Below are positions 1-64,000 of a stretch of 64,000 nucleotides of DNA, one piece after another. Location: contig JAFWLZ010000034.1 in the NCBI GenBank assembly GCA_017510835.1, forward strand, positions 607 through 64,606, written 5' to 3'. This stretch comes from Candidatus Saccharimonadota bacterium (GTDB lineage Bacteria; Patescibacteriota; Saccharimonadia; Saccharimonadales; Saccharimonadaceae). Both the position numbers and the translations under genes were made by a program. The notes below the pieces were generated by a model that saw only the letters and a list, made by a program, of their open reading frames with translations, made no database searches and was not told where the DNA came from. Positions within the stretch are counted from its first letter, which is position 1. Every line of letters starts with the position of its first letter.

Positions 1-443
1 ATCAGGAAGCCGATAATAAGAATAACTGGAACAACAATCATCGCGACGTCTAGGATATTGCCAAGCACGTCAGTGTTATCCTTAATTTCGACAGCAACCT
101 TTCCGTCATTAATTACTTCCTCGAAGCCCTGCTCCTGGAGCGTGCCGGATCCATCTTTACGAGAAATCATATTCTTTGGAAGATCGGTGTTGTCTTTTGC
201 GGTTACTTTCAATTCGTTGCCAGTAACCTCAATTTTCTCAAGCTTCTCTTCTTTTGCATAGCCGAGAATCTCAGTAATGGTGCGCTGTTCGACATTCTTA
301 AAGCCATCGCCATTTAGGCTGATCGTAAATGAATAGATGAGCAATAGTATAATCGCCCAAAAGACGCCTAGTCTAATGAAATTTAAAACTTTGTTTGGTT
401 TCTGCGGTTTTTTCTTGCCGGCAGTATTCTTATATTCTGGCAC
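1..443 (-). CDS. ftsH: FtsH-like membrane protease, N-terminal part only (gene runs off the left edge)
   Basis: Absent from the ORF track because it is edge-truncated. Manual minus-strand translation from GTG 441-443 (GGAG about 7 nt upstream) gives VPEYKNTAGKKKPQKPNKVLNFIRLGVFWAIILLLIYSF...RTITEILGYAKEEKLEKIEVTGNELKVTAKDN...DVAMIVVPVILIIGFL. That is TM1, a roughly 100-aa outside domain and TM2, the FtsH N-terminal layout. The AAA and protease parts lie outside the window. Confidence 0.5.
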   Translation of the reverse strand, partial: MPEYKNTAGKKKPQKPNKVLNFIRLGVFWAIILLLIYSFTISLNGDGFKNVEQRTITEILGYAKEEKLEKIEVTGNELKVTAKDNTDLPKNMISRKDGSGTLQEQGFEEVINDGKVAVEIKDNTDVLGNILDVAMIVVPVILIIGFL

Positions 444-512
444 GTTTCACTCCTATAAAGTCAATATTTTTATTATATCACTTAAGAGAGGGTTTCGGTG
501 GTAGTTTATATC

Positions 513-540
513 TTGACTATTTTCAAATATGTTGTAAAAT
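513..540 (+). promoter_or_regulatory. candidate sigma70-type promoter for the 590..1174 gene
   Basis: TTGACT (513-518), 16-nt spacer, TAAAAT (535-540). It lies about 50 nt upstream of ATG 590. Confidence 0.35.
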
Positions 541-589
541 AATAGCAGTATTGCACATTTACGTTTTTGCCACAAAAGGGGGTGAGTTT

Positions 590-1174
590 ATGGCAAAGCA
601 TAAGATCTTTATTGGCGACTATAATGTTACCAAGATAAGACTTGGCGATTCAAAATCGACAGATTATTCGTACGATTCTCATACGCAGGTTTTGCAGATT
701 TTCTGGCGCGGCAAGGAAGTGAGCCGACGCGAGAATGTTCAGCCAGGCGAAGCATTCATGGTTATTTGCGACGGGAGTGAGCCGAAACTCAATGTGCTCC
801 ATTTGCCGAAGCATCCGAATGACTTTCTTATGTATATCCTAGGATTCGGAAACGGTCTGCGCTGTCACAACTGGAATAAATTCGATAAGACACTAGAAGA
901 ACAGCGAAGAATTAAGCTAACAAAGGATCGAACGGAATATCATTTTTCCGGCGATTTCTATTACTTCTCTTTCTGTGAAGATAAAGCTGGAAAACCATAC
1001 CATCTAGCTGCAATTATCGAAGATGATTTAGATTCAGAGGAATATCTGGAGATACTAAGCGAATGGCCATATCCTATTCGATATCCGCGCGCATTCTTAA
1101 GAGTAGCTTTCAAAGAGCGCTTCGGAATCAGCAATCGGAAAATCGATAAATTATTCGATGAATGGGATAAATAA
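590..1174 (+). CDS. hypothetical protein (194 aa)
   Basis: ORF 395..1174 trimmed to ATG 590, which follows AAGGGGGTGAG (SD). No motif recognised. Confidence 0.6.
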   Translation: MAKHKIFIGDYNVTKIRLGDSKSTDYSYDSHTQVLQIFWRGKEVSRRENVQPGEAFMVICDGSEPKLNVLHLPKHPNDFLMYILGFGNGLRCHNWNKFDKTLEEQRRIKLTKDRTEYHFSGDFYYFSFCEDKAGKPYHLAAIIEDDLDSEEYLEILSEWPYPIRYPRAFLRVAFKERFGISNRKIDKLFDEWDK

Positions 1175-1176
1175 TA

Positions 1177-1207
1177 AGAGCCCGGGTAGTATCACCGAGC
1201 TCTTTTT
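1177..1207 (+). terminator. probable intrinsic terminator
   Basis: AGAGCCCGG / CCGAGCTCT stem with one mismatch, followed by TTTTT just after stop 1174. Confidence 0.4.
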
Positions 1208-1217
1208 CATTCTCAAA

Positions 1218-1293
1218 TGGTCGGGGCGACCCGATTCGAACGGGCGACCTCGCAGTCCCGAACCGCGCGCGCTACCAGCTGCGCCACGCCCCG
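1218..1293 (-). tRNA. tRNA-Pro (CGG)
   Basis: The reverse complement folds as a 76-nt cloverleaf: acceptor CGGGGCG/CGCCCCG, anticodon stem CGCGG/CTGCG with loop TTCGGGA (anticodon CGG), T-loop TTCGAAT, encoded CCA. Confidence 0.9.
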
Positions 1294-1309
1294 ACTAGCA
1301 GATATTATA

Positions 1310-2203
1310 TCACTCTTTCTCTAGCTTGACGATTGCATAGACATTGTCGCTATTAAACTGCATCGTCGAATATTCCGAAACGCGCCATCCTTCGCGATTA
1401 TACTCTGCATGCGGCTTACCGTCTTGGTCGATAGTCGCAATAAACCAAGTTGCGTTTTGCGCATTTTCACCGAAGTTAAAATCCGCCTCATGATATATTT
1501 TTTGACGAGAATAAAACGCTAAAACATCACATATATTGTCCGAGCCACAAACGACCGGAAGATTCAAATGGTTATCAAGTGTCATAATCGTCTGGCTCAA
1601 TTCCTTGCCATCTGACGGCTTATGCGAAAAGACAGCAGCGAGACCACTAATATTCGCAACACAGAGAACCAAGGCTGCAATTGAAAAGATCGGAGAGAGA
1701 CGAATAGACCGGCGGCGAAAAACAAAGAATAAAAGAATATATACAACAACAAAAGCTTCGAGCGTTATAAAAATCCATGAGTTAATGCTCTGCCCAAGCG
1801 CGACTAAGAGCGGCGAAGTCGCAGTCAAGAAGGCTGTCGGCAGCGCAACACGCAAACCGAATATTCTTCTCATGATATAATATACGAGTAAAACAATCAG
1901 AGCTCCACACACTACCGAAAGCATGCGCATCGCAAAATCTGTATGGCCGAGAAAATGTGACCAAGTTTTTAGAGCGAGAATGTAGACTGGCGACTGCTTA
2001 TTCTCAAAAGCAGTTTTTAAGACAGTCGGAAATTCCTCGCGCACCAGATTTGCGCAGTGTACTTCGCTAGGACTTAGCGAGCGAGTAATATTTACGATAC
2101 AGAGAGTCATAAACACCAGACCAAATAACATCGGCGCAAGTATTTTTATCGCGCGCTTGCGGCGGCGAAGATATTTCTCTACTGCTCGAATATACGTAAG
2201 CAT
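1310..2203 (-). CDS. short GT-C (ArnT/PMT, GT39/83-like) membrane protein
   Basis: Multi-TM protein. The segment YILALKTWSHFLGHTDFAMRMLSVVCGALIVLLVYYIMRRIFG...TAFLTATSPLLV resembles the N-terminal region of ArnT/PMT_2 glycosyltransferases. At 297 aa it is much shorter than typical members. TATAAT lies 6 nt upstream of ATG 2203. Confidence 0.45.
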   Translation of the reverse strand: MLTYIRAVEKYLRRRKRAIKILAPMLFGLVFMTLCIVNITRSLSPSEVHCANLVREEFPTVLKTAFENKQSPVYILALKTWSHFLGHTDFAMRMLSVVCGALIVLLVYYIMRRIFGLRVALPTAFLTATSPLLVALGQSINSWIFITLEAFVVVYILLFFVFRRRSIRLSPIFSIAALVLCVANISGLAAVFSHKPSDGKELSQTIMTLDNHLNLPVVCGSDNICDVLAFYSRQKIYHEADFNFGENAQNATWFIATIDQDGKPHAEYNREGWRVSEYSTMQFNSDNVYAIVKLEKE

Positions 2204-2244
2204 AAATCAATTATACACCTCTGTGCTATAATAACCCTATCGCT

Positions 2245-2331
2245 GCCCGCGTGGCGGAATTGGTAGACGCGCTAGCTTCAGGTGCTAGTGTCTTTACGGA
2301 TGTGCTGGTTCGACTCCAGTCGCGGGCACCA
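2245..2331 (+). tRNA. tRNA-Leu (CAG), long variable arm
   Basis: Acceptor GCCCGCG/CGCGGGC, anticodon stem CTAGC/GCTAG with loop TTCAGGT (CAG), long variable arm, T-loop TTCGACT, encoded CCA. TGcTATAAT at 2224-2232 lies 12 nt upstream. Confidence 0.9.
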
Positions 2332-2343
2332 TTTTTTATTGCT

Positions 2344-3891
2344 TTATTCTTCGCCGTTTGCGCCGCTAGCAGAATAGCATGCCTTTTCGTCCTGCGGTCG
2401 CACGTCGTCTTTCTCAAATAAATAGCCTTCTTTTATTTCGTTCTTGTCGTTGACATACGTCTTGACTTTTCCGTCGCCACTTGGCCAACTTGAAGAGTAC
2501 TTACAATTACTCTTAGTCACATAGAAGTTTTTCTGTACACCAGGGTAGCCATCGCGAGTCGAGGCTAAAGCATAGTTTGAGATTGGGAAGCTTGTATCAG
2601 CAAGCTCAATGCGCGATTCGACACGGCGGAACAAATCATTGGCGCGTCCAGTCGAGTCGACCATTGGCTGAACGTTAGCAAACTGGACAATAGTACACTC
2701 GCCAAGCGGAACATTTGCAGAGTTTTCATTATCTCCACAGTCATACATCTTGACAGAAACATCCGTTGTTGGCGCCGCATATGGAAGACTTAGAACGAGA
2801 TAGTTCGTTTCAACATTCCTCTCCGAGCCTTCGATTGGCAGCGGAACATAAAAATCCGCCGAACATGCAAAATTGCTCCAATTTTCACCGAAGTCGCTAG
2901 GATCATAGCCACATTTGATATCAATCGGCGTATTGAAACTCTTATTAGCAGAATAAGAAAGTGCGTTATTCGGGAGATGGTTAGAAAAATTCTTCCCCTC
3001 TCCTTCTAGGATAAGATTGTGTGGATTACTGGTTGTTGGGCGCAATAGAATCGATGCTCGGTTCGTTCTTTCTCCGTCGAAATTACCAAAGGCGCTCGCG
3101 TAGAAATTATCAACATTAAACGTAGTTCCAGTTTGTACATAAGTGAACTGTAGCGGAGGGGGGACAATCGCCTTTTCGCCAAACGAATTGCTATAAAAGC
3201 TCCCCTCAGTATTATAGCCCGGGTTGTTCGTTGCTAGATTCCCCGTTCGTAGCCCGCCGTCAATGTTTGTGTAAAAGCCAGTTGTACTTTCTTCATTTTT
3301 TACCGCCTGATAGTTGTCCTGGTCGAACCATTGTATCTGGATGCGATCTATACTGCTTTGTTTAGTAACATTTTCTGAACGAAGAGGAACTATTTTTGTC
3401 GAAGCGTCACTCTTGAGTACGGCAATAAAGTCGTCCGTAAACGTCGCAATCTTTACACAAGTATAGGCTTGATCTATTGCGTCAGTGTTATATTCAGTCG
3501 AAGTCTGAAGAACAGTTTCTATTTCGCTTTCGGATTGGTTATGCAAAATTTTTCCGACGACATCACAATCTTCTGCCGTTTTATTAGCACTTTTTGAGTC
3601 TCCAAACGCTTCTCTATATGGCTGACAATTCTGGATTTTTCTTCCACCAGCAGAATAAGTGCCATAGTTTACGCAGTTCTGATTTCGTAGTAAAACAATC
3701 TTCGCATCTTCAATTCCGGCGAGAGCGGAATTATATGCTGATTGAGAGAGACTATAGTTAGTAGTGCGGAGAGACTCGGCGAGCATAATTCGCACGAAAC
3801 TCAAAGCAATCACGCCTAGGAGCGTAGTCGTAAAGATTACGATATAGATAGAGGCGGCACCTTTTCTTTCTTTCATTTCTCTTCCCTTCAT
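2344..3891 (-). CDS. PilX-like type IV pilus minor component (515 aa)
   Basis: N-terminus KERKGAASIYIVIFTTTLLGVIALSFVRIML is a hydrophobic PilX_N-like helix without Glu5. It is the last gene of the pilin operon and directly abuts the stop of the upstream pilin gene. Confidence 0.55.
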   Translation of the reverse strand: MKGREMKERKGAASIYIVIFTTTLLGVIALSFVRIMLAESLRTTNYSLSQSAYNSALAGIEDAKIVLLRNQNCVNYGTYSAGGRKIQNCQPYREAFGDSKSANKTAEDCDVVGKILHNQSESEIETVLQTSTEYNTDAIDQAYTCVKIATFTDDFIAVLKSDASTKIVPLRSENVTKQSSIDRIQIQWFDQDNYQAVKNEESTTGFYTNIDGGLRTGNLATNNPGYNTEGSFYSNSFGEKAIVPPPLQFTYVQTGTTFNVDNFYASAFGNFDGERTNRASILLRPTTSNPHNLILEGEGKNFSNHLPNNALSYSANKSFNTPIDIKCGYDPSDFGENWSNFACSADFYVPLPIEGSERNVETNYLVLSLPYAAPTTDVSVKMYDCGDNENSANVPLGECTIVQFANVQPMVDSTGRANDLFRRVESRIELADTSFPISNYALASTRDGYPGVQKNFYVTKSNCKYSSSWPSGDGKVKTYVNDKNEIKEGYLFEKDDVRPQDEKACYSASGANGEE

Positions 3892-4884
3892 TTAGTTCCT
3901 TCCATGTTGATCTATGCCTGTTTCGCCAGAAGCGCGGGCCGCGAAATTAAACTTGTTTACTGCGCAATAATCAAAATCATTACCGGTGTATTCACTATCC
4001 ATCACACCGTCATCGCTGTCTGAACCTTGGCAGAAATCGCCGTTCGAGGTAATATTCACGCCACCACGATATGTCGCAAGGATGAAAGTGCCAGGATAAA
4101 ATATTTGCTTCGTAGTGTAATTCTGGGTAGCTGGAAGAATCGTGAAGTCGTAAAGAACTAAGTCCGCCTCATTTTCCTCGATTAATTCATTAATGTCTTT
4201 TTCGTGAATATTATAAGTCTTTAAATCAAGGAGGTTTTCTGCAGGCTTAAATATTGGAACACCATTTTCAGTTTCGGGTTTTTCTTCGGTGTGCTGGCAT
4301 GCATCCCTATTCATATCCACAAAACGCGCCAATTTTGGAACAATAAATGTTTCTTCAGTTTCCAAAACAAGTACCCCCTTTTTAGCTAGATCCATTTCAA
4401 CCAGAGTTTTATTACTGAGAGATATCTTACCTTCTTTTAGCGTGTCTTTAAATGTTTCCCGAGCCAAGCGAATACTCTCCGCAGTATTCCAGACATAGCT
4501 ATACGATCCGGTACAAAATGCGCCGCTCCATTGTTTCGCCTTTTCATTCTCGTCGGCCTGCTCTGATTTCTGAACCGTTTCCACGAAGTAGTCAGCGCGC
4601 GCCCTGCGCACATCTGCTTCTAATATTTTCGTAAGAACAGTCGCTACGCCTGTTTTATCGTCTTTTCTAGGGTTAATATCTACGTTGACTCGCGACGCCT
4701 GCACAGTGCGAGTCAAGTCAGAAATAATTTCACGACCGACAGTATTAACACCACGAATCGCTAAACCTTTTTGATAAATATTGGTTATCTGCATTATAAG
4801 CGCGGCAATACCAAGAAGCATTGTGCCGAGAAATGACATTGCAAGCATTAATTCAATAATCGTGAAGGCCTTCTTTTGCTTCAT
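3892..4884 (-). CDS. prepilin-type N-terminal cleavage/methylation domain protein (minor pilin, 330 aa)
   Basis: MKQKKA|FTIIELMLAMSFLGTMLLGIAALI is a class III signal with Glu at +5. Confidence 0.7.
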   Translation of the reverse strand: MKQKKAFTIIELMLAMSFLGTMLLGIAALIMQITNIYQKGLAIRGVNTVGREIISDLTRTVQASRVNVDINPRKDDKTGVATVLTKILEADVRRARADYFVETVQKSEQADENEKAKQWSGAFCTGSYSYVWNTAESIRLARETFKDTLKEGKISLSNKTLVEMDLAKKGVLVLETEETFIVPKLARFVDMNRDACQHTEEKPETENGVPIFKPAENLLDLKTYNIHEKDINELIEENEADLVLYDFTILPATQNYTTKQIFYPGTFILATYRGGVNITSNGDFCQGSDSDDGVMDSEYTGNDFDYCAVNKFNFAARASGETGIDQHGRN

Positions 4885-5714
4885 TACTCCATCACCTCCG
4901 GATTATAAAGACGGACTACGGTAGTAATTGTCGACGGGACACGAGTACCCGCGCTAAGCCAACAAGTTCTGATATAGAAATCGAAGTAATCCGAGCGATA
5001 ACTAAACTGATTGTCATTTCCAACGGCATTAATCCAGATGCCTTCCGCTTTAGCGATGTCGTTATAGATAGCGCCATAATCGTAGAGGGAGCGATCCTCT
5101 AATTCGTCGTCAGTAGCACTACTGTCCATTTCTTTATAAATTATCCGAGGATATAGTGACGGTGATGAGAAGACATTTTTGCCATCCTGATCATTAGCAT
5201 AAACGAGCATCTTATTGAGTAATTTATCGTATGGAATGCCCATATATTCTATATCAGTATTATGTTCGCCCTCATCGCTAAAATTATTTGGGATTAGAAG
5301 TCTCGGATTGATTACAAAAGCGCGAAAATTTTCTAGGTGATTGCCGCCTTCATATGGCTCCTCGCAAGACTCCATATTATTAATGTCAAAGAAAACATTA
5401 TTATCTTCCCCATCTTTCACTTGACTTGGCCTCATTGCTTTTTGAGTTATCGTATTCCACGCTTTTCTAAATTGGCTATTGTCCATATTACGCTCAGCGA
5501 CATAATTATTATGAATATATCTCAAAGCATCTGCCTGACCGTCTATCTCGTTGCGCGCCATCTCTGCTTCTAGCGTTCGTTGCGCCGTATTTATTCCGCC
5601 ATTCATCATATTAATCGTAAGAAGAGAAACCATTGCAAAAATAGAAATTGACAACATGACTTCTATAAGAGTGTCGCCGCGACGGTTGCTTTGTTTTTCT
5701 AGTTTTTGTCGCAT
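4884..5714 (-). CDS. prepilin-type N-terminal domain protein (minor pilin, 276 aa)
   Basis: MRQKLEKQSNRRG|DTLIEVMLSISIFAMVSLL has Glu at +5 and an unusual Asp at +1. It overlaps its neighbours, consistent with operon organisation. Confidence 0.65.
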   Translation of the reverse strand: MRQKLEKQSNRRGDTLIEVMLSISIFAMVSLLTINMMNGGINTAQRTLEAEMARNEIDGQADALRYIHNNYVAERNMDNSQFRKAWNTITQKAMRPSQVKDGEDNNVFFDINNMESCEEPYEGGNHLENFRAFVINPRLLIPNNFSDEGEHNTDIEYMGIPYDKLLNKMLVYANDQDGKNVFSSPSLYPRIIYKEMDSSATDDELEDRSLYDYGAIYNDIAKAEGIWINAVGNDNQFSYRSDYFDFYIRTCWLSAGTRVPSTITTVVRLYNPEVME

Positions 5715-6736
5715 AATACCCTTTCTGTCGGATTAGCGGGATCACGCACATCGGCATCCAAATCCTCTAGTTTTATGCCGCTCTGAGAATGGGCATTTTT
5801 CATAATCCGAATCATTCTAGCATGGTCCGCATAGCTCTCGGCACCGCCGCTATCGACACAAATAAAGACGTCTTTAGCACTGAATTTATCATATGATCCG
5901 TCGGCATTTTGCTTGAAATATTGATTAACGCCGTAATCGCCCGCATCTGCACTCTGCGGGATATTTCGATAGTCTACGGCCTCAGTGCCGCCTTTAACCC
6001 TAATAATATCGTCCTTCACGAGCGTCCTTATACTCCCATCGCGCGGAGAGCGGTAAATCAGGAGTGTGATATTTAACGCATCGCCCTCATTACGATCATC
6101 GTCTACGCCTTTAAGCGGCTCTCTGAAGAATGCGCCCCATTTTATTTTCTGAGTCGCTGAATTCCCCGCTACTTCCGTATGATTAGTTTCCGAATGTCTT
6201 ACGAGATTATTTGCTTCTAGTGCACGGAGTAATTCAATGTCAGATGAAGACGGGTTTGAAACTACGCAATATAACTTGTCTTTATTTTCATCATTCGTAC
6301 AATCAATTTTCTCAGTATCTTTCTGAAGAGTAACATCATATAGATCTCTGCCCAGCAGAGTGGTGGTCTGAATTTCAGTAAGTGCACTTTCTTTGTCGGT
6401 CTTGATCGTGACGACTGCTCCGTAAACAGAGCAAGATGTGCGCCCACGACCTGCTTCGCCCTTTATACTACTAGCGACCGAAGATACGAGCGAATCACAT
6501 GCGTTTTCTCCGTCCTTACCGTCATCTCGCAACCCAATCTGCGTGTCGGCTACGAAGGAATAGGCTTTGCGGAGAACGTCAGCAGCATCTTGGACTGCAT
6601 CTTTATAGCGTTGGTTCGCGATACTCGAGCCAGCACCAGCAAGAATACCGGCAAGCAAAAAGCCAGTCAATGCCAAGAATAGCATCACTTCTATGATGGT
6701 GAAGCCTTTTTGCTCCTCCTCCAAAATAATGCCCAT
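5699..6736 (-). CDS. prepilin-type N-terminal domain protein (minor pilin, 345 aa)
   Basis: ORF 5699..6847 trimmed to ATG 6734-6736, giving MGIILEEEQKG|FTIIEVMLFLALTGFLLAG (canonical G|FT..E). This removes the overlap with rny. TATAAT (6743-6748) lies 6 nt upstream. Confidence 0.7.
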   Translation of the reverse strand: MGIILEEEQKGFTIIEVMLFLALTGFLLAGILAGAGSSIANQRYKDAVQDAADVLRKAYSFVADTQIGLRDDGKDGENACDSLVSSVASSIKGEAGRGRTSCSVYGAVVTIKTDKESALTEIQTTTLLGRDLYDVTLQKDTEKIDCTNDENKDKLYCVVSNPSSSDIELLRALEANNLVRHSETNHTEVAGNSATQKIKWGAFFREPLKGVDDDRNEGDALNITLLIYRSPRDGSIRTLVKDDIIRVKGGTEAVDYRNIPQSADAGDYGVNQYFKQNADGSYDKFSAKDVFICVDSGGAESYADHARMIRIMKNAHSQSGIKLEDLDADVRDPANPTERVLCDKN

Positions 6737-6830
6737 GCTTATATTATACATTAGCATAAGCGAAAAATCACGTCTTTTACCCCAAAAAATACCGCCTTTT
6801 GAGCGGTATTTTCGTAATCGTTTTTTGCGG

Positions 6831-8351
6831 CTATTTTGCGTATTCAATTGCGCGAGTTTCGCGAATGACGTTTACCTTAATAACGCCAGGATACTGCATA
6901 GTTGCTTCAATTTTGTCAGCGATATCACGCGCGAGCTTGAGCGCAGATAAGTCATCAATCTGCTTCGGCTCGACAATAACGCGAACTTCGCGGCCAGCGG
7001 AAATCGCGTAAGCCTTATCGATGCCCGGGAAGCTAGTAGCGACATTTTCGAGTGCTTTCATACGCTCAGCGAAGTTCTCGGCAGAGATATTGCGTGCACC
7101 TGGGCGAGCAGCCGAAATTGCATCCATAATCTTAACAATGATTGCCTCTGGCGTAGTTGGCTCGATGTCGTTGTGATGAGCAGCAATGGCGTGAGTAATC
7201 TTCTCGTCCATGCCATATTTCTTCGCAAGCTCTGCACCAATATCTGCATGTTTGCCCTCAATTTTATGCGTAACAGCTTTGCCCATATCGTGGAGAAGAC
7301 AGGCAGTCTTCGTAACCTGAACATCGGCACCAATTTCTTCGGCAATCATGCCGCCCATGTGAGCCATCTCGATCGAGTGAAGAAGAACGTTTTGACCGTA
7401 GCTGGTGCGATACTTCAATTCGCCGAGAAGGTGAAGAATTTCGCTCGGAATACCAATCACGCCAACTTCGCGTGCAGCGTCTTCGCCAGCACGAACAACT
7501 TCTTTTTCGATTTCGCGGTTTGCTTTTGCGACAGCGTCTTCAATGCTAGAAGGATTGATGCGGCCGTCTTTCATAAGACGCTCAAGTGCATAACGAGCAA
7601 CTTGGCGACGAATCGGATCGAAGCTACTAAGCACGACCATGCCTGGCGTATCATCAACGAGAACATCGACACCAGTTGCGTGTTGGAGGGCCTGAATATT
7701 GCGACCTTCCTTACCAATAATGCGACCTTTCATATCGTCATCAGGAAGTTTGAGGCTGGTAACCGTACGGTCAGCCGTAACTTCAGAAGACATGCGCTCC
7801 ATCGTCGTAAGAAGAATTGATTCGGCAGTTTCTTCAATGTGATCATGAAGGGCTTTTTGTTCTTTTACGACGAGCTCGGTCAAATCACGCTTGATGTCTT
7901 TTTCGGTCATCGCCATGAGCTTTTCCTTAGCGTCGTTTTTGCTAAGGCCGGCAATCTTTTCGAGTTTTTCTTGAGCTTTCGTACGAATGCCGCGAACTTC
8001 TTCTTTTAGCTCTTCGAGCTCGTTCTCTTCTTTGCGAAGATTTTCAGATTTTTTATCGAGCTGATCGAGTTTTTTATCGAGCAAGTTTTCGCGCTCGACG
8101 AGACGATCCTCAGTTTTCTTCCACTCTTTGCGACGAGTAGATTCTTCTTTTTGAGTATTGTCGTGAATTTCGGTTGCTTCTTTTTTAGCATTCAAGACGA
8201 TCTCGCTTGCTTCGTGTTTTGCTTTGCGAATAAGCTCGTCTGCTTTATTTTTGCCACCATTTTCTTTGTGCTTGTTTGATGCATAAGAAACACCAACACC
8301 GGCACCTGCGCCGACAACAAGCGCAGCTATCGCTGGGATAATCCATTCCAT
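6831..8351 (-). CDS. rny: ribonuclease Y
   Basis: N-terminal TM, a long Lys/Glu coiled coil, KH region (GRIIGKEGRNIQAL) and HD domain (LLHDMGK...AAHH). SD AAAGAGG lies upstream. Confidence 0.9.
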   Translation of the reverse strand: MEWIIPAIAALVVGAGAGVGVSYASNKHKENGGKNKADELIRKAKHEASEIVLNAKKEATEIHDNTQKEESTRRKEWKKTEDRLVERENLLDKKLDQLDKKSENLRKEENELEELKEEVRGIRTKAQEKLEKIAGLSKNDAKEKLMAMTEKDIKRDLTELVVKEQKALHDHIEETAESILLTTMERMSSEVTADRTVTSLKLPDDDMKGRIIGKEGRNIQALQHATGVDVLVDDTPGMVVLSSFDPIRRQVARYALERLMKDGRINPSSIEDAVAKANREIEKEVVRAGEDAAREVGVIGIPSEILHLLGELKYRTSYGQNVLLHSIEMAHMGGMIAEEIGADVQVTKTACLLHDMGKAVTHKIEGKHADIGAELAKKYGMDEKITHAIAAHHNDIEPTTPEAIIVKIMDAISAARPGARNISAENFAERMKALENVATSFPGIDKAYAISAGREVRVIVEPKQIDDLSALKLARDIADKIEATMQYPGVIKVNVIRETRAIEYAK

Positions 8352-8423
8352 AGATACCTCTTTCTGTGATCAAATTAAAAACAAATAATCCATGCCCCCT
8401 ATGTAATTATTTTATCACGTGGA

Positions 8424-8756
8424 TTACTTTTTTGGTGGAGTAATATTTGCTGGGCGGCCATATTCTGGCAAAATAACGTCGACTTTTTCGCCGCGATGAT
8501 TATAGAGTGGAATATTCAAGTCCTGTGCCAGCGTATTCACGACAGTCGCGCCAATGCGAAGACCGGTAAAACTGCCCGGTCCAGCAAAGAACGTAATCTC
8601 GGAAATATCCTGCCAGTCGGCATTATTTTCAACTAATTTATCGTGAATAAATTTATGTAAATCGCGCGCGAGCGTACGACCGGATTCCCATTCATAAGTT
8701 TTATCGTCAAGTTTCAATATTGTTTTTGGCGATGAGGTGTCTAAATATAGTTTCAT
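8424..8756 (-). CDS. tsaB: tRNA t6A protein TsaB, N-terminal-half-only form (110 aa)
   Basis: MKLYLDTSS...ITFFAGPGSFTGLRIGATVVNTLAQDLNIPLY is the TsaB signature. An ATGA overlap links it to tsaE. Confidence 0.65.
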   Translation of the reverse strand: MKLYLDTSSPKTILKLDDKTYEWESGRTLARDLHKFIHDKLVENNADWQDISEITFFAGPGSFTGLRIGATVVNTLAQDLNIPLYNHRGEKVDVILPEYGRPANITPPKK

Positions 8757-9157
8757 TTTAGCGTAAGCTCCCGGGTGTTTTCGTCGACGTATTTTATTTC
8801 AATAATAATATGTTCTGCTGGTAAAATATTTTGAATGCTCTGCCCCCATTCAATAATTGTAATTGTGGCTGGATCGGAAATTGTTTCCGCCAAATCTTCG
8901 GTCATTAGTCCAGGATCTTCAAGTCGATAAAAATCATAATGAACGAGATTATACTTCTCGCCACGGTACTCACGCGAAATCGTAAACGATGGCGAACTTA
9001 GTTCCGACTTTACACCTAGTCCTTTCGCAAGACCGCGCGTAAAAGTCGTCTTGCCTACACCTACGTCACCAACAAGTTCGATGACGGCTGGAGCTTTTAG
9101 CTCGGCCGCAAACTTTTCGCCATAGTCCAACATCTCTTTTTCAGAGTGAATTAACAT
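8753..9157 (-). CDS. tsaE: tRNA t6A ATPase TsaE
   Basis: Walker A LVGDVGVGKTTFTRGLAKGLG plus SPSFT and HYDFYRL motifs. It ends in TGA overlapping the tsaB ATG. Confidence 0.8.
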   Translation of the reverse strand: MLIHSEKEMLDYGEKFAAELKAPAVIELVGDVGVGKTTFTRGLAKGLGVKSELSSPSFTISREYRGEKYNLVHYDFYRLEDPGLMTEDLAETISDPATITIIEWGQSIQNILPAEHIIIEIKYVDENTRELTLK

Positions 9158-10287
9158 GTATATATTTTAGCATAACTGGGGCGGTAGCTGTGTTTGGTGA
9201 AATATTTGAGAATCAGCAGACATGCTAGAATCGGTAGATATAGTAAAAATGTCGCGGGATTATTTGATTCAAATTCAATTGTCGCCCACGGAATGTTTGC
9301 GATGAAATTTATGACATTTAAATGAAACTGTGTTAACTGACTTGCTATAAACGCGAAGGGCGTAAAAGACGTCACTCCAGCAAGGAGCGTAAATAGCATC
9401 ACGAAAGAAATCGTTGGCGATACGAGAATATTCGCGAGCAAGGCTAGAAGCGAAATGCTACCAAAAGCGTAGAGCGTAAGCGGCAGACAAAATAGCTGTG
9501 CGGAAATGCAGGCGATGATTAGGTTCGCAAGAAATGGCGGCGGTTTTTCGCCATAAAGATACTTGCTAATTAACGGCGTCATTAAAATAATGCCAGCATA
9601 AGACGCGAATGATAATTGCCAAGCGAGATTATTGATGTTGTCTGGATTAATTAGTAAAGTGAGCGCCGCAACGAAAATTAACATTCTAATTGGATGGAAT
9701 TTTCGGCCATAATACCACGCCCAGAGCGACAAAAAAGTTACTAATCCAGCGCGTGCGATACTTGGACTAAAACCCGTAACGCTCATATAGATAATTAGTA
9801 GAAGTGTCGCACCGGCAAGCGTAGCAAAACGAGATATTTTCCCAAATATTTTTTTCGTAAAACTTACGACGACGGCCAAATGAAAACCAGATGCAACCAC
9901 GGTGTGCGCTAGGCCCGCTAAACGAAGGTTTGCTTTTTGCTGCTCGGTCAGAAGATTCTTTTGGCCAGTCAAATAGCTCAGTGCAAGATTGCTCTGCTCT
10001 TCATTATCCATTAGCCTAATTACGTTTCTTGAAATAGCATCTCGTGCCTGAAGCGCAAAATCGGGCGTAGTCGGGCTGGCTTTCGAAATAATCGATGGGT
10101 GATACATAAAGCCCGAGTAATTTGCGAATCCCTGCTGAAGCTCGCCCTGAAGCGTCAGTCTTTCCGAACGAAATAATTGCTCTTTTGTTTCAATAGAAGC
10201 ATAAATTGTGCCACGATTCGTTTCGAGACTAACACGCGTATCATTTTTCTTTTTAATAGGATCGCCCGAAATCGTGCCGGCAATCAC
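9151..10287 (-). CDS. comEC: ComEC/Rec2 competence channel (OB plus competence domain, no metallo-beta-lactamase domain)
   Basis: LAGLAHTVVASGFHLAVVV and multiple TM helices match the ComEC core. The N-terminal segment resembles the OB/DUF4131 region. The frame stays open upstream to 10335 with no start codon (see fragment 10336..10416). Confidence 0.75.
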   Translation of the reverse strand: MIAGTISGDPIKKKNDTRVSLETNRGTIYASIETKEQLFRSERLTLQGELQQGFANYSGFMYHPSIISKASPTTPDFALQARDAISRNVIRLMDNEEQSNLALSYLTGQKNLLTEQQKANLRLAGLAHTVVASGFHLAVVVSFTKKIFGKISRFATLAGATLLLIIYMSVTGFSPSIARAGLVTFLSLWAWYYGRKFHPIRMLIFVAALTLLINPDNINNLAWQLSFASYAGIILMTPLISKYLYGEKPPPFLANLIIACISAQLFCLPLTLYAFGSISLLALLANILVSPTISFVMLFTLLAGVTSFTPFAFIASQLTQFHLNVINFIANIPWATIEFESNNPATFLLYLPILACLLILKYFTKHSYRPSYAKIYTC

Positions 10288-10335
10288 GATATCGTGACCG
10301 GAATATTCAGTTGAGTTTTGCGAAAAGACAAACTT

Positions 10336-10416
10336 TCATAATACTATTGTTGTAATAATTACAACAGCTAAAACAAGGGTAAATACCGATAAATGCGGGC
10401 GATGAATATGTTTCAT
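10336..10416 (-). CDS. 26-aa TM peptide, probably the detached N-terminus of ComEC (frameshift junction at about 10336)
   Basis: MKHIHRPHLSVFTLVLAVVIITTIVL* from manual translation. TATAAT (10423-10428) lies 6 nt upstream of ATG 10416. Its TGA overlaps the point where the comEC frame opens. Confidence 0.4.
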   Translation of the reverse strand: MKHIHRPHLSVFTLVLAVVIITTIVL

Positions 10417-10495
10417 ATCTATATTATATTTTTGCTTCTTTTTCGGCCAAAGCATAAGAATAATAACGGCGGTAAATATGGTAAAATGTAGATAA

Positions 10496-12403
10496 ATGAA
10501 AAAGTATTTTCATCTCCTAAATCCAAAGTCTTGGAGCAAAAAAGCACGCTTTATCTGCAACTCACTTTTGTTTCTTGCAGTTTTTGCAATCATTCTGACT
10601 TGGTTTTTGGAATACCGTTATTTTATTAATGATTTTTCACGAGCGTGGAATTTTGTTTTTGGTAGCCCAGCAGTATTTTTCTTTAGTGCATTTCTTCTCT
10701 GGCTGATTTTGGTTGCAGTTTGGGCATTAACTGGTCGACCAATTTTGAGCGTCGGAATTGTCTTTACGCTTCTAGCAATTATGTCCTATATCCATATCGC
10801 GAAATACAATTCGCGCGGTTATCCCCTACTGCCAGAAGATTTTCAGCTTGCTGGCGAAGCATCAACATTAACGAAGTTCGTCGACGTCTGGTCAATCGTT
10901 CGACTCGTTATTGCGATTATTATCGTCTGTGCACTGCTTGGCGTGTTTGCGTATTTTTGTGGAGAAAAAGTAAATCTGCGTTATCGCGAAAGCAAAGAAA
11001 AGAATTTTATCTTTCGTCATTTACTAGTTACACGCGCATTCTTTTTAGCGGGCGCGATTTTCGTTTTTATGTCTTCGACCGTTTTCGTACGACATAACTT
11101 AGGTACGCGGTATGAAGATATTTTTCTCGGAACGCGCTTTACGGCTTGGAATCAAAATCGCAATTACGACGAGAATGGCTTCATCCTTGGCTTTTTGTAT
11201 AATTTTCAGAAACTCAATCTCGGCGCGCCGGAAGGCTACAGCGAAGAACGCATTGCGAACGTAAAAGAAAAGTACACGATCATCGCAAATAATGAAAATA
11301 AGAAACGCAAAGATCCGAGCAAAGAAGATGTAAATGTAGTCGTAATTTTGAATGAATCTTTCTTTGACCCGGACGTTTCATTCCAAGGTAAAAACTTCAG
11401 TGATTATTATAAAATTTCTGGCGGCGAAGTGATGCCGGAATTACATGCATTGCAAAAACGCACGCCAAACGGCCTAATGTATTCGCTTGATTATGGCGGC
11501 GGTACAGCAAATATTGAATATGAAGCGCTGACAAGCCTAACGAATTTCTGGACGAACACAGTGCCTTACACTGCCCTGATTCCGAAGGCTGGTAAAGTGC
11601 CGTCGATAGCTAGCATGTTGAGTAACAAGAAATATTCTACAACTGCAATTCATCCATTTAATGGCGGTATGTATAAGCGAAACATTGTGCTAAAAAATGA
11701 AGGTTTTAGCGAGTTTACTACCGAAATTGAAATGGATTACAAAGAACATGATGGCAATTCCGAATATATAAATGATCAGTCCGCGTACCAGCAGGTTTTG
11801 AAGACATTGCGCGAAAAAGACGGAAATCAAATGATTGGCTTGATTACAATGCAAAACCACACTCCGTATCATGAGAGCAATTACGATCATTACGATTTCG
11901 GCGTGGAATCGGATCCGGAATTACCAGACAATCGCAAAGTATCTATCCCTACTTACCTACAAACGCTGCATGAATCCGATAAGTATCTTGGCGAGTTTAT
12001 ACGAGAGCTCGATACTCTAGACGAGAAAGTCGTCGTATTATTCTTCGGCGACCACTCTGCCGGTTTATTCGATAATGTAAATAATAGCGGTGAAAAAGAA
12101 GTGCGTGATTTGGTGCGCGTAACGCCATATTTTATATATGCGAATTACGATGCTGGCCTGAAAGCAAATACAAAGCTCCCGACAACAACACCAAACTGTA
12201 TGGTAAACACTATGTTTAATCAGCTGGGCTGGCAGAAAGATCCAGTCTATTACCTCGTTGATAATGTTTGCCACGAGCAGCCAATCCTTACAACGAATTA
12301 TCTCGACGGCAAAGAATTTGAACTCACAGAAACACTTCAGGATTATCAATTGCTAACTTACGATATCCTGGGCGGCCAGCGTTATTGGATTAAGAATAAA
12401 TAA
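10496..12403 (+). CDS. LTA synthase family (sulfatase-fold) membrane protein
   Basis: Five N-terminal TM helices followed by an alkaline-phosphatase-superfamily domain (VVVILNESFFDP, GGTANIEYEALTS, FFGDHSAG). Confidence 0.75.
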   Translation: MKKYFHLLNPKSWSKKARFICNSLLFLAVFAIILTWFLEYRYFINDFSRAWNFVFGSPAVFFFSAFLLWLILVAVWALTGRPILSVGIVFTLLAIMSYIHIAKYNSRGYPLLPEDFQLAGEASTLTKFVDVWSIVRLVIAIIIVCALLGVFAYFCGEKVNLRYRESKEKNFIFRHLLVTRAFFLAGAIFVFMSSTVFVRHNLGTRYEDIFLGTRFTAWNQNRNYDENGFILGFLYNFQKLNLGAPEGYSEERIANVKEKYTIIANNENKKRKDPSKEDVNVVVILNESFFDPDVSFQGKNFSDYYKISGGEVMPELHALQKRTPNGLMYSLDYGGGTANIEYEALTSLTNFWTNTVPYTALIPKAGKVPSIASMLSNKKYSTTAIHPFNGGMYKRNIVLKNEGFSEFTTEIEMDYKEHDGNSEYINDQSAYQQVLKTLREKDGNQMIGLITMQNHTPYHESNYDHYDFGVESDPELPDNRKVSIPTYLQTLHESDKYLGEFIRELDTLDEKVVVLFFGDHSAGLFDNVNNSGEKEVRDLVRVTPYFIYANYDAGLKANTKLPTTTPNCMVNTMFNQLGWQKDPVYYLVDNVCHEQPILTTNYLDGKEFELTETLQDYQLLTYDILGGQRYWIKNK

Positions 12404-12405
12404 TA

Positions 12406-13815
12406 TTAAGCTTTTGGAAATAGTGGGGTTTCTGGTGGAGTGATTTTTTCCGCGCCAAAAATCTCGGCAATTTTTGCGGAAGTATCCGGCAAGAAAATCG
12501 CTAGACGGAGATTCGTATTTACTAAATCTTGGATAAGATCTGCGAGAACGGATTTTGCTTTATCTGGATCAGTCTTTGCAAGCGCCCATGGCTTTTCTTC
12601 GTCAATGCGTTTGTTGAGATTTTGGATTTCGCTCCAAAGAATATCGAAAGCAAAATTAAATTCATACTTCGCCATACGCTCATCAAATTCTGGCGCGTCT
12701 TTTTGCTCAGCCTTAACGCCGCTAATTTCATTTTTCTTCGCGAGCGTTGCGAGGCGCTGAACGAGATTACCAAGATCATTCGCGAGTTCGTTGTAAGCAG
12801 ATTCATATTTTTCCCAAGTGAAGTCTGCGTCATCAGTCGTCGAACTATGGCGAAGGAAATAATAACGGAATGGAATGACGCCGTGTTTTTCGAGAATATC
12901 TTCTGGCGCAATCACATTACCGACAGACTTCGACATTTTCTCGCCATCGACAGTAATGAAACCGTGGGCGAGGAGATTCTTTGGTAACGGCAAGTCTAAG
13001 CCCATGAGCATTGCTGGCCAAATTCCGGCATGGAAACGGAGAATGTCTTTACCGACAATCTGCGTATTAGCCGGCCAAGAATCGGAAATATCTTCTTCTG
13101 GATAACCAAGCACCGTAATATAGTTCGAGAGCGCATCAATCCAAACATACATGACCTGACTTTCGTCGCCCGGAACTGGAACACCCCACTGGACCTGCTC
13201 TTTTGGACGCGAAATCGAAACATCTGGCATATCTTCTAAGAGATTAAGAAATTCTTTTTTGCGGAAAGCAGGAGTAATTTTCATCTCGTCGTTTTCGATT
13301 GCTTTGCGAATGCGATCTTTGAAGTCAGCAATGCGAAAATAATAATTCTCTTCACTCAGTTTCATGTATGGCTTTTTGTGATCTGGGCACTCGCCATTAT
13401 TTTCGGAATATTCCTTATCGGTCACGAAACGCTCGCAACCTTCACAGTACCAACCCTCATATTTATCTTTATAAATATGGTCGCCAAGTTTCTCCCAAAT
13501 CGCCTGGCAGCGGCGCTCGTGATCAGCGTTAGTCGTGCGTACAAAATCAGTATATTCAACGTCGAGCGAATGAATGAAATCTTGGAATTTCTGTGAGTTT
13601 TGATCAACAAATTCCTGGACTGGAATATTTTGTTCGGCAGCCTTCTTATAAATCTTGCTGCCATGTTCGTCGGTGCCGGCTTGCAAGCGAACGGTCTCGC
13701 CCTGGAACATCATATAGCGCCGCAGCACGTCCGCAAGTAAATAATCCATCGCATGACCGAGGTGCGGATTACCATTGACATACGGGATAGCTGTGGTGAT
13801 ATATGTATTTTTCAT
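12406..13815 (-). CDS. metG: methionine--tRNA ligase
   Basis: Class I HIGH (PYVNGNPHLGHA) and KMSKS motifs plus a CxxC zinc knuckle (CEGCERF...CPDH). TGGTATAAT lies 7 nt upstream of the ATG. Confidence 0.92.
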   Translation of the reverse strand: MKNTYITTAIPYVNGNPHLGHAMDYLLADVLRRYMMFQGETVRLQAGTDEHGSKIYKKAAEQNIPVQEFVDQNSQKFQDFIHSLDVEYTDFVRTTNADHERRCQAIWEKLGDHIYKDKYEGWYCEGCERFVTDKEYSENNGECPDHKKPYMKLSEENYYFRIADFKDRIRKAIENDEMKITPAFRKKEFLNLLEDMPDVSISRPKEQVQWGVPVPGDESQVMYVWIDALSNYITVLGYPEEDISDSWPANTQIVGKDILRFHAGIWPAMLMGLDLPLPKNLLAHGFITVDGEKMSKSVGNVIAPEDILEKHGVIPFRYYFLRHSSTTDDADFTWEKYESAYNELANDLGNLVQRLATLAKKNEISGVKAEQKDAPEFDERMAKYEFNFAFDILWSEIQNLNKRIDEEKPWALAKTDPDKAKSVLADLIQDLVNTNLRLAIFLPDTSAKIAEIFGAEKITPPETPLFPKA

Positions 13816-13848
13816 ACAAAAAATTATACCATCATATCTGTTATTTCG

Positions 13849-14346
13849 CTAGTCGCGATATTGGATACGCGTACTCAGTGCGTGCGTGATTGCTGCGGCA
13901 ACTGCATCGGCAGCATCGTCTGGCTTTATTATTTTATCCATGTCGAGATACTTGCGAACTGCTTCCTGAATATCTTTTTTCTTGGCGCGACCATAGCCAG
14001 TCAATGTCATTTTGATTTGTAGAGGCGTGTATTCATAAATCGGAATATTATGCTGGCGTGCAACTAAAATACAAACGCCACGCGCCTCTGCAACTGTGAT
14101 GCCGGTTGTAATATTCGTATTAAAGAATAATTTTTCGATTGCGACTTCATCCGGTTCGGTCTCTTGAATGATTTGTTCGAGCGACTGATAAATATCTAAG
14201 AGACGATCCTCAACAGGCGTATGAGCGGGTGTAGTAATTACGCCTGCCGTGACCATACGCGGCGCTTTATGTGTTGTAAATTTCACAACACCAAAACCGC
14301 AAATGCCAGTTCCCGGATCGATGCCTAATACTTTTTTCGTCGACAT
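13849..14346 (-). CDS. ruvC: crossover junction endodeoxyribonuclease RuvC
   Basis: VLGIDPGTGICGFGVV... with typical length and acidic catalytic positions. Confidence 0.85.
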   Translation of the reverse strand: MSTKKVLGIDPGTGICGFGVVKFTTHKAPRMVTAGVITTPAHTPVEDRLLDIYQSLEQIIQETEPDEVAIEKLFFNTNITTGITVAEARGVCILVARQHNIPIYEYTPLQIKMTLTGYGRAKKKDIQEAVRKYLDMDKIIKPDDAADAVAAAITHALSTRIQYRD

Positions 14347-14849
14347 ACTATTAGTGTAGCACGCTTGATAAACCTCGACATCTCGTGACGAAATTGAAAG
14401 ATAACATAGATTAATACAAGAATACCGAGGGTGATTAGCGCGAACGCGGCAATAAATATTTGTGGGTTGTCATAGGTTTCGTTCGTTATATTTTCAACTG
14501 GAAATTTTGAAGCGTCTTGACGTTTTTTACGACAACGATTCGTGCTAGGATTTAGCTCGTAGCCTTCCGGACAAGTCTTCGCAGTCTTAGCGGCTGCCTG
14601 CTTTTTGCAACGACCGGTCAGCGGGTTTCGATAATAGCCAGCCTTGCAGGCAGTCTGCGTTTTAGCTGTCGGCATTTTCTTACAACGGTTCGTCAAAACA
14701 TTCAAGTATTGCCCTTCTGGGCAAGTTTTAATAACCGAACTTGCGAGAGATTTTTCATTAATACAATTACCTGTTTCAGGATTAATAATTTTCCCTTCTG
14801 GACAACTGCGAAATTCCTGATAAATATTGTCTGCAGCCGGTGTCGGCAT
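14325..14849 (-). CDS. Cys-repeat protein with C-terminal TM anchor (174 aa)
   Basis: Four 14-aa C-x12-C repeats: CPEGKIINPETGNC, CPEGQYLNVLTNRC, CKAGYYRNPLTGRC, CPEGYELNPSTNRC. They are followed by the TM helix IFIAAFALITLGILVLIYVIFQF. It has no signal peptide of its own and is in frame with the upstream LTD gene. Confidence 0.6.
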   Translation of the reverse strand: MPTPAADNIYQEFRSCPEGKIINPETGNCINEKSLASSVIKTCPEGQYLNVLTNRCKKMPTAKTQTACKAGYYRNPLTGRCKKQAAAKTAKTCPEGYELNPSTNRCRKKRQDASKFPVENITNETYDNPQIFIAAFALITLGILVLIYVIFQFRHEMSRFIKRATLIVCRRKKY

Positions 14850-14861
14850 ATAGGTAATTAG

Positions 14862-15788
14862 TCACTGACCATCTAGAAGTGCGAGCGACGCGCCACGTTT
14901 CTGACCATGAGAATAAGTCAGCGAGTCAACAAGACCGTTTTCGTCACGCAACTCAACAGTGATTGAAGTACTAGGGTCTTTCGTTAATAAAATATCCTGA
15001 ATAATCGTATAACTCTCGGCGGTTAAGGTGCCAGTGAGTGGGTAGTTTTTATTTTTGTAACGCAGCGTGCAGGCAGTAAGATTTTGGTCATACTCATTTG
15101 AATTAAAAAGTTCGATAAATTGCTCAGAAGAATTTTCTTCATAATAGGAATAGATTTCGGTAATTTTTAAACCAGAACACGACGGCTTCTCGACCGGTTT
15201 TGGCTCCGGGATATAAATCGCATCTTCTTGAATGTTCGGATAATATTCTTCGAGCGAAAATAATTCAGTGCAATCCTTTTGGCAAATTACAGCCGTGCGA
15301 TTGTCTGCCTGTTTAGTAGCGAATTTCGGAAGTTGCTGGTCGCAGCTTAGCTTACCCCAACATAATTCGTCGATGATTTTTTCGCCCTGCACTATACGCA
15401 GACGACCAGCAGTAGAAGCCAGACCGCTAGAACTAAAGTTATATAAATAACGTGCCGGCGCGTCTTGATATTGAGAGCTTTTCTGGTAGCCAAAAACGAC
15501 AGAATCGGCACGAAGGATGGTCGACTCGGCAAACTCGAGCTCGCCGGCAAGATTGTTACTACTGTTGAAATACTGGATTTTGAAGGCTGAGAGATCGAGA
15601 TCGTCGGCGACAGTTTTTCCGAGCTCAAAAAAGTCATAGTTTTGAGCGGAGTTATCGTCCTTATATCCGGCGTTGACGGCGCGAAAAAACAGAGGCGAAG
15701 TAGGCACAGACGACTCCGCAAAAACTGGTCGCGCAAACATGGCTGCAACAATGATTCCAAGACTGGTGAAAAATTTAATATTTTTCAT
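14862..15788 (-). CDS. secreted protein with two lamin-tail-domain (LTD)-like modules
   Basis: Trimmed to ATG 15788, giving the signal MKNIKFFTSLGIIVAAMFARPVFA. LKITEIYSYY..EQFIELFNS...L.GTL resembles the LTD pattern, and a second copy lies near the N-terminus. The gene ends with TGA 14862-14864. Confidence 0.6.
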   Translation of the reverse strand: MKNIKFFTSLGIIVAAMFARPVFAESSVPTSPLFFRAVNAGYKDDNSAQNYDFFELGKTVADDLDLSAFKIQYFNSSNNLAGELEFAESTILRADSVVFGYQKSSQYQDAPARYLYNFSSSGLASTAGRLRIVQGEKIIDELCWGKLSCDQQLPKFATKQADNRTAVICQKDCTELFSLEEYYPNIQEDAIYIPEPKPVEKPSCSGLKITEIYSYYEENSSEQFIELFNSNEYDQNLTACTLRYKNKNYPLTGTLTAESYTIIQDILLTKDPSTSITVELRDENGLVDSLTYSHGQKRGASLALLDGQ

Positions 15789-15878
15789 GCCACTCATATT
15801 ATTACAAGCGCAAAATACTACAAGCATAAGCTTAATGTTTTCTCTAGAAGCCCTTCTTGCTTATGGTATAATATAGGT

Positions 15879-16571
15879 ATGAGCGATATCACTTGCATCG
15901 CAACTATTATCCTGGCTGCAATAACCCAGGCATCTCTACAGTTGGGTCTCGGAGGCCTGATTTTGCTTTACCACAATAGCATGGGCAAGCATCGCCGCAA
16001 GACTACCCGTCATCTAGCGAAAAACTATATCCTCGGTTCGTGTGCGATTACTTTCTTGATGGTCTGCACTTTCTGCTTCTTGATCGGCAATTTCTTTGGT
16101 GGTTCCCTATCCGCCGAATGGCTAGTCGTCAGCATCGGGATATTTGCCGCGAGCGGATCAGTAATGTGGCTACTTTATTATCGTAAAGGCAAAAAAACGA
16201 CTGAGCTATGGTTACCAAAAGCCTTCACGAATTTCATCCGCAAGAAAGCACGTAATACGAATGATAACGTCGAAGCATTTTCGCTCGGGCTTCTTAGTAG
16301 TTTCGCGGAAATACCATTTAGTCTCGCAATTTATTTCGTCGTCGCAAATTGCATTTTAAATATGAGTGGCTGGTTACAAATTATTACAGCAGTTTCATAT
16401 GCAATTTTTACCGCTCTGCCGCTATTAGTGTTGAAGTTCCGCGTAAAGACCGGCAAATCTGCAATCGAAGCACAAAAATGGCGCGTCCGAAACAAAGCAT
16501 TCTCGAAGGTCTTTTCCGGCAGTAGTTTTATGCTTCTCGCGATATTCGTTTTAGCATTTTGGGTGATGTGA
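15879..16571 (+). CDS. polytopic membrane protein, unknown function (230 aa)
   Basis: ORF 15642..16571 trimmed to ATG 15879, which lies 6 nt downstream of TGGTATAAT (15864-15872). Roughly 6 hydrophobic helices. Confidence 0.6.
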   Translation: MSDITCIATIILAAITQASLQLGLGGLILLYHNSMGKHRRKTTRHLAKNYILGSCAITFLMVCTFCFLIGNFFGGSLSAEWLVVSIGIFAASGSVMWLLYYRKGKKTTELWLPKAFTNFIRKKARNTNDNVEAFSLGLLSSFAEIPFSLAIYFVVANCILNMSGWLQIITAVSYAIFTALPLLVLKFRVKTGKSAIEAQKWRVRNKAFSKVFSGSSFMLLAIFVLAFWVM

Positions 16572-16572
16572 A

Positions 16573-16836
16573 ATGGCGCGCGCAAAAAAGAAAATCACTT
16601 ACGAATACTCATCAGATGGTATTAAGCAGAGCATTTTGAGGAATGCAAAAAGCGCAAAAGTCGCTCCCGGTTGGGCAAAACAAATCGCAGAGCGTGTCGC
16701 AAAAGAAGTCGATGCGTGGATTGCGGATAAGGAGATCATAACCGAAGCGGATTTGCGGAAAAAAATCATTTCTGAACTCGAGAAACTAAACCCAGATATC
16801 GCTTACGCTTATAAAAATCATGATAAAATAATATAA
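16573..16836 (+). CDS. small protein, possibly ATP-cone-like (87 aa)
   Basis: IAERVAKEVDAWIADKEIITEADLRKKIISELEKLNPDIAYAYKNH resembles the ATP-cone helix pattern. This is a weak call from memory. Confidence 0.4.
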   Translation: MARAKKKITYEYSSDGIKQSILRNAKSAKVAPGWAKQIAERVAKEVDAWIADKEIITEADLRKKIISELEKLNPDIAYAYKNHDKII

Positions 16837-16837
16837 G

Positions 16838-18199
16838 ATGAAAAAACGATTTGATTACGATTTAATTGTTATCGGTAGCGGCGACGCGGGTGGCGAAGCA
16901 GCATTGATTGCGGCAAAATCCGGCCTGAAAGTTGCCATCGTCGAAGCAGAAAAATGGGGCGGCACAAGCCTAAATAATACTAACGTTCCGTTCGGCGCAG
17001 CAATGCATGCTGCGATGACCTACAAGCATGCCTTAGCCGGAGCTCGTTTCGGTATTTCGAGCGGCAATCTACGCTATAATTACCCTACTCTTCATAACTG
17101 GAAAAATACCGCAGCAAAGAACGCTGGAGCAAACAGCAAGAAGATTTTTGAAGACGCAAAGATTACTTGCATCAATGGTAGAGCGAGATTTCTGTCTGCA
17201 CATGAAGTTGCAGTCGGAAGCGAAACACTCGCAGCAAAGAAATTCCTAATTGCGACAGGCGCATCAGTTGCCGATACTGGTATTACAATCCCGGAAAATG
17301 TCGATTACTATCTGCCGAATGATGTCGTAGATATTCCGCGCGTGCCAAAGAGCGTCTTTATCGTTGGCGCTGGCTCGACAGGCTGCGAATTCGCACAGTA
17401 CTTTGCTGCACTTGGTAGCGAAGTAGTGATTGCGGATATTGCTGGCCGTCTACTTCCGCGCGAAGATGAAGAAGTTGGTCAGGTCCTCGATGAAGTGTTC
17501 AAGAAAGATCGCATCAAGACTCTAACGCAATCTCGCGTCGTTGCAATCGAAAAAGATGGCAGCGAAAAACGCGTCTTATTTATGCGCGGTGGACAAGAAA
17601 AATCCATCAAAGTTGAAGCAGTCGTATTATGTACAGGTAGCGCACCAAATGTAGATTTGGGCCTAGACAATGCTGGCGTAAAATATTCACGCAGTGGTAT
17701 AAAAGTCGACGATACGCTACAGACAAGCGTAAAACATATTTATGCAGCTGGTGATGTCGTAGGCGGAAAAAGTTCAACTGAAAAAGCGATTATTGATGGT
17801 CGCGTAGCCGCCGCACACATTGTCGATCGTTCGAAGAAAACTGTAAGCTATGCTGGTTTAATTCGCGTAACGAATACCTATCCAGAAGTCGCTCAAGTCG
17901 GAACAAGTGAGGATGATTGCATCCGCCGTGATCGTAAGATTAAGAAAATCGTCGTGCCTTTACAGGCAGTTCAGAAATCGAATATCACGAACTTTTACGA
18001 TGGTTTCGTGAAGTTGATCTTCAGTAAATCCGGCACGCTTATTGGTGGCACCGTAATGGCGCCAAATGCAGCAATTATTGCGCAAGAATTAGCCTTCGGC
18101 GTTCGCTACGAAATGTCCGCAAACGAAATCGCGTCTGTGCCGCACGTCGCAAACGATTGGAGTGAACTCATCCGCTCCGCCGCAGAACGAATCAAATAA
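16838..18199 (+). CDS. class I pyridine nucleotide-disulfide oxidoreductase homologue (Lpd/GR-like) lacking the redox-active CxxxxC
   Basis: FAD motif DLIVIGSGDAGGEAA, NAD motif VGAGSTGCEFA, GD motif YAAGDV and a C-terminal dimerisation region. The usual GGTCLNxGCIPSK position reads GGTSLNNTNVPF. Confidence 0.75.
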   Translation: MKKRFDYDLIVIGSGDAGGEAALIAAKSGLKVAIVEAEKWGGTSLNNTNVPFGAAMHAAMTYKHALAGARFGISSGNLRYNYPTLHNWKNTAAKNAGANSKKIFEDAKITCINGRARFLSAHEVAVGSETLAAKKFLIATGASVADTGITIPENVDYYLPNDVVDIPRVPKSVFIVGAGSTGCEFAQYFAALGSEVVIADIAGRLLPREDEEVGQVLDEVFKKDRIKTLTQSRVVAIEKDGSEKRVLFMRGGQEKSIKVEAVVLCTGSAPNVDLGLDNAGVKYSRSGIKVDDTLQTSVKHIYAAGDVVGGKSSTEKAIIDGRVAAAHIVDRSKKTVSYAGLIRVTNTYPEVAQVGTSEDDCIRRDRKIKKIVVPLQAVQKSNITNFYDGFVKLIFSKSGTLIGGTVMAPNAAIIAQELAFGVRYEMSANEIASVPHVANDWSELIRSAAERIK

Positions 18200-18204
18200 A
18201 AATG

Positions 18205-18228
18205 TCGCCTGGAAACAGGCGATTTTTT
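18205..18228 (+). terminator. intrinsic terminator
   Basis: TCGCCTG-GAAA-CAGGCGA hairpin followed by TTTTTT. Confidence 0.7.
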
Positions 18229-18242
18229 GATGTATCTAAACT

Positions 18243-18319
18243 TGGTGGCGGGGGTTGGATTTGAACCAACGACCTTCTGGTTATGGGCCAGACGAGCTAC
18301 CAGACTGCTCTACCCCGCG
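18243..18319 (-). tRNA. initiator tRNA-Met (CAT)
   Basis: 77 nt. 5' CGCGGGG with an unpaired 1:72 position (C/C), anticodon loop CCCATAA, G30-G31:C39-C40 in the anticodon stem, T-loop TTCAAAT, encoded CCA. Confidence 0.85.
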
Positions 18320-18339
18320 ATGACTATGTAATTATATAT

Positions 18340-18756
18340 CTAACCGAACAAAAAGTCAAGCCACTCGTCGAGATTGGTGCGTTTTTTCTGCGGCTCATCG
18401 ATTTCGGAGTACTTTGTTTTTGCAGTTTCGGTATTATCTGGCAGGATTACCATCGTCTCCCCTTCGATCATCATGCCCTGCTTTTCGCGCGCCATGATTT
18501 CCTTGTATTCGTCGGTATCGTAATATTTCTGTTCGAGCTGGAGCGTTTCGACTTCAAGCTTCAACTTTTCTGACTGAAGCGTAATCTCTTTTAACTTTTG
18601 CTCAAGTTGCCAGTTGCGCGTAGTCGCAGTAATCGCATTGTAGGTAAAAACTAAGCCCAAAATCAGAGCAGCCGCAGCAGCGATATTATGGACAGTCAAA
18701 TAATCCTTCTTCGTATAATATTTGACCCGACGAAGCTTAGTTTTAATTTTATCCAT
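18340..18756 (-). CDS. FtsB/DivIC-like septum formation initiator
   Basis: Single TM (NIAAAAALILGLVFTY) followed by a leucine-zipper-like coiled coil (LEQKLKEITLQSEKLKLEVETLQLE). TATAAT lies 6 nt upstream of ATG 18756. Confidence 0.55.
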   Translation of the reverse strand: MDKIKTKLRRVKYYTKKDYLTVHNIAAAAALILGLVFTYNAITATTRNWQLEQKLKEITLQSEKLKLEVETLQLEQKYYDTDEYKEIMAREKQGMMIEGETMVILPDNTETAKTKYSEIDEPQKKRTNLDEWLDFLFG

Positions 18757-18777
18757 ATGGATATTATAGCACTAGCG

Positions 18778-20787
18778 CTATTCGATAACCCAAGGATTCA
18801 GATAATCGCCAGTGCCAGACGTAATCTTAGTACTAGGTTTCAATGAGACAACTGGGCGTACCACTAGATTTTTACTGTAATGAGATGTACTAGAGACAGG
18901 AGCATAAGTATTTCCGCCTTGTCCATACACATAGACCCACGTGTTATTGTCAACACTCGTACCTGCTGGCGACATCGTCCATTCGTATATGCTGTAGTTA
19001 CTGTGGTCTAGGTATGAGGACGTTGAGTTATATGCAAGCAATACTTCATCGATCGTCAACAAGCCTACTGGATATTCAAGCTCGCCATTACCGTTACTTT
19101 CTGAGACTGTAAATGAATCTGCCTTGCTACATGCTAGGCTCGGGTGAGCCGGATTGTTTTTGCCTTCGTTATTGTCGTAAAGCTCATTTCGCCCACGGCC
19201 GCCATTCCAGCCACGATAGAAATTAATATCACTATTGACCGCGTCATACTCGCTTATTATTCTGCCAGAAAGGCCGCCACTCCAGAAGCTTCGATCGCTA
19301 CAGAATGGCGTATCTTCAAGCTTGTTTGTATATGCAGTCATATTTTGACTATACCATTCGTCAACTTTTGCTTTTGCGAACGAATCATGTTCATTTGCGA
19401 AGACGCTATTTCTATAATCTTCAAGCTTTTTCCCGTTATACAGCGATATCGCGTAATTTGTACTGTAGATATCAGTGCTAGCAATATATACCAAATAATC
19501 TACTGTACCTGGACATTCCGTACTAGCTCTATAGCAAGTATAGCGATGACCATTAGCAACATCTCGTCCGCCAGACCATTTATCGTTAATCTCGATTATG
19601 TCACCCGAAAGAATATATTTCGTACCGTCCCATTCAACATCTGATGCAAAAGAAATCTTTCCATCTGTACTCCAGTATTCGTTAATGCGATTTTTAACAT
19701 ATGAGTCGTTAGAGTAATTGTCACGCTCCGATATATAGTCTGCATTTCCGTACATATAGCCGAGCATACGTACCGATTTTGATGCGCTATTATTAGGATC
19801 CTGGTAAGCGGTCTGAAGGTTCCCAAAATTGAACTGTGGAGCGCAGGCTGGACCATTCGGGCCTTGGAATGAATTACCATTCGCGATAAGCTTCACGCCA
19901 CCCGTGCTAGTAGTGCGAACCGCCTGCCAACATTTACCGGCAAAGTATACTTCATTATTGCTTAAGCCGGCTCGGAAATAATGAACTGGATATTCATCCT
20001 GCATCGTAGTAGAGACCGTACTTACGCCGATACGATCATAGTCAAAGGCTTGGTTTTTACCGAAGACGGTATTTTCATCTGAGCCAACAGATTTACAGGC
20101 AATAATATCGTAAAGTTCGGTCAATTCAGATGGTGTAGTACAATCGACCACGTGGCGCGGCTCCGGATATTCCTCGTCCTGAGCCTGGAAAGTAATGTAG
20201 AGATGATAGGTTGCTTCAGCATAATCGGAAGGAACCGTCTCGCTAATGAGGCCACCAGAACTGTAGCGTACTTCGCCGGCAGTGTTCACTTCACAGTTAA
20301 AGGTCACAGATTCTAGGAGTGAAAGCGTAGATTCATTTTGTTGAAGCGCAGTGTTGTAGTAGTACCAGCCATCGCCCTTTAGCGTCCAAGCACTATCATT
20401 CTGCGTATTAATAATAGCGTAGTGTTTTGTGACATTGTTTTCGGTCCAAGTAAGTGGCAAGTCGGTCGTAGTGTGGTCACTTGCAGGCGTTTGCGAATCT
20501 TTCACGCGCCAGTATTCATTAATCTTCATGCGAACATAGCGCGGGGTGGCATTTTTATTTGTCGCAATAGCGGTCTTTGGCTCTTCGTCACAAGGCTGCC
20601 AACTTTGAGGCGAGTCGAAGGTTTCGACGAATTCCATCGTATCGGCGCCAAGGCCAAAAAGGTTATTAAAGAATGTGCTGTTTTGGTTGTAGGCGATTGT
20701 TCCGACTACAGAAAAACATAATATTGCTACACCGGCTACGGCGAGAACTCGCTTCTTTTTGAGCGAAAGAGATTTGAAACGCTTCAT
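18778..20787 (-). CDS. secreted surface protein, TasA/BsaA-like N-terminal module with SipW-type signal plus a paralog-specific body (669 aa)
   Basis: MKRFKSLSLKKKRVLAVAGVAILCFSVVGTIAYNQNSTFFNNLF...EFVETFDSPQSWQPC..PKTAIATNKNATPRYVRMKINEYW...GDGWYYYNTAL..ESTLSLLESVTF. It is a full-length paralog of 38309..40327 and shares its N-module with 29051..35968. Confidence 0.7.
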   Translation of the reverse strand: MKRFKSLSLKKKRVLAVAGVAILCFSVVGTIAYNQNSTFFNNLFGLGADTMEFVETFDSPQSWQPCDEEPKTAIATNKNATPRYVRMKINEYWRVKDSQTPASDHTTTDLPLTWTENNVTKHYAIINTQNDSAWTLKGDGWYYYNTALQQNESTLSLLESVTFNCEVNTAGEVRYSSGGLISETVPSDYAEATYHLYITFQAQDEEYPEPRHVVDCTTPSELTELYDIIACKSVGSDENTVFGKNQAFDYDRIGVSTVSTTMQDEYPVHYFRAGLSNNEVYFAGKCWQAVRTTSTGGVKLIANGNSFQGPNGPACAPQFNFGNLQTAYQDPNNSASKSVRMLGYMYGNADYISERDNYSNDSYVKNRINEYWSTDGKISFASDVEWDGTKYILSGDIIEINDKWSGGRDVANGHRYTCYRASTECPGTVDYLVYIASTDIYSTNYAISLYNGKKLEDYRNSVFANEHDSFAKAKVDEWYSQNMTAYTNKLEDTPFCSDRSFWSGGLSGRIISEYDAVNSDINFYRGWNGGRGRNELYDNNEGKNNPAHPSLACSKADSFTVSESNGNGELEYPVGLLTIDEVLLAYNSTSSYLDHSNYSIYEWTMSPAGTSVDNNTWVYVYGQGGNTYAPVSSTSHYSKNLVVRPVVSLKPSTKITSGTGDYLNPWVIE

Positions 20788-20828
20788 TTTGACCTTCTAT
20801 TTATTTTTACGTAAAAATGCTTATGAAT

Positions 20829-20857
20829 ATTTTAATAAAAATAATATGAGCTGTCAA
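20829..20857 (-). promoter_or_regulatory. promoter of 18778..20787
   Basis: On the minus strand: TTGACA, 17 nt, TAAAAT, then a 41-nt leader ending AAATAGAAGGTCAAA-ATG. Confidence 0.6.
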
Positions 20858-20891
20858 GAGGCAAAAGAACTGTGATAAAATAATATGGTAT

Positions 20892-20967
20892 GGGGGCATA
20901 GCTCAGTGGTTAGAGCAGTCGGCTCATAACCGATTGGTCGCTGGTTCAAGTCCAGCTGCCCCCACCA
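20892..20967 (+). tRNA. tRNA with CAT anticodon (elongator Met, or Ile2 read as lysidine-AU)
   Basis: 76-nt cloverleaf: GGGGGCA/TGCCCCC acceptor, loop CTCATAA, T arm GCTGG-TTCAAGT-CCAGC, CCA. From memory, the anticodon and T arms closely resemble E. coli ileX/B. subtilis tRNA-Ile2, so Ile2 is plausible. Confidence 0.85.
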
Positions 20968-21249
20968 GATTTTATATAAAGCCGATTTTTCGTCATTTCG
21001 CCCCTGTAATTCGCTGTTAAGTACCTTGCGAAGTCCAGGGGCTAATTTTTTTGACGATTTTTCGATAAAATCGAGCCATGGATATGGTTCTACCTCTATA
21101 ATTTTGGCTGTTAATACCTTGCCATTCGATTCATATCCTACTTCTTGCTCAATAAGTATGACTGGCGGTCCGATTGATTGCAGAAATGTCCCGCGTTCCC
21201 CTCACCAATCTATTTAGCAAGAATGCATGGGCGCTCTTGCTAATATATA

Positions 21250-21278
21250 TTGACAAAAATAAAAATCTATGATATAAT
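21250..21278 (+). promoter_or_regulatory. consensus sigma70-type promoter
   Basis: TTGACA (21250-21255), 17 nt, TGaTATAAT (TATAAT at 21273-21278). About 150-nt leader to ATG 21440. Confidence 0.55.
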
Positions 21279-21439
21279 AAAGCGGATGTTCAAAAAATGA
21301 GCATAGTAGTATCTTAAAAAAATTTGTGGAATAGTGATCATTTGTGTAAAAAGATTTGGCGAAAGAAATGTTTTAAAGAAATCGATGAAGAAATTGGATT
21401 TTAGAAGAATCGCCAAGAACACAAAAAGGAGGTACTGTT

Positions 21440-21904
21440 ATGGAACTCTATATTCACTATGGCTCCACAAATTTCGACCCTAGTTACTTTGCGCAGGTCA
21501 CCAACCGAGACACACTCAGAGTCAAGCCTGACGGCGGGCTCTGGGCCTCTCGCGTTGATGTGAAATACGGTTGGCGCGATTGGTGCGAAAATGCAGAATT
21601 CGGGCTCGAGAGCCTGAAAACTCATTTTTGTTTCCTAATTACGCCTGCCGCAAAGGTCTTTCATCTTTACACCAGTAAAGATTTAGACCGCCTGCCGCAT
21701 CGTAACGACTGCCACGATCAATGGGAGTTCTATCCGGATTTTGAGCAGATGGTAACAGATGGCTGGGATGCCATCGAGCTCCATCTTTCAGATACGGATA
21801 TAAGCTGGGGCAACGATAGTCTGCATTTTCGGCTTTATGGCTGGGATTGTGACTCAATCCTGATCATGAACCCCAAGATCGTCTCACCCGTTACCCACAT
21901 CTAG
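21440..21904 (+). CDS. hypothetical protein (154 aa), visibly GC-richer than its neighbours
   Basis: Strong SD AAAAAGGAGGT lies 7 nt upstream. Motifs KPDGGLWAS, WRDWC and GWDCDS are not assignable to a family. Confidence 0.65.
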   Translation: MELYIHYGSTNFDPSYFAQVTNRDTLRVKPDGGLWASRVDVKYGWRDWCENAEFGLESLKTHFCFLITPAAKVFHLYTSKDLDRLPHRNDCHDQWEFYPDFEQMVTDGWDAIELHLSDTDISWGNDSLHFRLYGWDCDSILIMNPKIVSPVTHI

Positions 21905-21914
21905 GCAGAAAAGT

Positions 21915-21940
21915 CCTCGGCAGCCAGCCGGGGCTTTTTT
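21915..21940 (+). terminator. intrinsic terminator
   Basis: CCTCGGC-AGCCA-GCCGGGG hairpin followed by CTTTTTT. Confidence 0.5.
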
Positions 21941-22112
21941 ATGAACGACCTTCTATGTGTGACTAACCATCAACCATCACACTCATAGTTCTGTAGTTTT
22001 TTTATATATCCTCCTTATATACTGTTAATGCCTGAATAATTCGCCCCCACCAAGTGCTCAGACCTTTTTCTTAGAAAGAAAAAGTCTGACAAAAAGAATT
22101 TATTACGAAAAA

Positions 22113-22145
22113 GAAATCCACGCACATGACGCGGATTTCTTTTTT
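22113..22145. terminator. bidirectional terminator between convergent genes
   Basis: GAAATCCACG...CGCGGATTTC hairpin flanked by an A-run and a T-run. Confidence 0.5.
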
Positions 22146-22154
22146 GATTATTAA

Positions 22155-23090
22155 TTATTTTGAAAGCGCTTGATATATTTTCTCAAGTAAGTCATTCTGC
22201 TCAGAAGATTTTAGATTTGGCGAAACTCTTACTAAAGTTGTATTGATTAACTTGGATTTTCCGGCGCTTAGAACCCCTGTAAAACCATCTAAATATTCTT
22301 TTCGTTTCTTTGCGTCTTCTACTGAGCGAAATACTTCTATAGTACCGCCAGCATCTGATCCACTTTCAGCGCAACTATTTGGGCTTGCTACGAAATTAAA
22401 ATTATCATCAAGATCGCCATAGTACTTCAGATCAACACGATTATCAATATAGCTTACTTTTATATAATACTGACCATCTTTGCCAATTTCATTATTCGGA
22501 TCATTATCTTCATTTAAAATACATGATTCTTTTATCGAATCAATCGTCTTTAGCGCAGCAGCAATTGCTTCCTTATTAGGCTCTGCGTTAATGGATGCGT
22601 CGTCTTCGCTAGTTAAATTCGTAGTGATGGTTAGTTTATAGTTAACTACTTCTTTGCCATCTTTGTCTTTCATGACTAATTCATAATTATTATCCGTAGA
22701 TGCGATTTTCTCTTCCCTCACTACTACTTTTTTATATGAGATTTTTTTGCCATTGAAAGAAATGCTGTTTTCATTAGTATTGAAATTTAAAGAATTATCA
22801 TCTTTCAATTCTACAGTTCCGTCGCCGCTGTATGTGCCAGAAATTTTCAATTCCTCGCATACATAAGATCCATTTTCTTCTTTTGAATTACAGTCAACTG
22901 AAAGAGAGGCTGATATTTCTTTTATTCCATTATTGTTTACAGAATTACTAACATTCGCACCATTAATTACGATGTCGTATTTCGGTAATAACAAGAAAAA
23001 CACTAAGGCTCCTATAGACACAGCGATAATGATTGCCGCAATAATGATAAATACTTTCTTATTGCTCTTTTTACTTTTTTCTTTATTCAT
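22155..23090 (-). CDS. membrane-anchored extracellular protein, unknown function (311 aa), AT-rich
   Basis: N-terminal anchor KKVFIIIAAIIIAVSIGALVFFLLL. SD GAGGAGG lies upstream. Confidence 0.6.
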   Translation of the reverse strand: MNKEKSKKSNKKVFIIIAAIIIAVSIGALVFFLLLPKYDIVINGANVSNSVNNNGIKEISASLSVDCNSKEENGSYVCEELKISGTYSGDGTVELKDDNSLNFNTNENSISFNGKKISYKKVVVREEKIASTDNNYELVMKDKDGKEVVNYKLTITTNLTSEDDASINAEPNKEAIAAALKTIDSIKESCILNEDNDPNNEIGKDGQYYIKVSYIDNRVDLKYYGDLDDNFNFVASPNSCAESGSDAGGTIEVFRSVEDAKKRKEYLDGFTGVLSAGKSKLINTTLVRVSPNLKSSEQNDLLEKIYQALSK

Positions 23091-23232
23091 AATACTGCCT
23101 CCTCTTTTATAAAAATAATATCACAGTTGTCCACTTCAAGTTATGGCGCATCCGATAATGCTCATATAAATCATTAGGCAGTAAAGCAAAAACGAGTCAC
23201 AATATAAATGTAACTCGTTTTATAATTAATGA

Positions 23233-23835
23233 TTATAATACTTTCTTCTGCCAGGATTTCTTGCCACATTTCGGGCAACGAAGATGGCGAGTGCGACCCA
23301 TATGCATCGCAAAGAAGACTGGCCAGTATTTTGGTACGTATTTATGCCCACATTCTTCGCATTTATAGTATCCGGCGATTTGCTCGATACGGAGACCAAA
23401 GAACATCGTGGCAAGGAATAACACGAAACCGATGCTCATAATTGTCCATCTAGTCCAATCCGGCATTTCTATTGCAGCTGCAATAATAACTAACGTCAAC
23501 AGCGTCACTACTGCAATTACTGCAAGCACCCACTCGAGGCTAAGCAGTTGCTTGTCCTTCTGTTCTTTTAGCTTTGTAAGCTCGAGGAGGTTTTCTTCTA
23601 ATCTCTTTTCATTATTTTTCATGTCAACTATTTCTCCGCTGAATAAGTCATTAATTGTAATGTCAAAAAGTTTACATAGGGTTGGCATTTTGGCGGCCTC
23701 GGGCAGACAAATGCCGCGCTCCCATTTTGAGATTGAGCGATTCGAAAGATCCAGCTCTTCCGCAAGACTCTCCTGCGTGAAGCCCTTTTCGACGCGCTTT
23801 TTAGCGATAAATTTTCCAATTTTCTTTAAGTCCAT
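23233..23835 (-). CDS. XRE-family HTH regulator fused to TM helices and a C-terminal zinc ribbon
   Basis: HTH FTQESLAEELDLSNRSISKWERG, two TM helices, then CEECGHKY...CPKCGKK. SD AAGGAG lies upstream. Confidence 0.75.
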   Translation of the reverse strand: MDLKKIGKFIAKKRVEKGFTQESLAEELDLSNRSISKWERGICLPEAAKMPTLCKLFDITINDLFSGEIVDMKNNEKRLEENLLELTKLKEQKDKQLLSLEWVLAVIAVVTLLTLVIIAAAIEMPDWTRWTIMSIGFVLFLATMFFGLRIEQIAGYYKCEECGHKYVPKYWPVFFAMHMGRTRHLRCPKCGKKSWQKKVL

Positions 23836-23999
23836 TAGGCTCCTTTATATTAATTTTAGTCCATTTTAAGCGTTTGCAGTAAAAAAGACCACAAACCGTA
23901 GGTAGAATCTTTGCTTATATTGCATTTTTTAGCGTTTTGTGGTATAATATATATAGGCGCCCTATGGGTGTACTTTAAAAAAGAAAGAGGTGATAAACC

Positions 24000-24833
24000 T
24001 TGCAAGAAAACAGCTACAATCTAAAAGAGGAAGCTTGGACTGCATTCAAAGAGGCAATGAGTAGAAAAGCCGCCATCACAACGATTCATGATCTCGCATA
24101 CAATATTTATAATGATGCAAGACTGGAATACGAACGAATGATCCAAGCCATCGAAGAATCCAAGAGGATTTGGGAAGAGTTCAACCAGCTGAGCGAAGAA
24201 ACCGACACAAAAATTAGCGAATTATTTCAGCTTAGTGCAGTAGAACACCGCGCAATGTGTGATGCTTACGCCAAATCGAAAGAAGCCAGAAATGAGAAGA
24301 AAAGTTTCTTAGCAGAAAGATATTCTCAGGAAGGATTCGATCATCGCGAAAAGCGAGACGAGATTAACGAGCAAATTTCTGAATTAAAACGCGCGCTGTA
24401 TGAAGCTAAACGTAATACGAAAAAGAAATCGCAATATGTTAATCCGGAAGAACTCGAAGATGCCAAGGAGCTCATGGAGCACTGGCGAGAAAAATTTAAT
24501 ATTGAAAAGGAGAAAATGCAGAAAGCAAAAGCCGAATGCAACGAACTCCACGAAAAAGCGCTGAAGGCGCAAGAAAAATATGAGCGCGAGAAAGAAGCGC
24601 GTAAAGTAGCTAACAACATCGTACCTCAGCCACTCAAAGCAATGTCGCTTTACGAGGGTCTGAGAGAAGAATATGTCGCTCTTCTAGAGGAAGATGCGGA
24701 AATCATGCAGACACTGAAAGAATGCAATAAAGTCGAAAAAAGGTTTAGAAAAGAAAGCGACAAGTTCAGAAGAAAAATAAAGAAAAACTGGTCGCTAGAT
24801 AAGGCCGGTATAAACTGGGCCGATAGAGCATAA
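24000..24833 (+). CDS. Lys/Glu-rich coiled-coil protein (277 aa, TTG start)
   Basis: SD AGAGGTGA lies 7 nt upstream of TTG 24000. Highly charged heptad-like sequence. Confidence 0.55.
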   Translation: MQENSYNLKEEAWTAFKEAMSRKAAITTIHDLAYNIYNDARLEYERMIQAIEESKRIWEEFNQLSEETDTKISELFQLSAVEHRAMCDAYAKSKEARNEKKSFLAERYSQEGFDHREKRDEINEQISELKRALYEAKRNTKKKSQYVNPEELEDAKELMEHWREKFNIEKEKMQKAKAECNELHEKALKAQEKYEREKEARKVANNIVPQPLKAMSLYEGLREEYVALLEEDAEIMQTLKECNKVEKRFRKESDKFRRKIKKNWSLDKAGINWADRA

Positions 24834-24845
24834 GACACCTCAAAA

Positions 24846-24878
24846 AACGTCGAGCAGCAACATCGCTCGGCGTTTTTT
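24846..24878. terminator. bidirectional intrinsic terminator
   Basis: AACGTCGAGC...GCTCGGCGTT hairpin with one G-U pair, an A-run before it and TTTTT after it. Confidence 0.6.
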
Positions 24879-25806
24879 AATGCAGGAGAAGAAGCCAGAC
24901 CATCAAGGGCATCGTGCCGAGCGAGAGAATCGTCGAAATCGTGACAAGTTCTGAAGCCTCAATATCATTCCCGCCATATTTCGCCGCAAAGAGGCCAAGG
25001 CTAGTCGCGGTTGGAAGAGTTTGAATAATCGTACAGACCACAATGACTTCGTCTGGGAAATTCAGGAATTTGAGCAAGAAATAAGTCATCACCGGCCCAA
25101 TAATAAGTTGAATAATCGCCGTGACAGTCAGGCGCCACTTTTTGAGCAGTTTTCTGAAATCAGCATGGCTCAGCATGAAGCCGATACAAATAATCGACAG
25201 CGCGGTCGTGGCGTTGCCAGTAAACTGGGCGGCGTCCATGACAAAACCAGGCAGACGAATTCCCGATAGAAACATTGCCATACCGAGAAAAACAGCAATA
25301 ATGTTTGGATTCTTTACAATGCCGTAGAATAGTTTCGGCGTGAGTTTGCGCTCGAATAGATACACGCCATAGGAAAAGAGTGCGATATTGAAGGCGATAA
25401 TGAAGCCGCAATATGGAATAATTCCCTGTTCGCCAAAAACGCTAGAAATGATTGGATAGCCAAGGAAAGTAGCGTTGTTGAAAATAAGCGCGAATTGCGA
25501 TTCATAACGAAGCTCGCCTTTATAGAAAGCCTTATTAAAAATGAGTTTACTGGCAATGATGAGGGCTAGCATGACAATCACGCCCGCCGCAAGACCTTTA
25601 AAGAAGAGGTCTGAGGTATCCTCGTTGAATTCGCTCGGGAAAGCGACAAAGAGTGACGCCGGCATAAAGACCGTCAATAGAAGATTAACGAGACAACGAT
25701 TAGATTTCGTGTCAATTAGCTTGGCTTTGCCGAGGATAAAACCGAGCACTAGAATAATAGCGATAGTGCCGAGGCGCGAGTAGAAAAGCTCAAGCGGAAT
25801 ATTCAT
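24877..25806 (-). CDS. AEC (auxin efflux carrier) family transporter
   Basis: Trimmed to ATG 25806, which has TATAAT 6 nt upstream. About ten TM helices. The N-terminus LGFILGKAKLID...LLLTVFMPASLF is typical of AEC/malate permease-like proteins. Confidence 0.75.
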   Translation of the reverse strand: MNIPLELFYSRLGTIAIILVLGFILGKAKLIDTKSNRCLVNLLLTVFMPASLFVAFPSEFNEDTSDLFFKGLAAGVIVMLALIIASKLIFNKAFYKGELRYESQFALIFNNATFLGYPIISSVFGEQGIIPYCGFIIAFNIALFSYGVYLFERKLTPKLFYGIVKNPNIIAVFLGMAMFLSGIRLPGFVMDAAQFTGNATTALSIICIGFMLSHADFRKLLKKWRLTVTAIIQLIIGPVMTYFLLKFLNFPDEVIVVCTIIQTLPTATSLGLFAAKYGGNDIEASELVTISTILSLGTMPLMVWLLLLH

Positions 25807-25880
25807 ACCATAATTATACAACACAAAATACGACCACCGTAGTGGCCGTATCTGAAACCTAAATAATCAACAAGTGCTAA

Positions 25881-26087
25881 TTATTTTTTGCGGGAAACGG
25901 TCAAGAAACCGTTGCGTGGGTTTTCATTAACTTCGCGGTCTGCTGGAAGGTCACATGGGGTGCCCTTTGCATTCTTCGCAACCTTGGTGAAGAAGTAAAT
26001 CGTCTGTGGTTTGCCACCACGGAGAGTAACCTCGGATTTGTGAAGATAGTATTTTACACCCTTGGAATTGGTATGTTCGTAAGCCAT
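25881..26087 (-). CDS. small conserved hypothetical protein (68 aa)
   Basis: SD GGAGGA lies upstream. KGVKYYLHKSEVTLRGGKPQTIYFF pattern. Confidence 0.55.
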   Translation of the reverse strand: MAYEHTNSKGVKYYLHKSEVTLRGGKPQTIYFFTKVAKNAKGTPCDLPADREVNENPRNGFLTVSRKK

Positions 26088-26160
26088 TTTAGACTTTCCT
26101 CCGTTAGTTAGTTATACTCTTATCTTATGGCCCCTGTAAGGTGTTGTCAAGAGGAAAACG

Positions 26161-26874
26161 CTATTTTTTATTACTTTTTTCTAAGATGAGGAGGGCAAGA
26201 TGAATAAATATCCAGATAAAGAAGCGTACGATTAAGATAAACGCTAGGATTATACAGATAAGAAGGCAAATGCCAGACCAGCACGGATACCAGAGTGGCG
26301 AAGAATATTCATGACGGAATAATTCCGTTGAAGGAAGCTGCGCGGCCCCCTCGACGTCCAGAGTACCGAGATCTGGGTATTTTGCCAGCTCATCCTGATA
26401 GCACTGAATATAGCGTGCGTTAAAGCCCCAGCCATTGGCGCGACTGCGCTCATCGCAAACCTCGGCAGCCTTTTTATAGACGTTGCCATTCGGGTTGGAA
26501 GTATTTTTCTCTACCTCCGCCTTTGCAGCAGCAATAGCTTCGTTTGCTTTACGGAGATACTGGTTTTCGAGATAGAATGGCCCAGTTCCGAAGGTGATTT
26601 TCTGAGTGCCGTTTTCTTCGACCGTATTAAAGATGATGTGATGAAGAGTAAAATCATGTAGTTCCGAGAGTGCGGAAGCAATCTTTTCGTCATCATTCTC
26701 GGCATCAGCCGCCATTACAGCGTCACGAAGCTCGGTCATCTTGATATGATCAAAACGCATCAGCGTAGCGGTGAGAAATCCCAAGAGAATCAAAATCAAC
26801 ACTATCTTCCAACTCGAGAGGCGGAAGACTTTGGTTAGCGACTGCTTTAACTTGTTTTTAGACAGTCCACCCAT
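26161..26874 (-). CDS. membrane protein, unknown function (237 aa)
   Basis: N-terminal and C-terminal TM helices flank a soluble domain. Its start lies only 19 bp from the divergent murC start. Confidence 0.55.
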   Translation of the reverse strand: MGGLSKNKLKQSLTKVFRLSSWKIVLILILLGFLTATLMRFDHIKMTELRDAVMAADAENDDEKIASALSELHDFTLHHIIFNTVEENGTQKITFGTGPFYLENQYLRKANEAIAAAKAEVEKNTSNPNGNVYKKAAEVCDERSRANGWGFNARYIQCYQDELAKYPDLGTLDVEGAAQLPSTELFRHEYSSPLWYPCWSGICLLICIILAFILIVRFFIWIFIHLALLILEKSNKK

Positions 26875-26893
26875 AATATATTATTATTGTATC

Positions 26894-28114
26894 ATGAGTA
26901 AGATTTATTTTTCAGGGATTAATGGTGTTGGAATTAGCCCGCTGGCTGAGCTCGCGCAAGATATGGGCGTCGAAGTTTGCGGTTCAGACATGCGCCGCGG
27001 CGAACTAGCACCGGAGCTAGAAAAACGCGGAATCGAGGTTTTTTATGGCAAACAAGATGGCGAATTTCTAAGACAAAAGATTGCCGAAGGTGTCGACTGG
27101 TTCGTACATACCTCTGCTCTACCGAAAGACCATCCAGAATTACTTGTTGCGCGTGAAGCTGGTATCCGCGTCAGCAAGCGTGATGAGTGGCTAAATGAAT
27201 TCCTAGATAAATATGGCTTAAAGATGCTCGCCGTAGCCGGCACGCACGGCAAGACGACGACAACCTCGATGTTAATTTGGGTTTTCCATGAACTCGGGAT
27301 GCCGCTAAATTACGCAGTCGGCACAAGTCTTCCATGGGGTAGTCGTAGTAATTTTGATCCAGAGTCCGAATATTTTGCTTATGAATGCGATGAGTTTGAT
27401 CGTAATTTCCTCGCTTTCCATCCTTATCTTTCTGCGATTGTTTCAGTCGATTATGATCACGCAGATATTTACCCTACCGTCGAAGATTACCGTGCCGCTT
27501 TCGCACAGTTTGAATCGCAGTCAGAGATTGTTGTAAAAAACACAACAGTTGACGAGAGGATTACGCTTCCAGGCGAATTGCGCCGTAAAGACGCCTCTAT
27601 CGTCCTAGCCGCGATGCGCCATCTTTGCGACGAGTCAGACGAGAAGATTATTGAGATTTTAAACCGCTTCCCTGGCGCCGAACGCCGTTTCGAGGAAGTA
27701 TCGAAAAATGTTTTTACTGACTACGGACATCATCCACAAGAAATCAAAGCGACCGTAGAAATGGCAAAAGAAATGAAAGAGCGTCTTGTCTTAAAAGGTG
27801 CGGCAATGGTTTACGAGCCACTTCAAAATATGCGCCAATATGAATGCCGCAAGGATTATGGCGACGTATTTGTTGGGATTGAAAAATTATTCTGGGTGCC
27901 AACATTCCAGTTGCGCGAAGACCCAAATCTAGCCGTGTTAACGCCAGCAGAATTAATTAAGAGCATGAATAATCCCGAGATCGCTGAAGCAGCCGAACTA
28001 AACGATGAGTTGTCGAAAAAACTGCACGAATTGCGAGATGATGGTTGGCTAGTCTTAATGGAAGCCGGCGGCGCGACAGGCGACGAATGGCTCCGTAGAG
28101 AATTCGCAGAATAA
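26894..28114 (+). CDS. murC: Mur ligase family, UDP-N-acetylmuramate--L-alanine ligase-like
   Basis: ORF trimmed to ATG 26894. IYFSGINGVGISPLAELAQDMGVEVCGSD matches the MurC N-domain and GTHGKTTTTSM is the P-loop. At 406 aa it is shorter than typical MurC. Confidence 0.7.
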   Translation: MSKIYFSGINGVGISPLAELAQDMGVEVCGSDMRRGELAPELEKRGIEVFYGKQDGEFLRQKIAEGVDWFVHTSALPKDHPELLVAREAGIRVSKRDEWLNEFLDKYGLKMLAVAGTHGKTTTTSMLIWVFHELGMPLNYAVGTSLPWGSRSNFDPESEYFAYECDEFDRNFLAFHPYLSAIVSVDYDHADIYPTVEDYRAAFAQFESQSEIVVKNTTVDERITLPGELRRKDASIVLAAMRHLCDESDEKIIEILNRFPGAERRFEEVSKNVFTDYGHHPQEIKATVEMAKEMKERLVLKGAAMVYEPLQNMRQYECRKDYGDVFVGIEKLFWVPTFQLREDPNLAVLTPAELIKSMNNPEIAEAAELNDELSKKLHELRDDGWLVLMEAGGATGDEWLRREFAE

Positions 28115-28120
28115 AAAAAT

Positions 28121-28145
28121 ACGCTCCGAGAAGGAGCGTTTTTTA
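28121..28145. terminator. bidirectional intrinsic terminator
   Basis: ACGCTCC-GAGAA-GGAGCGT hairpin flanked by AAAAAA and TTTTTT. Confidence 0.75.
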
Positions 28146-28511
28146 TTGCTGTTCTTCTTCGTCGTCGACGGAGATATTTAACGAATCGTCTGAAAGTGGT
28201 TCCGGTGAGAAATCGTCCGCCGAATCATCAATACGCTCAATGATCGTGTCGAGTTCTTTGAGATATTCATCCATCACTCCAGCGTTGATTTCGCCTTCAT
28301 TCGAGAAGTTCTCTTTCTGGTCGTCTTCTTCGCTATGCTTCTCATCTTCGAAGATATAGCCTGGACGAGAGCGATCGAGATAAATATCGCCAGTCGCGCG
28401 ATAAATCTGAAGACTAGCAACTGTAGTCGCTACAGCAATTAAGATCGAGCTAGCGCCAAGAATCATAAGGTTGCGACGACCGCGAATCGGCTTATCAGGA
28501 TTATTGGCCAT
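28143..28511 (-). CDS. single-TM protein with a highly acidic tail (122 aa)
   Basis: RRNLMILGASSILIAVATTVASL TM helix followed by an Asp/Glu-rich C-terminus. Confidence 0.5.
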   Translation of the reverse strand: MANNPDKPIRGRRNLMILGASSILIAVATTVASLQIYRATGDIYLDRSRPGYIFEDEKHSEEDDQKENFSNEGEINAGVMDEYLKELDTIIERIDDSADDFSPEPLSDDSLNISVDDEEEQQ

Positions 28512-29016
28512 TTTTTAGCTCCTCCCGTACCTTTTCTACCGATGCACGATGTTCGCCGATAATCTCGCGGAGACGCTTCATACTATCCGAAATTTCACTG
28601 CGTTTTGCGCGAACAGATAGTAATTTATTGTAGAAATGCTGCGGATCAGACTTACAGTCGGTATTTTTGAGCGATTCAAGCTCGCGTGAATAGTCTGTGA
28701 ATTTACTCTTAAAAGTATCGCGCTCAGATGAGAGTTTGATTTGCTGCTCAGCGATTTCAGCGTTCGCACGATTATTCTTCACAAGACGAAGATTAAGATT
28801 GATAATCAGATTCGTTAAAACTGATTCATACTGCGCGCCAAGGTGCTGGCGGCTCTTAGAACCCAGCCTTTCGACATTCTGAAGTTGAAGCTTAATACTA
28901 GCGCAATTCGATGAAATCAAGCCCTGTTGCTCATCGCTGATAGTTTGGGCACAGACAGGATTTACCGCAGAAGCGACCAAGATGACAGCCGAAACTATAG
29001 CGAATGTTTTTCTCAT
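28501..29016 (-). CDS. secreted coiled-coil protein (171 aa)
   Basis: Trimmed to ATG 29016, which has TATAAT (29023-29028) 6 nt upstream. Signal MRKTFAIVSAVILVASAVNPVCA. Confidence 0.55.
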   Translation of the reverse strand: MRKTFAIVSAVILVASAVNPVCAQTISDEQQGLISSNCASIKLQLQNVERLGSKSRQHLGAQYESVLTNLIINLNLRLVKNNRANAEIAEQQIKLSSERDTFKSKFTDYSRELESLKNTDCKSDPQHFYNKLLSVRAKRSEISDSMKRLREIIGEHRASVEKVREELKNGQ

Positions 29017-29050
29017 AGCTTTATTATACAGCAATGTTTTAGGTTTTCTC

Positions 29051-32000
29051 TTATGAGTTTGGCGTCCAAACGAGGATCATGTACTTATTGCCGTTTTCAT
29101 CGGTAAATTCCCTGAGCTCATACATGTATTCTGTTTGTGTCGCACCAGAGGATATTGCTACAGTTCTGCCGGTGACTCTACCGTCATAGAAGTTTATAAC
29201 GCCAGAATTATTTGTAATACCGACGCCGTTTCGAGAAGTATTATTAACGTTTGCATTGATTGCTGGATTCGTTGTCGATACGTCAGCTTGTTCTGTGCCG
29301 CGAGTATCAGGATTATCGTCTGGAACGCCCATCGTTATTGTGCCAGTGTTTGTATTGAATATACCGTAAACATTACCATTATTGAACGCTGTTATTTCCC
29401 CGCTTGGGAAGTTGATGGTGCCAGCATTTTGAATCATTTTAACTTGACGGCCCGTTGCAGCCCATTTAGAGGTATCGAGTGTAACAGTCGAATTATCAAT
29501 ATTGACTGAGCCTCTATTTTCGAAGAAGTCAATGTAAACATTCGTATCGCTAAGCGGAACTAGCGTTAAGCTAGAATTCTTAGCCGTAAAGGATGTGTTT
29601 GCTGGAATGGTATTGATAGTGTATTCGGTAGAGCTCGGTCTCGACTGATTATTGTGATAACGAGAAGTATGCTGGACATTGTCGAATATTAATTCGCCAG
29701 TACCACTCAGGTTGATGGAATTGCTAGTGTCTTCTTCGTCTATTGGCCCAGAAACGCTATCCTTAATAGTCGTCCGATTGTTTTGAACGGATATAGAGCC
29801 TTTCAGGACTGAATTCTGAACATCTACTGTTCCATTCTCTGAATAAATTGAATAGTATGAACCATAAAGAGTTGAGTTGTTTACTGTAGTCGCACCGCTC
29901 CCTTTATTATTGAGCGAGTATGCTTTCGCAACCGCCTCAATGCCATCGATATCGAGCGTACCATTATTCCTAAACGCAACGTATGCGCTATCAACATCAA
30001 CATTATGAACGGCCAATTCTGCGCCTTCATTGTTCGTTATTACCGAAGACCCTCCTTCGAGCGTGATTGTCGATGAGTCAATTTCGTGAGCACTGTTGAT
30101 AATACCGACCTTACCATTATTTACGATTGGATTATTACTCCAAGTGTCGTAACCATGCATATCGATAGTAATCACTTTTTCTGCCGGAATAGTAAGACTA
30201 TAGAACATATAGTTCTCACCAATAATATCGATAATATCATCCTCTAGCGCTGCATCTACTGCCGCCTGGAGCGTCTTATATCTCGTGCCAGCACTGCCGC
30301 CAATTTGTGCTACATCATAGCTAGCAACAAGATAGCATTCCTGGTAGGTGACTCCACCTTCGGTAACAGTATCTGAATGCATCGATGAATCATCGGCAAT
30401 AGTTTTGATTGCACTGCCTTCGAAAGCTTTTATTTCGCCCCTTAATGTGCCATCGTAAAAGTTAAACACGCCAGAAAGCGCATATATGCTACTTGTTATG
30501 ATCGGTTTAGTACGGTCAAGTGTGCCGTCATTGCTTCCGATGGTTGCCGGCGCCGACGTCTCAGTATAGGCGCCATACATACCAGCAATTGTACCACCGG
30601 TGATAGTATATTCTTTTCCATAAACACCATAAGATGTACCCGTCGACGCAATTGCAGTTATTGTGCCTCCCTGAATAATCGTATTTTTAGCCGCCGTAAC
30701 GCCCTTTGCTGCCTTTTTATCGGATTGAGCAGAGATATTTCCGCCGCTAATTGTGCCCGAGCCAAAGCTGACGCCGTATGCTTCACCATAATATTGGCTC
30801 TCAGCCGAGATAGTTCCACCCGTAATTGAACCGCCACCAGTTGCGGCATAAGAATTACCATAAAGAGAGCTTGCAGTAATTGTACCGCTGCTAATCGACA
30901 TGTTTGAGGAGCTAATGCCGGTAGCCGGACCATTTTTAGCACCAGCAGTAATCACCGCATTATCACTGATAGTCATATAGCCAGCTTGAGCGCCCTGGGC
31001 AGACGCGGAAGAGTCCGCACACTCCGTAGAAACGGAAATCGTAGCGTCATCCTCAATTGTAAGAGTGTTGCCGCTCACGCCAGTCACAGCACCGGCAGTA
31101 GATGTCGCCGCAACGGAAAAATTATTCTTCATGTGAATTACGCCATTTCCACAGTATATAGCAACGGTGCCAGCAGTAGCGCTATCTGCCGTAATTGAAC
31201 CATTATTAAGGTTTATTGTAGTAGGTTTTTCGTAATCTCCATCTACGCAGTAAACACCTGCATTAGTACTCGTAATCGTGCCGCCATTCATCGTTAGCGT
31301 CGAACCATATATGCTATGAATCGTACGATAAGAAGAAGATAAATTGCCCGAATTAATTGTCAAATCGGTATAGTTCTTAATTGCCGACGTTGATGAGCCA
31401 ACGCCAATGATGGCGCCAGTTTGTTCTTGGCTGCTATCTTGGATAATCATCGTGCTCTTATTAATAATTGGCTGCGAATAAGACAAAGTATGTCCGTTCA
31501 AATCAAGCGTAATGGTTTTTCCTTCCGGACTATCTGGATGGACCGCTTGTACTGTCGCATCCTCGATAACCGTGATTGTGCCGGAATCGCCAGTGATTGC
31601 ATTGTAAGCGTTTCCGAGCGAATTATATGTTGCGCCATCAACTTCTAGATAGTCGCTCGCTTCTACGAGCCAACAGTTCTCTTTATCGTCAATCGTTTCT
31701 TTATGATAAGTATAACCATCTGGAATAGAAGAAATGCTGTCAGGATAATATGCTTCTGTACCGCCTTTTAATACACCGTCATAGAAACTAAAGACGGCTC
31801 CTCGATCGTTATTATGCAAAGCATATTCGCCGCCCGTTATGCTTGGATTGTCGATATTTACTCTATCGCTATTATCGCCAATGGTTACTGGTGCAAGATC
31901 TGAGTATATACCATACTTTTTACCATTAATCGTGCCTTCTTTAATAATAATTCCGTTATTACTACCAAAGTTATATGCTTGAATACCATAGCTTGTCAGG

Positions 32001-35000
32001 CCGCGATCAGAATAGGCGCTAATCGTGCCGCCAGTAATAACAGGACTAATGTTTTGGGTTCCATAGTCAAAGAAGATGCCTTTCGTAGTCGAGTAATCTC
32101 CGTGTGCTGTAATTTGTCCGCCCGTCATCGAGAATTCGCGCGAATAATAGGTATAGATGCCAAAGACACTTCCACTATAGGCTTCCGCAGTAACTACGGC
32201 TCCGTCGCTTATCGACATGCCTGTAGTTTCAGCTCTAATTCCATAAACCGTCGCGTAAGTAGATTCATTATCACGTGACGTTATTGTGCCACCTTCCAAA
32301 ATCACCGTACCGCCCTTAGAATAAATGCCTTGAGTAAATGAAGCGTTATTTACCGCCAACGCGCTTATCGTAGCATTATCTTTAATAGTTAGAGTGCCTC
32401 CATTATTGTTGATAGCATACATTTGGCTTCTGGAGGACTGAAGATTGCTAACCACAGATACATCTACAGTATCTTTTATTGTAGTATTACACTGCGTATA
32501 TACCCCAGTCGTAGCAACATTATCTATATTCTCTGCAAATATCTTCGTGTTGCCGCCGATAGTAACAGTGGCTCTAGAGCTAGAACAATATACAACGTTA
32601 CTGGAGCTAGTAATCAGCGAATTATTAATAGTCATTGAACCATATTCGCCAGTATATCGAGCGTATCCGTTTATTGTGCTGTCGTCGATTGCCACGCTTC
32701 CGTTTCTCGACGAAGAAGAAATATTGCCCGTCACCGTAGTCGAGATAACCGATATCGAACCTGTGCCGGAAATAGCACTAGTATTAGTGTTCGTCAGTTC
32801 GCCGGTTTTTGCTTGACTACTATCAGTAAGAATAAGTGACCCACCACTCAAAATTGACTGCGTGGTGTTTAATTTATGCCCATTCAAATCAATAGTGACG
32901 GTTTTTCCTGATGGGCTATTTGGAATAGCAGCCTCCAAGTCGGCATCAGTAATTACTTTAACAGTGCCGGTATCGCCTGAAATTGCGTTATATGCATCCT
33001 CGAATGAGCTATATGTATTACCATCGACTTCTAAGAAGCCCGTCATTTCTACGAGCCAGCAGTTCTCTTTATCATCAATCGTTTCTTTATGATAGGTATA
33101 TCCGTCAGGAATAGCAGAAATCGCTCCTTCGCCAATTGCATAGGTTCCACCTTTGATTATTCCGTCAAAGAAATTAATTGAACTGCCGCTTAGGCCGAGA
33201 TTTCCGCCGATAATTTCTGGATGCTCGATATCAACATTGCCGTCATTGTCTCCGAGCTTAGTCGTCCCGCCACTAGCGAGAATGCCATAAGTAGTGCCTT
33301 CAAATTTGCCTGATGTAATTGTAATGTTAGAGCTAGCATTAACGCCGGCAGCAGTACCAGTTGTATTTGCAATTGCCGTCGCCGTAACTCCAGAAACAGT
33401 GCTAGCTCCGCTAGTATTGCTGATGCCGTACGCAGTACCACTATTCGTGTTTGCAGTAACCGTTCCGCCAGTAATCGTTGCCGTGTTTTCAATTCCTATT
33501 GCCGTTCCAGTATTGCTCGTCACATTAATTGTGCCGCCAGAAATCTTCTTTGCGGAAACACCAATTGCTGGCAGTTTTTTCTTATTAACGACAGTAATTG
33601 TGCCGCCACTGATTTCCCCGCCAGTCGCCTGAATGCCCTGCGCAGTACTAACATTTGCATAGTTGCCGTTGTTTTCAACATACAGCGTACCGCCAGACAT
33701 ATTTACAATCTGAGAATAGCCCACAGTTCCTTTTCCAGTCGATGAGCTGATGACTGAAACATCACCACCGGTTTGAGTAACATTCTTACCAAAGGAGAAC
33801 GCGCTGCTCCCCATACCATTAATCGTGATTGTGCCACCGTTAATATAGGTGTTTTTAGAGTTTGATGAATTATTGACAGCTGCCCCAGATAGCGGTCCAG
33901 CAGTGATTGTGCCGCCATTAATCGTGAGTTCAGCATTACAAGCAAATGATCGCTGAGATTTTATCGTAGCACCATCGTTAATCACGACCGTACCGCCATC
34001 AATGGCGCATGTTTCCCATCCTCTGCCAGTCGTCGTATCGATTGTACCACCACTAATTGTCGCCGTAGCTGTAGCTGTGTTCAAGATGTTGCCATAGATT
34101 GTTCCATTCGTCCATTCGAAGTCTGAAGTATCATTATATATAGCCTTTGGACCACTTCGATTCCCGACAATTGCAGAATCCGCATCGAGATCATAGCTAC
34201 CACCAGATTTAGTTTCCAGCGCATAACTGGTATTTGAATTTGTTACTATAGCATTGCGTAAAATTAGTTTACCGCCATTTTTTAAAGTCGTATTTGCATT
34301 TGCGCTAACAATCGTCATGTCACGAATAGTTAGATCTCCTTCATTATCCATCGTCTGCTCGGTTTTCAGCGAGCCAGATTCAGTAGAGCTATTTAGAATA
34401 GTAAAGTCGCCATTATTTGTAGCTACATTTTTGAAAACGACGTTGTATCCTGCTATGTCAAAGACAATCTCCGTATTTTCTGGGACTGTAATAGTATAGG
34501 CAGCATTAAAATCGCGCACAGCATATATCTGATAGCCAGTTTCCGCTGAGACGTTAATGTTATCTTGGAGATCGTAATAGAATACCTCGCCGCCAACAAT
34601 TGTCTTGGAGACAGCGTTATCGTTTGCTGAGAGCTCAACATGATGAATATCGCGCGCCTGAATATAGCTGACTAGTGGGTGATAGTGAATGTCGCCAATT
34701 TCTCCGGTCTGATGATAAAATGGAGTATCATTATAGCCACCATTAAGACCAATATCGCCTTCAAGATAGCCGTCGTAATAATTGAAGGTGCCGTTCTGAT
34801 TGAGACCAACAGTCGTGCCAATAAAGCGGACATAATCATTAACGACAATCGCCGCATTCTGGTCATCATAATCATTAATACCAACAGTGAGCGTGCCGTT
34901 GTTCGTGACAGCAATGCCGTTTGGATTATTAATCTCGCCATCAAGCACGGTAAGGTCGCCATTTACGGTATTCGTGAGTGAACCAGTGACGGTATGTCCG

Positions 35001-35968
35001 TCTAGGTTGAGTGTGACAGTTTTTTCATTCGTAACCACTTCCTCAGTATCGACGAGCAAAGTAATTATATCGTTCGCCTGCGCTTCATTATGAGCAGCCA
35101 TAATGGATGGATAAATTCTGCCGGTGCGCTCAATACGAGCAACTTGTGGCCCGGATTGTTCCCAATTTGCAACAAGCGAAGTATCACCGTTAATCGTTAT
35201 AGTTGAATCAGTGTAACTGCTACTGCCATTGAGCGTCCAGTCGACGAAATCATAGCCACTGCGCTCGATATCGGACAAATCTATCTCTGTACCCTTATCT
35301 ACCCTAGTAGTATATACTTCGCCGCTATCATTGAAGGTGCCGCCATTCGGATCAATCGAAACGTTGTACTGGTCAGCTGGCGGTTGCTCGCCCCAATAAG
35401 TTTGCATGCGAATAAAGATGTGGTATGTCGCTTCACTATACTCGCTAATATCTTTATCACAATCCGTACCGTCATCATTCTCGCAGTACTTGAGCTCTTT
35501 ACTCATATTCATGCCACAGTTCATTGTGACGGATTTAAAGAACGAGTTCGACTCGTCGCCTGGAGCTAACTGGTGCTTATAGTAATACCAGCCATCACCA
35601 CCATCTTCCCAGTCGGCCTGATTCTGGAAGTTGATGATAGCAATACTATCGCCATCTTTCTGGAGAGGCATATCTTCGCCCTCTTTGGAAAGCCAATATT
35701 CATCATACTTAAGACGAAGATTAACTGTCACACCTTCTTCATTTCTAGCGATTGCAGTCTTTGGGATTTCCTGGCATGGCTGCCAATCGTCCGGAGAATC
35801 AAATGTTTCGACAAAATCGATACGAGTCACCTCATCCACATGAAATAGATTGTCAAATATATGTGTACTTTGGTTAACAGCAATCGTTCCGCCGATTGCG
35901 AGGAACCCGACGACGCCGAAAATAATCGGCAAAATTTTCCGGGACCGTTTTTCTCTTGTTTTTTTCAT
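29051..35968 (-). CDS. giant surface protein (2305 aa): SipW-type signal/TasA-like N-module, Listeria-Bacteroides repeat, four beta-helix modules
   Basis: N-terminus LAIGGTIAVNQSTHIFDNLF...DFVETFDSPDDWQPCQEIPKTAIARNE..., then YNVSIDPNGGTF..GYDFVDWTL...LVANWE (Flg_new-type repeat). This is followed by long Gly/Thr/Asn-rich GGTI-type repeats. All antisense ORFs in this span are shadows. Confidence 0.8.
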   Translation of the reverse strand: MKKTREKRSRKILPIIFGVVGFLAIGGTIAVNQSTHIFDNLFHVDEVTRIDFVETFDSPDDWQPCQEIPKTAIARNEEGVTVNLRLKYDEYWLSKEGEDMPLQKDGDSIAIINFQNQADWEDGGDGWYYYKHQLAPGDESNSFFKSVTMNCGMNMSKELKYCENDDGTDCDKDISEYSEATYHIFIRMQTYWGEQPPADQYNVSIDPNGGTFNDSGEVYTTRVDKGTEIDLSDIERSGYDFVDWTLNGSSSYTDSTITINGDTSLVANWEQSGPQVARIERTGRIYPSIMAAHNEAQANDIITLLVDTEEVVTNEKTVTLNLDGHTVTGSLTNTVNGDLTVLDGEINNPNGIAVTNNGTLTVGINDYDDQNAAIVVNDYVRFIGTTVGLNQNGTFNYYDGYLEGDIGLNGGYNDTPFYHQTGEIGDIHYHPLVSYIQARDIHHVELSANDNAVSKTIVGGEVFYYDLQDNINVSAETGYQIYAVRDFNAAYTITVPENTEIVFDIAGYNVVFKNVATNNGDFTILNSSTESGSLKTEQTMDNEGDLTIRDMTIVSANANTTLKNGGKLILRNAIVTNSNTSYALETKSGGSYDLDADSAIVGNRSGPKAIYNDTSDFEWTNGTIYGNILNTATATATISGGTIDTTTGRGWETCAIDGGTVVINDGATIKSQRSFACNAELTINGGTITAGPLSGAAVNNSSNSKNTYINGGTITINGMGSSAFSFGKNVTQTGGDVSVISSSTGKGTVGYSQIVNMSGGTLYVENNGNYANVSTAQGIQATGGEISGGTITVVNKKKLPAIGVSAKKISGGTINVTSNTGTAIGIENTATITGGTVTANTNSGTAYGISNTSGASTVSGVTATAIANTTGTAAGVNASSNITITSGKFEGTTYGILASGGTTKLGDNDGNVDIEHPEIIGGNLGLSGSSINFFDGIIKGGTYAIGEGAISAIPDGYTYHKETIDDKENCWLVEMTGFLEVDGNTYSSFEDAYNAISGDTGTVKVITDADLEAAIPNSPSGKTVTIDLNGHKLNTTQSILSGGSLILTDSSQAKTGELTNTNTSAISGTGSISVISTTVTGNISSSSRNGSVAIDDSTINGYARYTGEYGSMTINNSLITSSSNVVYCSSSRATVTIGGNTKIFAENIDNVATTGVYTQCNTTIKDTVDVSVVSNLQSSRSQMYAINNNGGTLTIKDNATISALAVNNASFTQGIYSKGGTVILEGGTITSRDNESTYATVYGIRAETTGMSISDGAVVTAEAYSGSVFGIYTYYSREFSMTGGQITAHGDYSTTKGIFFDYGTQNISPVITGGTISAYSDRGLTSYGIQAYNFGSNNGIIIKEGTINGKKYGIYSDLAPVTIGDNSDRVNIDNPSITGGEYALHNNDRGAVFSFYDGVLKGGTEAYYPDSISSIPDGYTYHKETIDDKENCWLVEASDYLEVDGATYNSLGNAYNAITGDSGTITVIEDATVQAVHPDSPEGKTITLDLNGHTLSYSQPIINKSTMIIQDSSQEQTGAIIGVGSSTSAIKNYTDLTINSGNLSSSYRTIHSIYGSTLTMNGGTITSTNAGVYCVDGDYEKPTTINLNNGSITADSATAGTVAIYCGNGVIHMKNNFSVAATSTAGAVTGVSGNTLTIEDDATISVSTECADSSASAQGAQAGYMTISDNAVITAGAKNGPATGISSSNMSISSGTITASSLYGNSYAATGGGSITGGTISAESQYYGEAYGVSFGSGTISGGNISAQSDKKAAKGVTAAKNTIIQGGTITAIASTGTSYGVYGKEYTITGGTIAGMYGAYTETSAPATIGSNDGTLDRTKPIITSSIYALSGVFNFYDGTLRGEIKAFEGSAIKTIADDSSMHSDTVTEGGVTYQECYLVASYDVAQIGGSAGTRYKTLQAAVDAALEDDIIDIIGENYMFYSLTIPAEKVITIDMHGYDTWSNNPIVNNGKVGIINSAHEIDSSTITLEGGSSVITNNEGAELAVHNVDVDSAYVAFRNNGTLDIDGIEAVAKAYSLNNKGSGATTVNNSTLYGSYYSIYSENGTVDVQNSVLKGSISVQNNRTTIKDSVSGPIDEEDTSNSINLSGTGELIFDNVQHTSRYHNNQSRPSSTEYTINTIPANTSFTAKNSSLTLVPLSDTNVYIDFFENRGSVNIDNSTVTLDTSKWAATGRQVKMIQNAGTINFPSGEITAFNNGNVYGIFNTNTGTITMGVPDDNPDTRGTEQADVSTTNPAINANVNNTSRNGVGITNNSGVINFYDGRVTGRTVAISSGATQTEYMYELREFTDENGNKYMILVWTPNS
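30300..35150 (-). repeat. four degenerate tandem coding modules (about 1.3-2 kb each) inside the giant gene
   Basis: Each module opens with a header resembling VDG.TY.S...AYNAI.GD.G...VI.D........KT.T.DLNGH.L. Most close with F.DG..KGG......IPDGYTYHKETIDDKENCWLVE. The 68-nt segments 31661-31728 and 33047-33114 match at about 60 of 68 positions (offset 1386 bp). Confidence 0.6.
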
Positions 35969-36030
35969 TGGCCTTCCCAGTTATGCTTATTTTAATTATA
36001 AGTATCGGAAGGTGGAAAAGCAAGAGCGTT

Positions 36031-37797
36031 TTATTCTTCGTCGTCAGGGATAAGCTGAAGATGACAATCGGTGATCTGATATTCATCAACGACCGATGGG
36101 GCGCCCATCATGAGGTCGGCGCCAGAACCATTCTTCGGGAAGGCGACGATGTCGCGAATATTATCAGTTCCTTCGAGAACCATAAAGACACGATCAATAC
36201 CATAAGCACAGCCAGCATGTGGAGGCGCACCAAATTTCAGAGCATTAAGCATACCGCCGAAGCGCTGTTCAACGTATTTTTCGTCATAGCCAAGAACACC
36301 AAAGGCTTTGTACATGATTTCTGGGTTGTGGTTGCGGACGGCACCGGAACAAATCTCATAACCGTTCATGACCATATCGAACTGATCGGCAACAATAGCA
36401 AGTTTTTCTTCGTCGGTCTTTGCTGCTTCGAGTGCTTCGAGGCCACCTTTTGGCATCGAAAATGGGTTGTGACCGAAGTCAAGTTTCTCTGCCCCGTCAT
36501 CCCATTCATAGAATGGAAAATCGACAATCCAGCAGTAAGCAACGATGTTTGGATCTTTGAGTTTGAAATGATCAGCAAAGGAAATACGGAGCGCACCAAG
36601 AACTTTATTGACCTTATCGCGCTTATCCGCACCAAAGAAAACAGCATCGCCAGCTTCAGCGCCAGTTTTCTTTGTGATTGCTTCGAGTTCCGCTTCGCTC
36701 AAGAATTTTGCGATTGGAGACTTAATACCTTCTGGCGTGTAAGTGAGGTAAGCAAGACCACCAGCGCCAAGTTTGCGCGCTTCTTCAGTGAAGCCATCAA
36801 TTTGCGAACGACTAAGATCGGCGCCATTCTTAACACAAATTGCTTTGACGCATTCGGCTTTTGCAAAGACGGCAAACTGAGTATCTTTCAAATCTTCAGT
36901 AAGGTCGATGAGTTCCATGCCGTAGCGAAGATCTGGCTTGTCGGTACCATACTTTTCCATCGCTTCCTGATACGGAATGCGCGGGATATCCTCGCTCATA
37001 AGTTTCTTGCCGGCATAGTCAGTGACGAGACTCTTTAACAATGGTTCCATTTCTTGGCGGACAGTTTCGCCGTCATCAACGAAAGACATCTCGCAGTCGA
37101 GCTGGTAAAACTCACCGTAAAGACGATCGGCGCGTGGATCCTCGTCGCGGAAACAAGCCGCAATCTGATAATAACGTGGGACACCACCAACCATAAGAAG
37201 CTGCTTAAACTGCTGCGGTGCTTGCGGTAAGGCATAGAACTGACCTGGACGGAGGCGGGACGGAATAATAAAATCACGTGCGCCTTCTGGACTCGAGTTA
37301 GCTAAAATCGGTGTTGTTACTTCAATAAATTCATGCTTGTGCATATAGTCGCGCATAAAACGATAAAATTCAGAGCGACGCGCGAGACGAGCCTGCATAC
37401 TTGGACGACGAAGATCAAGATAGCGATATTTGAGACGAAGTTCTTCACCCGTCTCAACGCCTTCATCATGAGTAGAAACTGGAAGCGCATCGGAGCGGTT
37501 TAGAAGATCGAGTGTCTCAACGACAACCTCAATGTTGCCGGTCGGAATATTTGGATTCTCGAGCCCTTCGCCACGCTGACGAACAGTGCCAACCGCATGA
37601 ACCACATATTCATCGCGAAGATGTTCAGCGAGCTCAAAAGCATCCTTTGTTTGCGGATCAATAACGAGCTGGATGACTCCAGTATGATCGCGAAGATCGA
37701 TAAAAATGAGACCACCGTGGTCGCGACGGGAATTTACCCAGCCGGCCAATTCAACTTTTCCAGATTTGACGGTAAGATCTTTTGCGAGGGCTCTCAT
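36031..37797 (-). CDS. aspS: aspartate--tRNA ligase
   Basis: OB-fold N-terminus (GWVNSRRDHGGLIFIDLRD), class II motifs (FRDEDPRADR, GGMLNALKFGAPPHAGCAYGIDR) and a bacterial insertion domain. Confidence 0.92.
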   Translation of the reverse strand: MRALAKDLTVKSGKVELAGWVNSRRDHGGLIFIDLRDHTGVIQLVIDPQTKDAFELAEHLRDEYVVHAVGTVRQRGEGLENPNIPTGNIEVVVETLDLLNRSDALPVSTHDEGVETGEELRLKYRYLDLRRPSMQARLARRSEFYRFMRDYMHKHEFIEVTTPILANSSPEGARDFIIPSRLRPGQFYALPQAPQQFKQLLMVGGVPRYYQIAACFRDEDPRADRLYGEFYQLDCEMSFVDDGETVRQEMEPLLKSLVTDYAGKKLMSEDIPRIPYQEAMEKYGTDKPDLRYGMELIDLTEDLKDTQFAVFAKAECVKAICVKNGADLSRSQIDGFTEEARKLGAGGLAYLTYTPEGIKSPIAKFLSEAELEAITKKTGAEAGDAVFFGADKRDKVNKVLGALRISFADHFKLKDPNIVAYCWIVDFPFYEWDDGAEKLDFGHNPFSMPKGGLEALEAAKTDEEKLAIVADQFDMVMNGYEICSGAVRNHNPEIMYKAFGVLGYDEKYVEQRFGGMLNALKFGAPPHAGCAYGIDRVFMVLEGTDNIRDIVAFPKNGSGADLMMGAPSVVDEYQITDCHLQLIPDDEE

Positions 37798-37853
37798 TTT
37801 TACTCCATAAAAATAATTATATTTACAAGATTATATTATACCATAATTCTCTC

Positions 37854-38279
37854 TTATCGGAAACGTTTTGACTCGCGGTCGAGATCGCGGTTTTTAATCG
37901 TCTGACGTTTGTCGTATTTTTTCTTGCCTTCGCCTACTGCAATTATCAGCTTAATGTGGCGTTTGGTCGGCAACAATTCAACCGGAACAATAGTATTCCC
38001 CTGCTGCTTCGCGCGGTCAAGACCGGCAATCTGTTTTTTGGTCGCGAGCAGTTTGATATCCGTTTCTGTTTCAGTGCCAAGTGTAAGTCCGAGAAGCCAA
38101 AGTTCTCCACGGCGAAGCGTCACGTAAGTACCCTTAAGTTGAGCATGGCGATCGCGAATAAGTCGAACTTGCGGGCCCGTCAAAACCATACCGACTTCAA
38201 GTTTATCGGAAAGATTATAGTCATAATGCGCACGTCGATTAACGACTTTCTGCGCAGCCGGTTTTTTGGTCTTAGCCAT
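37854..38279 (-). CDS. smpB: SsrA-binding protein SmpB
   Basis: Trimmed to ATG 38279, which has TATAAT 6 nt upstream. NRRAHYDY...G.VLTG..V...R...A.L...YV and the C-terminal KKYDKR tail. Confidence 0.85.
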   Translation of the reverse strand: MAKTKKPAAQKVVNRRAHYDYNLSDKLEVGMVLTGPQVRLIRDRHAQLKGTYVTLRRGELWLLGLTLGTETETDIKLLATKKQIAGLDRAKQQGNTIVPVELLPTKRHIKLIIAVGEGKKKYDKRQTIKNRDLDRESKRFR

Positions 38280-38308
38280 ATATATATTATACAACAGAGA
38301 GCTTAGCG

Positions 38309-40327
38309 CTATTCTTCTATTCTATACGGCGCATTCCATGAATTTCCGTTGCCAGAAATCACTTTAGCGCCAGGCTTTAGTGATATCACCGGCATAACCG
38401 TATATTCAGAACTTAGACTAGAGTATTCAAGACTACCCTCACCTCTACTATCTCTATATGACGAAAAGTTCCATACATTCGGGCCGTTGCCGGATGATGC
38501 CATAGCAAACGAGCCAGTCCAGAACGTGCTACCACTAATTGAAGACCATTTATTGTTATATGTTAATATAATTTCATCTGCAGAAGGAAGGCCTACTGGG
38601 TAAGTTAAGGCACCGTTGCCGATCGTGCTAGAGACTGTATATGAATCTTCTTTACGGCAATCTAAAGATGGTTTTGCATTATTTACGACAGATGCGTGAT
38701 TGTAGTAATTGCGCATAAAGCTTCCAGAGAAGGCACGGTAAGCGCCGTATGGGTCACTTGGGCCAACATTCTCCTGAATGAAATCTTTGCCCGACATACC
38801 TCCGCCGCGGATATCGCGATCGGCGCAATAAACGGTATCTTCAATCATATTCGAATGGCTGCTAAGGTTAGTCCTATACCAGCCATCTACGACAGTCTTT
38901 ATTGTTGAGTCGTGAAGGTTTTCATGTATGTGACTCTTATAATCTTCTATATCGTCGCCATTATATAGAGAAACGGCGTACGAGACATCAGTTCCACTAG
39001 TAACCGAAACCATGTAGTCAACATATTCGCATTCATCGACTGGTCCACGACAAGTGTAGCGATAACCCGTCATCACATCCAAATAACTATCTTCGGGCGG
39101 ATTATTATAGTTTCCTTGCCAGAATTTAAGGACTTTTTTCTCACCAACAAGATGATATTTTTCTCCGTCCCAACTGACATCATTCGCAAACCACATTTCT
39201 GGATTATTACGATCGCCAGTTGAAGTATAGAAGGTTTCGTACATATAATTGCCATCTTCATGCGGGACTGCGTTTTCATGGTCGCCGTACATATAGCCAG
39301 CATAGTTGAGATTCATTGATCCCTGGTGCATATCCTGATAATTGGTATTAAACTTTGACTTTAGCTCTTCGCCGCTAAAGCACATTCTACTATATTCATT
39401 TTCTCCAACTTGAACCGTAGCCATGTCGCCGGAATACATCAACTTGACGCCACCAGTGCTAGTTGTTCGAAGAATCTGCCAACATTTATCGGCGAAATCA
39501 ACATAATTTGTATTTATGCCGGAGCGATAATAATAGACTGGATATTCGTCGTCTTTTGTAGAGGCATAAGTGCTGACGCCGATGCGGTTATCATCAAAGG
39601 TCGCTGATGTGCCAAATGTAGTATTATCGTCTGGGCCGAGAGTTTGACAAGCAATAATATCATAAAGCTCGGTTGCGTTATCGCAGTCGACCACGTGGCG
39701 TGGCTCTGGATATTCCTCGTCGCTCATCTGGAAAGTAATATAAAGATGATAGGTCGCATCAGCGTATTCAGTTGGAACAGATTCACCAGCTTTGCCGTCA
39801 GCACTGTAGCGGATTTCACCAGCAGTATTTACTTCACAGTTAAAGGTTACAGATTTTAGGAGTGAAAGCGTTTCTTCATCTTGGCTAAGTGCAGTCTTGT
39901 AGTAATACCAGCCATCACGCTTTAGTTCCCACTTATCGTCATTTTGAGTATTAATGACAGCGTAATTCTTGGTTGTGCCAGAATCATCCCAGGTCAAAGG
40001 AAGATCGGACGTTTCATGATCGCTTGCAGGGGTTTGCGAATTCTTTTCACGCCAGTATTCGTTAATCTTCATTCTTACATAGCGTGGAGTAGAGTTCTTG
40101 TTTCTGGCAATTGCGGTCTTTGGTGTTTCTTGACATGGCTGCCAATCATCTGGGGAATCAAAAGTCTCTACAAACTCTACATTATCATCGGCGAGCTTAA
40201 AGAGATTGTTGAAAAATATAGAATCTTGATTGAAGGCAATTGTGCCTACAACAACCAAACATAATACTGATACGCCTGCAATGGCGAGAGTTCGCTTCTT
40301 GAGCGAAAGATTCTTGAAACGCTTCAT
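38309..40327 (-). CDS. secreted surface protein, paralog of 18778..20787 (672 aa)
   Basis: MKRFKNLSLKKRTLAIAGVSVLCLVVVGTIAFNQDSIFFNNLF...EFVETFDSPDDWQPCQETPKTAIARNKNSTPRYVRMKINEYW... It is colinear with the 669-aa paralog to the C-terminus (..VMPVISLKPGAKVISG..). Confidence 0.7.
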   Translation of the reverse strand: MKRFKNLSLKKRTLAIAGVSVLCLVVVGTIAFNQDSIFFNNLFKLADDNVEFVETFDSPDDWQPCQETPKTAIARNKNSTPRYVRMKINEYWREKNSQTPASDHETSDLPLTWDDSGTTKNYAVINTQNDDKWELKRDGWYYYKTALSQDEETLSLLKSVTFNCEVNTAGEIRYSADGKAGESVPTEYADATYHLYITFQMSDEEYPEPRHVVDCDNATELYDIIACQTLGPDDNTTFGTSATFDDNRIGVSTYASTKDDEYPVYYYRSGINTNYVDFADKCWQILRTTSTGGVKLMYSGDMATVQVGENEYSRMCFSGEELKSKFNTNYQDMHQGSMNLNYAGYMYGDHENAVPHEDGNYMYETFYTSTGDRNNPEMWFANDVSWDGEKYHLVGEKKVLKFWQGNYNNPPEDSYLDVMTGYRYTCRGPVDECEYVDYMVSVTSGTDVSYAVSLYNGDDIEDYKSHIHENLHDSTIKTVVDGWYRTNLSSHSNMIEDTVYCADRDIRGGGMSGKDFIQENVGPSDPYGAYRAFSGSFMRNYYNHASVVNNAKPSLDCRKEDSYTVSSTIGNGALTYPVGLPSADEIILTYNNKWSSISGSTFWTGSFAMASSGNGPNVWNFSSYRDSRGEGSLEYSSLSSEYTVMPVISLKPGAKVISGNGNSWNAPYRIEE

Positions 40328-40364
40328 TTTTTGACCTTATTTATTTTGTAAAATTGTTATGGTT

Positions 40365-40394
40365 ATTTTACTCTTTTTATGCCGTATCTGTCAA
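40365..40394 (-). promoter_or_regulatory. promoter of 38309..40327
   Basis: On the minus strand: TTGACA, 18 nt, TAAAAT. The leader ends AAATAAATAAGGTCAAAAA-ATG, similar to the paralog's leader. Confidence 0.55.
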
Positions 40395-40401
40395 TGATTT
40401 G

Positions 40402-42246
40402 TTAGTTATAGCCTTCCGCTTGGAGCTCGAACATCTGACGATAGCGACCATTCGCAGCAATAAGTTCGTCATGTGTGCCGGCTTCGATAATGCGGCCTTT
40501 TTCTAGAACGACGATAGATTTTGCTTTGCGTACGGTCGAAAAGCGGTGCGAAATTATAACGGTAGTTTTGTCTTTTTGACGAGCGAGAATATTCTGAAAA
40601 ATCTTATACTCTGCTTCAGCATCAATCGCCGCAGTAGGTTCATCAAGGAGAAGAACATTCGGTGAACGATAAAATGCACGCGCGATGCTCAGTCGCTGCC
40701 ATTGGCCACCAGACAAATCGGTCGTATATTTATTGTCGAAATCTTTCGACAAAATTTGGTCGAGTCCTTTTTCGTATCTCGCAGCAAGATTATCTAAATC
40801 GGCATCGCGAAGAGCAGCCTTTACGTTAGCAGTATTGTATTTCTTGCGAACGTCACCAAACCATACATTTTCGCCAAGTGTCGCAAACTCGTAGCGCGCA
40901 TATTCCTGGAAGAGTGCGCCGAGTTGCTTGAGATAACTTTCGCGCTCAATATGTTCGAATGGTTCGTCATTAACTAGAATCACGCCTTCCGATGGTTCGT
41001 AAGCACCAATCAGAAGTTTAATGAGTGTAGTTTTGCCGGCGCCATTTTCGCCGACAATTGCAAGCGATTGCCCAGGCTCAAGCGTGAAGCTAACATTATC
41101 AAGGGCTTTTGTTTTCGAATTTGGATAACTAAACGAAACGTTCTTGAATTCAATTTTCGGCGTGCTCGTTATTTTGACATTGCCGTTTGGCTTACTAGGC
41201 GTTTCCATAAATTCCATATAGTCTGTCGCATTAACGAGATTTTCATTTACGGCAGTAATACTATTAAAGAAACTCGAAATATTGTTATTTAGCTGGTTAA
41301 GGAGCGTGCGGATAGTTAAGAATTGACCAATTTCAAGCTTTTCGAGAATAATTTCGACCGCAACGAAAATTAACACACCAAAACTTGCGAGCGATTCAAG
41401 CATATCTGCACCAAAACTTGGTAACAAGAAACGACGACGTTCAATAATGTCCTGTTCTTGACCGTGGCGACGCGCCTTAACCATTTTATGGACGAGGTGT
41501 GACGAAAGACCGTTCATCTCAATTTCAAGCGCATTGTTTGAATTAGTAATTTTTTGCTCTATTGCCCATGCGATACGACGGTCGCGCGTATATTCGCGCC
41601 AGTTGCGTCGTTCAATCGCAGAGAGACGAAGATTAAGAAAAGCCGAAGGAATTGCAGCAAGAAACATCACGAGCGTAATTAGCGGAGAGATTGTTAGTGT
41701 CGCAATGACAACAGAAATCAGGCTAGTGACTGCGGATATAACGCCCACAATACTCGACGAAACATAAGTTATTGAATTGCCGAAATCTCGGACGCGCTCA
41801 AATTTATCTGCAAATTCTTTGCTTTCACGCAACTTGAGTGGAATTTGAATATACTTTGTCGCAATCTGCTCACCGACATAGATGAAGACATCTTGCACGG
41901 TCGTCATCGAAAGGTAACTATTGAGCGCGCGAAGCAAAACGTTCAAGACTTCGATGCCGAGCAAAAATGCAGCAATGATAATAAATGGAGTAAAATCACG
42001 CGTAGCAATAGCGCCAACAATGCTAGTCACTGCGGCACCAGAAAGAATCGCGGTTACAGTCGGAATTACAGAATTGTAAATACGATAAAATGCGAAAAAG
42101 AAACTTTTCGGGCCGACTGCTTTGCGATAAATCCGCGTGACATACAAGATTGACTTTAGTGAAATACGAGGGTAGTTCCGTTTAGTACGACGCTCGCAGC
42201 GGCGTTTAGCACGTTCCGTTTTACGACTGCGAGCAGGCTCAGCCAT
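40402..42246 (-). CDS. ABC exporter, fused permease/ATPase (MsbA-like)
   Basis: Six-TM domain, then Walker A GENGAGKTT, signature LSGGQWQR and Walker B LLLDEPTAAID. Confidence 0.85.
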   Translation of the reverse strand: MAEPARSRKTERAKRRCERRTKRNYPRISLKSILYVTRIYRKAVGPKSFFFAFYRIYNSVIPTVTAILSGAAVTSIVGAIATRDFTPFIIIAAFLLGIEVLNVLLRALNSYLSMTTVQDVFIYVGEQIATKYIQIPLKLRESKEFADKFERVRDFGNSITYVSSSIVGVISAVTSLISVVIATLTISPLITLVMFLAAIPSAFLNLRLSAIERRNWREYTRDRRIAWAIEQKITNSNNALEIEMNGLSSHLVHKMVKARRHGQEQDIIERRRFLLPSFGADMLESLASFGVLIFVAVEIILEKLEIGQFLTIRTLLNQLNNNISSFFNSITAVNENLVNATDYMEFMETPSKPNGNVKITSTPKIEFKNVSFSYPNSKTKALDNVSFTLEPGQSLAIVGENGAGKTTLIKLLIGAYEPSEGVILVNDEPFEHIERESYLKQLGALFQEYARYEFATLGENVWFGDVRKKYNTANVKAALRDADLDNLAARYEKGLDQILSKDFDNKYTTDLSGGQWQRLSIARAFYRSPNVLLLDEPTAAIDAEAEYKIFQNILARQKDKTTVIISHRFSTVRKAKSIVVLEKGRIIEAGTHDELIAANGRYRQMFELQAEGYN

Positions 42247-44066
42247 TACTCCACCGTCACAGATTTAGCAAGGTTGCGTGGTTGGTCAACATCATTGCCA
42301 CGATTAACGGCAACATAGTAAGCAAACAATTGCTGGAGAGTATTGAGCAAGATTGGCGTGAGGAGTTTAATCGGACTTTCGATTCGGATAATATCATCTG
42401 CTTCAATGTCGGCTTTGGAATTTGTAAGGACAATGGTTTTGCCGCCGCGGGCACGTACTTCATGAAGGCCGCCACAAGATTTATCAAAGAGCCAGTTATC
42501 GAGAATAGTGAAGACTTCAAAGAAACGATCATCAACTAGCGCAATTGGACCATGCTTGAGTTCCCCGCTCGCATAACCTTCAGCGTGAATATAGGAAATT
42601 TCCTTAAGCTTGAGCGCACCTTCGAGCGCAATCGGAAAGGCCGTGTCGCGACCGAGATAAAGTGCGTGGTCGAACTTGGAGTATTTCTTTGCGAGACTCT
42701 TCATCGTGTCGTGATTATCATTTAGGACTTTTTCAATTTCCTTTGGCAAGATTTCTAGCTCACGCGTAAACTCTGCAATCAATTTTGGATCGCCACCGTG
42801 ATATTCAGCAATCATGCCAGCAAACATCAACATTGCGACAACCTGAGCAGTAAATGCCTTAGTCGAAGCGACCGAAATTTCTGGGCCAGCGTGAACGTAA
42901 GTGCCGCCATCGACTTCGCGAGCAATAGTAGAGCCAACGACGTTTACGATACCGAGCGTCTTGACGCCGCGCTTTTTGATTTCGCGAAGACATGCCAAAG
43001 TGTCAGCCGTTTCGCCGGACTGAGAAACGATCAACGCGACCGAATCCTTAGGAAGATGGAGGGAGCGATAACGATATTCGCTCGCAATCACAACTTCAGT
43101 CGTAAGATCCGGAACGAGTTGCTCCATATAATAGGAAGCAAGGAGGCCGGCATAGTACGCAGTGCCGCAACCGACGATTACAACGTGATGAATGTCGCGC
43201 ATTTCTTTTTCAGTTAGATTCGGACCACCAAGATGCATCTTCCCCGCCTTTGGATCGATGCGGCCGCTAAGCGTATTGTGTAGAGTAGTGGCCTGTTCCA
43301 TGATTTCCTTGAGTAGGAAATGATCGTAGCCGCCTTTTTGAATTTGGGCGAGATCACCTTCAATAGTTTCCGGTTTGCTGTCGAGATGCTTCAGACCGAG
43401 CGTGAATACCTCGGCTCCTTTATCAGTACAAACCGCGAGTTCGCCGTCATTGAGATAAATCGCTTCACGAGTGTAGCCAAGAAGCGCAGATGCATCGGAG
43501 GCAATAAGCGTTTCGTCTTTGCCGAGGCCAATGATGAGCGGCGAGCCGAGACGAGCGACAATAATCGTGCCTGGTTCTTTCGGCGAAAAAACAGCAATGC
43601 CATATGTACCACGAATGCGTTTGAGTGATTTTGCGACGGCATCTTTTAGCGATACGCCATCTTTGTAATTGCTATCAATGAGTGCGGCGAGTACTTCAGT
43701 ATCAGTATCGGAGGCGAAATCATAATCCTTTAGCTCAGCTTTGATTTCTTTGTAGTTCTCAATGATACCATTGTGAACCATATAGATGTTGCCAACATGA
43801 TGTGGGTGAGCATTCGTCTCAGTAACGCCACCGTGGGTAGCCCAGCGAGTGTGACCGATACCAAGATGACCAGTTTGCGGTTCAGATTCAAGTGCTTTTG
43901 AGAGCTCAGCAATTTTACCGACCGAGCGAGTTAGATGTGCTTTATCGTCATCATCAAGCGTTGCGATTCCGGCCGAATCATAGCCGCGATATTCCAATCT
44001 TCTAAGACCGCCGACTAAGACATCTTGTGCCTTTTTCCCACCTACATAACCAACAATTCCACACAT
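42246..44066 (-). CDS. glmS: glutamine--fructose-6-phosphate aminotransferase
   Basis: MCGIVGYVG Ntn start, two SIS domains and the C-terminal ...AKSVTVE. Confidence 0.93.
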   Translation of the reverse strand: MCGIVGYVGGKKAQDVLVGGLRRLEYRGYDSAGIATLDDDDKAHLTRSVGKIAELSKALESEPQTGHLGIGHTRWATHGGVTETNAHPHHVGNIYMVHNGIIENYKEIKAELKDYDFASDTDTEVLAALIDSNYKDGVSLKDAVAKSLKRIRGTYGIAVFSPKEPGTIIVARLGSPLIIGLGKDETLIASDASALLGYTREAIYLNDGELAVCTDKGAEVFTLGLKHLDSKPETIEGDLAQIQKGGYDHFLLKEIMEQATTLHNTLSGRIDPKAGKMHLGGPNLTEKEMRDIHHVVIVGCGTAYYAGLLASYYMEQLVPDLTTEVVIASEYRYRSLHLPKDSVALIVSQSGETADTLACLREIKKRGVKTLGIVNVVGSTIAREVDGGTYVHAGPEISVASTKAFTAQVVAMLMFAGMIAEYHGGDPKLIAEFTRELEILPKEIEKVLNDNHDTMKSLAKKYSKFDHALYLGRDTAFPIALEGALKLKEISYIHAEGYASGELKHGPIALVDDRFFEVFTILDNWLFDKSCGGLHEVRARGGKTIVLTNSKADIEADDIIRIESPIKLLTPILLNTLQQLFAYYVAVNRGNDVDQPRNLAKSVTVE

Positions 44067-44116
44067 ATTTCCTCCGTGTTTAATAGTTATATTCTAGCAA
44101 AGAAATGGGCGATTGT

Positions 44117-45922
44117 TTAGCGACGTTTTGTCGCGACACAGAAGAGGCCGGCCGCAATTAATGCAGTACCGCCAAGCGTAATCGCAAACGGGACGAGATC
44201 ACGATCGAGCGTGCTCGGATTCTTCGGAATATTGTAATAGTAAGTAACTGTGACGTCGGAATTCATGATGCCCGTCGCATTGTCCGGAACAGCAATCAGC
44301 TGGTAGCCGGTCGGCAAATCGGAAGCCTTGCTCGTAGTATATTCGGAACCATGATTCTGCTCAGTCGCGATAGTGTCGGATATTTCTTTTCCGGTTTCTT
44401 TGTCGATATGACGGACTGTAAGCTTATGATAGATGTTCGTAATCGTATCGTTCGTAGTCTTGGTGCGAGGAGTAGTTATGCCTGTATAGGTATAAGAGTT
44501 AGTCGCGTGATTCGGAATCTGCTGAGTTGTAATCGTATTTTTTGCGGTGACCGGAATGACGATTTTATACGTTGCGTTATAGAAATCTGCAGTTGCGAGG
44601 TAGGCCGCCTTAGCGCTGACAGTAATGTCGCGACCGCTAATTACGACGTCAAATTTATCCGTCACATCAGTACTGCCGCGATAAACTTTGACCGCGGTAT
44701 ACACAGGTAGGATTAAGTTAGCGTCAATGTTGTCCGAAATTTTGAAGCTTGTATAGTTGTGACTTTCATTAATGCTCGAGTATTTCGAATAGAGCGAAGC
44801 AAAAGTCAAGATGTCATTCGACGTGCTAAATACGTTTGGAATGCGCTGTTTGATGATGTAGTTAAATTTGCTGCCAGTCGTGGCACGGTTTTCAGTCTTT
44901 CCGTCTTCTTCGACATATTTAACTGGATCCGGCGTGTCATAGGCGGATGGCGAACCAAAGAAATAAGTCGTGCCAGCAGTGGATGCCGCATAGGTGAATG
45001 TATAGCTAGAATTCGCCATACTGGTAACCGTGGCGTAATATGAAGTTCCCCAGTGAATGCCATTATAAGCTCCTGAGTAGCCAGCATCTCCTAAGTTGCG
45101 AACAGCGAGGCCATTTTGCGATTCGTACATTTCCGGCATAGATGGGCTAGTATTGTTTTTGTTGTAGTAGAAGGTAGTTTTACTGGCACTAGCCGGGGTA
45201 ACGCGTGCACCCTCGTCGCCATTAAAGTAATCTGCAGTCGTATAGTGAGCATCATTGGGAACGTCAAAATCGTAAGCCAAATAGGTTAGGCGCGTAAGGC
45301 CAGCCGGGGTGCCAGAAAGAGTACTGTCGCTAAAACTTCCCTTCTTAATATATTGGACAGTGAAGTCGCCACTGGCAAAATGTGCATTTAGCCAGAACAT
45401 GATTGGATCGCCGGAGCCTAGATTATTAGTACCATCACCGCCATTACAAGGATCATAATCTGGCGTAGTCGGAACATCTGCGCTAGAACCGCATGTTGCC
45501 GAACGCTTAGAAATCGAGAAGAATTTCTCATAATCGGTTATAGGATTACCATCGGCATCTTTAAGCTCATCCCAATATTTAACATTATTAACTTTCCAAA
45601 TCACATCGACAGGATTGCCGTTATTGTCGGTTGCAGAGGAATTAGAAATAAGCATGACAAATTGCTTACCTGGCTGAACAGGATAATTGCCACTGAATGT
45701 GCCAGTGCGCGTATCATCTGCACCGTCTTTTTTAACAATTAATTGTGTATTGTTTGTGTAGTAGATTCGAGAGGAGGCGAATTCTGTATCGATGAGCGGT
45801 TGAACAGCACTATAGTCCATATATGATGAGACTTGGGCGCCTGAATTTTGATTAAAGATAATTAATGGCGTTAATGCCGCTGCGCCAATAACCGCAGCAA
45901 TTGCAATGTGTTTGATTTTCAC
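44117..45922 (-). CDS. surface adhesin with MucBP domain and C-terminal hydrophobic anchor (601 aa, GTG start)
   Basis: Signal IAIAAVIGAAALTPLIIF. MucBP-like HKLTVRHIDKETGKEISD...GSEYTTSK..LPTGYQLIAVPDNATG...VTVTYYY. The C-terminal LVPFAITLGGTALIAAGLFCVATKRR resembles a sorting signal but has no LPXTG. Confidence 0.65.
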   Translation of the reverse strand: MKIKHIAIAAVIGAAALTPLIIFNQNSGAQVSSYMDYSAVQPLIDTEFASSRIYYTNNTQLIVKKDGADDTRTGTFSGNYPVQPGKQFVMLISNSSATDNNGNPVDVIWKVNNVKYWDELKDADGNPITDYEKFFSISKRSATCGSSADVPTTPDYDPCNGGDGTNNLGSGDPIMFWLNAHFASGDFTVQYIKKGSFSDSTLSGTPAGLTRLTYLAYDFDVPNDAHYTTADYFNGDEGARVTPASASKTTFYYNKNNTSPSMPEMYESQNGLAVRNLGDAGYSGAYNGIHWGTSYYATVTSMANSSYTFTYAASTAGTTYFFGSPSAYDTPDPVKYVEEDGKTENRATTGSKFNYIIKQRIPNVFSTSNDILTFASLYSKYSSINESHNYTSFKISDNIDANLILPVYTAVKVYRGSTDVTDKFDVVISGRDITVSAKAAYLATADFYNATYKIVIPVTAKNTITTQQIPNHATNSYTYTGITTPRTKTTNDTITNIYHKLTVRHIDKETGKEISDTIATEQNHGSEYTTSKASDLPTGYQLIAVPDNATGIMNSDVTVTYYYNIPKNPSTLDRDLVPFAITLGGTALIAAGLFCVATKRR

Positions 45923-46004
45923 TGCACTACCTCTCTTGTTTTAGTTGCGCTTATGATAACATTTTTCCTAAAAAAGCACAAGCAAAATGACAGAATAAGA
46001 ATTC

Positions 46005-46034
46005 TTGACAAGATAGAGATGCTTTTGATAAAAT
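46005..46034 (+). promoter_or_regulatory. promoter of tRNA-Asn
   Basis: TTGACA (46005-46010), 18 nt, TGaTAAAAT (TAAAAT at 46029-46034), 11 nt before the tRNA 5' end. Confidence 0.55.
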
Positions 46035-46045
46035 AATAGTTGCAA

Positions 46046-46120
46046 TCCCCTGTAGCTCAATGGTGGAGCAAGAAGCTGTTAACTTCGAGGTTGCCAGTTC
46101 GAGTCTGGCCGGGGGAGCCA
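46046..46120 (+). tRNA. tRNA-Asn (GTT)
   Basis: 75 nt. Acceptor TCCCCTG/CGGGGGA, anticodon loop CTGTTAA, T arm GCCAG-TTCGAGT-CTGGC, encoded CCA. Confidence 0.9.
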
Positions 46121-46135
46121 TTTTTTATGCGCAAT

Positions 46136-46166
46136 AATCCCGGTTTCTTCTTACTCGGGATTTTTT
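46136..46166 (+). terminator. intrinsic terminator after tRNA-Asn
   Basis: AATCCCG...CGGGATT hairpin followed by TTTTTT. Confidence 0.6.
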
Positions 46167-46181
46167 GATAAAATATAAGCA

Positions 46182-47195
46182 ATGGAAAAAATAAACGTAA
46201 ACACTACGGAATCTAATCGCGAAAAAGAGCGACCGATTCTTGGTCAAACAGCGGATGGCGCGACTGTACGAGATAGAGCGTATAGCCACTTTCATACTGA
46301 AGACGGAGTCGTGACGGAAAAACTACTGGCGACAGCGCTGAAGAAGATTGATGCCGGTGGGAGAAGCTACATTGCAGAAGAGGTAAAATTCGATTACGCG
46401 ATAGGATATACTTCCTGCGTCAAAACACAGCCAGACGATGAGGTCGTAATGGTGTTTCGCAAAGGGCGCCCCGGTCGAACGCCGATGAATAAGAGTCGCG
46501 CCAGTAGAGTAACGGATTCGTTGGCGATTATCCTGAATAGAGATCCGGAATTTGGCGACAATAATTACGTTTTGACGACTTGCTTTCCTGGCGAGATTGC
46601 GACACGCGAACCGTGGGATCCGGGAATTAGTTCAGATGAGGAGCGCCAAAAGTGCGAAGAGTTCTGGGCAACACATTCGCTAGCCTATGACGAAAAAGTG
46701 ATCGACATGGAGCGGACGGAAAAATTCAATTCCATGTCAGAGGAAGAAAAAGAATTAGAACTGCTGAGTGAAAAGATTCTATATTCTGGAGTTTTTATCG
46801 ATGCTGATGATTTATATTCGAAAGCGCCGTCATTGCTTGAGAATAGAGTAAAAACGCCGCACATTACGACTTGCTTCAGGCCAAAAGAAGTGGATGAATT
46901 GAATCTCAATAGTCTCGGAAAGGATGTTCGCATTTCTGCGATTGGTTATGGAAACAATGGAAAGAATGAGGGACTTCTAGCTAAACTCGAATCAGACGAT
47001 CCGGAAACACAAAAAGCCTGCGACAAGATCGAGAAACCATTCATTACCCTGTCACTAGCGCCTGGCGCAAGAGCGACAGATACTGGCTCGCTAGAATTCG
47101 TGACGCTTGACGAGCCGATCGAGCTGACCGGAAAATACGGTCTATTTATGCAAGGAAAAGAAGTATTTGAAATCGAAAAGCCTGGCGGCGATTAG
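46182..47195 (+). CDS. hypothetical two-domain protein (337 aa)
   Basis: TGaTAAAAT lies 7 nt upstream of ATG 46182. The C-terminal half has one HxT-like motif (PHITTCF) and a degenerate second one (PFITLSL). This is not enough for a 2H-phosphoesterase call. Confidence 0.6.
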   Translation: MEKINVNTTESNREKERPILGQTADGATVRDRAYSHFHTEDGVVTEKLLATALKKIDAGGRSYIAEEVKFDYAIGYTSCVKTQPDDEVVMVFRKGRPGRTPMNKSRASRVTDSLAIILNRDPEFGDNNYVLTTCFPGEIATREPWDPGISSDEERQKCEEFWATHSLAYDEKVIDMERTEKFNSMSEEEKELELLSEKILYSGVFIDADDLYSKAPSLLENRVKTPHITTCFRPKEVDELNLNSLGKDVRISAIGYGNNGKNEGLLAKLESDDPETQKACDKIEKPFITLSLAPGARATDTGSLEFVTLDEPIELTGKYGLFMQGKEVFEIEKPGGD

Positions 47196-47372
47196 AATTC
47201 CATATCTTCGCCGTCGTTAGACTGGTCGGAATCACCTTCATCTTTGCCGTAGTCTTTGAGCGATTCCCAATCTTCGCCTTCATCGGTATTGAGGTTTTCG
47301 CCGTTATCTTCGGCGCCAGTTTCTTTTTCCCATTTTGATTCGTCGTAAAATTCGTGTTTGCCTTCTTCCATT
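47192..47372 (-). pseudogene. small acidic ORF interrupted by a +1 frame change (or a 22-aa peptide only)
   Basis: AGGAGG lies 5 nt upstream of ATG 47372. The ATG frame gives MEEGKHEFYDEIKMGKRNWRRR*. The +1 frame continues start-less as ..KWEKETGAEDNGENLNTDEGEDWESLKDYGKDEGDSDQSNDGEDMEF* to 47192. Confidence 0.3.
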
Positions 47373-47399
47373 TTTCCTCCTTTTTATAATTGTAGCAAA

Positions 47400-48131
47400 C
47401 TAGTTGTTTTTGATGCCACCAAAGCGACGGTCGCGCGAAGTGTATTCGATTAGTGCTTTATCGAAGTCGTCCTCGTGGAAGTCTGGGAATTTGGTTTTTG
47501 GGAAATAGAATTCGGCGTAGGAATTTTGCCACAATAGGAAGTTGCTGAGGCGAAGTTCCCCACTGGTGCGAATCATAAGATCGACATCTGGGAGATCCTG
47601 GTAGAGGTATTTTGCGAAGTCTTGTTCGGTGAGGTTTTCGATGTCGACGTCTTTGTCTTTCGCGAGTTTTTTAGCAGCGTCAATAATTTCGGCGCGACCG
47701 CCATAGTTGAGACAGAAATTGACGGTGCCGGCAGTGTTGTTTTTGGTTTTCTCGGCGAGTTCGTCGCGGGCTTTCATAACGGATTTCGGGAGCGGCTCAT
47801 TGCGGCCAGAGAAAATAACGCGGATATTGTTATCCATGAATTCTTTGAGATTGTGCTTGTAGAGTAGGACGAAGATATCCATGAGATGGCCAACTTCTTC
47901 GGCGCTGCGCTTGAAGTTTTCGGTTGAGAAGACATAGAAACTAACGTATTCAATACCACGATTGATGATATGTTTCGTGAGCTGCTTGAGATTTTTGAAG
48001 CCAGCGTCGTGGCCCTGCATGCGAGTGAGGCCGCGCTCTTTCGCCCAACGCCCGTTGCCGTCAACAATGATTGCGACGTGACGCGGAATCTTGACGGTCT
48101 GCCCGTCGATAGTGGTGGTTTTGGGTTCCAT
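47400..48131 (-). CDS. uppS: isoprenyl transferase (undecaprenyl-diphosphate synthase)
   Basis: PRHVAIIVDGNGRWAKERGL..., ...RTSGELRLSNFLLWQ. The start is set at ATG 48131 for a typical N-terminal length. A GTG at 48218 is an alternative start. Confidence 0.85.
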   Translation of the reverse strand: MEPKTTTIDGQTVKIPRHVAIIVDGNGRWAKERGLTRMQGHDAGFKNLKQLTKHIINRGIEYVSFYVFSTENFKRSAEEVGHLMDIFVLLYKHNLKEFMDNNIRVIFSGRNEPLPKSVMKARDELAEKTKNNTAGTVNFCLNYGGRAEIIDAAKKLAKDKDVDIENLTEQDFAKYLYQDLPDVDLMIRTSGELRLSNFLLWQNSYAEFYFPKTKFPDFHEDDFDKALIEYTSRDRRFGGIKNN

Positions 48132-48265
48132 ATTAGGGGTAATTATATAATAATTTAGGGGATTTTGGAAGGCGCTCGCAGTGATTACTTTTTCTCTGTT
48201 TTCGCCAATAGTTTTCACAGATTTTTAGGTGTTGTCAAAAAAATGCCGAAAGAGGTTGCTCTGCT

Positions 48266-49309
48266 TTATTTCTCAACCAACAATTTTTTCGTAAAGATTT
48301 GTTTCTTTTTCACAAATTCAATAACGAGGTAGCTCACGAGTGAAATCGCAAACGTGCCGCCAAAATACACGAGATAGCGCTTCACCGGCGACGAAGTCGG
48401 CTGGACGTGATACATAATCACGCGCCCGACGGCATAGTGCCAAATAAAGATTGGCATACTGAGTTTCCCGAGGAAAGAAAGGAAGTTGCATTTAATTCGG
48501 CTAATATAACTCTGTTGCGAGAGCGAGATTATAAGCACAATAATATAAATAACGAGCTGGATATGTGGCGGATAAATTGGATCGATGAAGGCTGACGCAA
48601 CGGCAAATGTAATACCGCCAAGCTCAATCAAAGTCAAAGCCGCAAGCACCCATTTGCGTAGTTTGACTTTCGCAAACTCTTGAACAACATCATAAATAAA
48701 CATGCCAATAAACATTGCCGCAAAGGCTTTCAAAACGCAACTGACTGGATCGAAGGCGGAAATGACCGGAATCGAAACATAGAAGAAATACGCAAAGACA
48801 AGGCCGATAATACCGAAGAAGCGACGATATTTGCTCTGACAAACATAGCAGAAGAATGGCATCGCAACAAGCAGTGCCGAAAGATACCAGAGCGGGCCAA
48901 GCTGACGAATTGGATATGAGAAGAAAGTAACCGGCAAAAGAATAATCTCGGAAAACATGTCGCGGAATCCGCCGATAAAAGCACCTAAGCCGCCAGACGT
49001 AAGAAGATTAATATTCCTTGCAAAATACGTAATTGGAACTGCCAATAATAAGTACGGCAAGAATGGCAAAAACTTATGTGCCGTATAGGAAAAGGCGGTT
49101 TTGCCGCGCTCTTCCGGCGAGGCGCTGGCGCGCATTTTTGCAAAGTGCGCAACCGTAAAATAACCGCTCAAAATAAAGAAGAAATCGACAAACATATACG
49201 AAGCATAGGTCTTCTCAAACAATAAGTCCGTGTGGCAGAACATTATCATGACGGCAGCGATAAACCGATACAAATCGATAATATTATTACGTTTTTTCGC
49301 CTCTTTCAT
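48266..49309 (-). CDS. acyltransferase family 3 membrane protein
   Basis: NIIDLYRFIAAVMIMFCHT opening and about 10 TM helices. Confidence 0.75.
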   Translation of the reverse strand: MKEAKKRNNIIDLYRFIAAVMIMFCHTDLLFEKTYASYMFVDFFFILSGYFTVAHFAKMRASASPEERGKTAFSYTAHKFLPFLPYLLLAVPITYFARNINLLTSGGLGAFIGGFRDMFSEIILLPVTFFSYPIRQLGPLWYLSALLVAMPFFCYVCQSKYRRFFGIIGLVFAYFFYVSIPVISAFDPVSCVLKAFAAMFIGMFIYDVVQEFAKVKLRKWVLAALTLIELGGITFAVASAFIDPIYPPHIQLVIYIIVLIISLSQQSYISRIKCNFLSFLGKLSMPIFIWHYAVGRVIMYHVQPTSSPVKRYLVYFGGTFAISLVSYLVIEFVKKKQIFTKKLLVEK

Positions 49310-49347
49310 ACTGTAAAAAGTATAGCATACTCTGTTAAAATAGCTTT

Positions 49348-49932
49348 ATGGAAGAAACGCCAAAAAAGCAGAAAAACTTATTGCTCATTTCCCTACTAAT
49401 TTTCATCGCTGAATATATCGGCCTGATTGGTTGGTACTGGTTATTCGACGGACGCGCGGGCGACGCGACGCTCACGATTAGTCGTTACGTCGGTTTGAAC
49501 TGGTGGAGTTCCCTGATTTTTTGCGCGGGCAATATGGCGATTATCGTGATGGTCGTCTACTACCTACTCACGCGTGCGAAAGAACGCGGCGCGCTTTGGC
49601 GCATGTTGATGTATGTTTTCGTAATCGCATTCATGGCGCTATCAATCAGCCCGCACGTGCCAGACGAAAGCATGCCGGCCGTCATTCATAAATTCTTTGC
49701 AGGCGTAATGTTCGTAGATATTGCGCTGATTAGTCTTCTTTCAATTGCGAAAGCACAGCGTAAAAGTACACTCATTTTCGCAGTGTTTTTCACGATTTAT
49801 TCGGTCTACTTCTGTATCTCGGACGTGCTACGCGTGCCGTATTTTATGGATCTGATTCTTTGGTTCGAATCAGCCTATCTCTACGCATTCTTCGCTCTGC
49901 TCATATTGACAGAGCGCGATAATATGCTATAA
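49348..49932 (+). CDS. membrane protein, unknown function (194 aa)
   Basis: TGtTAAAAT lies 6 nt upstream of ATG 49348. Five or six TM helices. Confidence 0.55.
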   Translation: MEETPKKQKNLLLISLLIFIAEYIGLIGWYWLFDGRAGDATLTISRYVGLNWWSSLIFCAGNMAIIVMVVYYLLTRAKERGALWRMLMYVFVIAFMALSISPHVPDESMPAVIHKFFAGVMFVDIALISLLSIAKAQRKSTLIFAVFFTIYSVYFCISDVLRVPYFMDLILWFESAYLYAFFALLILTERDNML

Positions 49933-49965
49933 TATAGACATATCTTTTGGCGAGGGGGTGAGCAT

Positions 49966-50544
49966 ATGGATATGTTCATTGACAGATGGAAATCATTTAA
50001 TTTTTCAAATAATGAGATAGATATTGTTTGTGACGCAATCGAGAACCTGCTTTTTAAGGATTTCTTCGAATCGGAAAACACCTTGTTATCGATTCATTGT
50101 TCCGAAGATAATGACAACGAGATGGATCGCGTTATATTCTGCCGCAACAAAGTCGATCCGGAAATTGAGCAACTCGGCTACACCTTTGCATTTAGATCCT
50201 TTGATGATTTTTATGCAGAGGTATACGATTACCCTGTGCCGCAAACTTTTTCTAGTACAATCCAAATTCAAGACACTACTATTTACATTTATATGATTGG
50301 CATCAAATTTAGTAGTGGCTATGTATTCATGTTTGCACTGGCAAATAATCTTCTAGATTTACAAAACTCTTGCACTAGCATGTTCGGCCTAATGTTAACC
50401 GTTTGCAAGATGCTTGGACGTCGTGATGTTTCAGCAAAGGTGCTCGCAAATATATTAGAAAACGACGATATAAAGAATTTAGAAAAGACAACACAAAATT
50501 TAATATGCGAAAAAGTTGAAAAATTATTAGAAAACCATCCATAA
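49966..50544 (+). CDS. hypothetical protein (192 aa)
   Basis: SD GGGGGTG lies 5 nt upstream. No motif recognised. Confidence 0.55.
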   Translation: MDMFIDRWKSFNFSNNEIDIVCDAIENLLFKDFFESENTLLSIHCSEDNDNEMDRVIFCRNKVDPEIEQLGYTFAFRSFDDFYAEVYDYPVPQTFSSTIQIQDTTIYIYMIGIKFSSGYVFMFALANNLLDLQNSCTSMFGLMLTVCKMLGRRDVSAKVLANILENDDIKNLEKTTQNLICEKVEKLLENHP

Positions 50545-50546
50545 AA

Positions 50547-50575
50547 ATACCGCCCTGCGATCGGGGCGGTATTTT
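50547..50575. terminator. bidirectional terminator
   Basis: ATACCGCCC...GGGCGGTAT hairpin flanked by AAAAA and TTTT. Confidence 0.6.
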
Positions 50576-51683
50576 AATCGCTAATATCTGCGTCGAGCGT
50601 AACGTCAAGGAGATAATCCGGAATCGACTCGCTAGCTTCGCGACAGAATTTTTGATAGTATTGCAGGCGGTTGGGTGTTGTAAAATCTACAACAATATCA
50701 AAGGAGATCTCACGATCCTTTTGATCAACATGAAAACCGTGAATATTGATAATATGTTCATAGCGATGACAAATATCATTTACTTTTTGCCATAATTTCT
50801 CTACTTCCGGATTGCTTAGGTCAATCGCATACACGCCAATCGAACTAAGAATAATATGATGCTTGCGATAGATTTCTTTCTGAATGCTGCGCGTCAAATC
50901 ATCAATATCGGAAGCGGTCATTTTATGATCGATTTCGATATTTACAGAAGCAACCGTCGTTCCGTTGCCATAATCATGCATAACCAAATCGAAAGCGCCG
51001 TTCACGCCGGTAAACTTATTGATGCTATTTTTAATACGATGACTAATCTCTGGGCTGACACGTTCGCCAAGAATAGTACTAAAGGCGCTGCGGATAAGAC
51101 GAATGCCGGAATATAGAATGAAGAAGGAAATCCCTGCGGCGAGATAAGCTTCGACTTCCAGACCGGTAGTGTAGAAGATAATTATCGCTGCAAGCGTGGC
51201 GGCGGAAATAATTGCATCATAAAGTGCATCAAGACCGGAGCCAATTAACGAGCCGGACTTCAACTTTTTTCCGCGACGATGAACGTAGAGCCCAAGTAAA
51301 ATCTTCACAACAATTGCAACCGAAACAACAATCACTGTCTGCACAGAATAATTTACTTCCGGCGGATTGAAAATTTTCTTCGTTGATTCGACGAGCGCGG
51401 TTAGACCAATATAAATAATCAGTATCGCAATGATAACAGTGCTAAGATATTCGGCACGACCATGCCCTATCGGATGTTTTTTGTCCGGACCTTTGCCAGC
51501 AAAGTGTGCACCAATAATCGTAACGATGCTCGAGAGCGAATCGCTAAAATTATTCACTGCATCGAGAATAATAGCAATAGAATTTGATAGCAAACCGACA
51601 AAAATCTTAAAGCCTGCCAAGGCGAGATTAACGATAATTCCAAGAATAGAAACGCGGATGATTTTGCGGTTGCGTGCTTTCAT
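50574..51683 (-). CDS. cation diffusion facilitator (CDF) family transporter
   Basis: NLALAGFKIFVGLLSNSIAIILDAVNNFSDSLSS..., six TM helices and a C-terminal cytoplasmic domain. TGcTAAAAT lies 6 nt upstream of ATG 51683. Confidence 0.85.
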   Translation of the reverse strand: MKARNRKIIRVSILGIIVNLALAGFKIFVGLLSNSIAIILDAVNNFSDSLSSIVTIIGAHFAGKGPDKKHPIGHGRAEYLSTVIIAILIIYIGLTALVESTKKIFNPPEVNYSVQTVIVVSVAIVVKILLGLYVHRRGKKLKSGSLIGSGLDALYDAIISAATLAAIIIFYTTGLEVEAYLAAGISFFILYSGIRLIRSAFSTILGERVSPEISHRIKNSINKFTGVNGAFDLVMHDYGNGTTVASVNIEIDHKMTASDIDDLTRSIQKEIYRKHHIILSSIGVYAIDLSNPEVEKLWQKVNDICHRYEHIINIHGFHVDQKDREISFDIVVDFTTPNRLQYYQKFCREASESIPDYLLDVTLDADISD

Positions 51684-51700
51684 ATATATATTTTAGCAAT

Positions 51701-51730
51701 AAAAAGCCACGGATTGTTAAAATCCATGGC
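51701..51730 (-). terminator. intrinsic terminator after 51758..52261
   Basis: On the minus strand: GCCATGGAT...ATCCGTGGC hairpin with one mismatch, followed by TTTTT. Confidence 0.5.
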
Positions 51731-51757
51731 TCTTTTCACAGACTACGATGTTAATAC

Positions 51758-52261
51758 TTAAGATGCTTTTCTGTGATTCTCCAAAACTACCATACAACCA
51801 CTGCGAGCTTTGTCGTCGATTGACTTTAACCTTGAATAACCTTCACTAATTAAGGACTCAGCTGTAGTGTTAATATGAATACACTCCTCAGGCAAAACTC
51901 CAGCCATAGTCTTCTGCAAAATTTCATAGTGGAAATATGGCTGACCTTCGTCATTGATCTGGCAGTTTAAGAAAACATACTTAATAGTTGTCTTATCGTC
52001 AGTACTATACTGCTCTTTCTCGATGAGCGAGAATGATTTATGAGCAGAAAGAACTAAACTGCATTCTTTTGCTGGATAGGCATGCTTAATCTCGTCAGTC
52101 GGAGTAAATAGTAATTTTACTTTTCCGCCAGGCGTAAGGTTTACTTCATCGAGCGAATACCATCCGGAAACGATATTATTCATGAAGTGTGCCGTTCCTC
52201 TAATAGACATCTCGATTGTCATGTCATCCAATCCATCAATACGATAATCTGTTTTTAACAT
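51758..52261 (-). CDS. hypothetical protein (167 aa)
   Basis: SD GAGGAG lies upstream. No motif recognised. Confidence 0.55.
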   Translation of the reverse strand: MLKTDYRIDGLDDMTIEMSIRGTAHFMNNIVSGWYSLDEVNLTPGGKVKLLFTPTDEIKHAYPAKECSLVLSAHKSFSLIEKEQYSTDDKTTIKYVFLNCQINDEGQPYFHYEILQKTMAGVLPEECIHINTTAESLISEGYSRLKSIDDKARSGCMVVLENHRKAS

Positions 52262-52366
52262 AGGTGCTCCTCAAAGTTTAATGCCCTCCGGCAATAAATT
52301 TAGACCACGTGAGGCTATGTGGTCCATTTGATTATTTTACAATTTTTTCTAAAAAATGTCTAGAGT

Positions 52367-53797
52367 TTATTTTGCACCAACGTGTTTAAATACGGCGACG
52401 ATTGTGCGGACAAAAATCGAAATATCAAGAGCGATTGACCAGTTCTGGACATAATACACATCAAGGGCGCGGCGCTCATTGAAGGAAATGTCGCGACGAC
52501 CAGAGACCTGCGCAAGACCGGTTAGTCCGGATTTAACAGAAAGAATGAGGCTGCGGTCACCATAAGATTTTAGCTCAGCTGGTTGGAGGGCACGTGGACC
52601 AATTAGCGAAATATCGCCTTTTAGAATGTTGAAGAATTGCGGTAATTCGTCGAGTGAGGTTTTGCGTAGGAAAGTACCGAGCTTTGTGTAGCGCGGGTCG
52701 TTTGCGAGATAATCGCCCTGCTCGCGATACTTTTTCGATAACTCTGGCTTGCCCATTTTTTCGAAAGCCTGTTCTGGCGTGAGGCCCGAATATTCTTGCT
52801 TCATGCTACGGAATTTATAAAGACCAAATTCTTTGTCAAAGCGCGTAAGTCGGATATCTTTGTAGATAGCTGGTGCTTTTGGCTCGGCGATTTTTTGCAT
52901 AATAAATACAACGAGCATAAATGGCGAAGTAATAATAATAAACAGTAAGCTCAGAACAATATCAGCAAAGCGTTTCAAAACGCGAGCAGCACCATGAAGT
53001 GGCGTTGTACGAATTAGTACAATCGGAGTCGCAGCAATCCATTCTACTCTGCCGCTAAGCGTAATAATCGAGTCGTTTGCTGGCGAGTAATAATAGAGTG
53101 CATGATGATTGATCGCGACGCGGTTCACTTCTTCAATATTCTTGCCGCCGGTATGAATAATTGCGTCTGGGCGGAGATTTTTGACGGCAGTATCGAGCGA
53201 ATCGTATTGACGTTTTTTCCATTCGTCTGGAACATATTTGTCACGCGCGACGACGCCGACAACCTTGAAACCAGTTTCCGGCCAAATGCCCATCAGGAGC
53301 TGAGTAGTATTCGGGCTGTCACCAACAATTACTGTGCGAATTAGGCCAACGTTGCGACGCAAGAAGAAACGACGGACGCCAGAAATAATTCCGCGCTCGA
53401 TCACTAAGGAAAGGAAGCAAAAGACCGCTGTCAAAACCGCGATGCCGCGTACTGGAAATAGCGAGCTCGATGCGATGGTTGTATTGTTTATGAAAAAGTC
53501 ATAAGTAATAATCGACATAACGCCAAGGATGCTCGCAATGAAAAGACGGCCAACGAGAGCCATCGGGCGGCTAAGCACACCGCGTTTATATACGCCTAGA
53601 CATAATAGGATAATCAGCCAAATTGGAAGAAGGATTAAGTTTGCAATAATAAAGTCCATTAATTCCGAAGTAAAGAAGTATGGACGAAAATCAATGTGAG
53701 TGCGGAAATAGTAAGCAAATGAGAACGAGAAAATAATCGCCAACGCGTCGCCAATTAGCAAACAGATGCGATAAATAAATCCTGGTTCTTTTCTCAT
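52367..53797 (-). CDS. polyprenyl-phosphate glycosyl-1-phosphate transferase (bacterial sugar transferase, WbaP/EpsL-like)
   Basis: N-terminal TM block and a C-terminal KRFADIVLSLLFIIITSPFMLVV...DELPQFFNILKGDISLIGPRA domain. TGGTATAAT lies 7 nt upstream of the ATG. Confidence 0.85.
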   Translation of the reverse strand: MRKEPGFIYRICLLIGDALAIIFSFSFAYYFRTHIDFRPYFFTSELMDFIIANLILLPIWLIILLCLGVYKRGVLSRPMALVGRLFIASILGVMSIITYDFFINNTTIASSSLFPVRGIAVLTAVFCFLSLVIERGIISGVRRFFLRRNVGLIRTVIVGDSPNTTQLLMGIWPETGFKVVGVVARDKYVPDEWKKRQYDSLDTAVKNLRPDAIIHTGGKNIEEVNRVAINHHALYYYSPANDSIITLSGRVEWIAATPIVLIRTTPLHGAARVLKRFADIVLSLLFIIITSPFMLVVFIMQKIAEPKAPAIYKDIRLTRFDKEFGLYKFRSMKQEYSGLTPEQAFEKMGKPELSKKYREQGDYLANDPRYTKLGTFLRKTSLDELPQFFNILKGDISLIGPRALQPAELKSYGDRSLILSVKSGLTGLAQVSGRRDISFNERRALDVYYVQNWSIALDISIFVRTIVAVFKHVGAK

Positions 53798-53815
53798 CCC
53801 TGTTATTATACCATT

Positions 53816-54181
53816 TTATGCTTTTATTGCGATGTTTAGTAACTTGGCGGCGGCCTTCAGTGTCGCGATGTCGTCTTTAATTCCCTGACTGTCCGGATTC
53901 TCGGCGAGCTTTGCTTCGAGTTCGGCGATGTGTTTCTCGATAAGTTTTTGCGTTTCTTCGTGTGTTTCGAGTGGAATTACCTCAAGGGTGCGTGCGGCGT
54001 TTGGAATTTTCTTTAAGTAACCCGCCTTTTCACAATTCGAGATGTGCTCTGCTACGGCTGAAACTGAGCTTAGCCCCATCGCACGCTGAATCTCGCGATA
54101 GGACGGTGAATAGTCATGCTCGATCGTAAAATCTTGAATAAATTTCAGAAGTTTTTGCTGCTTTTTGGTCGGCGTATTCAT
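53816..54181 (-). CDS. LexA-type winged-helix DNA-binding domain protein without S24 peptidase domain
   Basis: KKQQKLLKFIQDFTIEHDYSPSYREIQRAMGLSSVSAVAEHISNCEKAGYLK matches the LexA N-domain pattern. The C-terminus is a short coiled coil. Confidence 0.6.
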   Translation of the reverse strand: MNTPTKKQQKLLKFIQDFTIEHDYSPSYREIQRAMGLSSVSAVAEHISNCEKAGYLKKIPNAARTLEVIPLETHEETQKLIEKHIAELEAKLAENPDSQGIKDDIATLKAAAKLLNIAIKA

Positions 54182-54939
54182 GGAAGCTCCTTGCGAATTT
54201 GTTTTTCGAGCCTGCGATTAAAGCGTCGTTCAAGTCGAGCAAAGGTCTTCGGACCGAGCACTTTATAGCCGGTGCGGCTAGCAAAATTTTTGAAAGCTTC
54301 AATGCGCGTATGCCAAGTCGAAGCGTAATGATGATAAGCGATTGTATTTTCCGTGCTTTCGTCTTTGCCGGTCATGTAATGTTTCGGGCTGAAATATTCG
54401 CGCGAGAAAACTGCAAACTCATCATTATATACGCGCGTTTCGCCGTCGAGTTTGAGCGGCCAAAAATCTTTAGCATAAACCGATGGGCTGTGAACGGTTT
54501 TTAGGAAAGTATTTGTTGTAATAATTTGCGAAGTATCAGCGAGTTCGTAGCGCTTCAAAATCTTACCAATCCAAGGCGAATGTTTTTCAGCACCAAAAGC
54601 AGCGGTCGTGAACCAGAAATTCGATTCCCAACCGGCGACGGCTTTATATTTCGTAAGCGGCGTGAGCGATTTACGCAATTCAACGTCCGTATCAAAGTAA
54701 AATCCGCCCTCCGTATACACGGCATACATGCGAATAATATCGGCTGCGAGCGCCCAACGTTTTTCGTCGATAGCTTTTTTGACGAGCGGATATTTTTTTA
54801 AATCAATGTCTTTCTCGGTCCAGTGTTTAATTTTAAAATCTGGGTTAAGACGACGCCAGCCTTCAATGAAAACTTGATCGCGTTTTGGAATTGGTTTTGT
54901 GCCAACCCAGACGTAGTGGATGATTTTTGGAATCGCCAC
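54178..54939 (-). CDS. glycosyltransferase, GT32-like (DXD sugar transferase)
   Basis: IPKIIHYVWVG opening, ADIIRMYAVYTEGGFYFDTDVEL. Confidence 0.7.
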   Translation of the reverse strand: MAIPKIIHYVWVGTKPIPKRDQVFIEGWRRLNPDFKIKHWTEKDIDLKKYPLVKKAIDEKRWALAADIIRMYAVYTEGGFYFDTDVELRKSLTPLTKYKAVAGWESNFWFTTAAFGAEKHSPWIGKILKRYELADTSQIITTNTFLKTVHSPSVYAKDFWPLKLDGETRVYNDEFAVFSREYFSPKHYMTGKDESTENTIAYHHYASTWHTRIEAFKNFASRTGYKVLGPKTFARLERRFNRRLEKQIRKELP

Positions 54940-56207
54940 TATTCTCCCCTTTCGCGATTATCTAAAACTTGCTGGTAAATTTCTTCCATACGCGTTAGCG
55001 TGTGACTAATGTCATGCTTAGCAGCACGTTTTACGCTCTCATCTGACATCTTTGCGCGGCGATCTTTGTCGTTCAAGATTTTGACTAAGCCGTTTGCAAC
55101 CGCATTAACATCATCCGCTTCGCAGAGATAGCCGTTTTTATTCGTTTTGACGAGTTCGTGAATTGCACCAGCATCAACTGCGACACATGGCAATCCGCTT
55201 GCCATTGCTTCCATTAAAACGATGCTTTGCGTTTCGGTTTTGCTCGTGATTGCAAATACTGTGCCAGTGCGATAAAGCTGCGGCAAATTGTCACCAATCA
55301 CACGACCAAGAAAATGCGCATGGTCACTTAATCCGGCCTTTTCAATTTGCGCTTCGAGTTTCGGACGAGCAGTACCATCGCCGACTACGACAAGATGGGC
55401 GTCAGACACTTTTTCGTGCGCTTTGATAAATGCGCTCATCAAAATGTCGAGAGATTTTTCTGGATCGACGCGACCGACGTATAGGACAATTGGTTTTGTT
55501 TTTGGAATATTATATTCTTCGTAGATTTCTGGGTTCGCCTTGCCCTTTGCGAAACGAGAGAGATCAATGCCGTTGCTGAGTGCCTCGACTGGAACCTTGA
55601 ATGGTTTACGTTTTTGTGGGATGAGATCTGCGACCGCCTGCTCGGTCGGCATCGTGGCATATTCACTGCGCTTCAAAAAACTCACAAAATACTTATTCAT
55701 CATGGCATTAATCGGCTTCTTTGCAGCGCGTGGAAGTTTTAATTGTTGCGTAAGATTGTCCGGGTAGGCATGGTCGGTCGAAACGAGCGGGATGTCATTT
55801 TTCTTTGCATAGCGAAAAACTGCAAGTGCGACCGGGCCCGGCGTCTGATCATGAATGATGTCCGGCTGGAAATCGTCGAGCACTCTTTTAATCGTGCGAT
55901 AGCAATTCAGGCTGACATTGAGGCCGTTTTTATAGTAGACTTTCGGCAGTTTAACACCAAGAATATCTTTCGCTTCAGGAACTTTATTAATTTGATCTGG
56001 ATAAACATGGATCTTGCGAGATTTAAGGCGAATGACCGTGAAGCCATATTCTTCGTCTTTCTCGACTTTGAATTTGCCATCAATGCTCGGTGCGAGCACC
56101 ATGACTTTATGACCGCGCTTCTTGAGACCGGCGGCGAGATTGCGCGAAAAAACTGCAACACCGTTTATCATCGGGTAATAGATATCCGTCGAAATGACAA
56201 TTTTCAT
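54939..56207 (-). CDS. glycosyltransferase family 4
   Basis: ORF 54939..56498 trimmed to ATG 56207 (MKIVISTDIYYPMINGVAVFSRNL). The C-terminal E-x7-E region reads TETQSIVLMEAMASGLPCV. Confidence 0.8.
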   Translation of the reverse strand: MKIVISTDIYYPMINGVAVFSRNLAAGLKKRGHKVMVLAPSIDGKFKVEKDEEYGFTVIRLKSRKIHVYPDQINKVPEAKDILGVKLPKVYYKNGLNVSLNCYRTIKRVLDDFQPDIIHDQTPGPVALAVFRYAKKNDIPLVSTDHAYPDNLTQQLKLPRAAKKPINAMMNKYFVSFLKRSEYATMPTEQAVADLIPQKRKPFKVPVEALSNGIDLSRFAKGKANPEIYEEYNIPKTKPIVLYVGRVDPEKSLDILMSAFIKAHEKVSDAHLVVVGDGTARPKLEAQIEKAGLSDHAHFLGRVIGDNLPQLYRTGTVFAITSKTETQSIVLMEAMASGLPCVAVDAGAIHELVKTNKNGYLCEADDVNAVANGLVKILNDKDRRAKMSDESVKRAAKHDISHTLTRMEEIYQQVLDNRERGE

Positions 56208-56220
56208 TATTATAATTATA

Positions 56221-57012
56221 CTACAACTCGGCTGGCTCGTAAGGTTGCTGGTAGTGCTCAGCCCAGTGGCGGTACTGCAAAATAAATAGCTCGCGCATCG
56301 CCGCGGCAATGACCGGGCTAGTAATAATCGTGGATGTGCCGTTTTCGCTGTAGTCGATGAAGGCAATCTTGTCGCCATAAATATCAATTTCGACTGGCGT
56401 TTTATAAGCGTCGCGCGGAGCCATGACGCGATGGAATAGATATTCTTCGTCGCTTGCGACATTCTTGCGGCCATCTGGATAATCAGGCGTAATCGCATAA
56501 GTATGAATCTTTTTCTTTACGCGGGCTTCGCGGTAGCGATTAATGAAATCAAAAATACCAGCATCCGCCGAAGAACGGATGAGATAAATCTTATCCGGCG
56601 AGACACGAAGAGTATCCTTAAAGATTTCCTTCACGCCCTCTTCGCCAAAGTAGGTCTTGGCGCCAGGAATTGAGCTATGGGCATAGAAAATATCCGTGAG
56701 CACTGAAATATTATTCTTAATATTTTGCTCATCATTTATCGCGGCACGGCGACGCTTCTCAGCGAGAAGCTCGAGATTCGACGGCGGAAGCGCAATATAA
56801 CTAGCGGTCTTGCCCTTTTCGATCTTTTCAGCAAGGTTTAATTCGGATAGTTTATCCAACAGCGCGTAAGTATTCGTACGAGTCTCGCCCGTAATCTCAG
56901 AAATCTTCGTCGGCGTCAAAGCACCGTTGCGCAAAAGCGCCAAATAAGTCTTCGCCTGCGGCTCAGTGAGGCCAGCACGCTCAATAATATGAACATCATT
57001 TTCGTTTAGCAT
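56221..57012 (-). CDS. TrmB-family transcriptional regulator
   Basis: Trimmed to ATG 57012. GLTEPQAKTYLALLRNGALTPTKISEITGETRTNTYALLDKL is the TrmB winged HTH. Confidence 0.7.
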   Translation of the reverse strand: MLNENDVHIIERAGLTEPQAKTYLALLRNGALTPTKISEITGETRTNTYALLDKLSELNLAEKIEKGKTASYIALPPSNLELLAEKRRRAAINDEQNIKNNISVLTDIFYAHSSIPGAKTYFGEEGVKEIFKDTLRVSPDKIYLIRSSADAGIFDFINRYREARVKKKIHTYAITPDYPDGRKNVASDEEYLFHRVMAPRDAYKTPVEIDIYGDKIAFIDYSENGTSTIITSPVIAAAMRELFILQYRHWAEHYQQPYEPAEL

Positions 57013-57018
57013 GACTAG

Positions 57019-57047
57019 ATTATAGCGCCTCAAGCGCGTTTTGTCAA
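57019..57047 (-). promoter_or_regulatory. consensus promoter giving a leaderless trmB-like mRNA
   Basis: On the minus strand: TTGACA (57042-57047), exactly 17 nt, TATAAT (57019-57024), 6 nt, ATG (57010-57012). Confidence 0.7.
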
Positions 57048-57110
57048 CGATGATTGACAATTTTTTGCGCATTTCTACCCCTGTTATTTATTAGCTTGCG
57101 TCATGCTTTA

Positions 57111-57139
57111 TTGACATTTTTATTAATATAAGTTATAAT
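57111..57139 (+). promoter_or_regulatory. consensus promoter of the csx3-like transcript
   Basis: TTGACA (57111-57116), 17 nt, TATAAT (57134-57139). Confidence 0.7.
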
Positions 57140-57145
57140 GCTTGC

Positions 57146-57346
57146 AGACATTCAAAAACGATTGTCTCGTAAATTTATAGAATCCTTATCTATGAAGCTC
57201 GGAACGCCTTTCTTGGCGGTTCGAGGAGGCGATTTTACTGGGATTTGAGATCGTCTGCTTGAGCCGCCAAGCTTGTAACTCGTTGACCCATGTATGTAGT
57301 AGAAACAGTATGAATGATGTATGTAGAAGGTATGGAGGTAAATGCC
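57146..57346 (+). promoter_or_regulatory. long structured 5' leader (candidate cis-regulatory RNA)
   Basis: About 200 nt separate the predicted TSS from the GTG start. Nested helices: CTTGGCGG (57212-57219)/CCGCCAAG (57264-57271) enclosing AGGCGAT (57227-57233)/ATCGTCT (57250-57256). The same CCGCCAAG strand can instead pair downstream of the ORF. Confidence 0.35.
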
Positions 57347-57664
57347 GTGAAGTATAATGTAAATTTTGAAAAAATCAACGACACTACAGTAAAGGCACAG
57401 ATAAGCTTCGGAGATCCGGGAACAAATGGTGAGATCCTAACAGAACTCAGGGAGCGCGAGGACGACCTCAAGCGAACTGTGGGCTACGGGAAATTGCTAG
57501 TTGTGAACGGACCGGCGAGTCTGCCGGTAGCCATGTTTTTAGCTCACTTAGTTGGACATAATTATGGCGCCGTTGCCTGCTTTGACCCGAAGATGGCTGG
57601 TTATGTGGTAGCGATATCACATGACCCCGATTACGCAGTCGGTGACGTAATCACGCTCGAATAG
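57347..57664 (+). CDS. Csx3/Crn3-like protein (105 aa)
   Basis: Start is GTG 57347 with GGAGGT 7 nt upstream; the ORF-track ATG 57314 lacks an SD. KLLVVNGPASLPVAMFLAHLVGHNYGAVACFDPKMAGYVVAISHDPDYAVGDVITLE matches the remembered Csx3 signature: GP..., LAH, H, (Y/F)DP(R/K)(L/M)G, VV..SH, GDVI. Confidence 0.5.
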   Translation: MKYNVNFEKINDTTVKAQISFGDPGTNGEILTELREREDDLKRTVGYGKLLVVNGPASLPVAMFLAHLVGHNYGAVACFDPKMAGYVVAISHDPDYAVGDVITLE

Positions 57665-57779
57665 CCACACCGAAGGCTTGGCGGCCCCGAATAGCTTCAT
57701 TTCGGATTGCACCTTTAAAAACTAAATAGAAAAAGGTACCCATGTGGTCGGCTCTTGCACAAGTTGCAACGAGTAACAA

Positions 57780-57809
57780 CACCGCGAGAATGGAAGCGGT
57801 GTTTTTTTT
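57780..57809. terminator. intrinsic terminator shared with the convergent hydrolase gene
   Basis: CACCGC-GAGAATGGAA-GCGGTG hairpin followed by TTTTTTTT. Confidence 0.75.
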
Positions 57810-58557
57810 ATGCTTGGATAAATTCGTCGATCGCTTTGGCTAGTTCGGCGGGCTGCTCATAATTGACAAGATGGCCAGTACCAGCAAGTTCCGTAAAACT
57901 AGCGCCCTGCTCTTCGGCTTTGGCGCGAGCATATTTTGCTTTTGTTAGACGATCTTTGTTGCCAATGATATATAGCACATCTTTGTTCTCAGGCAAAATT
58001 GTCTGCTCTTTCATGGAAATTTTCATATCGGCGAGGAGGCTGTCCGCAGAGGCAAAACGGCCAGAATATTTATAGTGCAGTTGATCGATTTCTTTTTGCA
58101 TAGTTTTATCTGAAGTAAGATAGTGCGATATACAGAAAGAAACCGGTTTGCTGCGCATAAAATTATAGCGCGGTTTTTTTGGCAAAACATGGAGCGCACC
58201 ACTTGCAAGAGCATACAAAATATTGCTGGTTTTTTGGCCAGTTTTGGTGCGGAAAATCGGGGATATTAATACGACGCGACGCTGCACCTTGTCTTCTGGA
58301 TACTTAGCAAGATAGTGCGAGACAATAATCGAGCCCATCGAATGAGCGGCGATGTAGTAGTTTTTATCGCCGTAGTTTTTATGGAGCCAGTCGGCATAGC
58401 CATCGAGAGTTTTCTCATCTAATTCAGCATTATCGCCGGAACCTGGAAGGTCCGGATTAATAACCGCGTAGCCCTTTTGCTCGAGTTCTTCTGCAAGAGC
58501 GTCGAGGCCGTGATGGTCGCCACGAAGGCCGTGAATTAAGAGAATCGTCTTTTTCAT
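57808..58557 (-). CDS. alpha/beta hydrolase
   Basis: LLIHGLRGDHHG oxyanion region and nucleophile elbow AHSMGS. Confidence 0.75.
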   Translation of the reverse strand: MKKTILLIHGLRGDHHGLDALAEELEQKGYAVINPDLPGSGDNAELDEKTLDGYADWLHKNYGDKNYYIAAHSMGSIIVSHYLAKYPEDKVQRRVVLISPIFRTKTGQKTSNILYALASGALHVLPKKPRYNFMRSKPVSFCISHYLTSDKTMQKEIDQLHYKYSGRFASADSLLADMKISMKEQTILPENKDVLYIIGNKDRLTKAKYARAKAEEQGASFTELAGTGHLVNYEQPAELAKAIDEFIQA

Positions 58558-59489
58558 AGTTTATCAATAATCGCGCGTGCTTCGGCGATGGTTTTAGTTT
58601 GCATTAGTTCGGCGCGAAGGTCACTGGCGCCTGGGAAATTGTTAATATAAATCTTATAAAAATGTTTGAGCGGGTCGTAAGGCTGGAGGTTATATTTTTC
58701 ATAAAGTTCGAGGTGGTAGCGCATGAGGTCAAGGAGTTCTTCGCGGCTATGCTCTTTTGGTTCGTGTTCAAAACAAAATGGGTTCTGAAATACGCCGCGA
58801 CCAATCATAATACCGTCAGCGCCTTGATCGATAAACTTTTGCGCTTCAGTGGCGGACTTAATATCACCGTTAATGATGAGTTTTGTTTCTGGCGAGAGTT
58901 CGTTCTTGAGGGCGACAATTTCCGGGACGAGATCATAGTGAGCGTCGACTTTCGACATCTCTTTTTTAGTGCGGAGATGAATCGTGAGCGCAGCGGGATG
59001 TTCGCCTAGGAGCGTGCTGAGCCACGGCTTCCACTCGTCGGTTTTCGTGTAGCCGAGACGGGTTTTGACCGAGACAGTAATGCCCTCGACTTGCTGCGCA
59101 GCACGTAAGATTTCGACTGCAAGCTCTGGCGTGCGAATTAGACCGGAGCCACCGCCGGTCGCAACAACGTGGCGGTCTGGGCAGCCCATATTAATATCTA
59201 CCGCTTCAAAACCGAGATCGCGAACGGCTGCTACGGTCTCTGCAAACATTTCTGGGTTCTTACCCCAGATTTGAGCTACGATTGGCTGTTCTGATGGCTC
59301 GTATTTTAGGCGCTCAAGCGCATTCGGGCGGCCCTTTTCGCTAGAATAGCTGTTCACATTTGTGAATTCCGTGAAAAAGATATCCGGGCGCGCCGCCTTG
59401 GCAACAACCTGGCGAAATGCAATATCCGTCACGCCTTCCATAGGGGCGAGACAGGTAAAGCCTTTGTTGAACTTGGACCAGAAATTCAT
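58554..59489 (-). CDS. tRNA-dihydrouridine synthase
   Basis: LAPMEGVTDIAFR, DINMGCP, TIM-barrel Dus pattern. ATGA overlap with the hydrolase gene. Confidence 0.85.
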   Translation of the reverse strand: MNFWSKFNKGFTCLAPMEGVTDIAFRQVVAKAARPDIFFTEFTNVNSYSSEKGRPNALERLKYEPSEQPIVAQIWGKNPEMFAETVAAVRDLGFEAVDINMGCPDRHVVATGGGSGLIRTPELAVEILRAAQQVEGITVSVKTRLGYTKTDEWKPWLSTLLGEHPAALTIHLRTKKEMSKVDAHYDLVPEIVALKNELSPETKLIINGDIKSATEAQKFIDQGADGIMIGRGVFQNPFCFEHEPKEHSREELLDLMRYHLELYEKYNLQPYDPLKHFYKIYINNFPGASDLRAELMQTKTIAEARAIIDKL

Positions 59490-59508
59490 GGTTTTACTAT
59501 ATAATAAT

Positions 59509-59537
59509 TTGACAATTTGCGCTAGGTGTGATATAAT
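59509..59537 (+). promoter_or_regulatory. consensus promoter of the lipoprotein gene
   Basis: TTGACA (59509-59514), 17 nt, TGaTATAAT (TATAAT at 59532-59537). Confidence 0.6.
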
Positions 59538-59642
59538 GTGCTTTAGTAACTTAGTTTAAGCTTTGCTACTCGCTCATTTATAGAATTCTGGGGAAGCAGA
59601 GTTTTATTTGTTTTCAAAAAAATAGAAAGGATGGTGAACGCC

Positions 59643-60509
59643 ATGAAAAAAATGAAAACAAAGAAGTTTGCTATCTCTAGAATAAAGAAGGTAGCAAGTA
59701 TAATATTAGTATCGAGTTTAGTTTTTTCGCTCGTAGGATGCGGAGAGGACTCAGAGTCTGACGCAAAGATGACTACTGAGGACTTCGGCACCGAGGCGGA
59801 AGTCGACGGAGTACAAGAGCCAAATCAGGAAATTGATGATGGAGCACTACTCCCTGAGACAACAACCGAGGTAGAAACAACCGAGGCAACAACTGAAGAA
59901 GAAACTACAGAGCAGCCGACAGTAGATAACGGCAGCTACAAGTACACTATCTATGATGGTATAGAAGTCAGTTTGCCATTTAATATTGATGACTACATCG
60001 ATACAGCTAATGATGGTACTCTTTGCCTTGAAGTATATTACATGGCGACAGGCTGTGGCTGGACTTCAATCAATGATAGCGATACGTATTTCTATTACGA
60101 TTGCGGCGATTATTACATGTATTTCAAGCACGATGAGCACTGGGAAGAAGAATGCGTAGAATTCCCTACCGCAAGCGAAACATATCATGTATATCAAATG
60201 AAAAGCTTTCATTATTGGTTTTCACCGCCTTCGGAGCCAGGAGAATTATACTACGATAGGCAGTCGTCTAATACAGAGTATAGCAGTGCTTTTGTCAATC
60301 TAAAGATGCATCATGATAAGCTTCAAATGGTTTATGCGGGATCTCATCCAAATTCAGCATTGTCGAGAGACGATGCGATTTTACTAGCTTACGTGCTATC
60401 TTTTGCAAAAAATTATCCAGGAAAAAATCCTTTATATTATTTGGATTTAACTAATGGCGGAGTCGAGATCGGCCATGCTGGAGAACAAACTGAATATACT
60501 TTCCCTTAA
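59643..60509 (+). CDS. lipoprotein, unknown function
   Basis: Start set at ATG 59643, after GAAAGGATGG. Lipobox LVFSLVGC, followed by a Thr/Glu-rich linker. Confidence 0.6.
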   Translation: MKKMKTKKFAISRIKKVASIILVSSLVFSLVGCGEDSESDAKMTTEDFGTEAEVDGVQEPNQEIDDGALLPETTTEVETTEATTEEETTEQPTVDNGSYKYTIYDGIEVSLPFNIDDYIDTANDGTLCLEVYYMATGCGWTSINDSDTYFYYDCGDYYMYFKHDEHWEEECVEFPTASETYHVYQMKSFHYWFSPPSEPGELYYDRQSSNTEYSSAFVNLKMHHDKLQMVYAGSHPNSALSRDDAILLAYVLSFAKNYPGKNPLYYLDLTNGGVEIGHAGEQTEYTFP

Positions 60510-60522
60510 AGGAAACGTAGCA

Positions 60523-60546
60523 GGCCGCAATAATTGCGGCCTTTTT
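60523..60546. terminator. intrinsic terminator between convergent genes
   Basis: GGCCGCAAT-A-ATTGCGGCC palindrome followed by TTTTT. Confidence 0.7.
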
Positions 60547-63500
60547 ACGTGGCAAAATTCTTATACCGATTCGTATCATAAACGGCATTCTTCACTACAA
60601 GCACGTCGAAAGACTGAATATCGTATTTATTCTCAAATTGTATTTCCGTCTCTGACTGGTTATTTTTTAGATATGGATACAGGTCTGCCGGTTTATAGCT
60701 AGCGACAAAATCCATCACATCCATTAAATCAATCGTCGCAACGACATTTTCTTTTGTGAGGCCAGAATAGCGAGCTAAGACCCCCTCAAATGAATTATCT
60801 ATAGGATTTTTTTCATAATATTCAGCAAGATATTCCGAAACGGCGGATTTCTCAATAATACCTTCAGCCTCAGCGAGACGCTGATCTTCAATAAAGCGCT
60901 GGTATTTTTTACTCTCATCCCATCCGGGACTTTTATTATCGGAGCCTTCTTGCGTATTCCCAATTACGCACGATTCCCCACTAATCCAACCCATATTTTC
61001 TAGCTTATTTGTGTTTGATGCAATATCTGCTAAATCTCCAAAAATAGGCGTTGAATTTATGATCGTCTGTCCAACTGTACCCCCAAAACTACCAACTTTA
61101 TCTACATTATTAGCAATATTCTGATCGCCCATACCAAACGGAGACTGTCTCGAGCCGCAGAATTGAATATATTTAGCTAGATTACTTTCTTCCCCAATCT
61201 TAGGTATATTATCTCCATCTTCATCAGATACATCGATAAGATTTTTCTTTTCTCCTGTCTCATTATTTGATAGCGCGTCGACATCATTCACGATATCTGC
61301 CGGATGATTACCAAGCGTGCTCGTGTCAGTGATAATATATGGGTTACCAAAGGCATCGCCAACACCGCCGATATCGTAGAGATCTGGATTTATTTTTTCC
61401 GTCCTGTCGCTCGCCGCTTGGGCGCGAATGCCAGCAGACACAGCAGAAGACGACGGTATTAGTGACGATACTGCATTATTAATCACATTACCCATCCCCT
61501 CAAGGCTACTTGTTATTGAAGTCATCTTCGAGGCAAGCGGTATCATCTGCGTAGCCAAGCTACCAAAGAAGGTATATTTAGACGTTACATCAAACGGACT
61601 ACGTGATTCGCGCTCAAACCTCGCTTCGTCGGCAATTACTTTATCCTGCTCTATCCAATAAGACACTAGACTATCCTTGTTTGCTACGGCACCACCAGAG
61701 TACTGATGATTTCTGCCCATATAAGCATTTGCGCCATCAACGATAGCATTTCCTAAATCTTCCCCCGCTACATCAGTTACGATGTTACGCATTAAGACTT
61801 TTGTGACATGCTTGATTACAAAGCTGGCTACGACTGTAGCAATGATGCTCTTTAATGCTGCTTTTGCGAATTCCTTGCCTGCCTTTTCTACAATGCCCAC
61901 AATGCACCCAACGCCAGTACCTACACATTCGACGATTGATTTCACTGTTTCAACGCCTTCTATAAGTAAGTTTACGCTAGCCGCAGCAAGCTTTGCGACC
62001 GTACAGCTACGGAAAGAGCTAGCCGAAACATCAAACGAGCTTGCAAGGCTTCCGAGAGCACCGGTTATCTCTCCCATCACTCCGGGATTGCTAAATGCTT
62101 TCCACATATTAGCGGTCATCTCGCCCGTATTGAAGCTTTTCACGCTCGGATCATTATAATCTGTCGGCTTACCGCTGTATAGCGTACTCACGCCATTTGC
62201 CTCCATCGCAGAACGCTCGCGCGTAACAGATACGACCTCATCTTCCGTGAAGACAGGATCGATAATAGAATTCGCCTCGTCTTTTTTAACACTTTTGACT
62301 TCTTCGTAAGTGTTCTCAGTCCTTTTAGTCAAAGAGTTGCTAATTTCGTGAATAGGCGCTTCTGGCGAATCTTCTGTTTGGGCTTTCTGAATGCCCTCTA
62401 GCATAGAGCTAGCCATCTGAATAACCTGCAAAGTTTGATAGGCTGCAACGACGGCAGTAATAGCACCAACCGCGTCAGATGCCGCACAGTAGATATTCGC
62501 AATCGCAGTCGAGCCGCTGATAGCACTCTTCGCAATCCCAGTCAGTTTCCCTTTTAGTGGCGGGTCAGAACCGTCCGCGGTCGGCTTCGTGTCTTCCACA
62601 GATAGAGTTTCAGAAGATTCGACTGCAGTGCGTTTCTTGACTGGTTTTTCGTCCGAAGATGCACCTCTTCCCTTATCTCCTCCCTCTACGTCATCCTCAA
62701 TCTCAGTCCCAGTTACCGTGCTTTTAACGCCTTCGCTGGAGCTATTATTATCGGAAATAGCATCCTTAAACTTCTGTTCGGATTCATCCGTATCTGGCTT
62801 AAAGCCATCGTAAGTACTGCGGCTTTTAATGCCGATTTTCTGGAGAAATGGCTTCATACTCGAATCGTACCAAGCGCTCGTGGCGGTACGCCAGATAGAA
62901 GAACCGGTATCGTAACTACGGCGAAAATCCGAATCGCTGTCATATAGTTGTCTAAATGAGATTTTATCCGAGTCGGCTTGCGAGTCGTCTGCGACGATGA
63001 CGCGGCCCGGATCAGAGTCGCTCTTTTTGTAACGCATGACGCGCGTTCCGTTGCCGTCGTCCTCAAAAGTAATACCCTGCCGGCTCAATCTACTCTCGAG
63101 ACGTTTGCTCGGCTTAAATTCGTCTGCGCGAAAATAATGCGCCTTGATGCATTTGATTCTTTTCTGTTTGCCGGTCTGAAATCTGAGGAATGTTTTTGAG
63201 CGAATGCCCTGCGAGGTAGAAATAGAATCGAAAGTTTCACGAATTTGCGTCATGAAACTAAACGGCATCGCCATTTGGCCCGTAAAGCTCGAAATACCAG
63301 CCATGGCAAGCAAAACGATGATTGTCGTAATTGGGCCGGCCTTTTTAAAATTACCAGCGGCTTTGATAACTCTACCCTGCTTGAGTTGCTGGGCGCCTTT
63401 GACGGCATTATTTATTTTGCCATCACCCTGACCGTCGGTTTTGTCTGTACCAACATTTTTCTCTTTTTCGCCAAGCGATGCTTTTTTGTCGCCGCCTTTA

Positions 63501-63757
63501 CCATTAATATTCGGCTTTTTACTAGCGATGTTTTCAGCATTCTTTAAAGTATTCTTTCCAGCATCTCTTCTCGCGCGAAGATTATCTCGTTTGTTTCCGC
63601 CGACTGCTTTGCCATTGAGATAAAGCGGATGATTTACTTCGTCGGGTTGAAAAAAAGAGTTATCGTAATAATCATCTGGCGCGGATTCGACATCAGAATT
63701 TCCGGCATCATCAAAATCACCATCCTCTCTGTAATAATCGTCGTCAAAGCCCGCCAT
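60545..63757 (-). CDS. large membrane protein of unknown family (1070 aa)
   Basis: Acidic/Tyr-rich then Lys/Gly-rich disordered N-terminus. TM near GPITTIIVLLAMAGISSF, with further hydrophobic blocks (AITAVVAAYQTLQVIQMA; GTGVGCIVGIV...IIATVVASFVI). No catalytic motif recognised. Confidence 0.6.
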   Translation of the reverse strand: MAGFDDDYYREDGDFDDAGNSDVESAPDDYYDNSFFQPDEVNHPLYLNGKAVGGNKRDNLRARRDAGKNTLKNAENIASKKPNINGKGGDKKASLGEKEKNVGTDKTDGQGDGKINNAVKGAQQLKQGRVIKAAGNFKKAGPITTIIVLLAMAGISSFTGQMAMPFSFMTQIRETFDSISTSQGIRSKTFLRFQTGKQKRIKCIKAHYFRADEFKPSKRLESRLSRQGITFEDDGNGTRVMRYKKSDSDPGRVIVADDSQADSDKISFRQLYDSDSDFRRSYDTGSSIWRTATSAWYDSSMKPFLQKIGIKSRSTYDGFKPDTDESEQKFKDAISDNNSSSEGVKSTVTGTEIEDDVEGGDKGRGASSDEKPVKKRTAVESSETLSVEDTKPTADGSDPPLKGKLTGIAKSAISGSTAIANIYCAASDAVGAITAVVAAYQTLQVIQMASSMLEGIQKAQTEDSPEAPIHEISNSLTKRTENTYEEVKSVKKDEANSIIDPVFTEDEVVSVTRERSAMEANGVSTLYSGKPTDYNDPSVKSFNTGEMTANMWKAFSNPGVMGEITGALGSLASSFDVSASSFRSCTVAKLAAASVNLLIEGVETVKSIVECVGTGVGCIVGIVEKAGKEFAKAALKSIIATVVASFVIKHVTKVLMRNIVTDVAGEDLGNAIVDGANAYMGRNHQYSGGAVANKDSLVSYWIEQDKVIADEARFERESRSPFDVTSKYTFFGSLATQMIPLASKMTSITSSLEGMGNVINNAVSSLIPSSSAVSAGIRAQAASDRTEKINPDLYDIGGVGDAFGNPYIITDTSTLGNHPADIVNDVDALSNNETGEKKNLIDVSDEDGDNIPKIGEESNLAKYIQFCGSRQSPFGMGDQNIANNVDKVGSFGGTVGQTIINSTPIFGDLADIASNTNKLENMGWISGESCVIGNTQEGSDNKSPGWDESKKYQRFIEDQRLAEAEGIIEKSAVSEYLAEYYEKNPIDNSFEGVLARYSGLTKENVVATIDLMDVMDFVASYKPADLYPYLKNNQSETEIQFENKYDIQSFDVLVVKNAVYDTNRYKNFAT

Positions 63758-63839
63758 ATTGCTTAATATTATAACATACTTATGCTTTTATATATTGCAA
63801 AATCCGGTAAGATATGAGTATAATTTAAACAGGAGTGAA

Positions 63840-64000
63840 ATGCCTATGGCAAAAACAACAAAAAAACAAACACGAAACAACACTAGCAGAAATATAATAT
63901 ACCTCTTAATCGTTATGATTTTGGTGGCAGTAATTGTATTGGGCGGCCTCGCAATTGCGAAACTCGCGCATAAAGACGAGGGCGAAAAAGATGACGCCCA
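63840..64000 (+). CDS. membrane-anchored protein, 5' part only (runs off the right edge)
   Basis: AGGAG lies 6 nt upstream of ATG 63840. MPMAKTTKKQTRNNTSRNIIYLLIVMILVAVIVLGGLAIAKL... Confidence 0.45.
   Translation, partial: MPMAKTTKKQTRNNTSRNIIYLLIVMILVAVIVLGGLAIAKLAHKDEGEKDDA

Follow-up and report, generated by a model that had tools for sequence, protein, structure and literature searches.

Three genes with a common N-terminal module

The window, as the whole analysed stretch of 64 000 nucleotides from a Candidatus Saccharimonadota contig is called here, contains three open reading frames on the minus strand, designated wA, wB and wG (Table 1). They share an N-terminal module of approximately 205 residues, downstream of which their sequences diverge. 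An earlier note on this DNA had delimited the three reading frames exactly, and all of the motifs quoted in it were found: GTIA(Y/F/V)NQ, F(N/D)NLF, (E/D)FVETFDSP..WQPC.E.PKTAIA.N, RYVRMKINEYW or LRLKYDEYW, DGWYYY and SVT(F/M)NC. Over the first ∼205 residues wA and wB are 74% identical and wG is 40–45% identical to either of them. The wB module matches wG with an E-value of 2e-47 (BLASTP), and chance similarity among the modules is ruled out by the E-values. Searches of all six frames with hidden Markov models (HMMs) of the module and of the body that follows it in wB identified exactly three copies of the module and exactly two of the body, the latter in wA and wB and sharing 41% identity; no free-standing module gene was found in the window. 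The note had described three very different proteins; the sharing of the module stands, but since wA and wB are paralogs there are really two kinds of passenger. The three genes are dispersed amid housekeeping genes; their neighbours are a divIC-like gene, a tRNA, an ABC ATPase gene and, as named from their N-terminal sequences, probably smpB and aspS.

Table 1. Coordinates of the module-containing genes and their segments within the window.
Feature	Residues	Position	Strand	Description
wA		18778..20787	minus	669 aa, ORF; paralog of wB with identical architecture
wA module	1-206	20170-20787	minus	HMM match; triad N42/E55/K71
wA body	207-669	18781-20169	minus	HMM match
wG (giant)		29051..35968	minus	2305 aa, ORF
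wG module	1-200	35369-35968	minus	TIGR04090 match; triad N40/E54/K70
wG Listeria-Bacteroides repeat (Flg_new)	201-267	35168-35368	minus	Pfam match
wG repeat region	∼2040 aa	29054-35167	minus	Downstream of the Listeria-Bacteroides repeat
wB		38309..40327	minus	672 aa; signal, BsaA-type module, acidic/Pro linker, ∼465-aa body
wB predicted signal peptide	1-31	40235..40327	minus	Basic n-region, hydrophobic core, GTIA; predicted cleavage after A31
wB putative donor strand, FNQDSIFFNNLFKLADD	32-48	40184..40234	minus	F39-x-N41-x-F43; N41 codon 40205-40207
wB module beta-sandwich core	49-205	39713..40183	minus	E54 (40166-40168), K70 (40118-40120), C65/C164 pair
wB passenger body	206-672	38312..39712	minus	Cys-rich extracellular domain; C-terminal part probably DUF6273-related (distant)

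The signal segment of wB is the sole hydrophobic 19-mer of the protein, and its end aligns with GGSLA in BsaA and GGGTWA in TasA. Among the best 150 cluster representatives, Ala31 (position −1 of the predicted cleavage site) is present in 140 of the 143 sequences that have a residue there, and Thr29 (position −3) is likewise conserved. The designation of these segments as SipW-type signals was not borne out, as the N-termini of wA, wB and wG gave no match at E ≤ 10 to TIGR04088, the model of the SipW-cognate signal (threshold 19 bits; N-terminal ∼35 residues scored). The same model scored 24 bits for BsaA, 25 bits for a free-standing Saccharibacteria homolog (P0004) and 24.7 bits for a protein in which the body follows a camelysin-type N-terminus (P0142). 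The stated absence of a SipW gene from the window was confirmed by a motif scan and by phmmer with real SipW; these searches, and Pfam searches of ∼40 called reading frames, revealed no signal peptidase there. Extending the phmmer search to 398 551 bases, comprising the window and 25 Saccharibacteria loci with ∼10-kb flanks, also produced no SipW homolog, the two best matches reflecting transmembrane-helix similarity alone. Unlike in Firmicute operons, sipW, sortase and other assembly genes are absent both near these 25 loci and from the window. Given that no SipW is encoded nearby, the responsible enzyme is probably the general signal peptidase. None of the three proteins has an LPXTG-like motif or a C-terminal hydrophobic segment, which are traits of sortase-assembled Gram-positive pilins. 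In the absence of a second hydrophobic segment and of LPXTG, retention at the surface would require either the signal or assembly.

Relationship of the module to BsaA and TasA

By profile comparison, the module is a domain of the BsaA family (NCBIfam TIGR04090, exp_by_SipW_IV), in agreement with the kinship that the note had proposed. Against the curated cut-off of 60 bits, wA scores 62.6, wB 78.6 (residues 10–178) and the isolated wG module 67.8; the complete 2305-residue wG protein falls below the cut-off at 47.6 bits. The positive control, BsaA of Clostridium perfringens, scores 90 bits, and in the reverse direction the module HMM matches this protein with an E-value of 1e-15. The BsaA sequence used was recovered through a pattern derived from bsaA primers and carries V33, N35, F37, E56 and K74, in exact agreement with PMC11580942; a back-translated BsaC antibody peptide used as a probe for the bsa locus found no match. 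A wB ortholog (P0034, 91% identical) is named as a BsaA-family protein by NCBI.

BsaA (CPE0515; ∼23 kDa; Obana 2020, PMC7395162) is a fibre protein of the C. perfringens biofilm matrix (PMC7395162, PMC11580942). It polymerizes by donor-strand exchange and the inserted strand is locked by an isopeptide bond between N35 and K74, with E56 as the catalyst (Kivimaki 2025 preprint, PMC11580942). The oligomers are anchored in the membrane, and export and surface display are retained when FAST is fused to the C-terminus (PMC11580942). The window modules share with BsaA the order of elements, in which the signal precedes the donor strand and the beta-sandwich comes last, and wA, wB and wG resemble it in having no LPXTG. 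In both MAFFT and HMM alignments N35, E56 and K74 of BsaA correspond to N41, E54 and K70 of wB, and the aligned triad lies within motifs that are common to BsaA and the module (Φ-x-N-x-F, where Φ is hydrophobic, E-x-F-D and K-x5-N); triad and flanking motifs align residue for residue. Of the 150 best cluster representatives, 121 keep the intact N/E/K triad and 15 more have N/D/K; Asn41 is kept in 140, and Phe43 in 138, of the 144 sequences with a residue at the respective column. Since the modules retain both the donor-strand motif of BsaA and its N-E-K triad, a fibre-forming role, as the note had envisaged, is plausible.

An AlphaFold2 (AF2) model of the module has a pLDDT of 84.5, with the core above 90. 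The putative donor segment (residues 32–48) has low pLDDT and is left unplaced in this monomer model; the donor strand of BsaA has been described as similarly unplaced in the monomer (PMC11580942).

Several features distinguish the window proteins from BsaA. BsaA is a single-domain protein (236 residues in the recovered strain), whereas the module forms the first 30% or 9% of proteins of ∼670 or 2305 residues. The window modules have a linker eight residues shorter between donor strand and core, their signals fail TIGR04088 and they contain an additional pair of cysteines that covary (Cys65 and Cys164 in wB; of the best 150 representatives, 104 have C,C at these positions and 28 have G,P). Unlike bsaA, which lies in a sipW-bsaA-bsaB-bsaC operon, the window genes are not accompanied by sipW, bsaB, bsaC or srtB. 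They come from a Saccharibacterium, and this phylum is absent from the taxa listed with the triad in PMC11580942 (Clostridia, Coprobacillaceae, Enterococcaceae and Thermococcus). None of the papers searched ties Saccharibacteria to TasA, BsaA or isopeptide bonds.

The likeness to TasA, which the note had coupled with that to BsaA, is weak. In outline the module resembles TasA of Bacillus subtilis (PDB entries 5OF1 and 8AUR) and the camelysins, with an N-terminal signal ending in G-G-T-x-A, a putative donor strand and a beta-sandwich; unlike the module proteins, TasA is a single-domain protein encoded together with sipW and tapA. An alignment by hhalign gave a probability of 84% (E = 7e-6) over only 77 N-terminal columns including the signal; it places Glu54 and Lys70 on Glu50 and Lys68 of TasA, with alanine in the column of the isopeptide asparagine. 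Pfam PF12389 (Peptidase_M73), homologs of which have been recorded in Patescibacteria by one survey (PMC9245690), did not match wA, wB or wG at E ≤ 1. HMMER searches of PDB sequences with the module profile and with a broad BsaA/camelysin profile produced no match, TasA included. A Foldseek search of the PDB with the module model gave no significant match; the best were generic jelly-rolls (the Ena2A fibre and viral capsids; E ≥ 0.03) and TasA was outside the top 50, although the long modelled signal helix may lower these scores.

Passenger domains and their distribution

The body of wB is confidently modelled (AF2 pLDDT 82.7, pTM 0.87) and has no fold match in the PDB by Foldseek (TM scores below 0.1) and no sequence match there with the body profile. 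A total of 1260 homologs were found, and the body was located at no fewer than 579 genomic loci of gut Saccharibacteria and Bacilli; it has invariant Asp, Glu and Cys positions. Pfam PF19789 (DUF6273) does not match wA or wB; it is carried by homologs P0050, P0054, P0057, P0069, P0092 and P0100, and is matched by one of the 46 aligned homologs. The C-terminal ∼200 residues of the body (body residues 268–467) align to that part of P0050 which matches DUF6273, and Foldseek comparison of the body with BFVD gave only weak matches (E ≥ 0.02) that are enriched for DUF6273 phage proteins, suggesting that the C-terminus of the body is distantly related to DUF6273. This portion is also the part of the body that varies most between paralogs. 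DUF6273 has been reported as a C-type-lectin-like domain found in the receptor-binding proteins of phages and is often diversified by diversity-generating retroelements (DGRs; PMC10743442, PMC11792537); from the distant relation, a role of the body as an adhesin may be envisaged. In contrast to DUF6273, the body has a large additional N-terminal part without a known relative, and in contrast to DGR-diversified DUF6273 the window has neither a reverse transcriptase nor a template repeat. A DGR origin of the body variability was rejected, as there is no repeat pair at the 3′ ends of wA and wB and no reverse transcriptase among the Pfam-scanned reading frames of the window.

The passenger of wG is of a different kind. 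Beyond the Listeria-Bacteroides repeat it is rich in Thr, Gly, Ser, Ile and Asn and is built of super-repeats of ∼460 residues, with residues 880–1340 and 1340–1782 being 37% identical. Orthologous giants include L015 (2334 residues).

That the module serves as an N-terminal handle for differing passengers holds for the window and for hundreds of relatives. Among the best 150 representatives, 63 combine the module with the body, 16 with a giant passenger and 50 with other sequences, and in 21 the module stands alone. Comparison of wB with the paralog L003 shows a sharp break in identity at the junction, the modules being 96–98% and the bodies 14–48% identical. The module-gene family numbers four to five copies per genome, with gain, loss and recombination inside otherwise syntenic regions. 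The body in turn is also found behind camelysin-type N-termini (P0142 and P0122) and behind that of a type IV pilin (P0120); these N-termini, too, are from fibre subunits. Ten N-terminal handles of body copies from Bacilli matched no Pfam family, despite signals of the GGTFAY(L/F)T type, and were therefore not assigned as TasA-like.

Proposed assembly and implications

These observations are best accommodated if a gut Saccharibacterium exports wA, wB and wG as subunits of BsaA-type surface fibres that polymerize by donor-strand exchange, are locked by isopeptide bonds and display variable adhesin domains, a reading to which a probability of roughly 0.55 is assigned. After export by the Sec pathway the signal would be removed behind GTIA, and the freed N-terminal strand with its F-x-N-x-F motif would enter the beta-sandwich of the next subunit. 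Asn41 of the inserted strand could then be joined to Lys70 of the acceptor in a spontaneous isopeptide bond with the buried Glu54 as catalyst, in the manner demonstrated for BsaA of C. perfringens. After the ∼205-residue module, a short acidic and proline-containing linker would lead to the passenger, either the ∼465-residue Cys-rich body with its putatively lectin-like, DUF6273-related C-terminal part or ∼2100 residues of repeats, which probably serves to attach the cell to host bacteria or to surfaces in the gut. With a passenger on each subunit, such a fibre would show many copies of variable binding domains.

It is also conceivable, but unlikely, that free-standing ∼200-residue modules make up the shaft of the fibres and that the fused proteins enter these by donor-strand exchange as minor components (tip adhesins, caps or bases), by analogy to FimH on type 1 pili or to TapA with TasA. 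Free-standing module proteins of 202–214 residues with an identical triad do occur in related genomes (P0002, P0004, L011, L012 and L017), the closest metagenome-assembled genome (MAG), CAMKFS, encodes both a free-standing (L012) and a fused (L003) form, and a subunit of 2305 residues is more easily imagined at the end of a fibre. However, of the best 150 representatives 129 are fused and 21 free-standing, the window has no free-standing gene and the MAG RGIG5773 yielded five fused genes and none that stands alone, although the pattern scan used may have missed one. The analogy itself concerns the division of labour, in which, as in FimH and in minor subunits of the AbpB/TapA type (PMC9245690), one domain would be strand-complemented into the fibre and a second would bind a ligand. 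In contrast to FimH, to which there is no homology, the fibre domain lies at the N-terminus and is followed by the passenger, there is no chaperone or usher and a covalent lock is predicted.

Alternatively, the proteins could be monomers held at the surface by an uncleaved N-terminal anchor, with the BsaA-like domain as a stalk and the N/E/K residues serving folding or an intramolecular bond. The N-terminal helix being the only hydrophobic segment, the lack of a wall-sorting signal, the failure of the signal to match the SipW-cognate model with no dedicated peptidase nearby, and the membrane anchoring of BsaA oligomers themselves (PMC11580942) would fit such an arrangement. It is nevertheless doubtful, given that Ala31 and Thr29 are nearly invariant, as the −1 and −3 residues of a cleavage site would be, that free-standing homologs pass TIGR04088 and that the exact donor-strand motif of BsaA is kept, including an asparagine needed only for intermolecular linkage. 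Secreted soluble monomers, such as enzymes or toxins against host bacteria with the module as an export or folding domain, are very improbable: the invariant Asp, Glu and Cys residues and the lack of a known fold would allow an enzymatic role for the body, but neither Pfam nor NCBIfam gives an enzyme family, the body also occurs on fibre subunits of the pilin and camelysin types and the conservation of the triad would be left unexplained.

The candidates for recognition and holding of the host by ultrasmall epibionts have so far been mainly type IV pili. The module family provides a second concrete candidate, namely a fibre subunit to which hypervariable binding domains are fused and for which a covalent lock is predicted. 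On the sequence evidence, it would carry the `exchange-and-lock' principle of BsaA beyond Firmicutes and their single-domain matrix proteins to display proteins with several domains in the candidate phyla radiation, and it defines a large passenger domain, unassigned in structure, that is encoded at 579 or more genomic loci of gut Saccharibacteria and Bacilli. A tentative extension is that gut Saccharibacteria might build fibres that are covalently locked, need no chaperone and bear an exchangeable receptor-binding cassette on every subunit, and that the choice of host might be set by this fibre and not by type IV pili alone. If so, it would constitute a polyvalent adhesin fibre that could be rapidly retargeted, and the occurrence of the body on pilin and camelysin-type handles would point to a common pool of cassettes crossing lineages and unrelated fibre scaffolds. 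Gut Bacilli with reduced genomes may act similarly through other handles.

The N-terminal module and its relation to BsaA

Three ORFs of the window, here called wA, wB and the giant wG (see the table), lie on the minus strand and share an N-terminal module containing every motif quoted for it in the earlier note. Over the first ∼205 residues, alignment gives 74% identity between wA and wB and 40–45% between the giant and either of them (BLASTP 2e-47 for the wB module against the giant), and HMMs of the module and of the passenger body found the module three times and the body twice, and no more, among the six-frame ORFs of the window. A Pfam scan of the module gave no match. Against the NCBIfam model TIGR04090 ('BsaA family SipW-dependent biofilm matrix protein', cut-off 60 bits) wA scores 62.6 bits, wB 78.6 bits and the giant's module, scored alone, 67.8 bits; close homologs already bear the BsaA family name in NCBI (PGAP) and JGI records.

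The C. perfringens bsaA locus (L027), containing srtB, sipW, bsaA and two bsaB-like genes, was retrieved with a degenerate pattern built on the bsaA primer sequences that Obana et al. give in their supplement (PMC7395162); the BsaC antibody peptide of a 2025 preprint retrieved no locus. The retrieved BsaA has V33, N35, F37, E56 and K74, with numbering identical to that of Kivimaki et al. (PMC11580942), who showed residues 28–38 to be the donor strand and demonstrated an intermolecular N35–K74 isopeptide bond with E56 as catalyst. The Saccharibacteria module HMM matches this BsaA at E=1e-15, and N35, E56 and K74 fall opposite wB residues N41 (motif Φ-x-N-x-F), E54 (E-x-F-D) and K70 (K-x5-N) in the HMM alignment as well as with MAFFT. 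With these family scores and the aligned triad, the module is homologous to BsaA and the triad is conserved. BsaA, unlike the window proteins, is a single-domain protein with a sipW operon and a SipW-cognate signal.

When 1.84 billion representatives were searched exhaustively with the profile, 3395 proteins matched at E<=1e-3, including 225 at E<=1e-30. Among the best 150 of these 3395 relatives (denominators are sequences with a residue at the column), the N41 column holds Asn in 140/144, the E54 column Glu in 126/145 and Asp in 18/145, and the K70 column Lys in 140/145; N/E/K occurs together in 121/150 and N/D/K in 15/150 more. Alanine at position −1 of the predicted cleavage site is present in 140/143. 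In the same set C65 and C164 of wB covary (C,C in 104; G,P in 28). The pair is missing from C. perfringens BsaA and probably forms a branch-specific disulfide near the acceptor Lys. An AlphaFold2 monomer of the module (mean pLDDT 84.5) comprises a signal helix, a low-confidence unplaced segment (residues 35–48) and a confident beta-sandwich core, and the BsaA monomer has been described likewise (PMC11580942).

TasA, SipW and the signal sequence

The link of the module to TasA and SipW is weaker than the earlier note assumed. When a broad module profile was compared by hhalign with a TasA sequence (first checked to be 100% identical to 8AUR chain A), the probability was 84% over 77 N-terminal columns. 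TasA E50 and K68 lie opposite module E54 and K70, and an Ala lies opposite the module Asn, in agreement with the report that TasA lacks the N/E/K triad (PMC11580942). Foldseek of the module model against the PDB returned only generic jelly-rolls at E>=0.03 without TasA in the top 50, and two profiles run with HMMER against PDB sequences found no match; TasA membership is unproven. PF12389 (TasA-like) proteins have been noted in Patescibacteria by a survey (PMC9245690).

The SipW-type signal proposed for the three proteins was not recovered: TIGR04088, the SipW-cognate signal model, matches BsaA (24 bits), the free-standing Saccharibacteria homolog P0004 (25) and the body protein P0142 (24.7), but none of the three window signals. 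That the window contains no SipW peptidase gene was upheld, since phmmer with a real SipW over 398,551 bases (window and Saccharibacteria loci) gave transmembrane-helix noise only and Pfam scans of about 40 of the called window ORFs found no peptidase. Processing would probably fall to the general peptidase, as has been proposed on the same grounds for archaeal TasA-like pili (PMC9245690).

Passengers and genomic setting

The best 150 relatives comprise 63 module+body, 16 module+giant and 50 module+other architectures (some truncated), with 21 modules alone. Free-standing forms of ∼203 aa predominate among the closest word-indexed matches, and their C-terminal end is the exact start of the linker in fused forms. 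The modules of wB and its relative at locus L003 are 80, 98, 98 and 96% identical in consecutive 50-residue windows; identity drops to 14–48% in the body, and DNA similarity (88.8%) is confined to the module and 47 nt upstream, with non-syntenic flanks. The module–body boundary here is a mosaic junction, and together with the architecture counts it bears out the idea of an N-terminal handle for interchangeable passengers.

In wA and wB the passenger is a ∼465-aa body (41% identity between the two), and in the giant a Listeria–Bacteroides repeat (residues 201–267, Pfam Flg_new) precedes a T/G/S/I/N-rich region with super-repeats of ∼460 aa. All three proteins have a single, N-terminal hydrophobic segment and no LPXTG motif. 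The body model (pLDDT 82.7, pTM 0.87) has no PDB relatives by fold or sequence search. A word-indexed search found 1260 body homologs. Species-representative genomes hold no fewer than 579 body loci, in Saccharibacteria of the gut and in gut Bacilli with reduced genomes (RF39 or 'Mycoplasma sp. CAG:877' type, Erysipelotrichaceae), and one genome often has many copies. The BsaA module is present on 9 of 11 such Saccharibacteria proteins. A camelysin/TasA-type N-terminus precedes the body in P0142 and P0122, which pass PF12389 and TIGR04088, a type IV pilin N-terminus in P0120, and VWA or LRR regions in other homologs; many Bacilli body proteins start with GGTFAY(L/F)T-type signals, and their handles (∼200–460 aa) match no Pfam family. 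The body is strongly expanded in the Bacilli MAGs (L031–L110; for instance contigs CAKPNA01, CAJUCU01 and HF992493-8), with up to nine loci in a single MAG among the 80 listed, and also occurs on several short contigs binned as Muribaculaceae, which may be mis-binned.

The C-terminal ∼200 residues of the body align with the DUF6273-matching part of homolog P0050, and DUF6273 phage proteins recur among weak BFVD matches. DUF6273 has been described as a C-type-lectin-like domain found in receptor-binding proteins of phages, its variable region being C-terminal (PMC10743442, PMC11792537). In wA and wB it falls below Pfam significance, and the window shows no sign of a diversity-generating retroelement.

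A module search of one-genome-per-species contigs gave 23 related loci, all from animal-gut Candidatus Saccharibacteria MAGs (sheep ileum, buffalo omasum, horse faeces) with 4–5 module copies per genome. Because of these sources and the synteny of MAG RGIG5773 (L005) with window positions 24865–44104 (77–84% DNA identity), the window is assigned to a gut or rumen Saccharibacterium. The three genes are spread out among housekeeping genes. wA and a divIC-like gene lie between two oppositely oriented tRNA-Met genes, an interval where genes may be gained unusually often (a possible hot spot); wB has an ABC ATPase on one side and putative smpB and aspS, recognized from N-terminal sequences, on the other. 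In RGIG5773 no giant separates aspS from the conserved 177-aa gene (synteny break against L005 11996–18449), and an additional module+body paralog stands in tandem after the wB ortholog, before smpB. The small-gene pair directly downstream of the giant is kept in related MAGs at 60–79% identity (L005 14272–15163, L010 9455–10338), where it lies downstream of module+body genes or aspS.

Elsewhere in the window, two genes of a pilin-like cluster score 20.3 and 20.9 bits against Pfam N_methyl, just under its curated cut-off of 21.2, and the gene immediately upstream of the cluster encodes RNase Y. Secretion of BsaA and BsaC in C. perfringens is influenced by type IV pilus genes, and pilA2 is under RNase Y control (PMC7395162, PMC11580942). 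A region of G+C 0.36, against about 0.44 elsewhere, may be foreign DNA.

Coordinates of window features
Feature	Position	Strand	Remarks
wA	18778-20787	-	ORF, 669 aa
wB	38309-40327	-	ORF, 672 aa
wG (giant)	29051-35968	-	ORF, 2305 aa
wB C65 codon	40133-40135	-	
wB C164 codon	39836-39838	-	
tRNA-Met	18243-18319	-	
divIC-like gene	18340-18756		
tRNA-Met	20892-20967	+	
Small-gene pair	28143-29034	-	177 aa (signal, coiled-coil-like); 122 aa (transmembrane segment, acidic tail)
Pilin-like cluster	2344-6847	-	Four consecutive genes (515, 330, 276, 382 aa) resembling minor or pseudo-pilins
Third pilin-like gene	3892-4884		FTIIELML motif, by eye only
RNase Y	6831-8351		Adjoins pilin-like cluster
Exported pair	14325-15827	-	321 aa, Lamin-tail domain; 174 aa, Cys-rich, repeated CPEGQ-type motifs, weak CBM_14 (chitin-binding) match
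Low-G+C region	22001-24000		
Membrane protein	22155-23090		311 aa, family-less
Xre-type HTH	23233-23835		With zinc ribbon
Predicted surface protein	44117-45922	-	601 aa; N-terminal signal, C-terminal hydrophobic segment ending KRR; no Pfam match, no homolog among related loci compared
337-aa protein	46182-47195	+	No Pfam match
1070-aa protein	60545-63757	-	No Pfam match

A proposed model of export and display

For the window proteins, signal cleavage, assembly into polymers, the isopeptide bond and the binding of ligands are inferred. Most likely, wA, wB and wG would be exported by Sec and cleaved after GTIA, their modules would join by donor-strand exchange, and an N41–K70 isopeptide bond, with E54 as catalyst, would lock them. 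Fusing FAST to the C-terminus of BsaA prevents neither its export nor its surface exposure, and BsaA oligomers are anchored in the membrane (PMC11580942). An unlikely alternative makes the fused proteins tip subunits on a shaft of free-standing subunits; monomers anchored by their signal are somewhat less probable again, and soluble released proteins are improbable.

The literature searched contained no report of BsaA-family fusion to large variable passengers in Patescibacteria, of an isopeptide triad conserved there or of one passenger common to different fibre scaffolds. In the preferred reading, a fibre of locked modules, the passengers would be displayed along the fibre or at its end.

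What the first reader, a model, noticed from the sequence alone, without database searches (positions are those of the whole stretch)
57347..57664. Orphan Csx3/Crn3-like ring-nuclease homologue with no CRISPR-Cas context
The 105-aa ORF ends with KLLVVNGPASLPVAMFLAHLVGHNYGAVACFDPKMAGYVVAISHDPDYAVGDVITLE. As I remember the Csx3 family (for example A. fulgidus AF1864: ..ISGRGPIWLHCFLAHKYHHTPFVAVYDPRLGAVVVQSHSELREGDVI..), the same ordered landmarks occur here: G-P, LAH, a His four residues later, (Y/F)DP(R/K)(L/M)G, VV..SH and GDVI. These include the His/Asp positions discussed for metal binding and catalysis.

Csx3/Crn3 proteins are Mn-dependent cyclic tetra-adenylate ring nucleases/RNA deadenylases that normally accompany type III CRISPR-Cas. 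This window contains no cas gene, CRISPR array, CARF/SAVED effector or nucleotide cyclase. The gene is a monocistronic unit with its own consensus promoter and terminator, wedged between a glycan-synthesis cluster and housekeeping genes.

In a probable obligate episymbiont, a stand-alone cOA-degrading enzyme could do three things. It could quench host or phage-triggered cOA signalling, act on another oligoadenylate, or represent a new housekeeping use of the fold.
Basis: partly seen in the sequence, partly recalled or inferred. Interest (0 to 1): 0.7.

Follow-up and report, generated by a model that had tools for sequence, protein, structure and literature searches.

The report
Orphan ring-nuclease gene in Saccharibacteria
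A tiny parasitic bacterium carries an intact copy of a CRISPR "off-switch" enzyme (Csx3/Crn3) with no CRISPR system next to it. Close relatives hold a different, unrelated off-switch enzyme (Crn4b-like) or nothing at the same spot, which suggests the lineage benefits from destroying cyclic oligoadenylate alarm signals whose source is unknown.

Summary
Window 57347-57664 (+) encodes a 105-aa Csx3/Crn3-family protein: Pfam PF09620 scores above its cutoff, and an AF2 model (pLDDT 97) matches A. fulgidus Csx3 (TM 0.71-0.79). The catalytic-site residues are kept and dN/dS is 0.12-0.17.

The gene has a perfect sigma-70 promoter and a terminator. It sits beside a divergently transcribed TrmB-like regulator, in a Candidatus Saccharibacteria MAG that NCBI already annotates as Csx3. 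The 64-kb window holds no cas gene, CRISPR array, cyclase or CARF/SAVED gene.

The same Csx3 clade lies next to Cas10 in 27 of 40 non-CPR loci (cyanobacteria, Poribacteria and others). It does so in 0 of 35 CPR loci, where a TrmB-like gene, and often a P-loop gene, is the linked neighbour.

Close relatives keep the same flanks, promoter and leader hairpin, but the slot holds csx3, a truncated csx3, a Crn4b-like ring nuclease, or nothing. Two unrelated ring-nuclease families at one slot argue for selection on cOA degradation rather than a housekeeping role.

The cOA source is unresolved. An unlinked cyclase elsewhere in the genome cannot be excluded. I rate this a new variant of a known kind, of moderately high interest.

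The parts
57347..57664 (+). csx3/crn3 coding sequence. It is 105 aa from the GTG at 57347. Alternative upstream starts are 57314 (116 aa) and 57332 (110 aa, as in NCBI MBR3322890.1).
   Evidence: Pfam PF09620 scores above its cutoff. The AF2 model matches AfCsx3. Homologues begin at MKYNV.
57334..57338 (+). Shine-Dalgarno GGAGG, 8 nt before the GTG start.
   Evidence: Read directly from the sequence.
57111..57139 (+). csx3 promoter, TTGACA-17-TATAAT, 12 of 12 consensus positions.
   Evidence: It is conserved in L001, L002, L004, L097, L103 and L104.
57146..57346 (+). 5' leader of about 200 nt. It has a short hairpin at the 5' end (AGACA..TGTCT).
   Evidence: fold z = -3.2. There is no Rfam match.
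57212..57271 (+). 60-nt leader hairpin with 22-nt arms. Its 3' end is the upstream boundary of the exchangeable cargo.
   Evidence: Arm changes between relatives are mostly G.U to G-C or A-U.
57665..57690 (+). Conserved downstream boundary motif CACACCGAnGGCTTGGCGGCC. GCTTGGCGGC at 57676-57685 is the inverted repeat of GCCGCCAAGC at 57263-57272.
   Evidence: It is also conserved in L097, where the cargo gene is different.
57778..57809 (+). Intrinsic terminator: 8-bp G+C-rich stem, 10-nt loop, T8 run. It is shared with the convergent abhydrolase gene.
56221..57012 (-). TrmB-like transcriptional regulator, 263 aa from the ATG at 57012 (the ORF extends to 57072). It has a winged HTH, a coiled coil and a PLD-like C-terminal domain.
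   Evidence: Foldseek finds TrmBL2 (5box) at E=1e-14. It is a conserved neighbour of csx3 in 19 of 35 CPR loci.
57019..57047 (-). Promoter of the TrmB-like gene, TTGACA-17-TATAAT, 12 of 12. It ends 7 nt before the ATG at 57012, so the mRNA is probably leaderless.
57041..57060. Conserved palindrome TTGTCAA-N6-TTGACAA between the divergent promoters. It is a candidate operator.
   Evidence: These columns are invariant. A function as operator is inferred.

Best explanation
The gene encodes an intact, expressed Csx3/Crn3-type ring nuclease.

Mechanism, by homology with A. fulgidus Csx3: the protein forms dimers that stack head to tail around cyclic tetra-adenylate (cA4). The 'Asp face' of one dimer is D80 and K82 here. 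The 'His face' of the next dimer is H67, H71 and H92 here. Together they form a shared Mn2+-dependent active site that cuts cA4 into linear A2-P.

Context: in this Saccharibacteria lineage the gene is not part of a CRISPR locus. It is the cargo of a small accessory slot. A perfect promoter, divergent from a TrmB-like regulator gene, drives a leader with a conserved hairpin, then the cargo, then a conserved boundary motif and a terminator. In sibling genomes the same slot carries a Crn4b-like ring nuclease, a truncated csx3, or no gene.

The selected function is therefore removal of cyclic oligoadenylates, probably under TrmB-type transcriptional control.

Shown here: family membership, fold, residue conservation, purifying selection, promoter and terminator, absence of linked cas genes, and slot polymorphism.

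Inferred: enzymatic activity, regulation by the TrmB-like protein, and the origin of the cOA (own unlinked cyclase, or host- or phage-derived).
For: Family and fold.

Catalytic residues: their roles in AfCsx3 come from PMC7371418. Equivalents are invariant in the clade and kept in 35 of 37 CPR members.

Selection: dN/dS is 0.12 against L001 and 0.17 against L002.

Expression signals.

Clade context: the same clade is genuinely type III-associated outside CPR, with Cas10 in 27 of 40 loci, plus WYL regulator, P-loop and HD_4 neighbours.

Orphan status in CPR: 0 of 35 loci have Cas10 (Fisher p=8e-11). The window itself holds none.

Slot polymorphism with conserved flanks:
- csx3 in the window, L001 and L002.
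- Truncated csx3 in L004.
- A 111-aa Crn4b-like protein in L097 and L098. It matches PDB 9r7b Crn4b at E=1.1e-8 over 108 of 111 residues and keeps the LTPH and GRIIGC motifs.
- Empty in L103 and L104.

Crn4 is a proven broad-spectrum ring nuclease, and Crn4b is also found on phages and plasmids (PMC12830947).
Against: - No member of this bacterial Csx3 clade has been assayed. Synechocystis Slr7080 is called only 'putative'.
- AfCsx3 Arg71 is Lys here. The second His aligns with H61 rather than H60.
- TIGR02579 scores below its equivalog cutoff.
- Only 64 kb of an approximately 1-Mb genome is visible, so a distant type III-B or other cyclase cannot be excluded. Some Saccharibacteria have III-B systems.
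- No cOA source or cOA-activated effector was identified for this organism.
- Regulation by the TrmB-like protein rests only on divergent arrangement and conserved palindromes.
Confidence: 0.62

Rival explanations
1. Ordinary accessory gene acting in trans. The genome, or most genomes with the slot, encodes a type III CRISPR-Cas system or another cOA-producing system elsewhere. Csx3 is its off-switch, simply unlinked.
For: - Some Saccharibacteria encode type III-B systems (PMC10746230).
- Ring nucleases are sometimes found in loci without effectors and may act in trans (PMC12409355).
- Other CPR loci carry what looks like a cOA-sensing module: a P-loop protein fused to a degenerate Csx3 domain, plus a Crn4b-like gene and HD_4. 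That implies an endogenous signal.
Against: - 0 of 35 CPR loci have Cas10 within about 10 kb, against 27 of 40 non-CPR loci.
- Only 7.9% of 318 Saccharibacteria genomes have any CRISPR-Cas.
- No cas, cyclase or CARF gene lies in the 64-kb window.
Confidence: 0.3
2. Counter-defence enzyme. The episymbiont uses the ring nuclease to destroy cOA generated by its bacterial host's, or a co-infecting phage-triggered, type III CRISPR or CBASS response. This would be analogous to viral AcrIII-1 and Crn4b anti-CRISPRs.
For: - Presence/absence and family swapping at one slot is typical of conflict genes.
- Crn4b occurs on phages and plasmids as a presumed Acr.
- Csx3 relatives occur on 8 IMG/VR contigs, one next to a DarB-like antirestriction gene.
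- CPR rarely have their own CRISPR-Cas.
Against: - There is no secretion signal or delivery route, and no evidence that host cOA reaches the epibiont.
- The IMG/VR contigs could not be confirmed as viral.
- There is no hit in 50,697 cultured phage genomes.
- The idea is purely inferential.
Confidence: 0.22
3. A function other than cOA cleavage. Examples are Mn-dependent deadenylation or short oligo(A) RNA turnover, or a cA4 or RNA sensor acting with the TrmB-like regulator, as a housekeeping role in a reduced genome.
For: - AfCsx3 was first described as a deadenylating exoribonuclease (Yan 2015, cited).
- In some CPR proteins the Csx3 domain is catalytically degenerate and fused to a P-loop domain, so it acts as a sensor rather than an enzyme.
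Against: - AfCsx3 binds cA4 about 100-fold tighter than poly(A)-tailed RNA.
- The slot is empty in close relatives, so the gene is dispensable.
- It is replaced by an unrelated protein whose only known activity is ring-nuclease activity.
- The catalytic residues are intact here.
Confidence: 0.08
4. Decaying remnant of a lost type III locus, with no current function.
For: One relative (L004) has an N-terminally truncated copy. Others have an empty slot.
Against: - dN/dS is 0.12-0.17.
- All catalytic positions are intact.
- The promoter is a perfect consensus, and an SD and a terminator are present.
- The gene is conserved down to 69-72% amino-acid identity with unchanged synteny.
Confidence: 0.04

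Closest known systems
Crn3/Csx3 ring nuclease (A. fulgidus AF1864; PDB 3WZG, 3WZI, 6YUD; Pfam PF09620)
   Same: Same fold (TM 0.71-0.79) and same size of about 100 aa. It keeps equivalents of G45, I49 (Leu), H57, D69 and H80, plus a second His on the same helix. The Pfam score is above the cutoff. Bacterial members of the same clade sit beside Cas10.
   Different: Only 24-26% identity. Arg71 is Lys and Arg46 is Pro. The second His is at i+4 (aligned to H61) rather than i+3. It scores below the TIGR02579 equivalog cutoff. There is no type III locus nearby, and it is paired with a TrmB-like regulator.
Cyanobacterial type III accessory module: Csx3, Csx3-AAA (Csx3'), HTH-WYL regulator (TIGR03985) and an HD protein (Shah 2019; Athukoralage 2020)
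   Same: The architecture is the same: a regulator divergent from csx3, a P-loop 'AAA/kinase-like' gene adjacent or fused, and often an HD_4 gene. CPR loci share the P-loop (16 of 35) and HD_4 (3 of 35) neighbours.
   Different: In CPR the regulator is TrmB-like instead of WYL, and Cas10 and the RAMP genes are absent. The window lineage has also lost the P-loop and HD genes.
Crn4b ring nuclease (PDB 9R7B; Chi et al. 2025)
   Same: A Crn4b-like protein occupies the same slot in sibling genomes. Both are small stand-alone cOA phosphodiesterase families.
   Different: The fold is unrelated. Crn4 has broad specificity (cA3, cA4, cA6). It is not present in this window.
AcrIII-1 / Crn2 (DUF1874) viral ring nucleases
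   Same: A ring nuclease encoded away from any type III locus, presumably to neutralise cOA made by someone else's system.
   Different: The fold is different. AcrIII-1 is carried on viruses and plasmids. The gene here is chromosomal, between core genes of a cellular episymbiont.

Membership tests
Csx3/Crn3 (PF09620 / TIGR02579) | Profile match above the curated threshold | tested here: met
   Pfam PF09620 scores 34.7 bits against a cutoff of 21. PADLOC Csx3 models score E=1e-15. The stricter NCBIfam equivalog TIGR02579 scores 33.4 bits against 55.4 and is not met.
Csx3/Crn3 (PF09620 / TIGR02579) | Csx3 fold (distorted Rossmann/STAS-like beta-alpha-beta fold) | tested here: met
   The AF2 model has pLDDT 96.9. 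Foldseek's top 9 hits are all AfCsx3 chains, with probability 1.00 and TM 0.68-0.79.
Csx3/Crn3 (PF09620 / TIGR02579) | 'Asp face' residues D69 and R71, and cA4-contact residues G45 and I49 | tested here: inconclusive
   D80 and G55 are invariant and L59 is conservative. R71 is replaced by K82 in every member of this clade, including the Cas10-linked ones. The effect on catalysis is unknown.
Csx3/Crn3 (PF09620 / TIGR02579) | 'His face' residues H57, H60 and H80 | tested here: inconclusive
   H67 (=H57) and H92 (=H80) are invariant. The invariant H71 aligns with H61, one residue off H60, because of a 1-residue indel. No residue-level structural superposition was available.
Csx3/Crn3 (PF09620 / TIGR02579) | Genomic association with type III CRISPR-Cas | tested here: not met
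   None in the window. 0 of 35 CPR loci have it, against 27 of 40 non-CPR loci of the same clade. The rest of the genome is not visible.
Csx3/Crn3 (PF09620 / TIGR02579) | Mn2+-dependent cA4 cleavage by cA4-induced tetramerisation | not testable with these tools
   This needs biochemistry. The mechanism is known only for the A. fulgidus and M. mazei enzymes.
Anti-CRISPR ring nucleases on mobile elements (AcrIII-1-like usage) | Encoded on a virus, plasmid or other mobile element | tested here: not met
   The gene is chromosomal, between Dus/abhydrolase and glycosyltransferase genes with conserved synteny. There is no hit in INPHARED phages. The 8 IMG/VR contigs carrying relatives could not be verified as viral.
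TrmB-family regulator (neighbouring gene) | N-terminal TrmB winged HTH, coiled coil and C-terminal PLD-like/effector domain | tested here: met
   PF01978 at E=8.5e-11. The AF2 model has pLDDT 93. Foldseek finds TrmBL2 5box at E=1e-14 and TrmB 3qph at E=2e-10. No CARF or SAVED domain is present.
Crn4b (alternative cargo in L097/L098) | Sequence similarity to Crn4b with the conserved Thr/His (LTPH) and C-terminal Arg | tested here: met
   phmmer against PDB 9r7b gives E=1.1e-8 over residues 1-108. The NLTPH and GRIIGC(K)R motifs align. The conserved residues are listed in PMC12830947.

The most novel reading that the evidence does not exclude
Saccharibacteria, and CPR bacteria more widely, maintain a chromosomal, TrmB-controlled 'ring-nuclease slot'. 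Its cargo is exchanged between Crn3, Crn4b and empty at a conserved hairpin boundary. The slot would serve as a counter-defence, or as a Cas10-independent signalling component, that degrades cyclic oligoadenylates produced by the host bacterium or during phage attack. That would be the first cellular, non-viral use of anti-CRISPR-type ring nucleases in an inter-bacterial parasitic lifestyle.
Probability: 0.2. Interest if true: 0.9.

Novelty: new variant of a known kind. Interest (0 to 1): 0.62.

Why it matters
Ring nucleases are understood as off-switches inside type III CRISPR loci, or as viral anti-CRISPRs. Here an intact Crn3 sits in a cellular genome of a lineage that rarely has CRISPR-Cas. 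It is uncoupled from Cas10 across dozens of CPR lineages. At this very slot it is interchangeable with an unrelated ring nuclease, Crn4b-like.

This implies one of two things. Either cyclic-oligoadenylate signalling exists in CPR bacteria from an unrecognised source, or episymbionts need to neutralise cOA made by hosts or phages. Either would open a new angle on how ultrasmall parasites interact with host immunity.

The proposal is directly testable with purified protein, with existing type III reporter systems, and with cultivable Saccharibacteria-Actinomyces pairs. The conserved hairpin-bounded cargo exchange may also point to an undescribed cassette-exchange mechanism.

No paper in the searchable corpus mentions Csx3 together with CPR, Patescibacteria or Saccharibacteria.

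Tried and rejected
- CRISPR arrays in the window: TRF and a k-mer array finder found none.
- Rfam on the 5' leader: only a chance snoRNA hit at E=6.
- Leader hairpin as a dispersed repeat: it is a single copy in the window.
- TrmB-like C-terminal domain as a CARF/SAVED-type cOA sensor: rejected. The model matches TrmBL2/TrmB with a PLD-like domain.
- Nature of the P-loop neighbour (cluster c1): Pfam and NCBIfam give nothing specific, and the PDB profile search shows only generic Walker-A similarity.
- Csx3 in cultured phages: no hit. Plasmid hits are only the known cyanobacterial CRISPR plasmids.
- Viral nature of the IMG/VR contigs carrying relatives: PHROGs gave almost no hits, so this is unresolved.
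- The weak 'Cas10a/Cas3' PADLOC hits in the window: traced to the HD domain of one RNase Y-like protein at 6834-8351.
- Pseudogene hypothesis: rejected by dN/dS and residue conservation.
- Literature: Makarova 2020 (CARF census) and Brown 2020 (JBC Csx3) are not in the held library. I therefore cannot exclude that orphan CPR Csx3 genes are mentioned there.

Full report
**1. The observation**

The longest ORF at the site is 57314-57664 (+), 116 aa. Homologues begin at MKYNV.

The protein matches Pfam Cas_csx3 (PF09620) at E=1.6e-8 and 34.7 bits, above the 21-bit gathering score. It matches five PADLOC Csx3 models, down to E=1e-15. It scores 33.4 bits on NCBIfam TIGR02579, below that model's equivalog cutoff of 55.4.

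Sequence search against the PDB finds only A. fulgidus Csx3. The single sequence gives E=0.06 and a 51-sequence profile gives 9e-5.

An AlphaFold2 model built on that alignment is very confident, with pLDDT 96.9 and pTM 0.87. Foldseek ranks nine AfCsx3 chains first, with probability 1.00 and TM 0.68-0.79. The Csx3-like domain of Cat1 follows, then STAS/anti-sigma antagonists. That is the neighbourhood expected for Csx3.

**2. Active-site comparison**

For AfCsx3 the literature defines two faces:
- a 'D69 face', made of D69 and R71 plus main-chain contacts from G45 and I49;
- an 'H60 face', made of H57, H60 and H80.

These faces come together between two dimers that sandwich cA4. H60A and D69A are each inactive but complement each other. 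Catalysis needs Mn2+ (PMC7371418).

In the window protein (105-aa numbering) the equivalents are:

| Window | AfCsx3 |
|---|---|
| G55 | G45 |
| L59 | I49 |
| H67 | H57 |
| D80 | D69 |
| K82 | R71 |
| H92 | H80 |

An invariant H71 aligns with H61, one residue after H60, because of a one-residue indel.

The Lys and the i+4 His are found in every member of the clade, including those next to Cas10. They are clade traits and not signs of decay.

dN/dS is 0.12 against L001 and 0.17 against L002.

**3. Expression signals and neighbours**

A perfect TTGACA-17-TATAAT lies at 57111-57139 (+). A second perfect promoter on the minus strand (57047-57019) serves the divergent gene.

That gene, 56221-57012, is a TrmB-family regulator (PF01978). 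Its AF2 model (pLDDT 93) matches TrmBL2/TrmB. It has a winged HTH, a coiled coil and a PLD-like C-terminal domain, and no CARF domain.

The csx3 leader is about 200 nt and contains a 60-nt hairpin at 57212-57271. No Rfam family matches it.

An intrinsic terminator lies at 57778-57809.

The flanks are glycosyltransferases on one side and abhydrolase plus Dus on the other.

Exact protein look-up identifies the source as a Candidatus Saccharibacteria MAG. NCBI already names the product 'CRISPR-associated protein Csx3' (MBR3322890.1).

**4. No CRISPR-Cas in the window**

- There are no arrays.
- tblastn found no match to 26 clusters of neighbour proteins from related loci: the type III cas and accessory genes plus the WYL regulator, HD_4 and P-loop genes. 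The only hits were to csx3 itself, from P-loop proteins that carry a fused Csx3 domain.
- A PADLOC scan of 51 window proteins gave only Csx3, weak HD-domain hits from one RNase Y-like protein (6834-8351) and several unassigned non-cas hits (mad3, mad8, RmrA, AriA and others; see 'noticed in passing').

**5. The family elsewhere**

The protein database holds about 125 close clusters.

A scan of one genome per GTDB species found 143 species, and I retrieved 80 loci. I clustered all neighbours and annotated the clusters.

Outside CPR the hits come from cyanobacteria, Poribacteria, Entotheonella, Beggiatoaceae, Acidobacteria and Planctomycetes. There the gene lies directly beside type III-A, III-B or III-D operons. 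Cas10 is present in 27 of 40 loci, and CRISPR arrays in 8. The usual neighbours are:
- a divergent HTH-WYL regulator (TIGR03985);
- an adjacent or fused ~195-aa P-loop protein, the known 'Csx3-AAA / Csx3'' partner (PMC6546367; PMC7371418);
- often an HD_4 protein.

In 35 CPR loci (Saccharibacteria, Paceibacterota, Kazan, Gracilibacteria and others) no Cas10 or array lies within about 10 kb (Fisher p=8e-11). A TrmB-like gene is present in 19 of 35 CPR loci against 0 of 40 non-CPR loci. The P-loop gene is present in 16 of 35. The catalytic residues are kept in 35 of 37 CPR sequences.

An NJ tree shows the CPR sequences as several deep groups rather than recent transfers from cyanobacteria.

**6. 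The slot is polymorphic, and the alternative cargo is another ring nuclease**

Relatives with TrmB-like proteins 75-98% identical to the window's keep the order Dus, abhydrolase, [slot], TrmB, GT4. They also keep a nearly identical promoter region and the leader hairpin. The slot contents differ:

| Locus | Slot content |
|---|---|
| window, L001, L002 | csx3 |
| L004 | csx3 with the first ~26 codons replaced by read-through of the hairpin |
| L097, L098 | an unrelated 111-aa ORF |
| L103 | ~125 nt of non-coding sequence |
| L104 | nothing; the hairpin is followed directly by a terminator |

The 111-aa protein has no Pfam hit. It matches PDB 9R7B, Crn4b, at E=1.1e-8 over 108 residues. The family's LTPH and C-terminal GRIIGC-R motifs align.

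Crn4 is a recently described ring nuclease with a new fold. It cleaves cA3, cA4 and cA6. Crn4b also occurs on phages and plasmids as a presumed anti-CRISPR (PMC12830947).

Two unrelated ring-nuclease families at one conserved, regulated slot, together with empty alleles, is the strongest evidence here. It indicates that the selected activity is cOA degradation. It also shows that the gene is an accessory, conflict-type gene and not a housekeeping one.

**7. Wider CPR modules**

The Crn4b-like family is abundant in Saccharibacteria, with at least 274 clusters.

In L107-L112 it precedes three genes:
- a 489-aa protein made of the P-loop domain plus a Csx3 domain whose catalytic residues are lost, which makes it a likely sensor;
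- an HD_4 gene;
- a MYG1-like gene.

Related 445-aa and 757-aa fusions lie next to TrmB-like genes in L101 and L105.

CPR genomes therefore hold the accessory part of the cyanobacterial type III neighbourhood: regulator, Csx3 domain, P-loop, HD and a ring nuclease. They lack the Cas10 complex beside it.

The window lineage is the minimal version, TrmB plus ring nuclease. The 64 kb contains no P-loop, HD_4 or Crn4 homologue.

**8. Interpretation**

With confidence of about 0.6, I conclude that the gene is a functional Crn3-type ring nuclease. It is expressed from a TrmB-controlled accessory slot and acts by the AfCsx3 mechanism.

The origin of its substrate is open. The candidate roles are:
- An unlinked endogenous cyclase or type III-B system, about 0.3. 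Some Saccharibacteria have III-B, but only 7.9% have any CRISPR-Cas.
- Counter-defence against host- or phage-triggered cOA signalling, about 0.2.
- A role other than cOA cleavage, about 0.1.
- A decaying remnant, which is unlikely.

**9. Novelty**

The protein family is known and the gene is already annotated as Csx3. Three things are absent from the searchable literature, where no paper combines Csx3 with CPR terms:
- the CPR-wide uncoupling from Cas10;
- the TrmB pairing;
- the Crn3/Crn4b/empty slot.

Surveys of ring nucleases looked only within 6 kb of type III loci and in cultured phages, where no Crn3 was found. Makarova 2020 and Brown 2020 could not be read.

I rate this a new variant of a known kind, with interest 0.62.

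Noticed in passing
window 57212-57272 and 57665-57690; L097, L103, L104, L004: The exchangeable cargo is bounded upstream by the 3' end of a conserved 60-nt hairpin (..GAGCCGCCAAG). It is bounded downstream by CACACCGAnGGCTTGGCGGCC, a 10-nt inverted repeat of the hairpin arm. Three different junctions start exactly at the hairpin end: the Crn4b-like cargo, the truncated csx3 and the empty slot. This could be a site-specific cassette-exchange site, or simply the edges of functional RNA elements. No recombinase was seen nearby.
   Followed up: partly
L104 3745-3900 (reverse strand): In the empty-slot relative, the perfect promoter, the leader and a partly degenerate hairpin are followed directly by a terminator. 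A non-coding RNA of about 130 nt would still be made, so the leader may have a function of its own.
   Followed up: no
L004 4979-5296: Protein P0006 is identical to intact P0005 from residue ~26 onward. Its N-terminus is a translation of the leader hairpin. This is a ~150-nt deletion variant, either a likely pseudogene or an assembly artefact.
   Followed up: partly
L107-L112 (e.g. L107 6001-9665); L101 6816-8153; L105 2054-4884: Saccharibacteria operon: a Crn4b-like gene (113 aa), a 489-aa P-loop protein with a catalytically degenerate Csx3 domain, an HD_4 gene and a MYG1-like exonuclease gene. Related 445-aa and 757-aa fusions lie next to TrmB-like genes. It looks like a cOA-sensing module without Cas10.
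   Followed up: partly
L007, L011, L040, L075, L082, L085 (e.g. L040 5133-10830): In several CPR loci csx3 is followed by a bpMoxR AAA+ gene, a VWA gene and a ~600-aa unknown gene, forming a MoxR-vWA ternary conflict-system-like set. HicAB is nearby in L007.
   Followed up: no
L089-L096 (IMG/VR contigs); L093 817-4443: Eight IMG/VR contigs carry Csx3 relatives. L089-L091 group with the window lineage in the NJ tree and consist of many small co-directional ORFs without PHROG hits. L093 carries a DarB-like antirestriction methylase-helicase near its Csx3. No Crn3 has been reported in cultured phages.
   Followed up: partly
window 57012-57047: The -10 element of the TrmB-like gene ends 7 nt before the ATG at 57012, so the mRNA is probably leaderless. 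The longer 283-aa ORF start at 57072 would lie upstream of the gene's own promoter.
   Followed up: partly
window, whole (51 proteins): PADLOC reported one window protein matching mad3 (E=4e-31). Others matched mad8, RmrA and AriA models. I did not identify which genes these are.
   Followed up: no
window 29051-35968 and 40402-45922: There is a 2305-aa ORF and three tandem ~600-aa ORFs on the minus strand. They were not examined beyond the ORF list.
   Followed up: no
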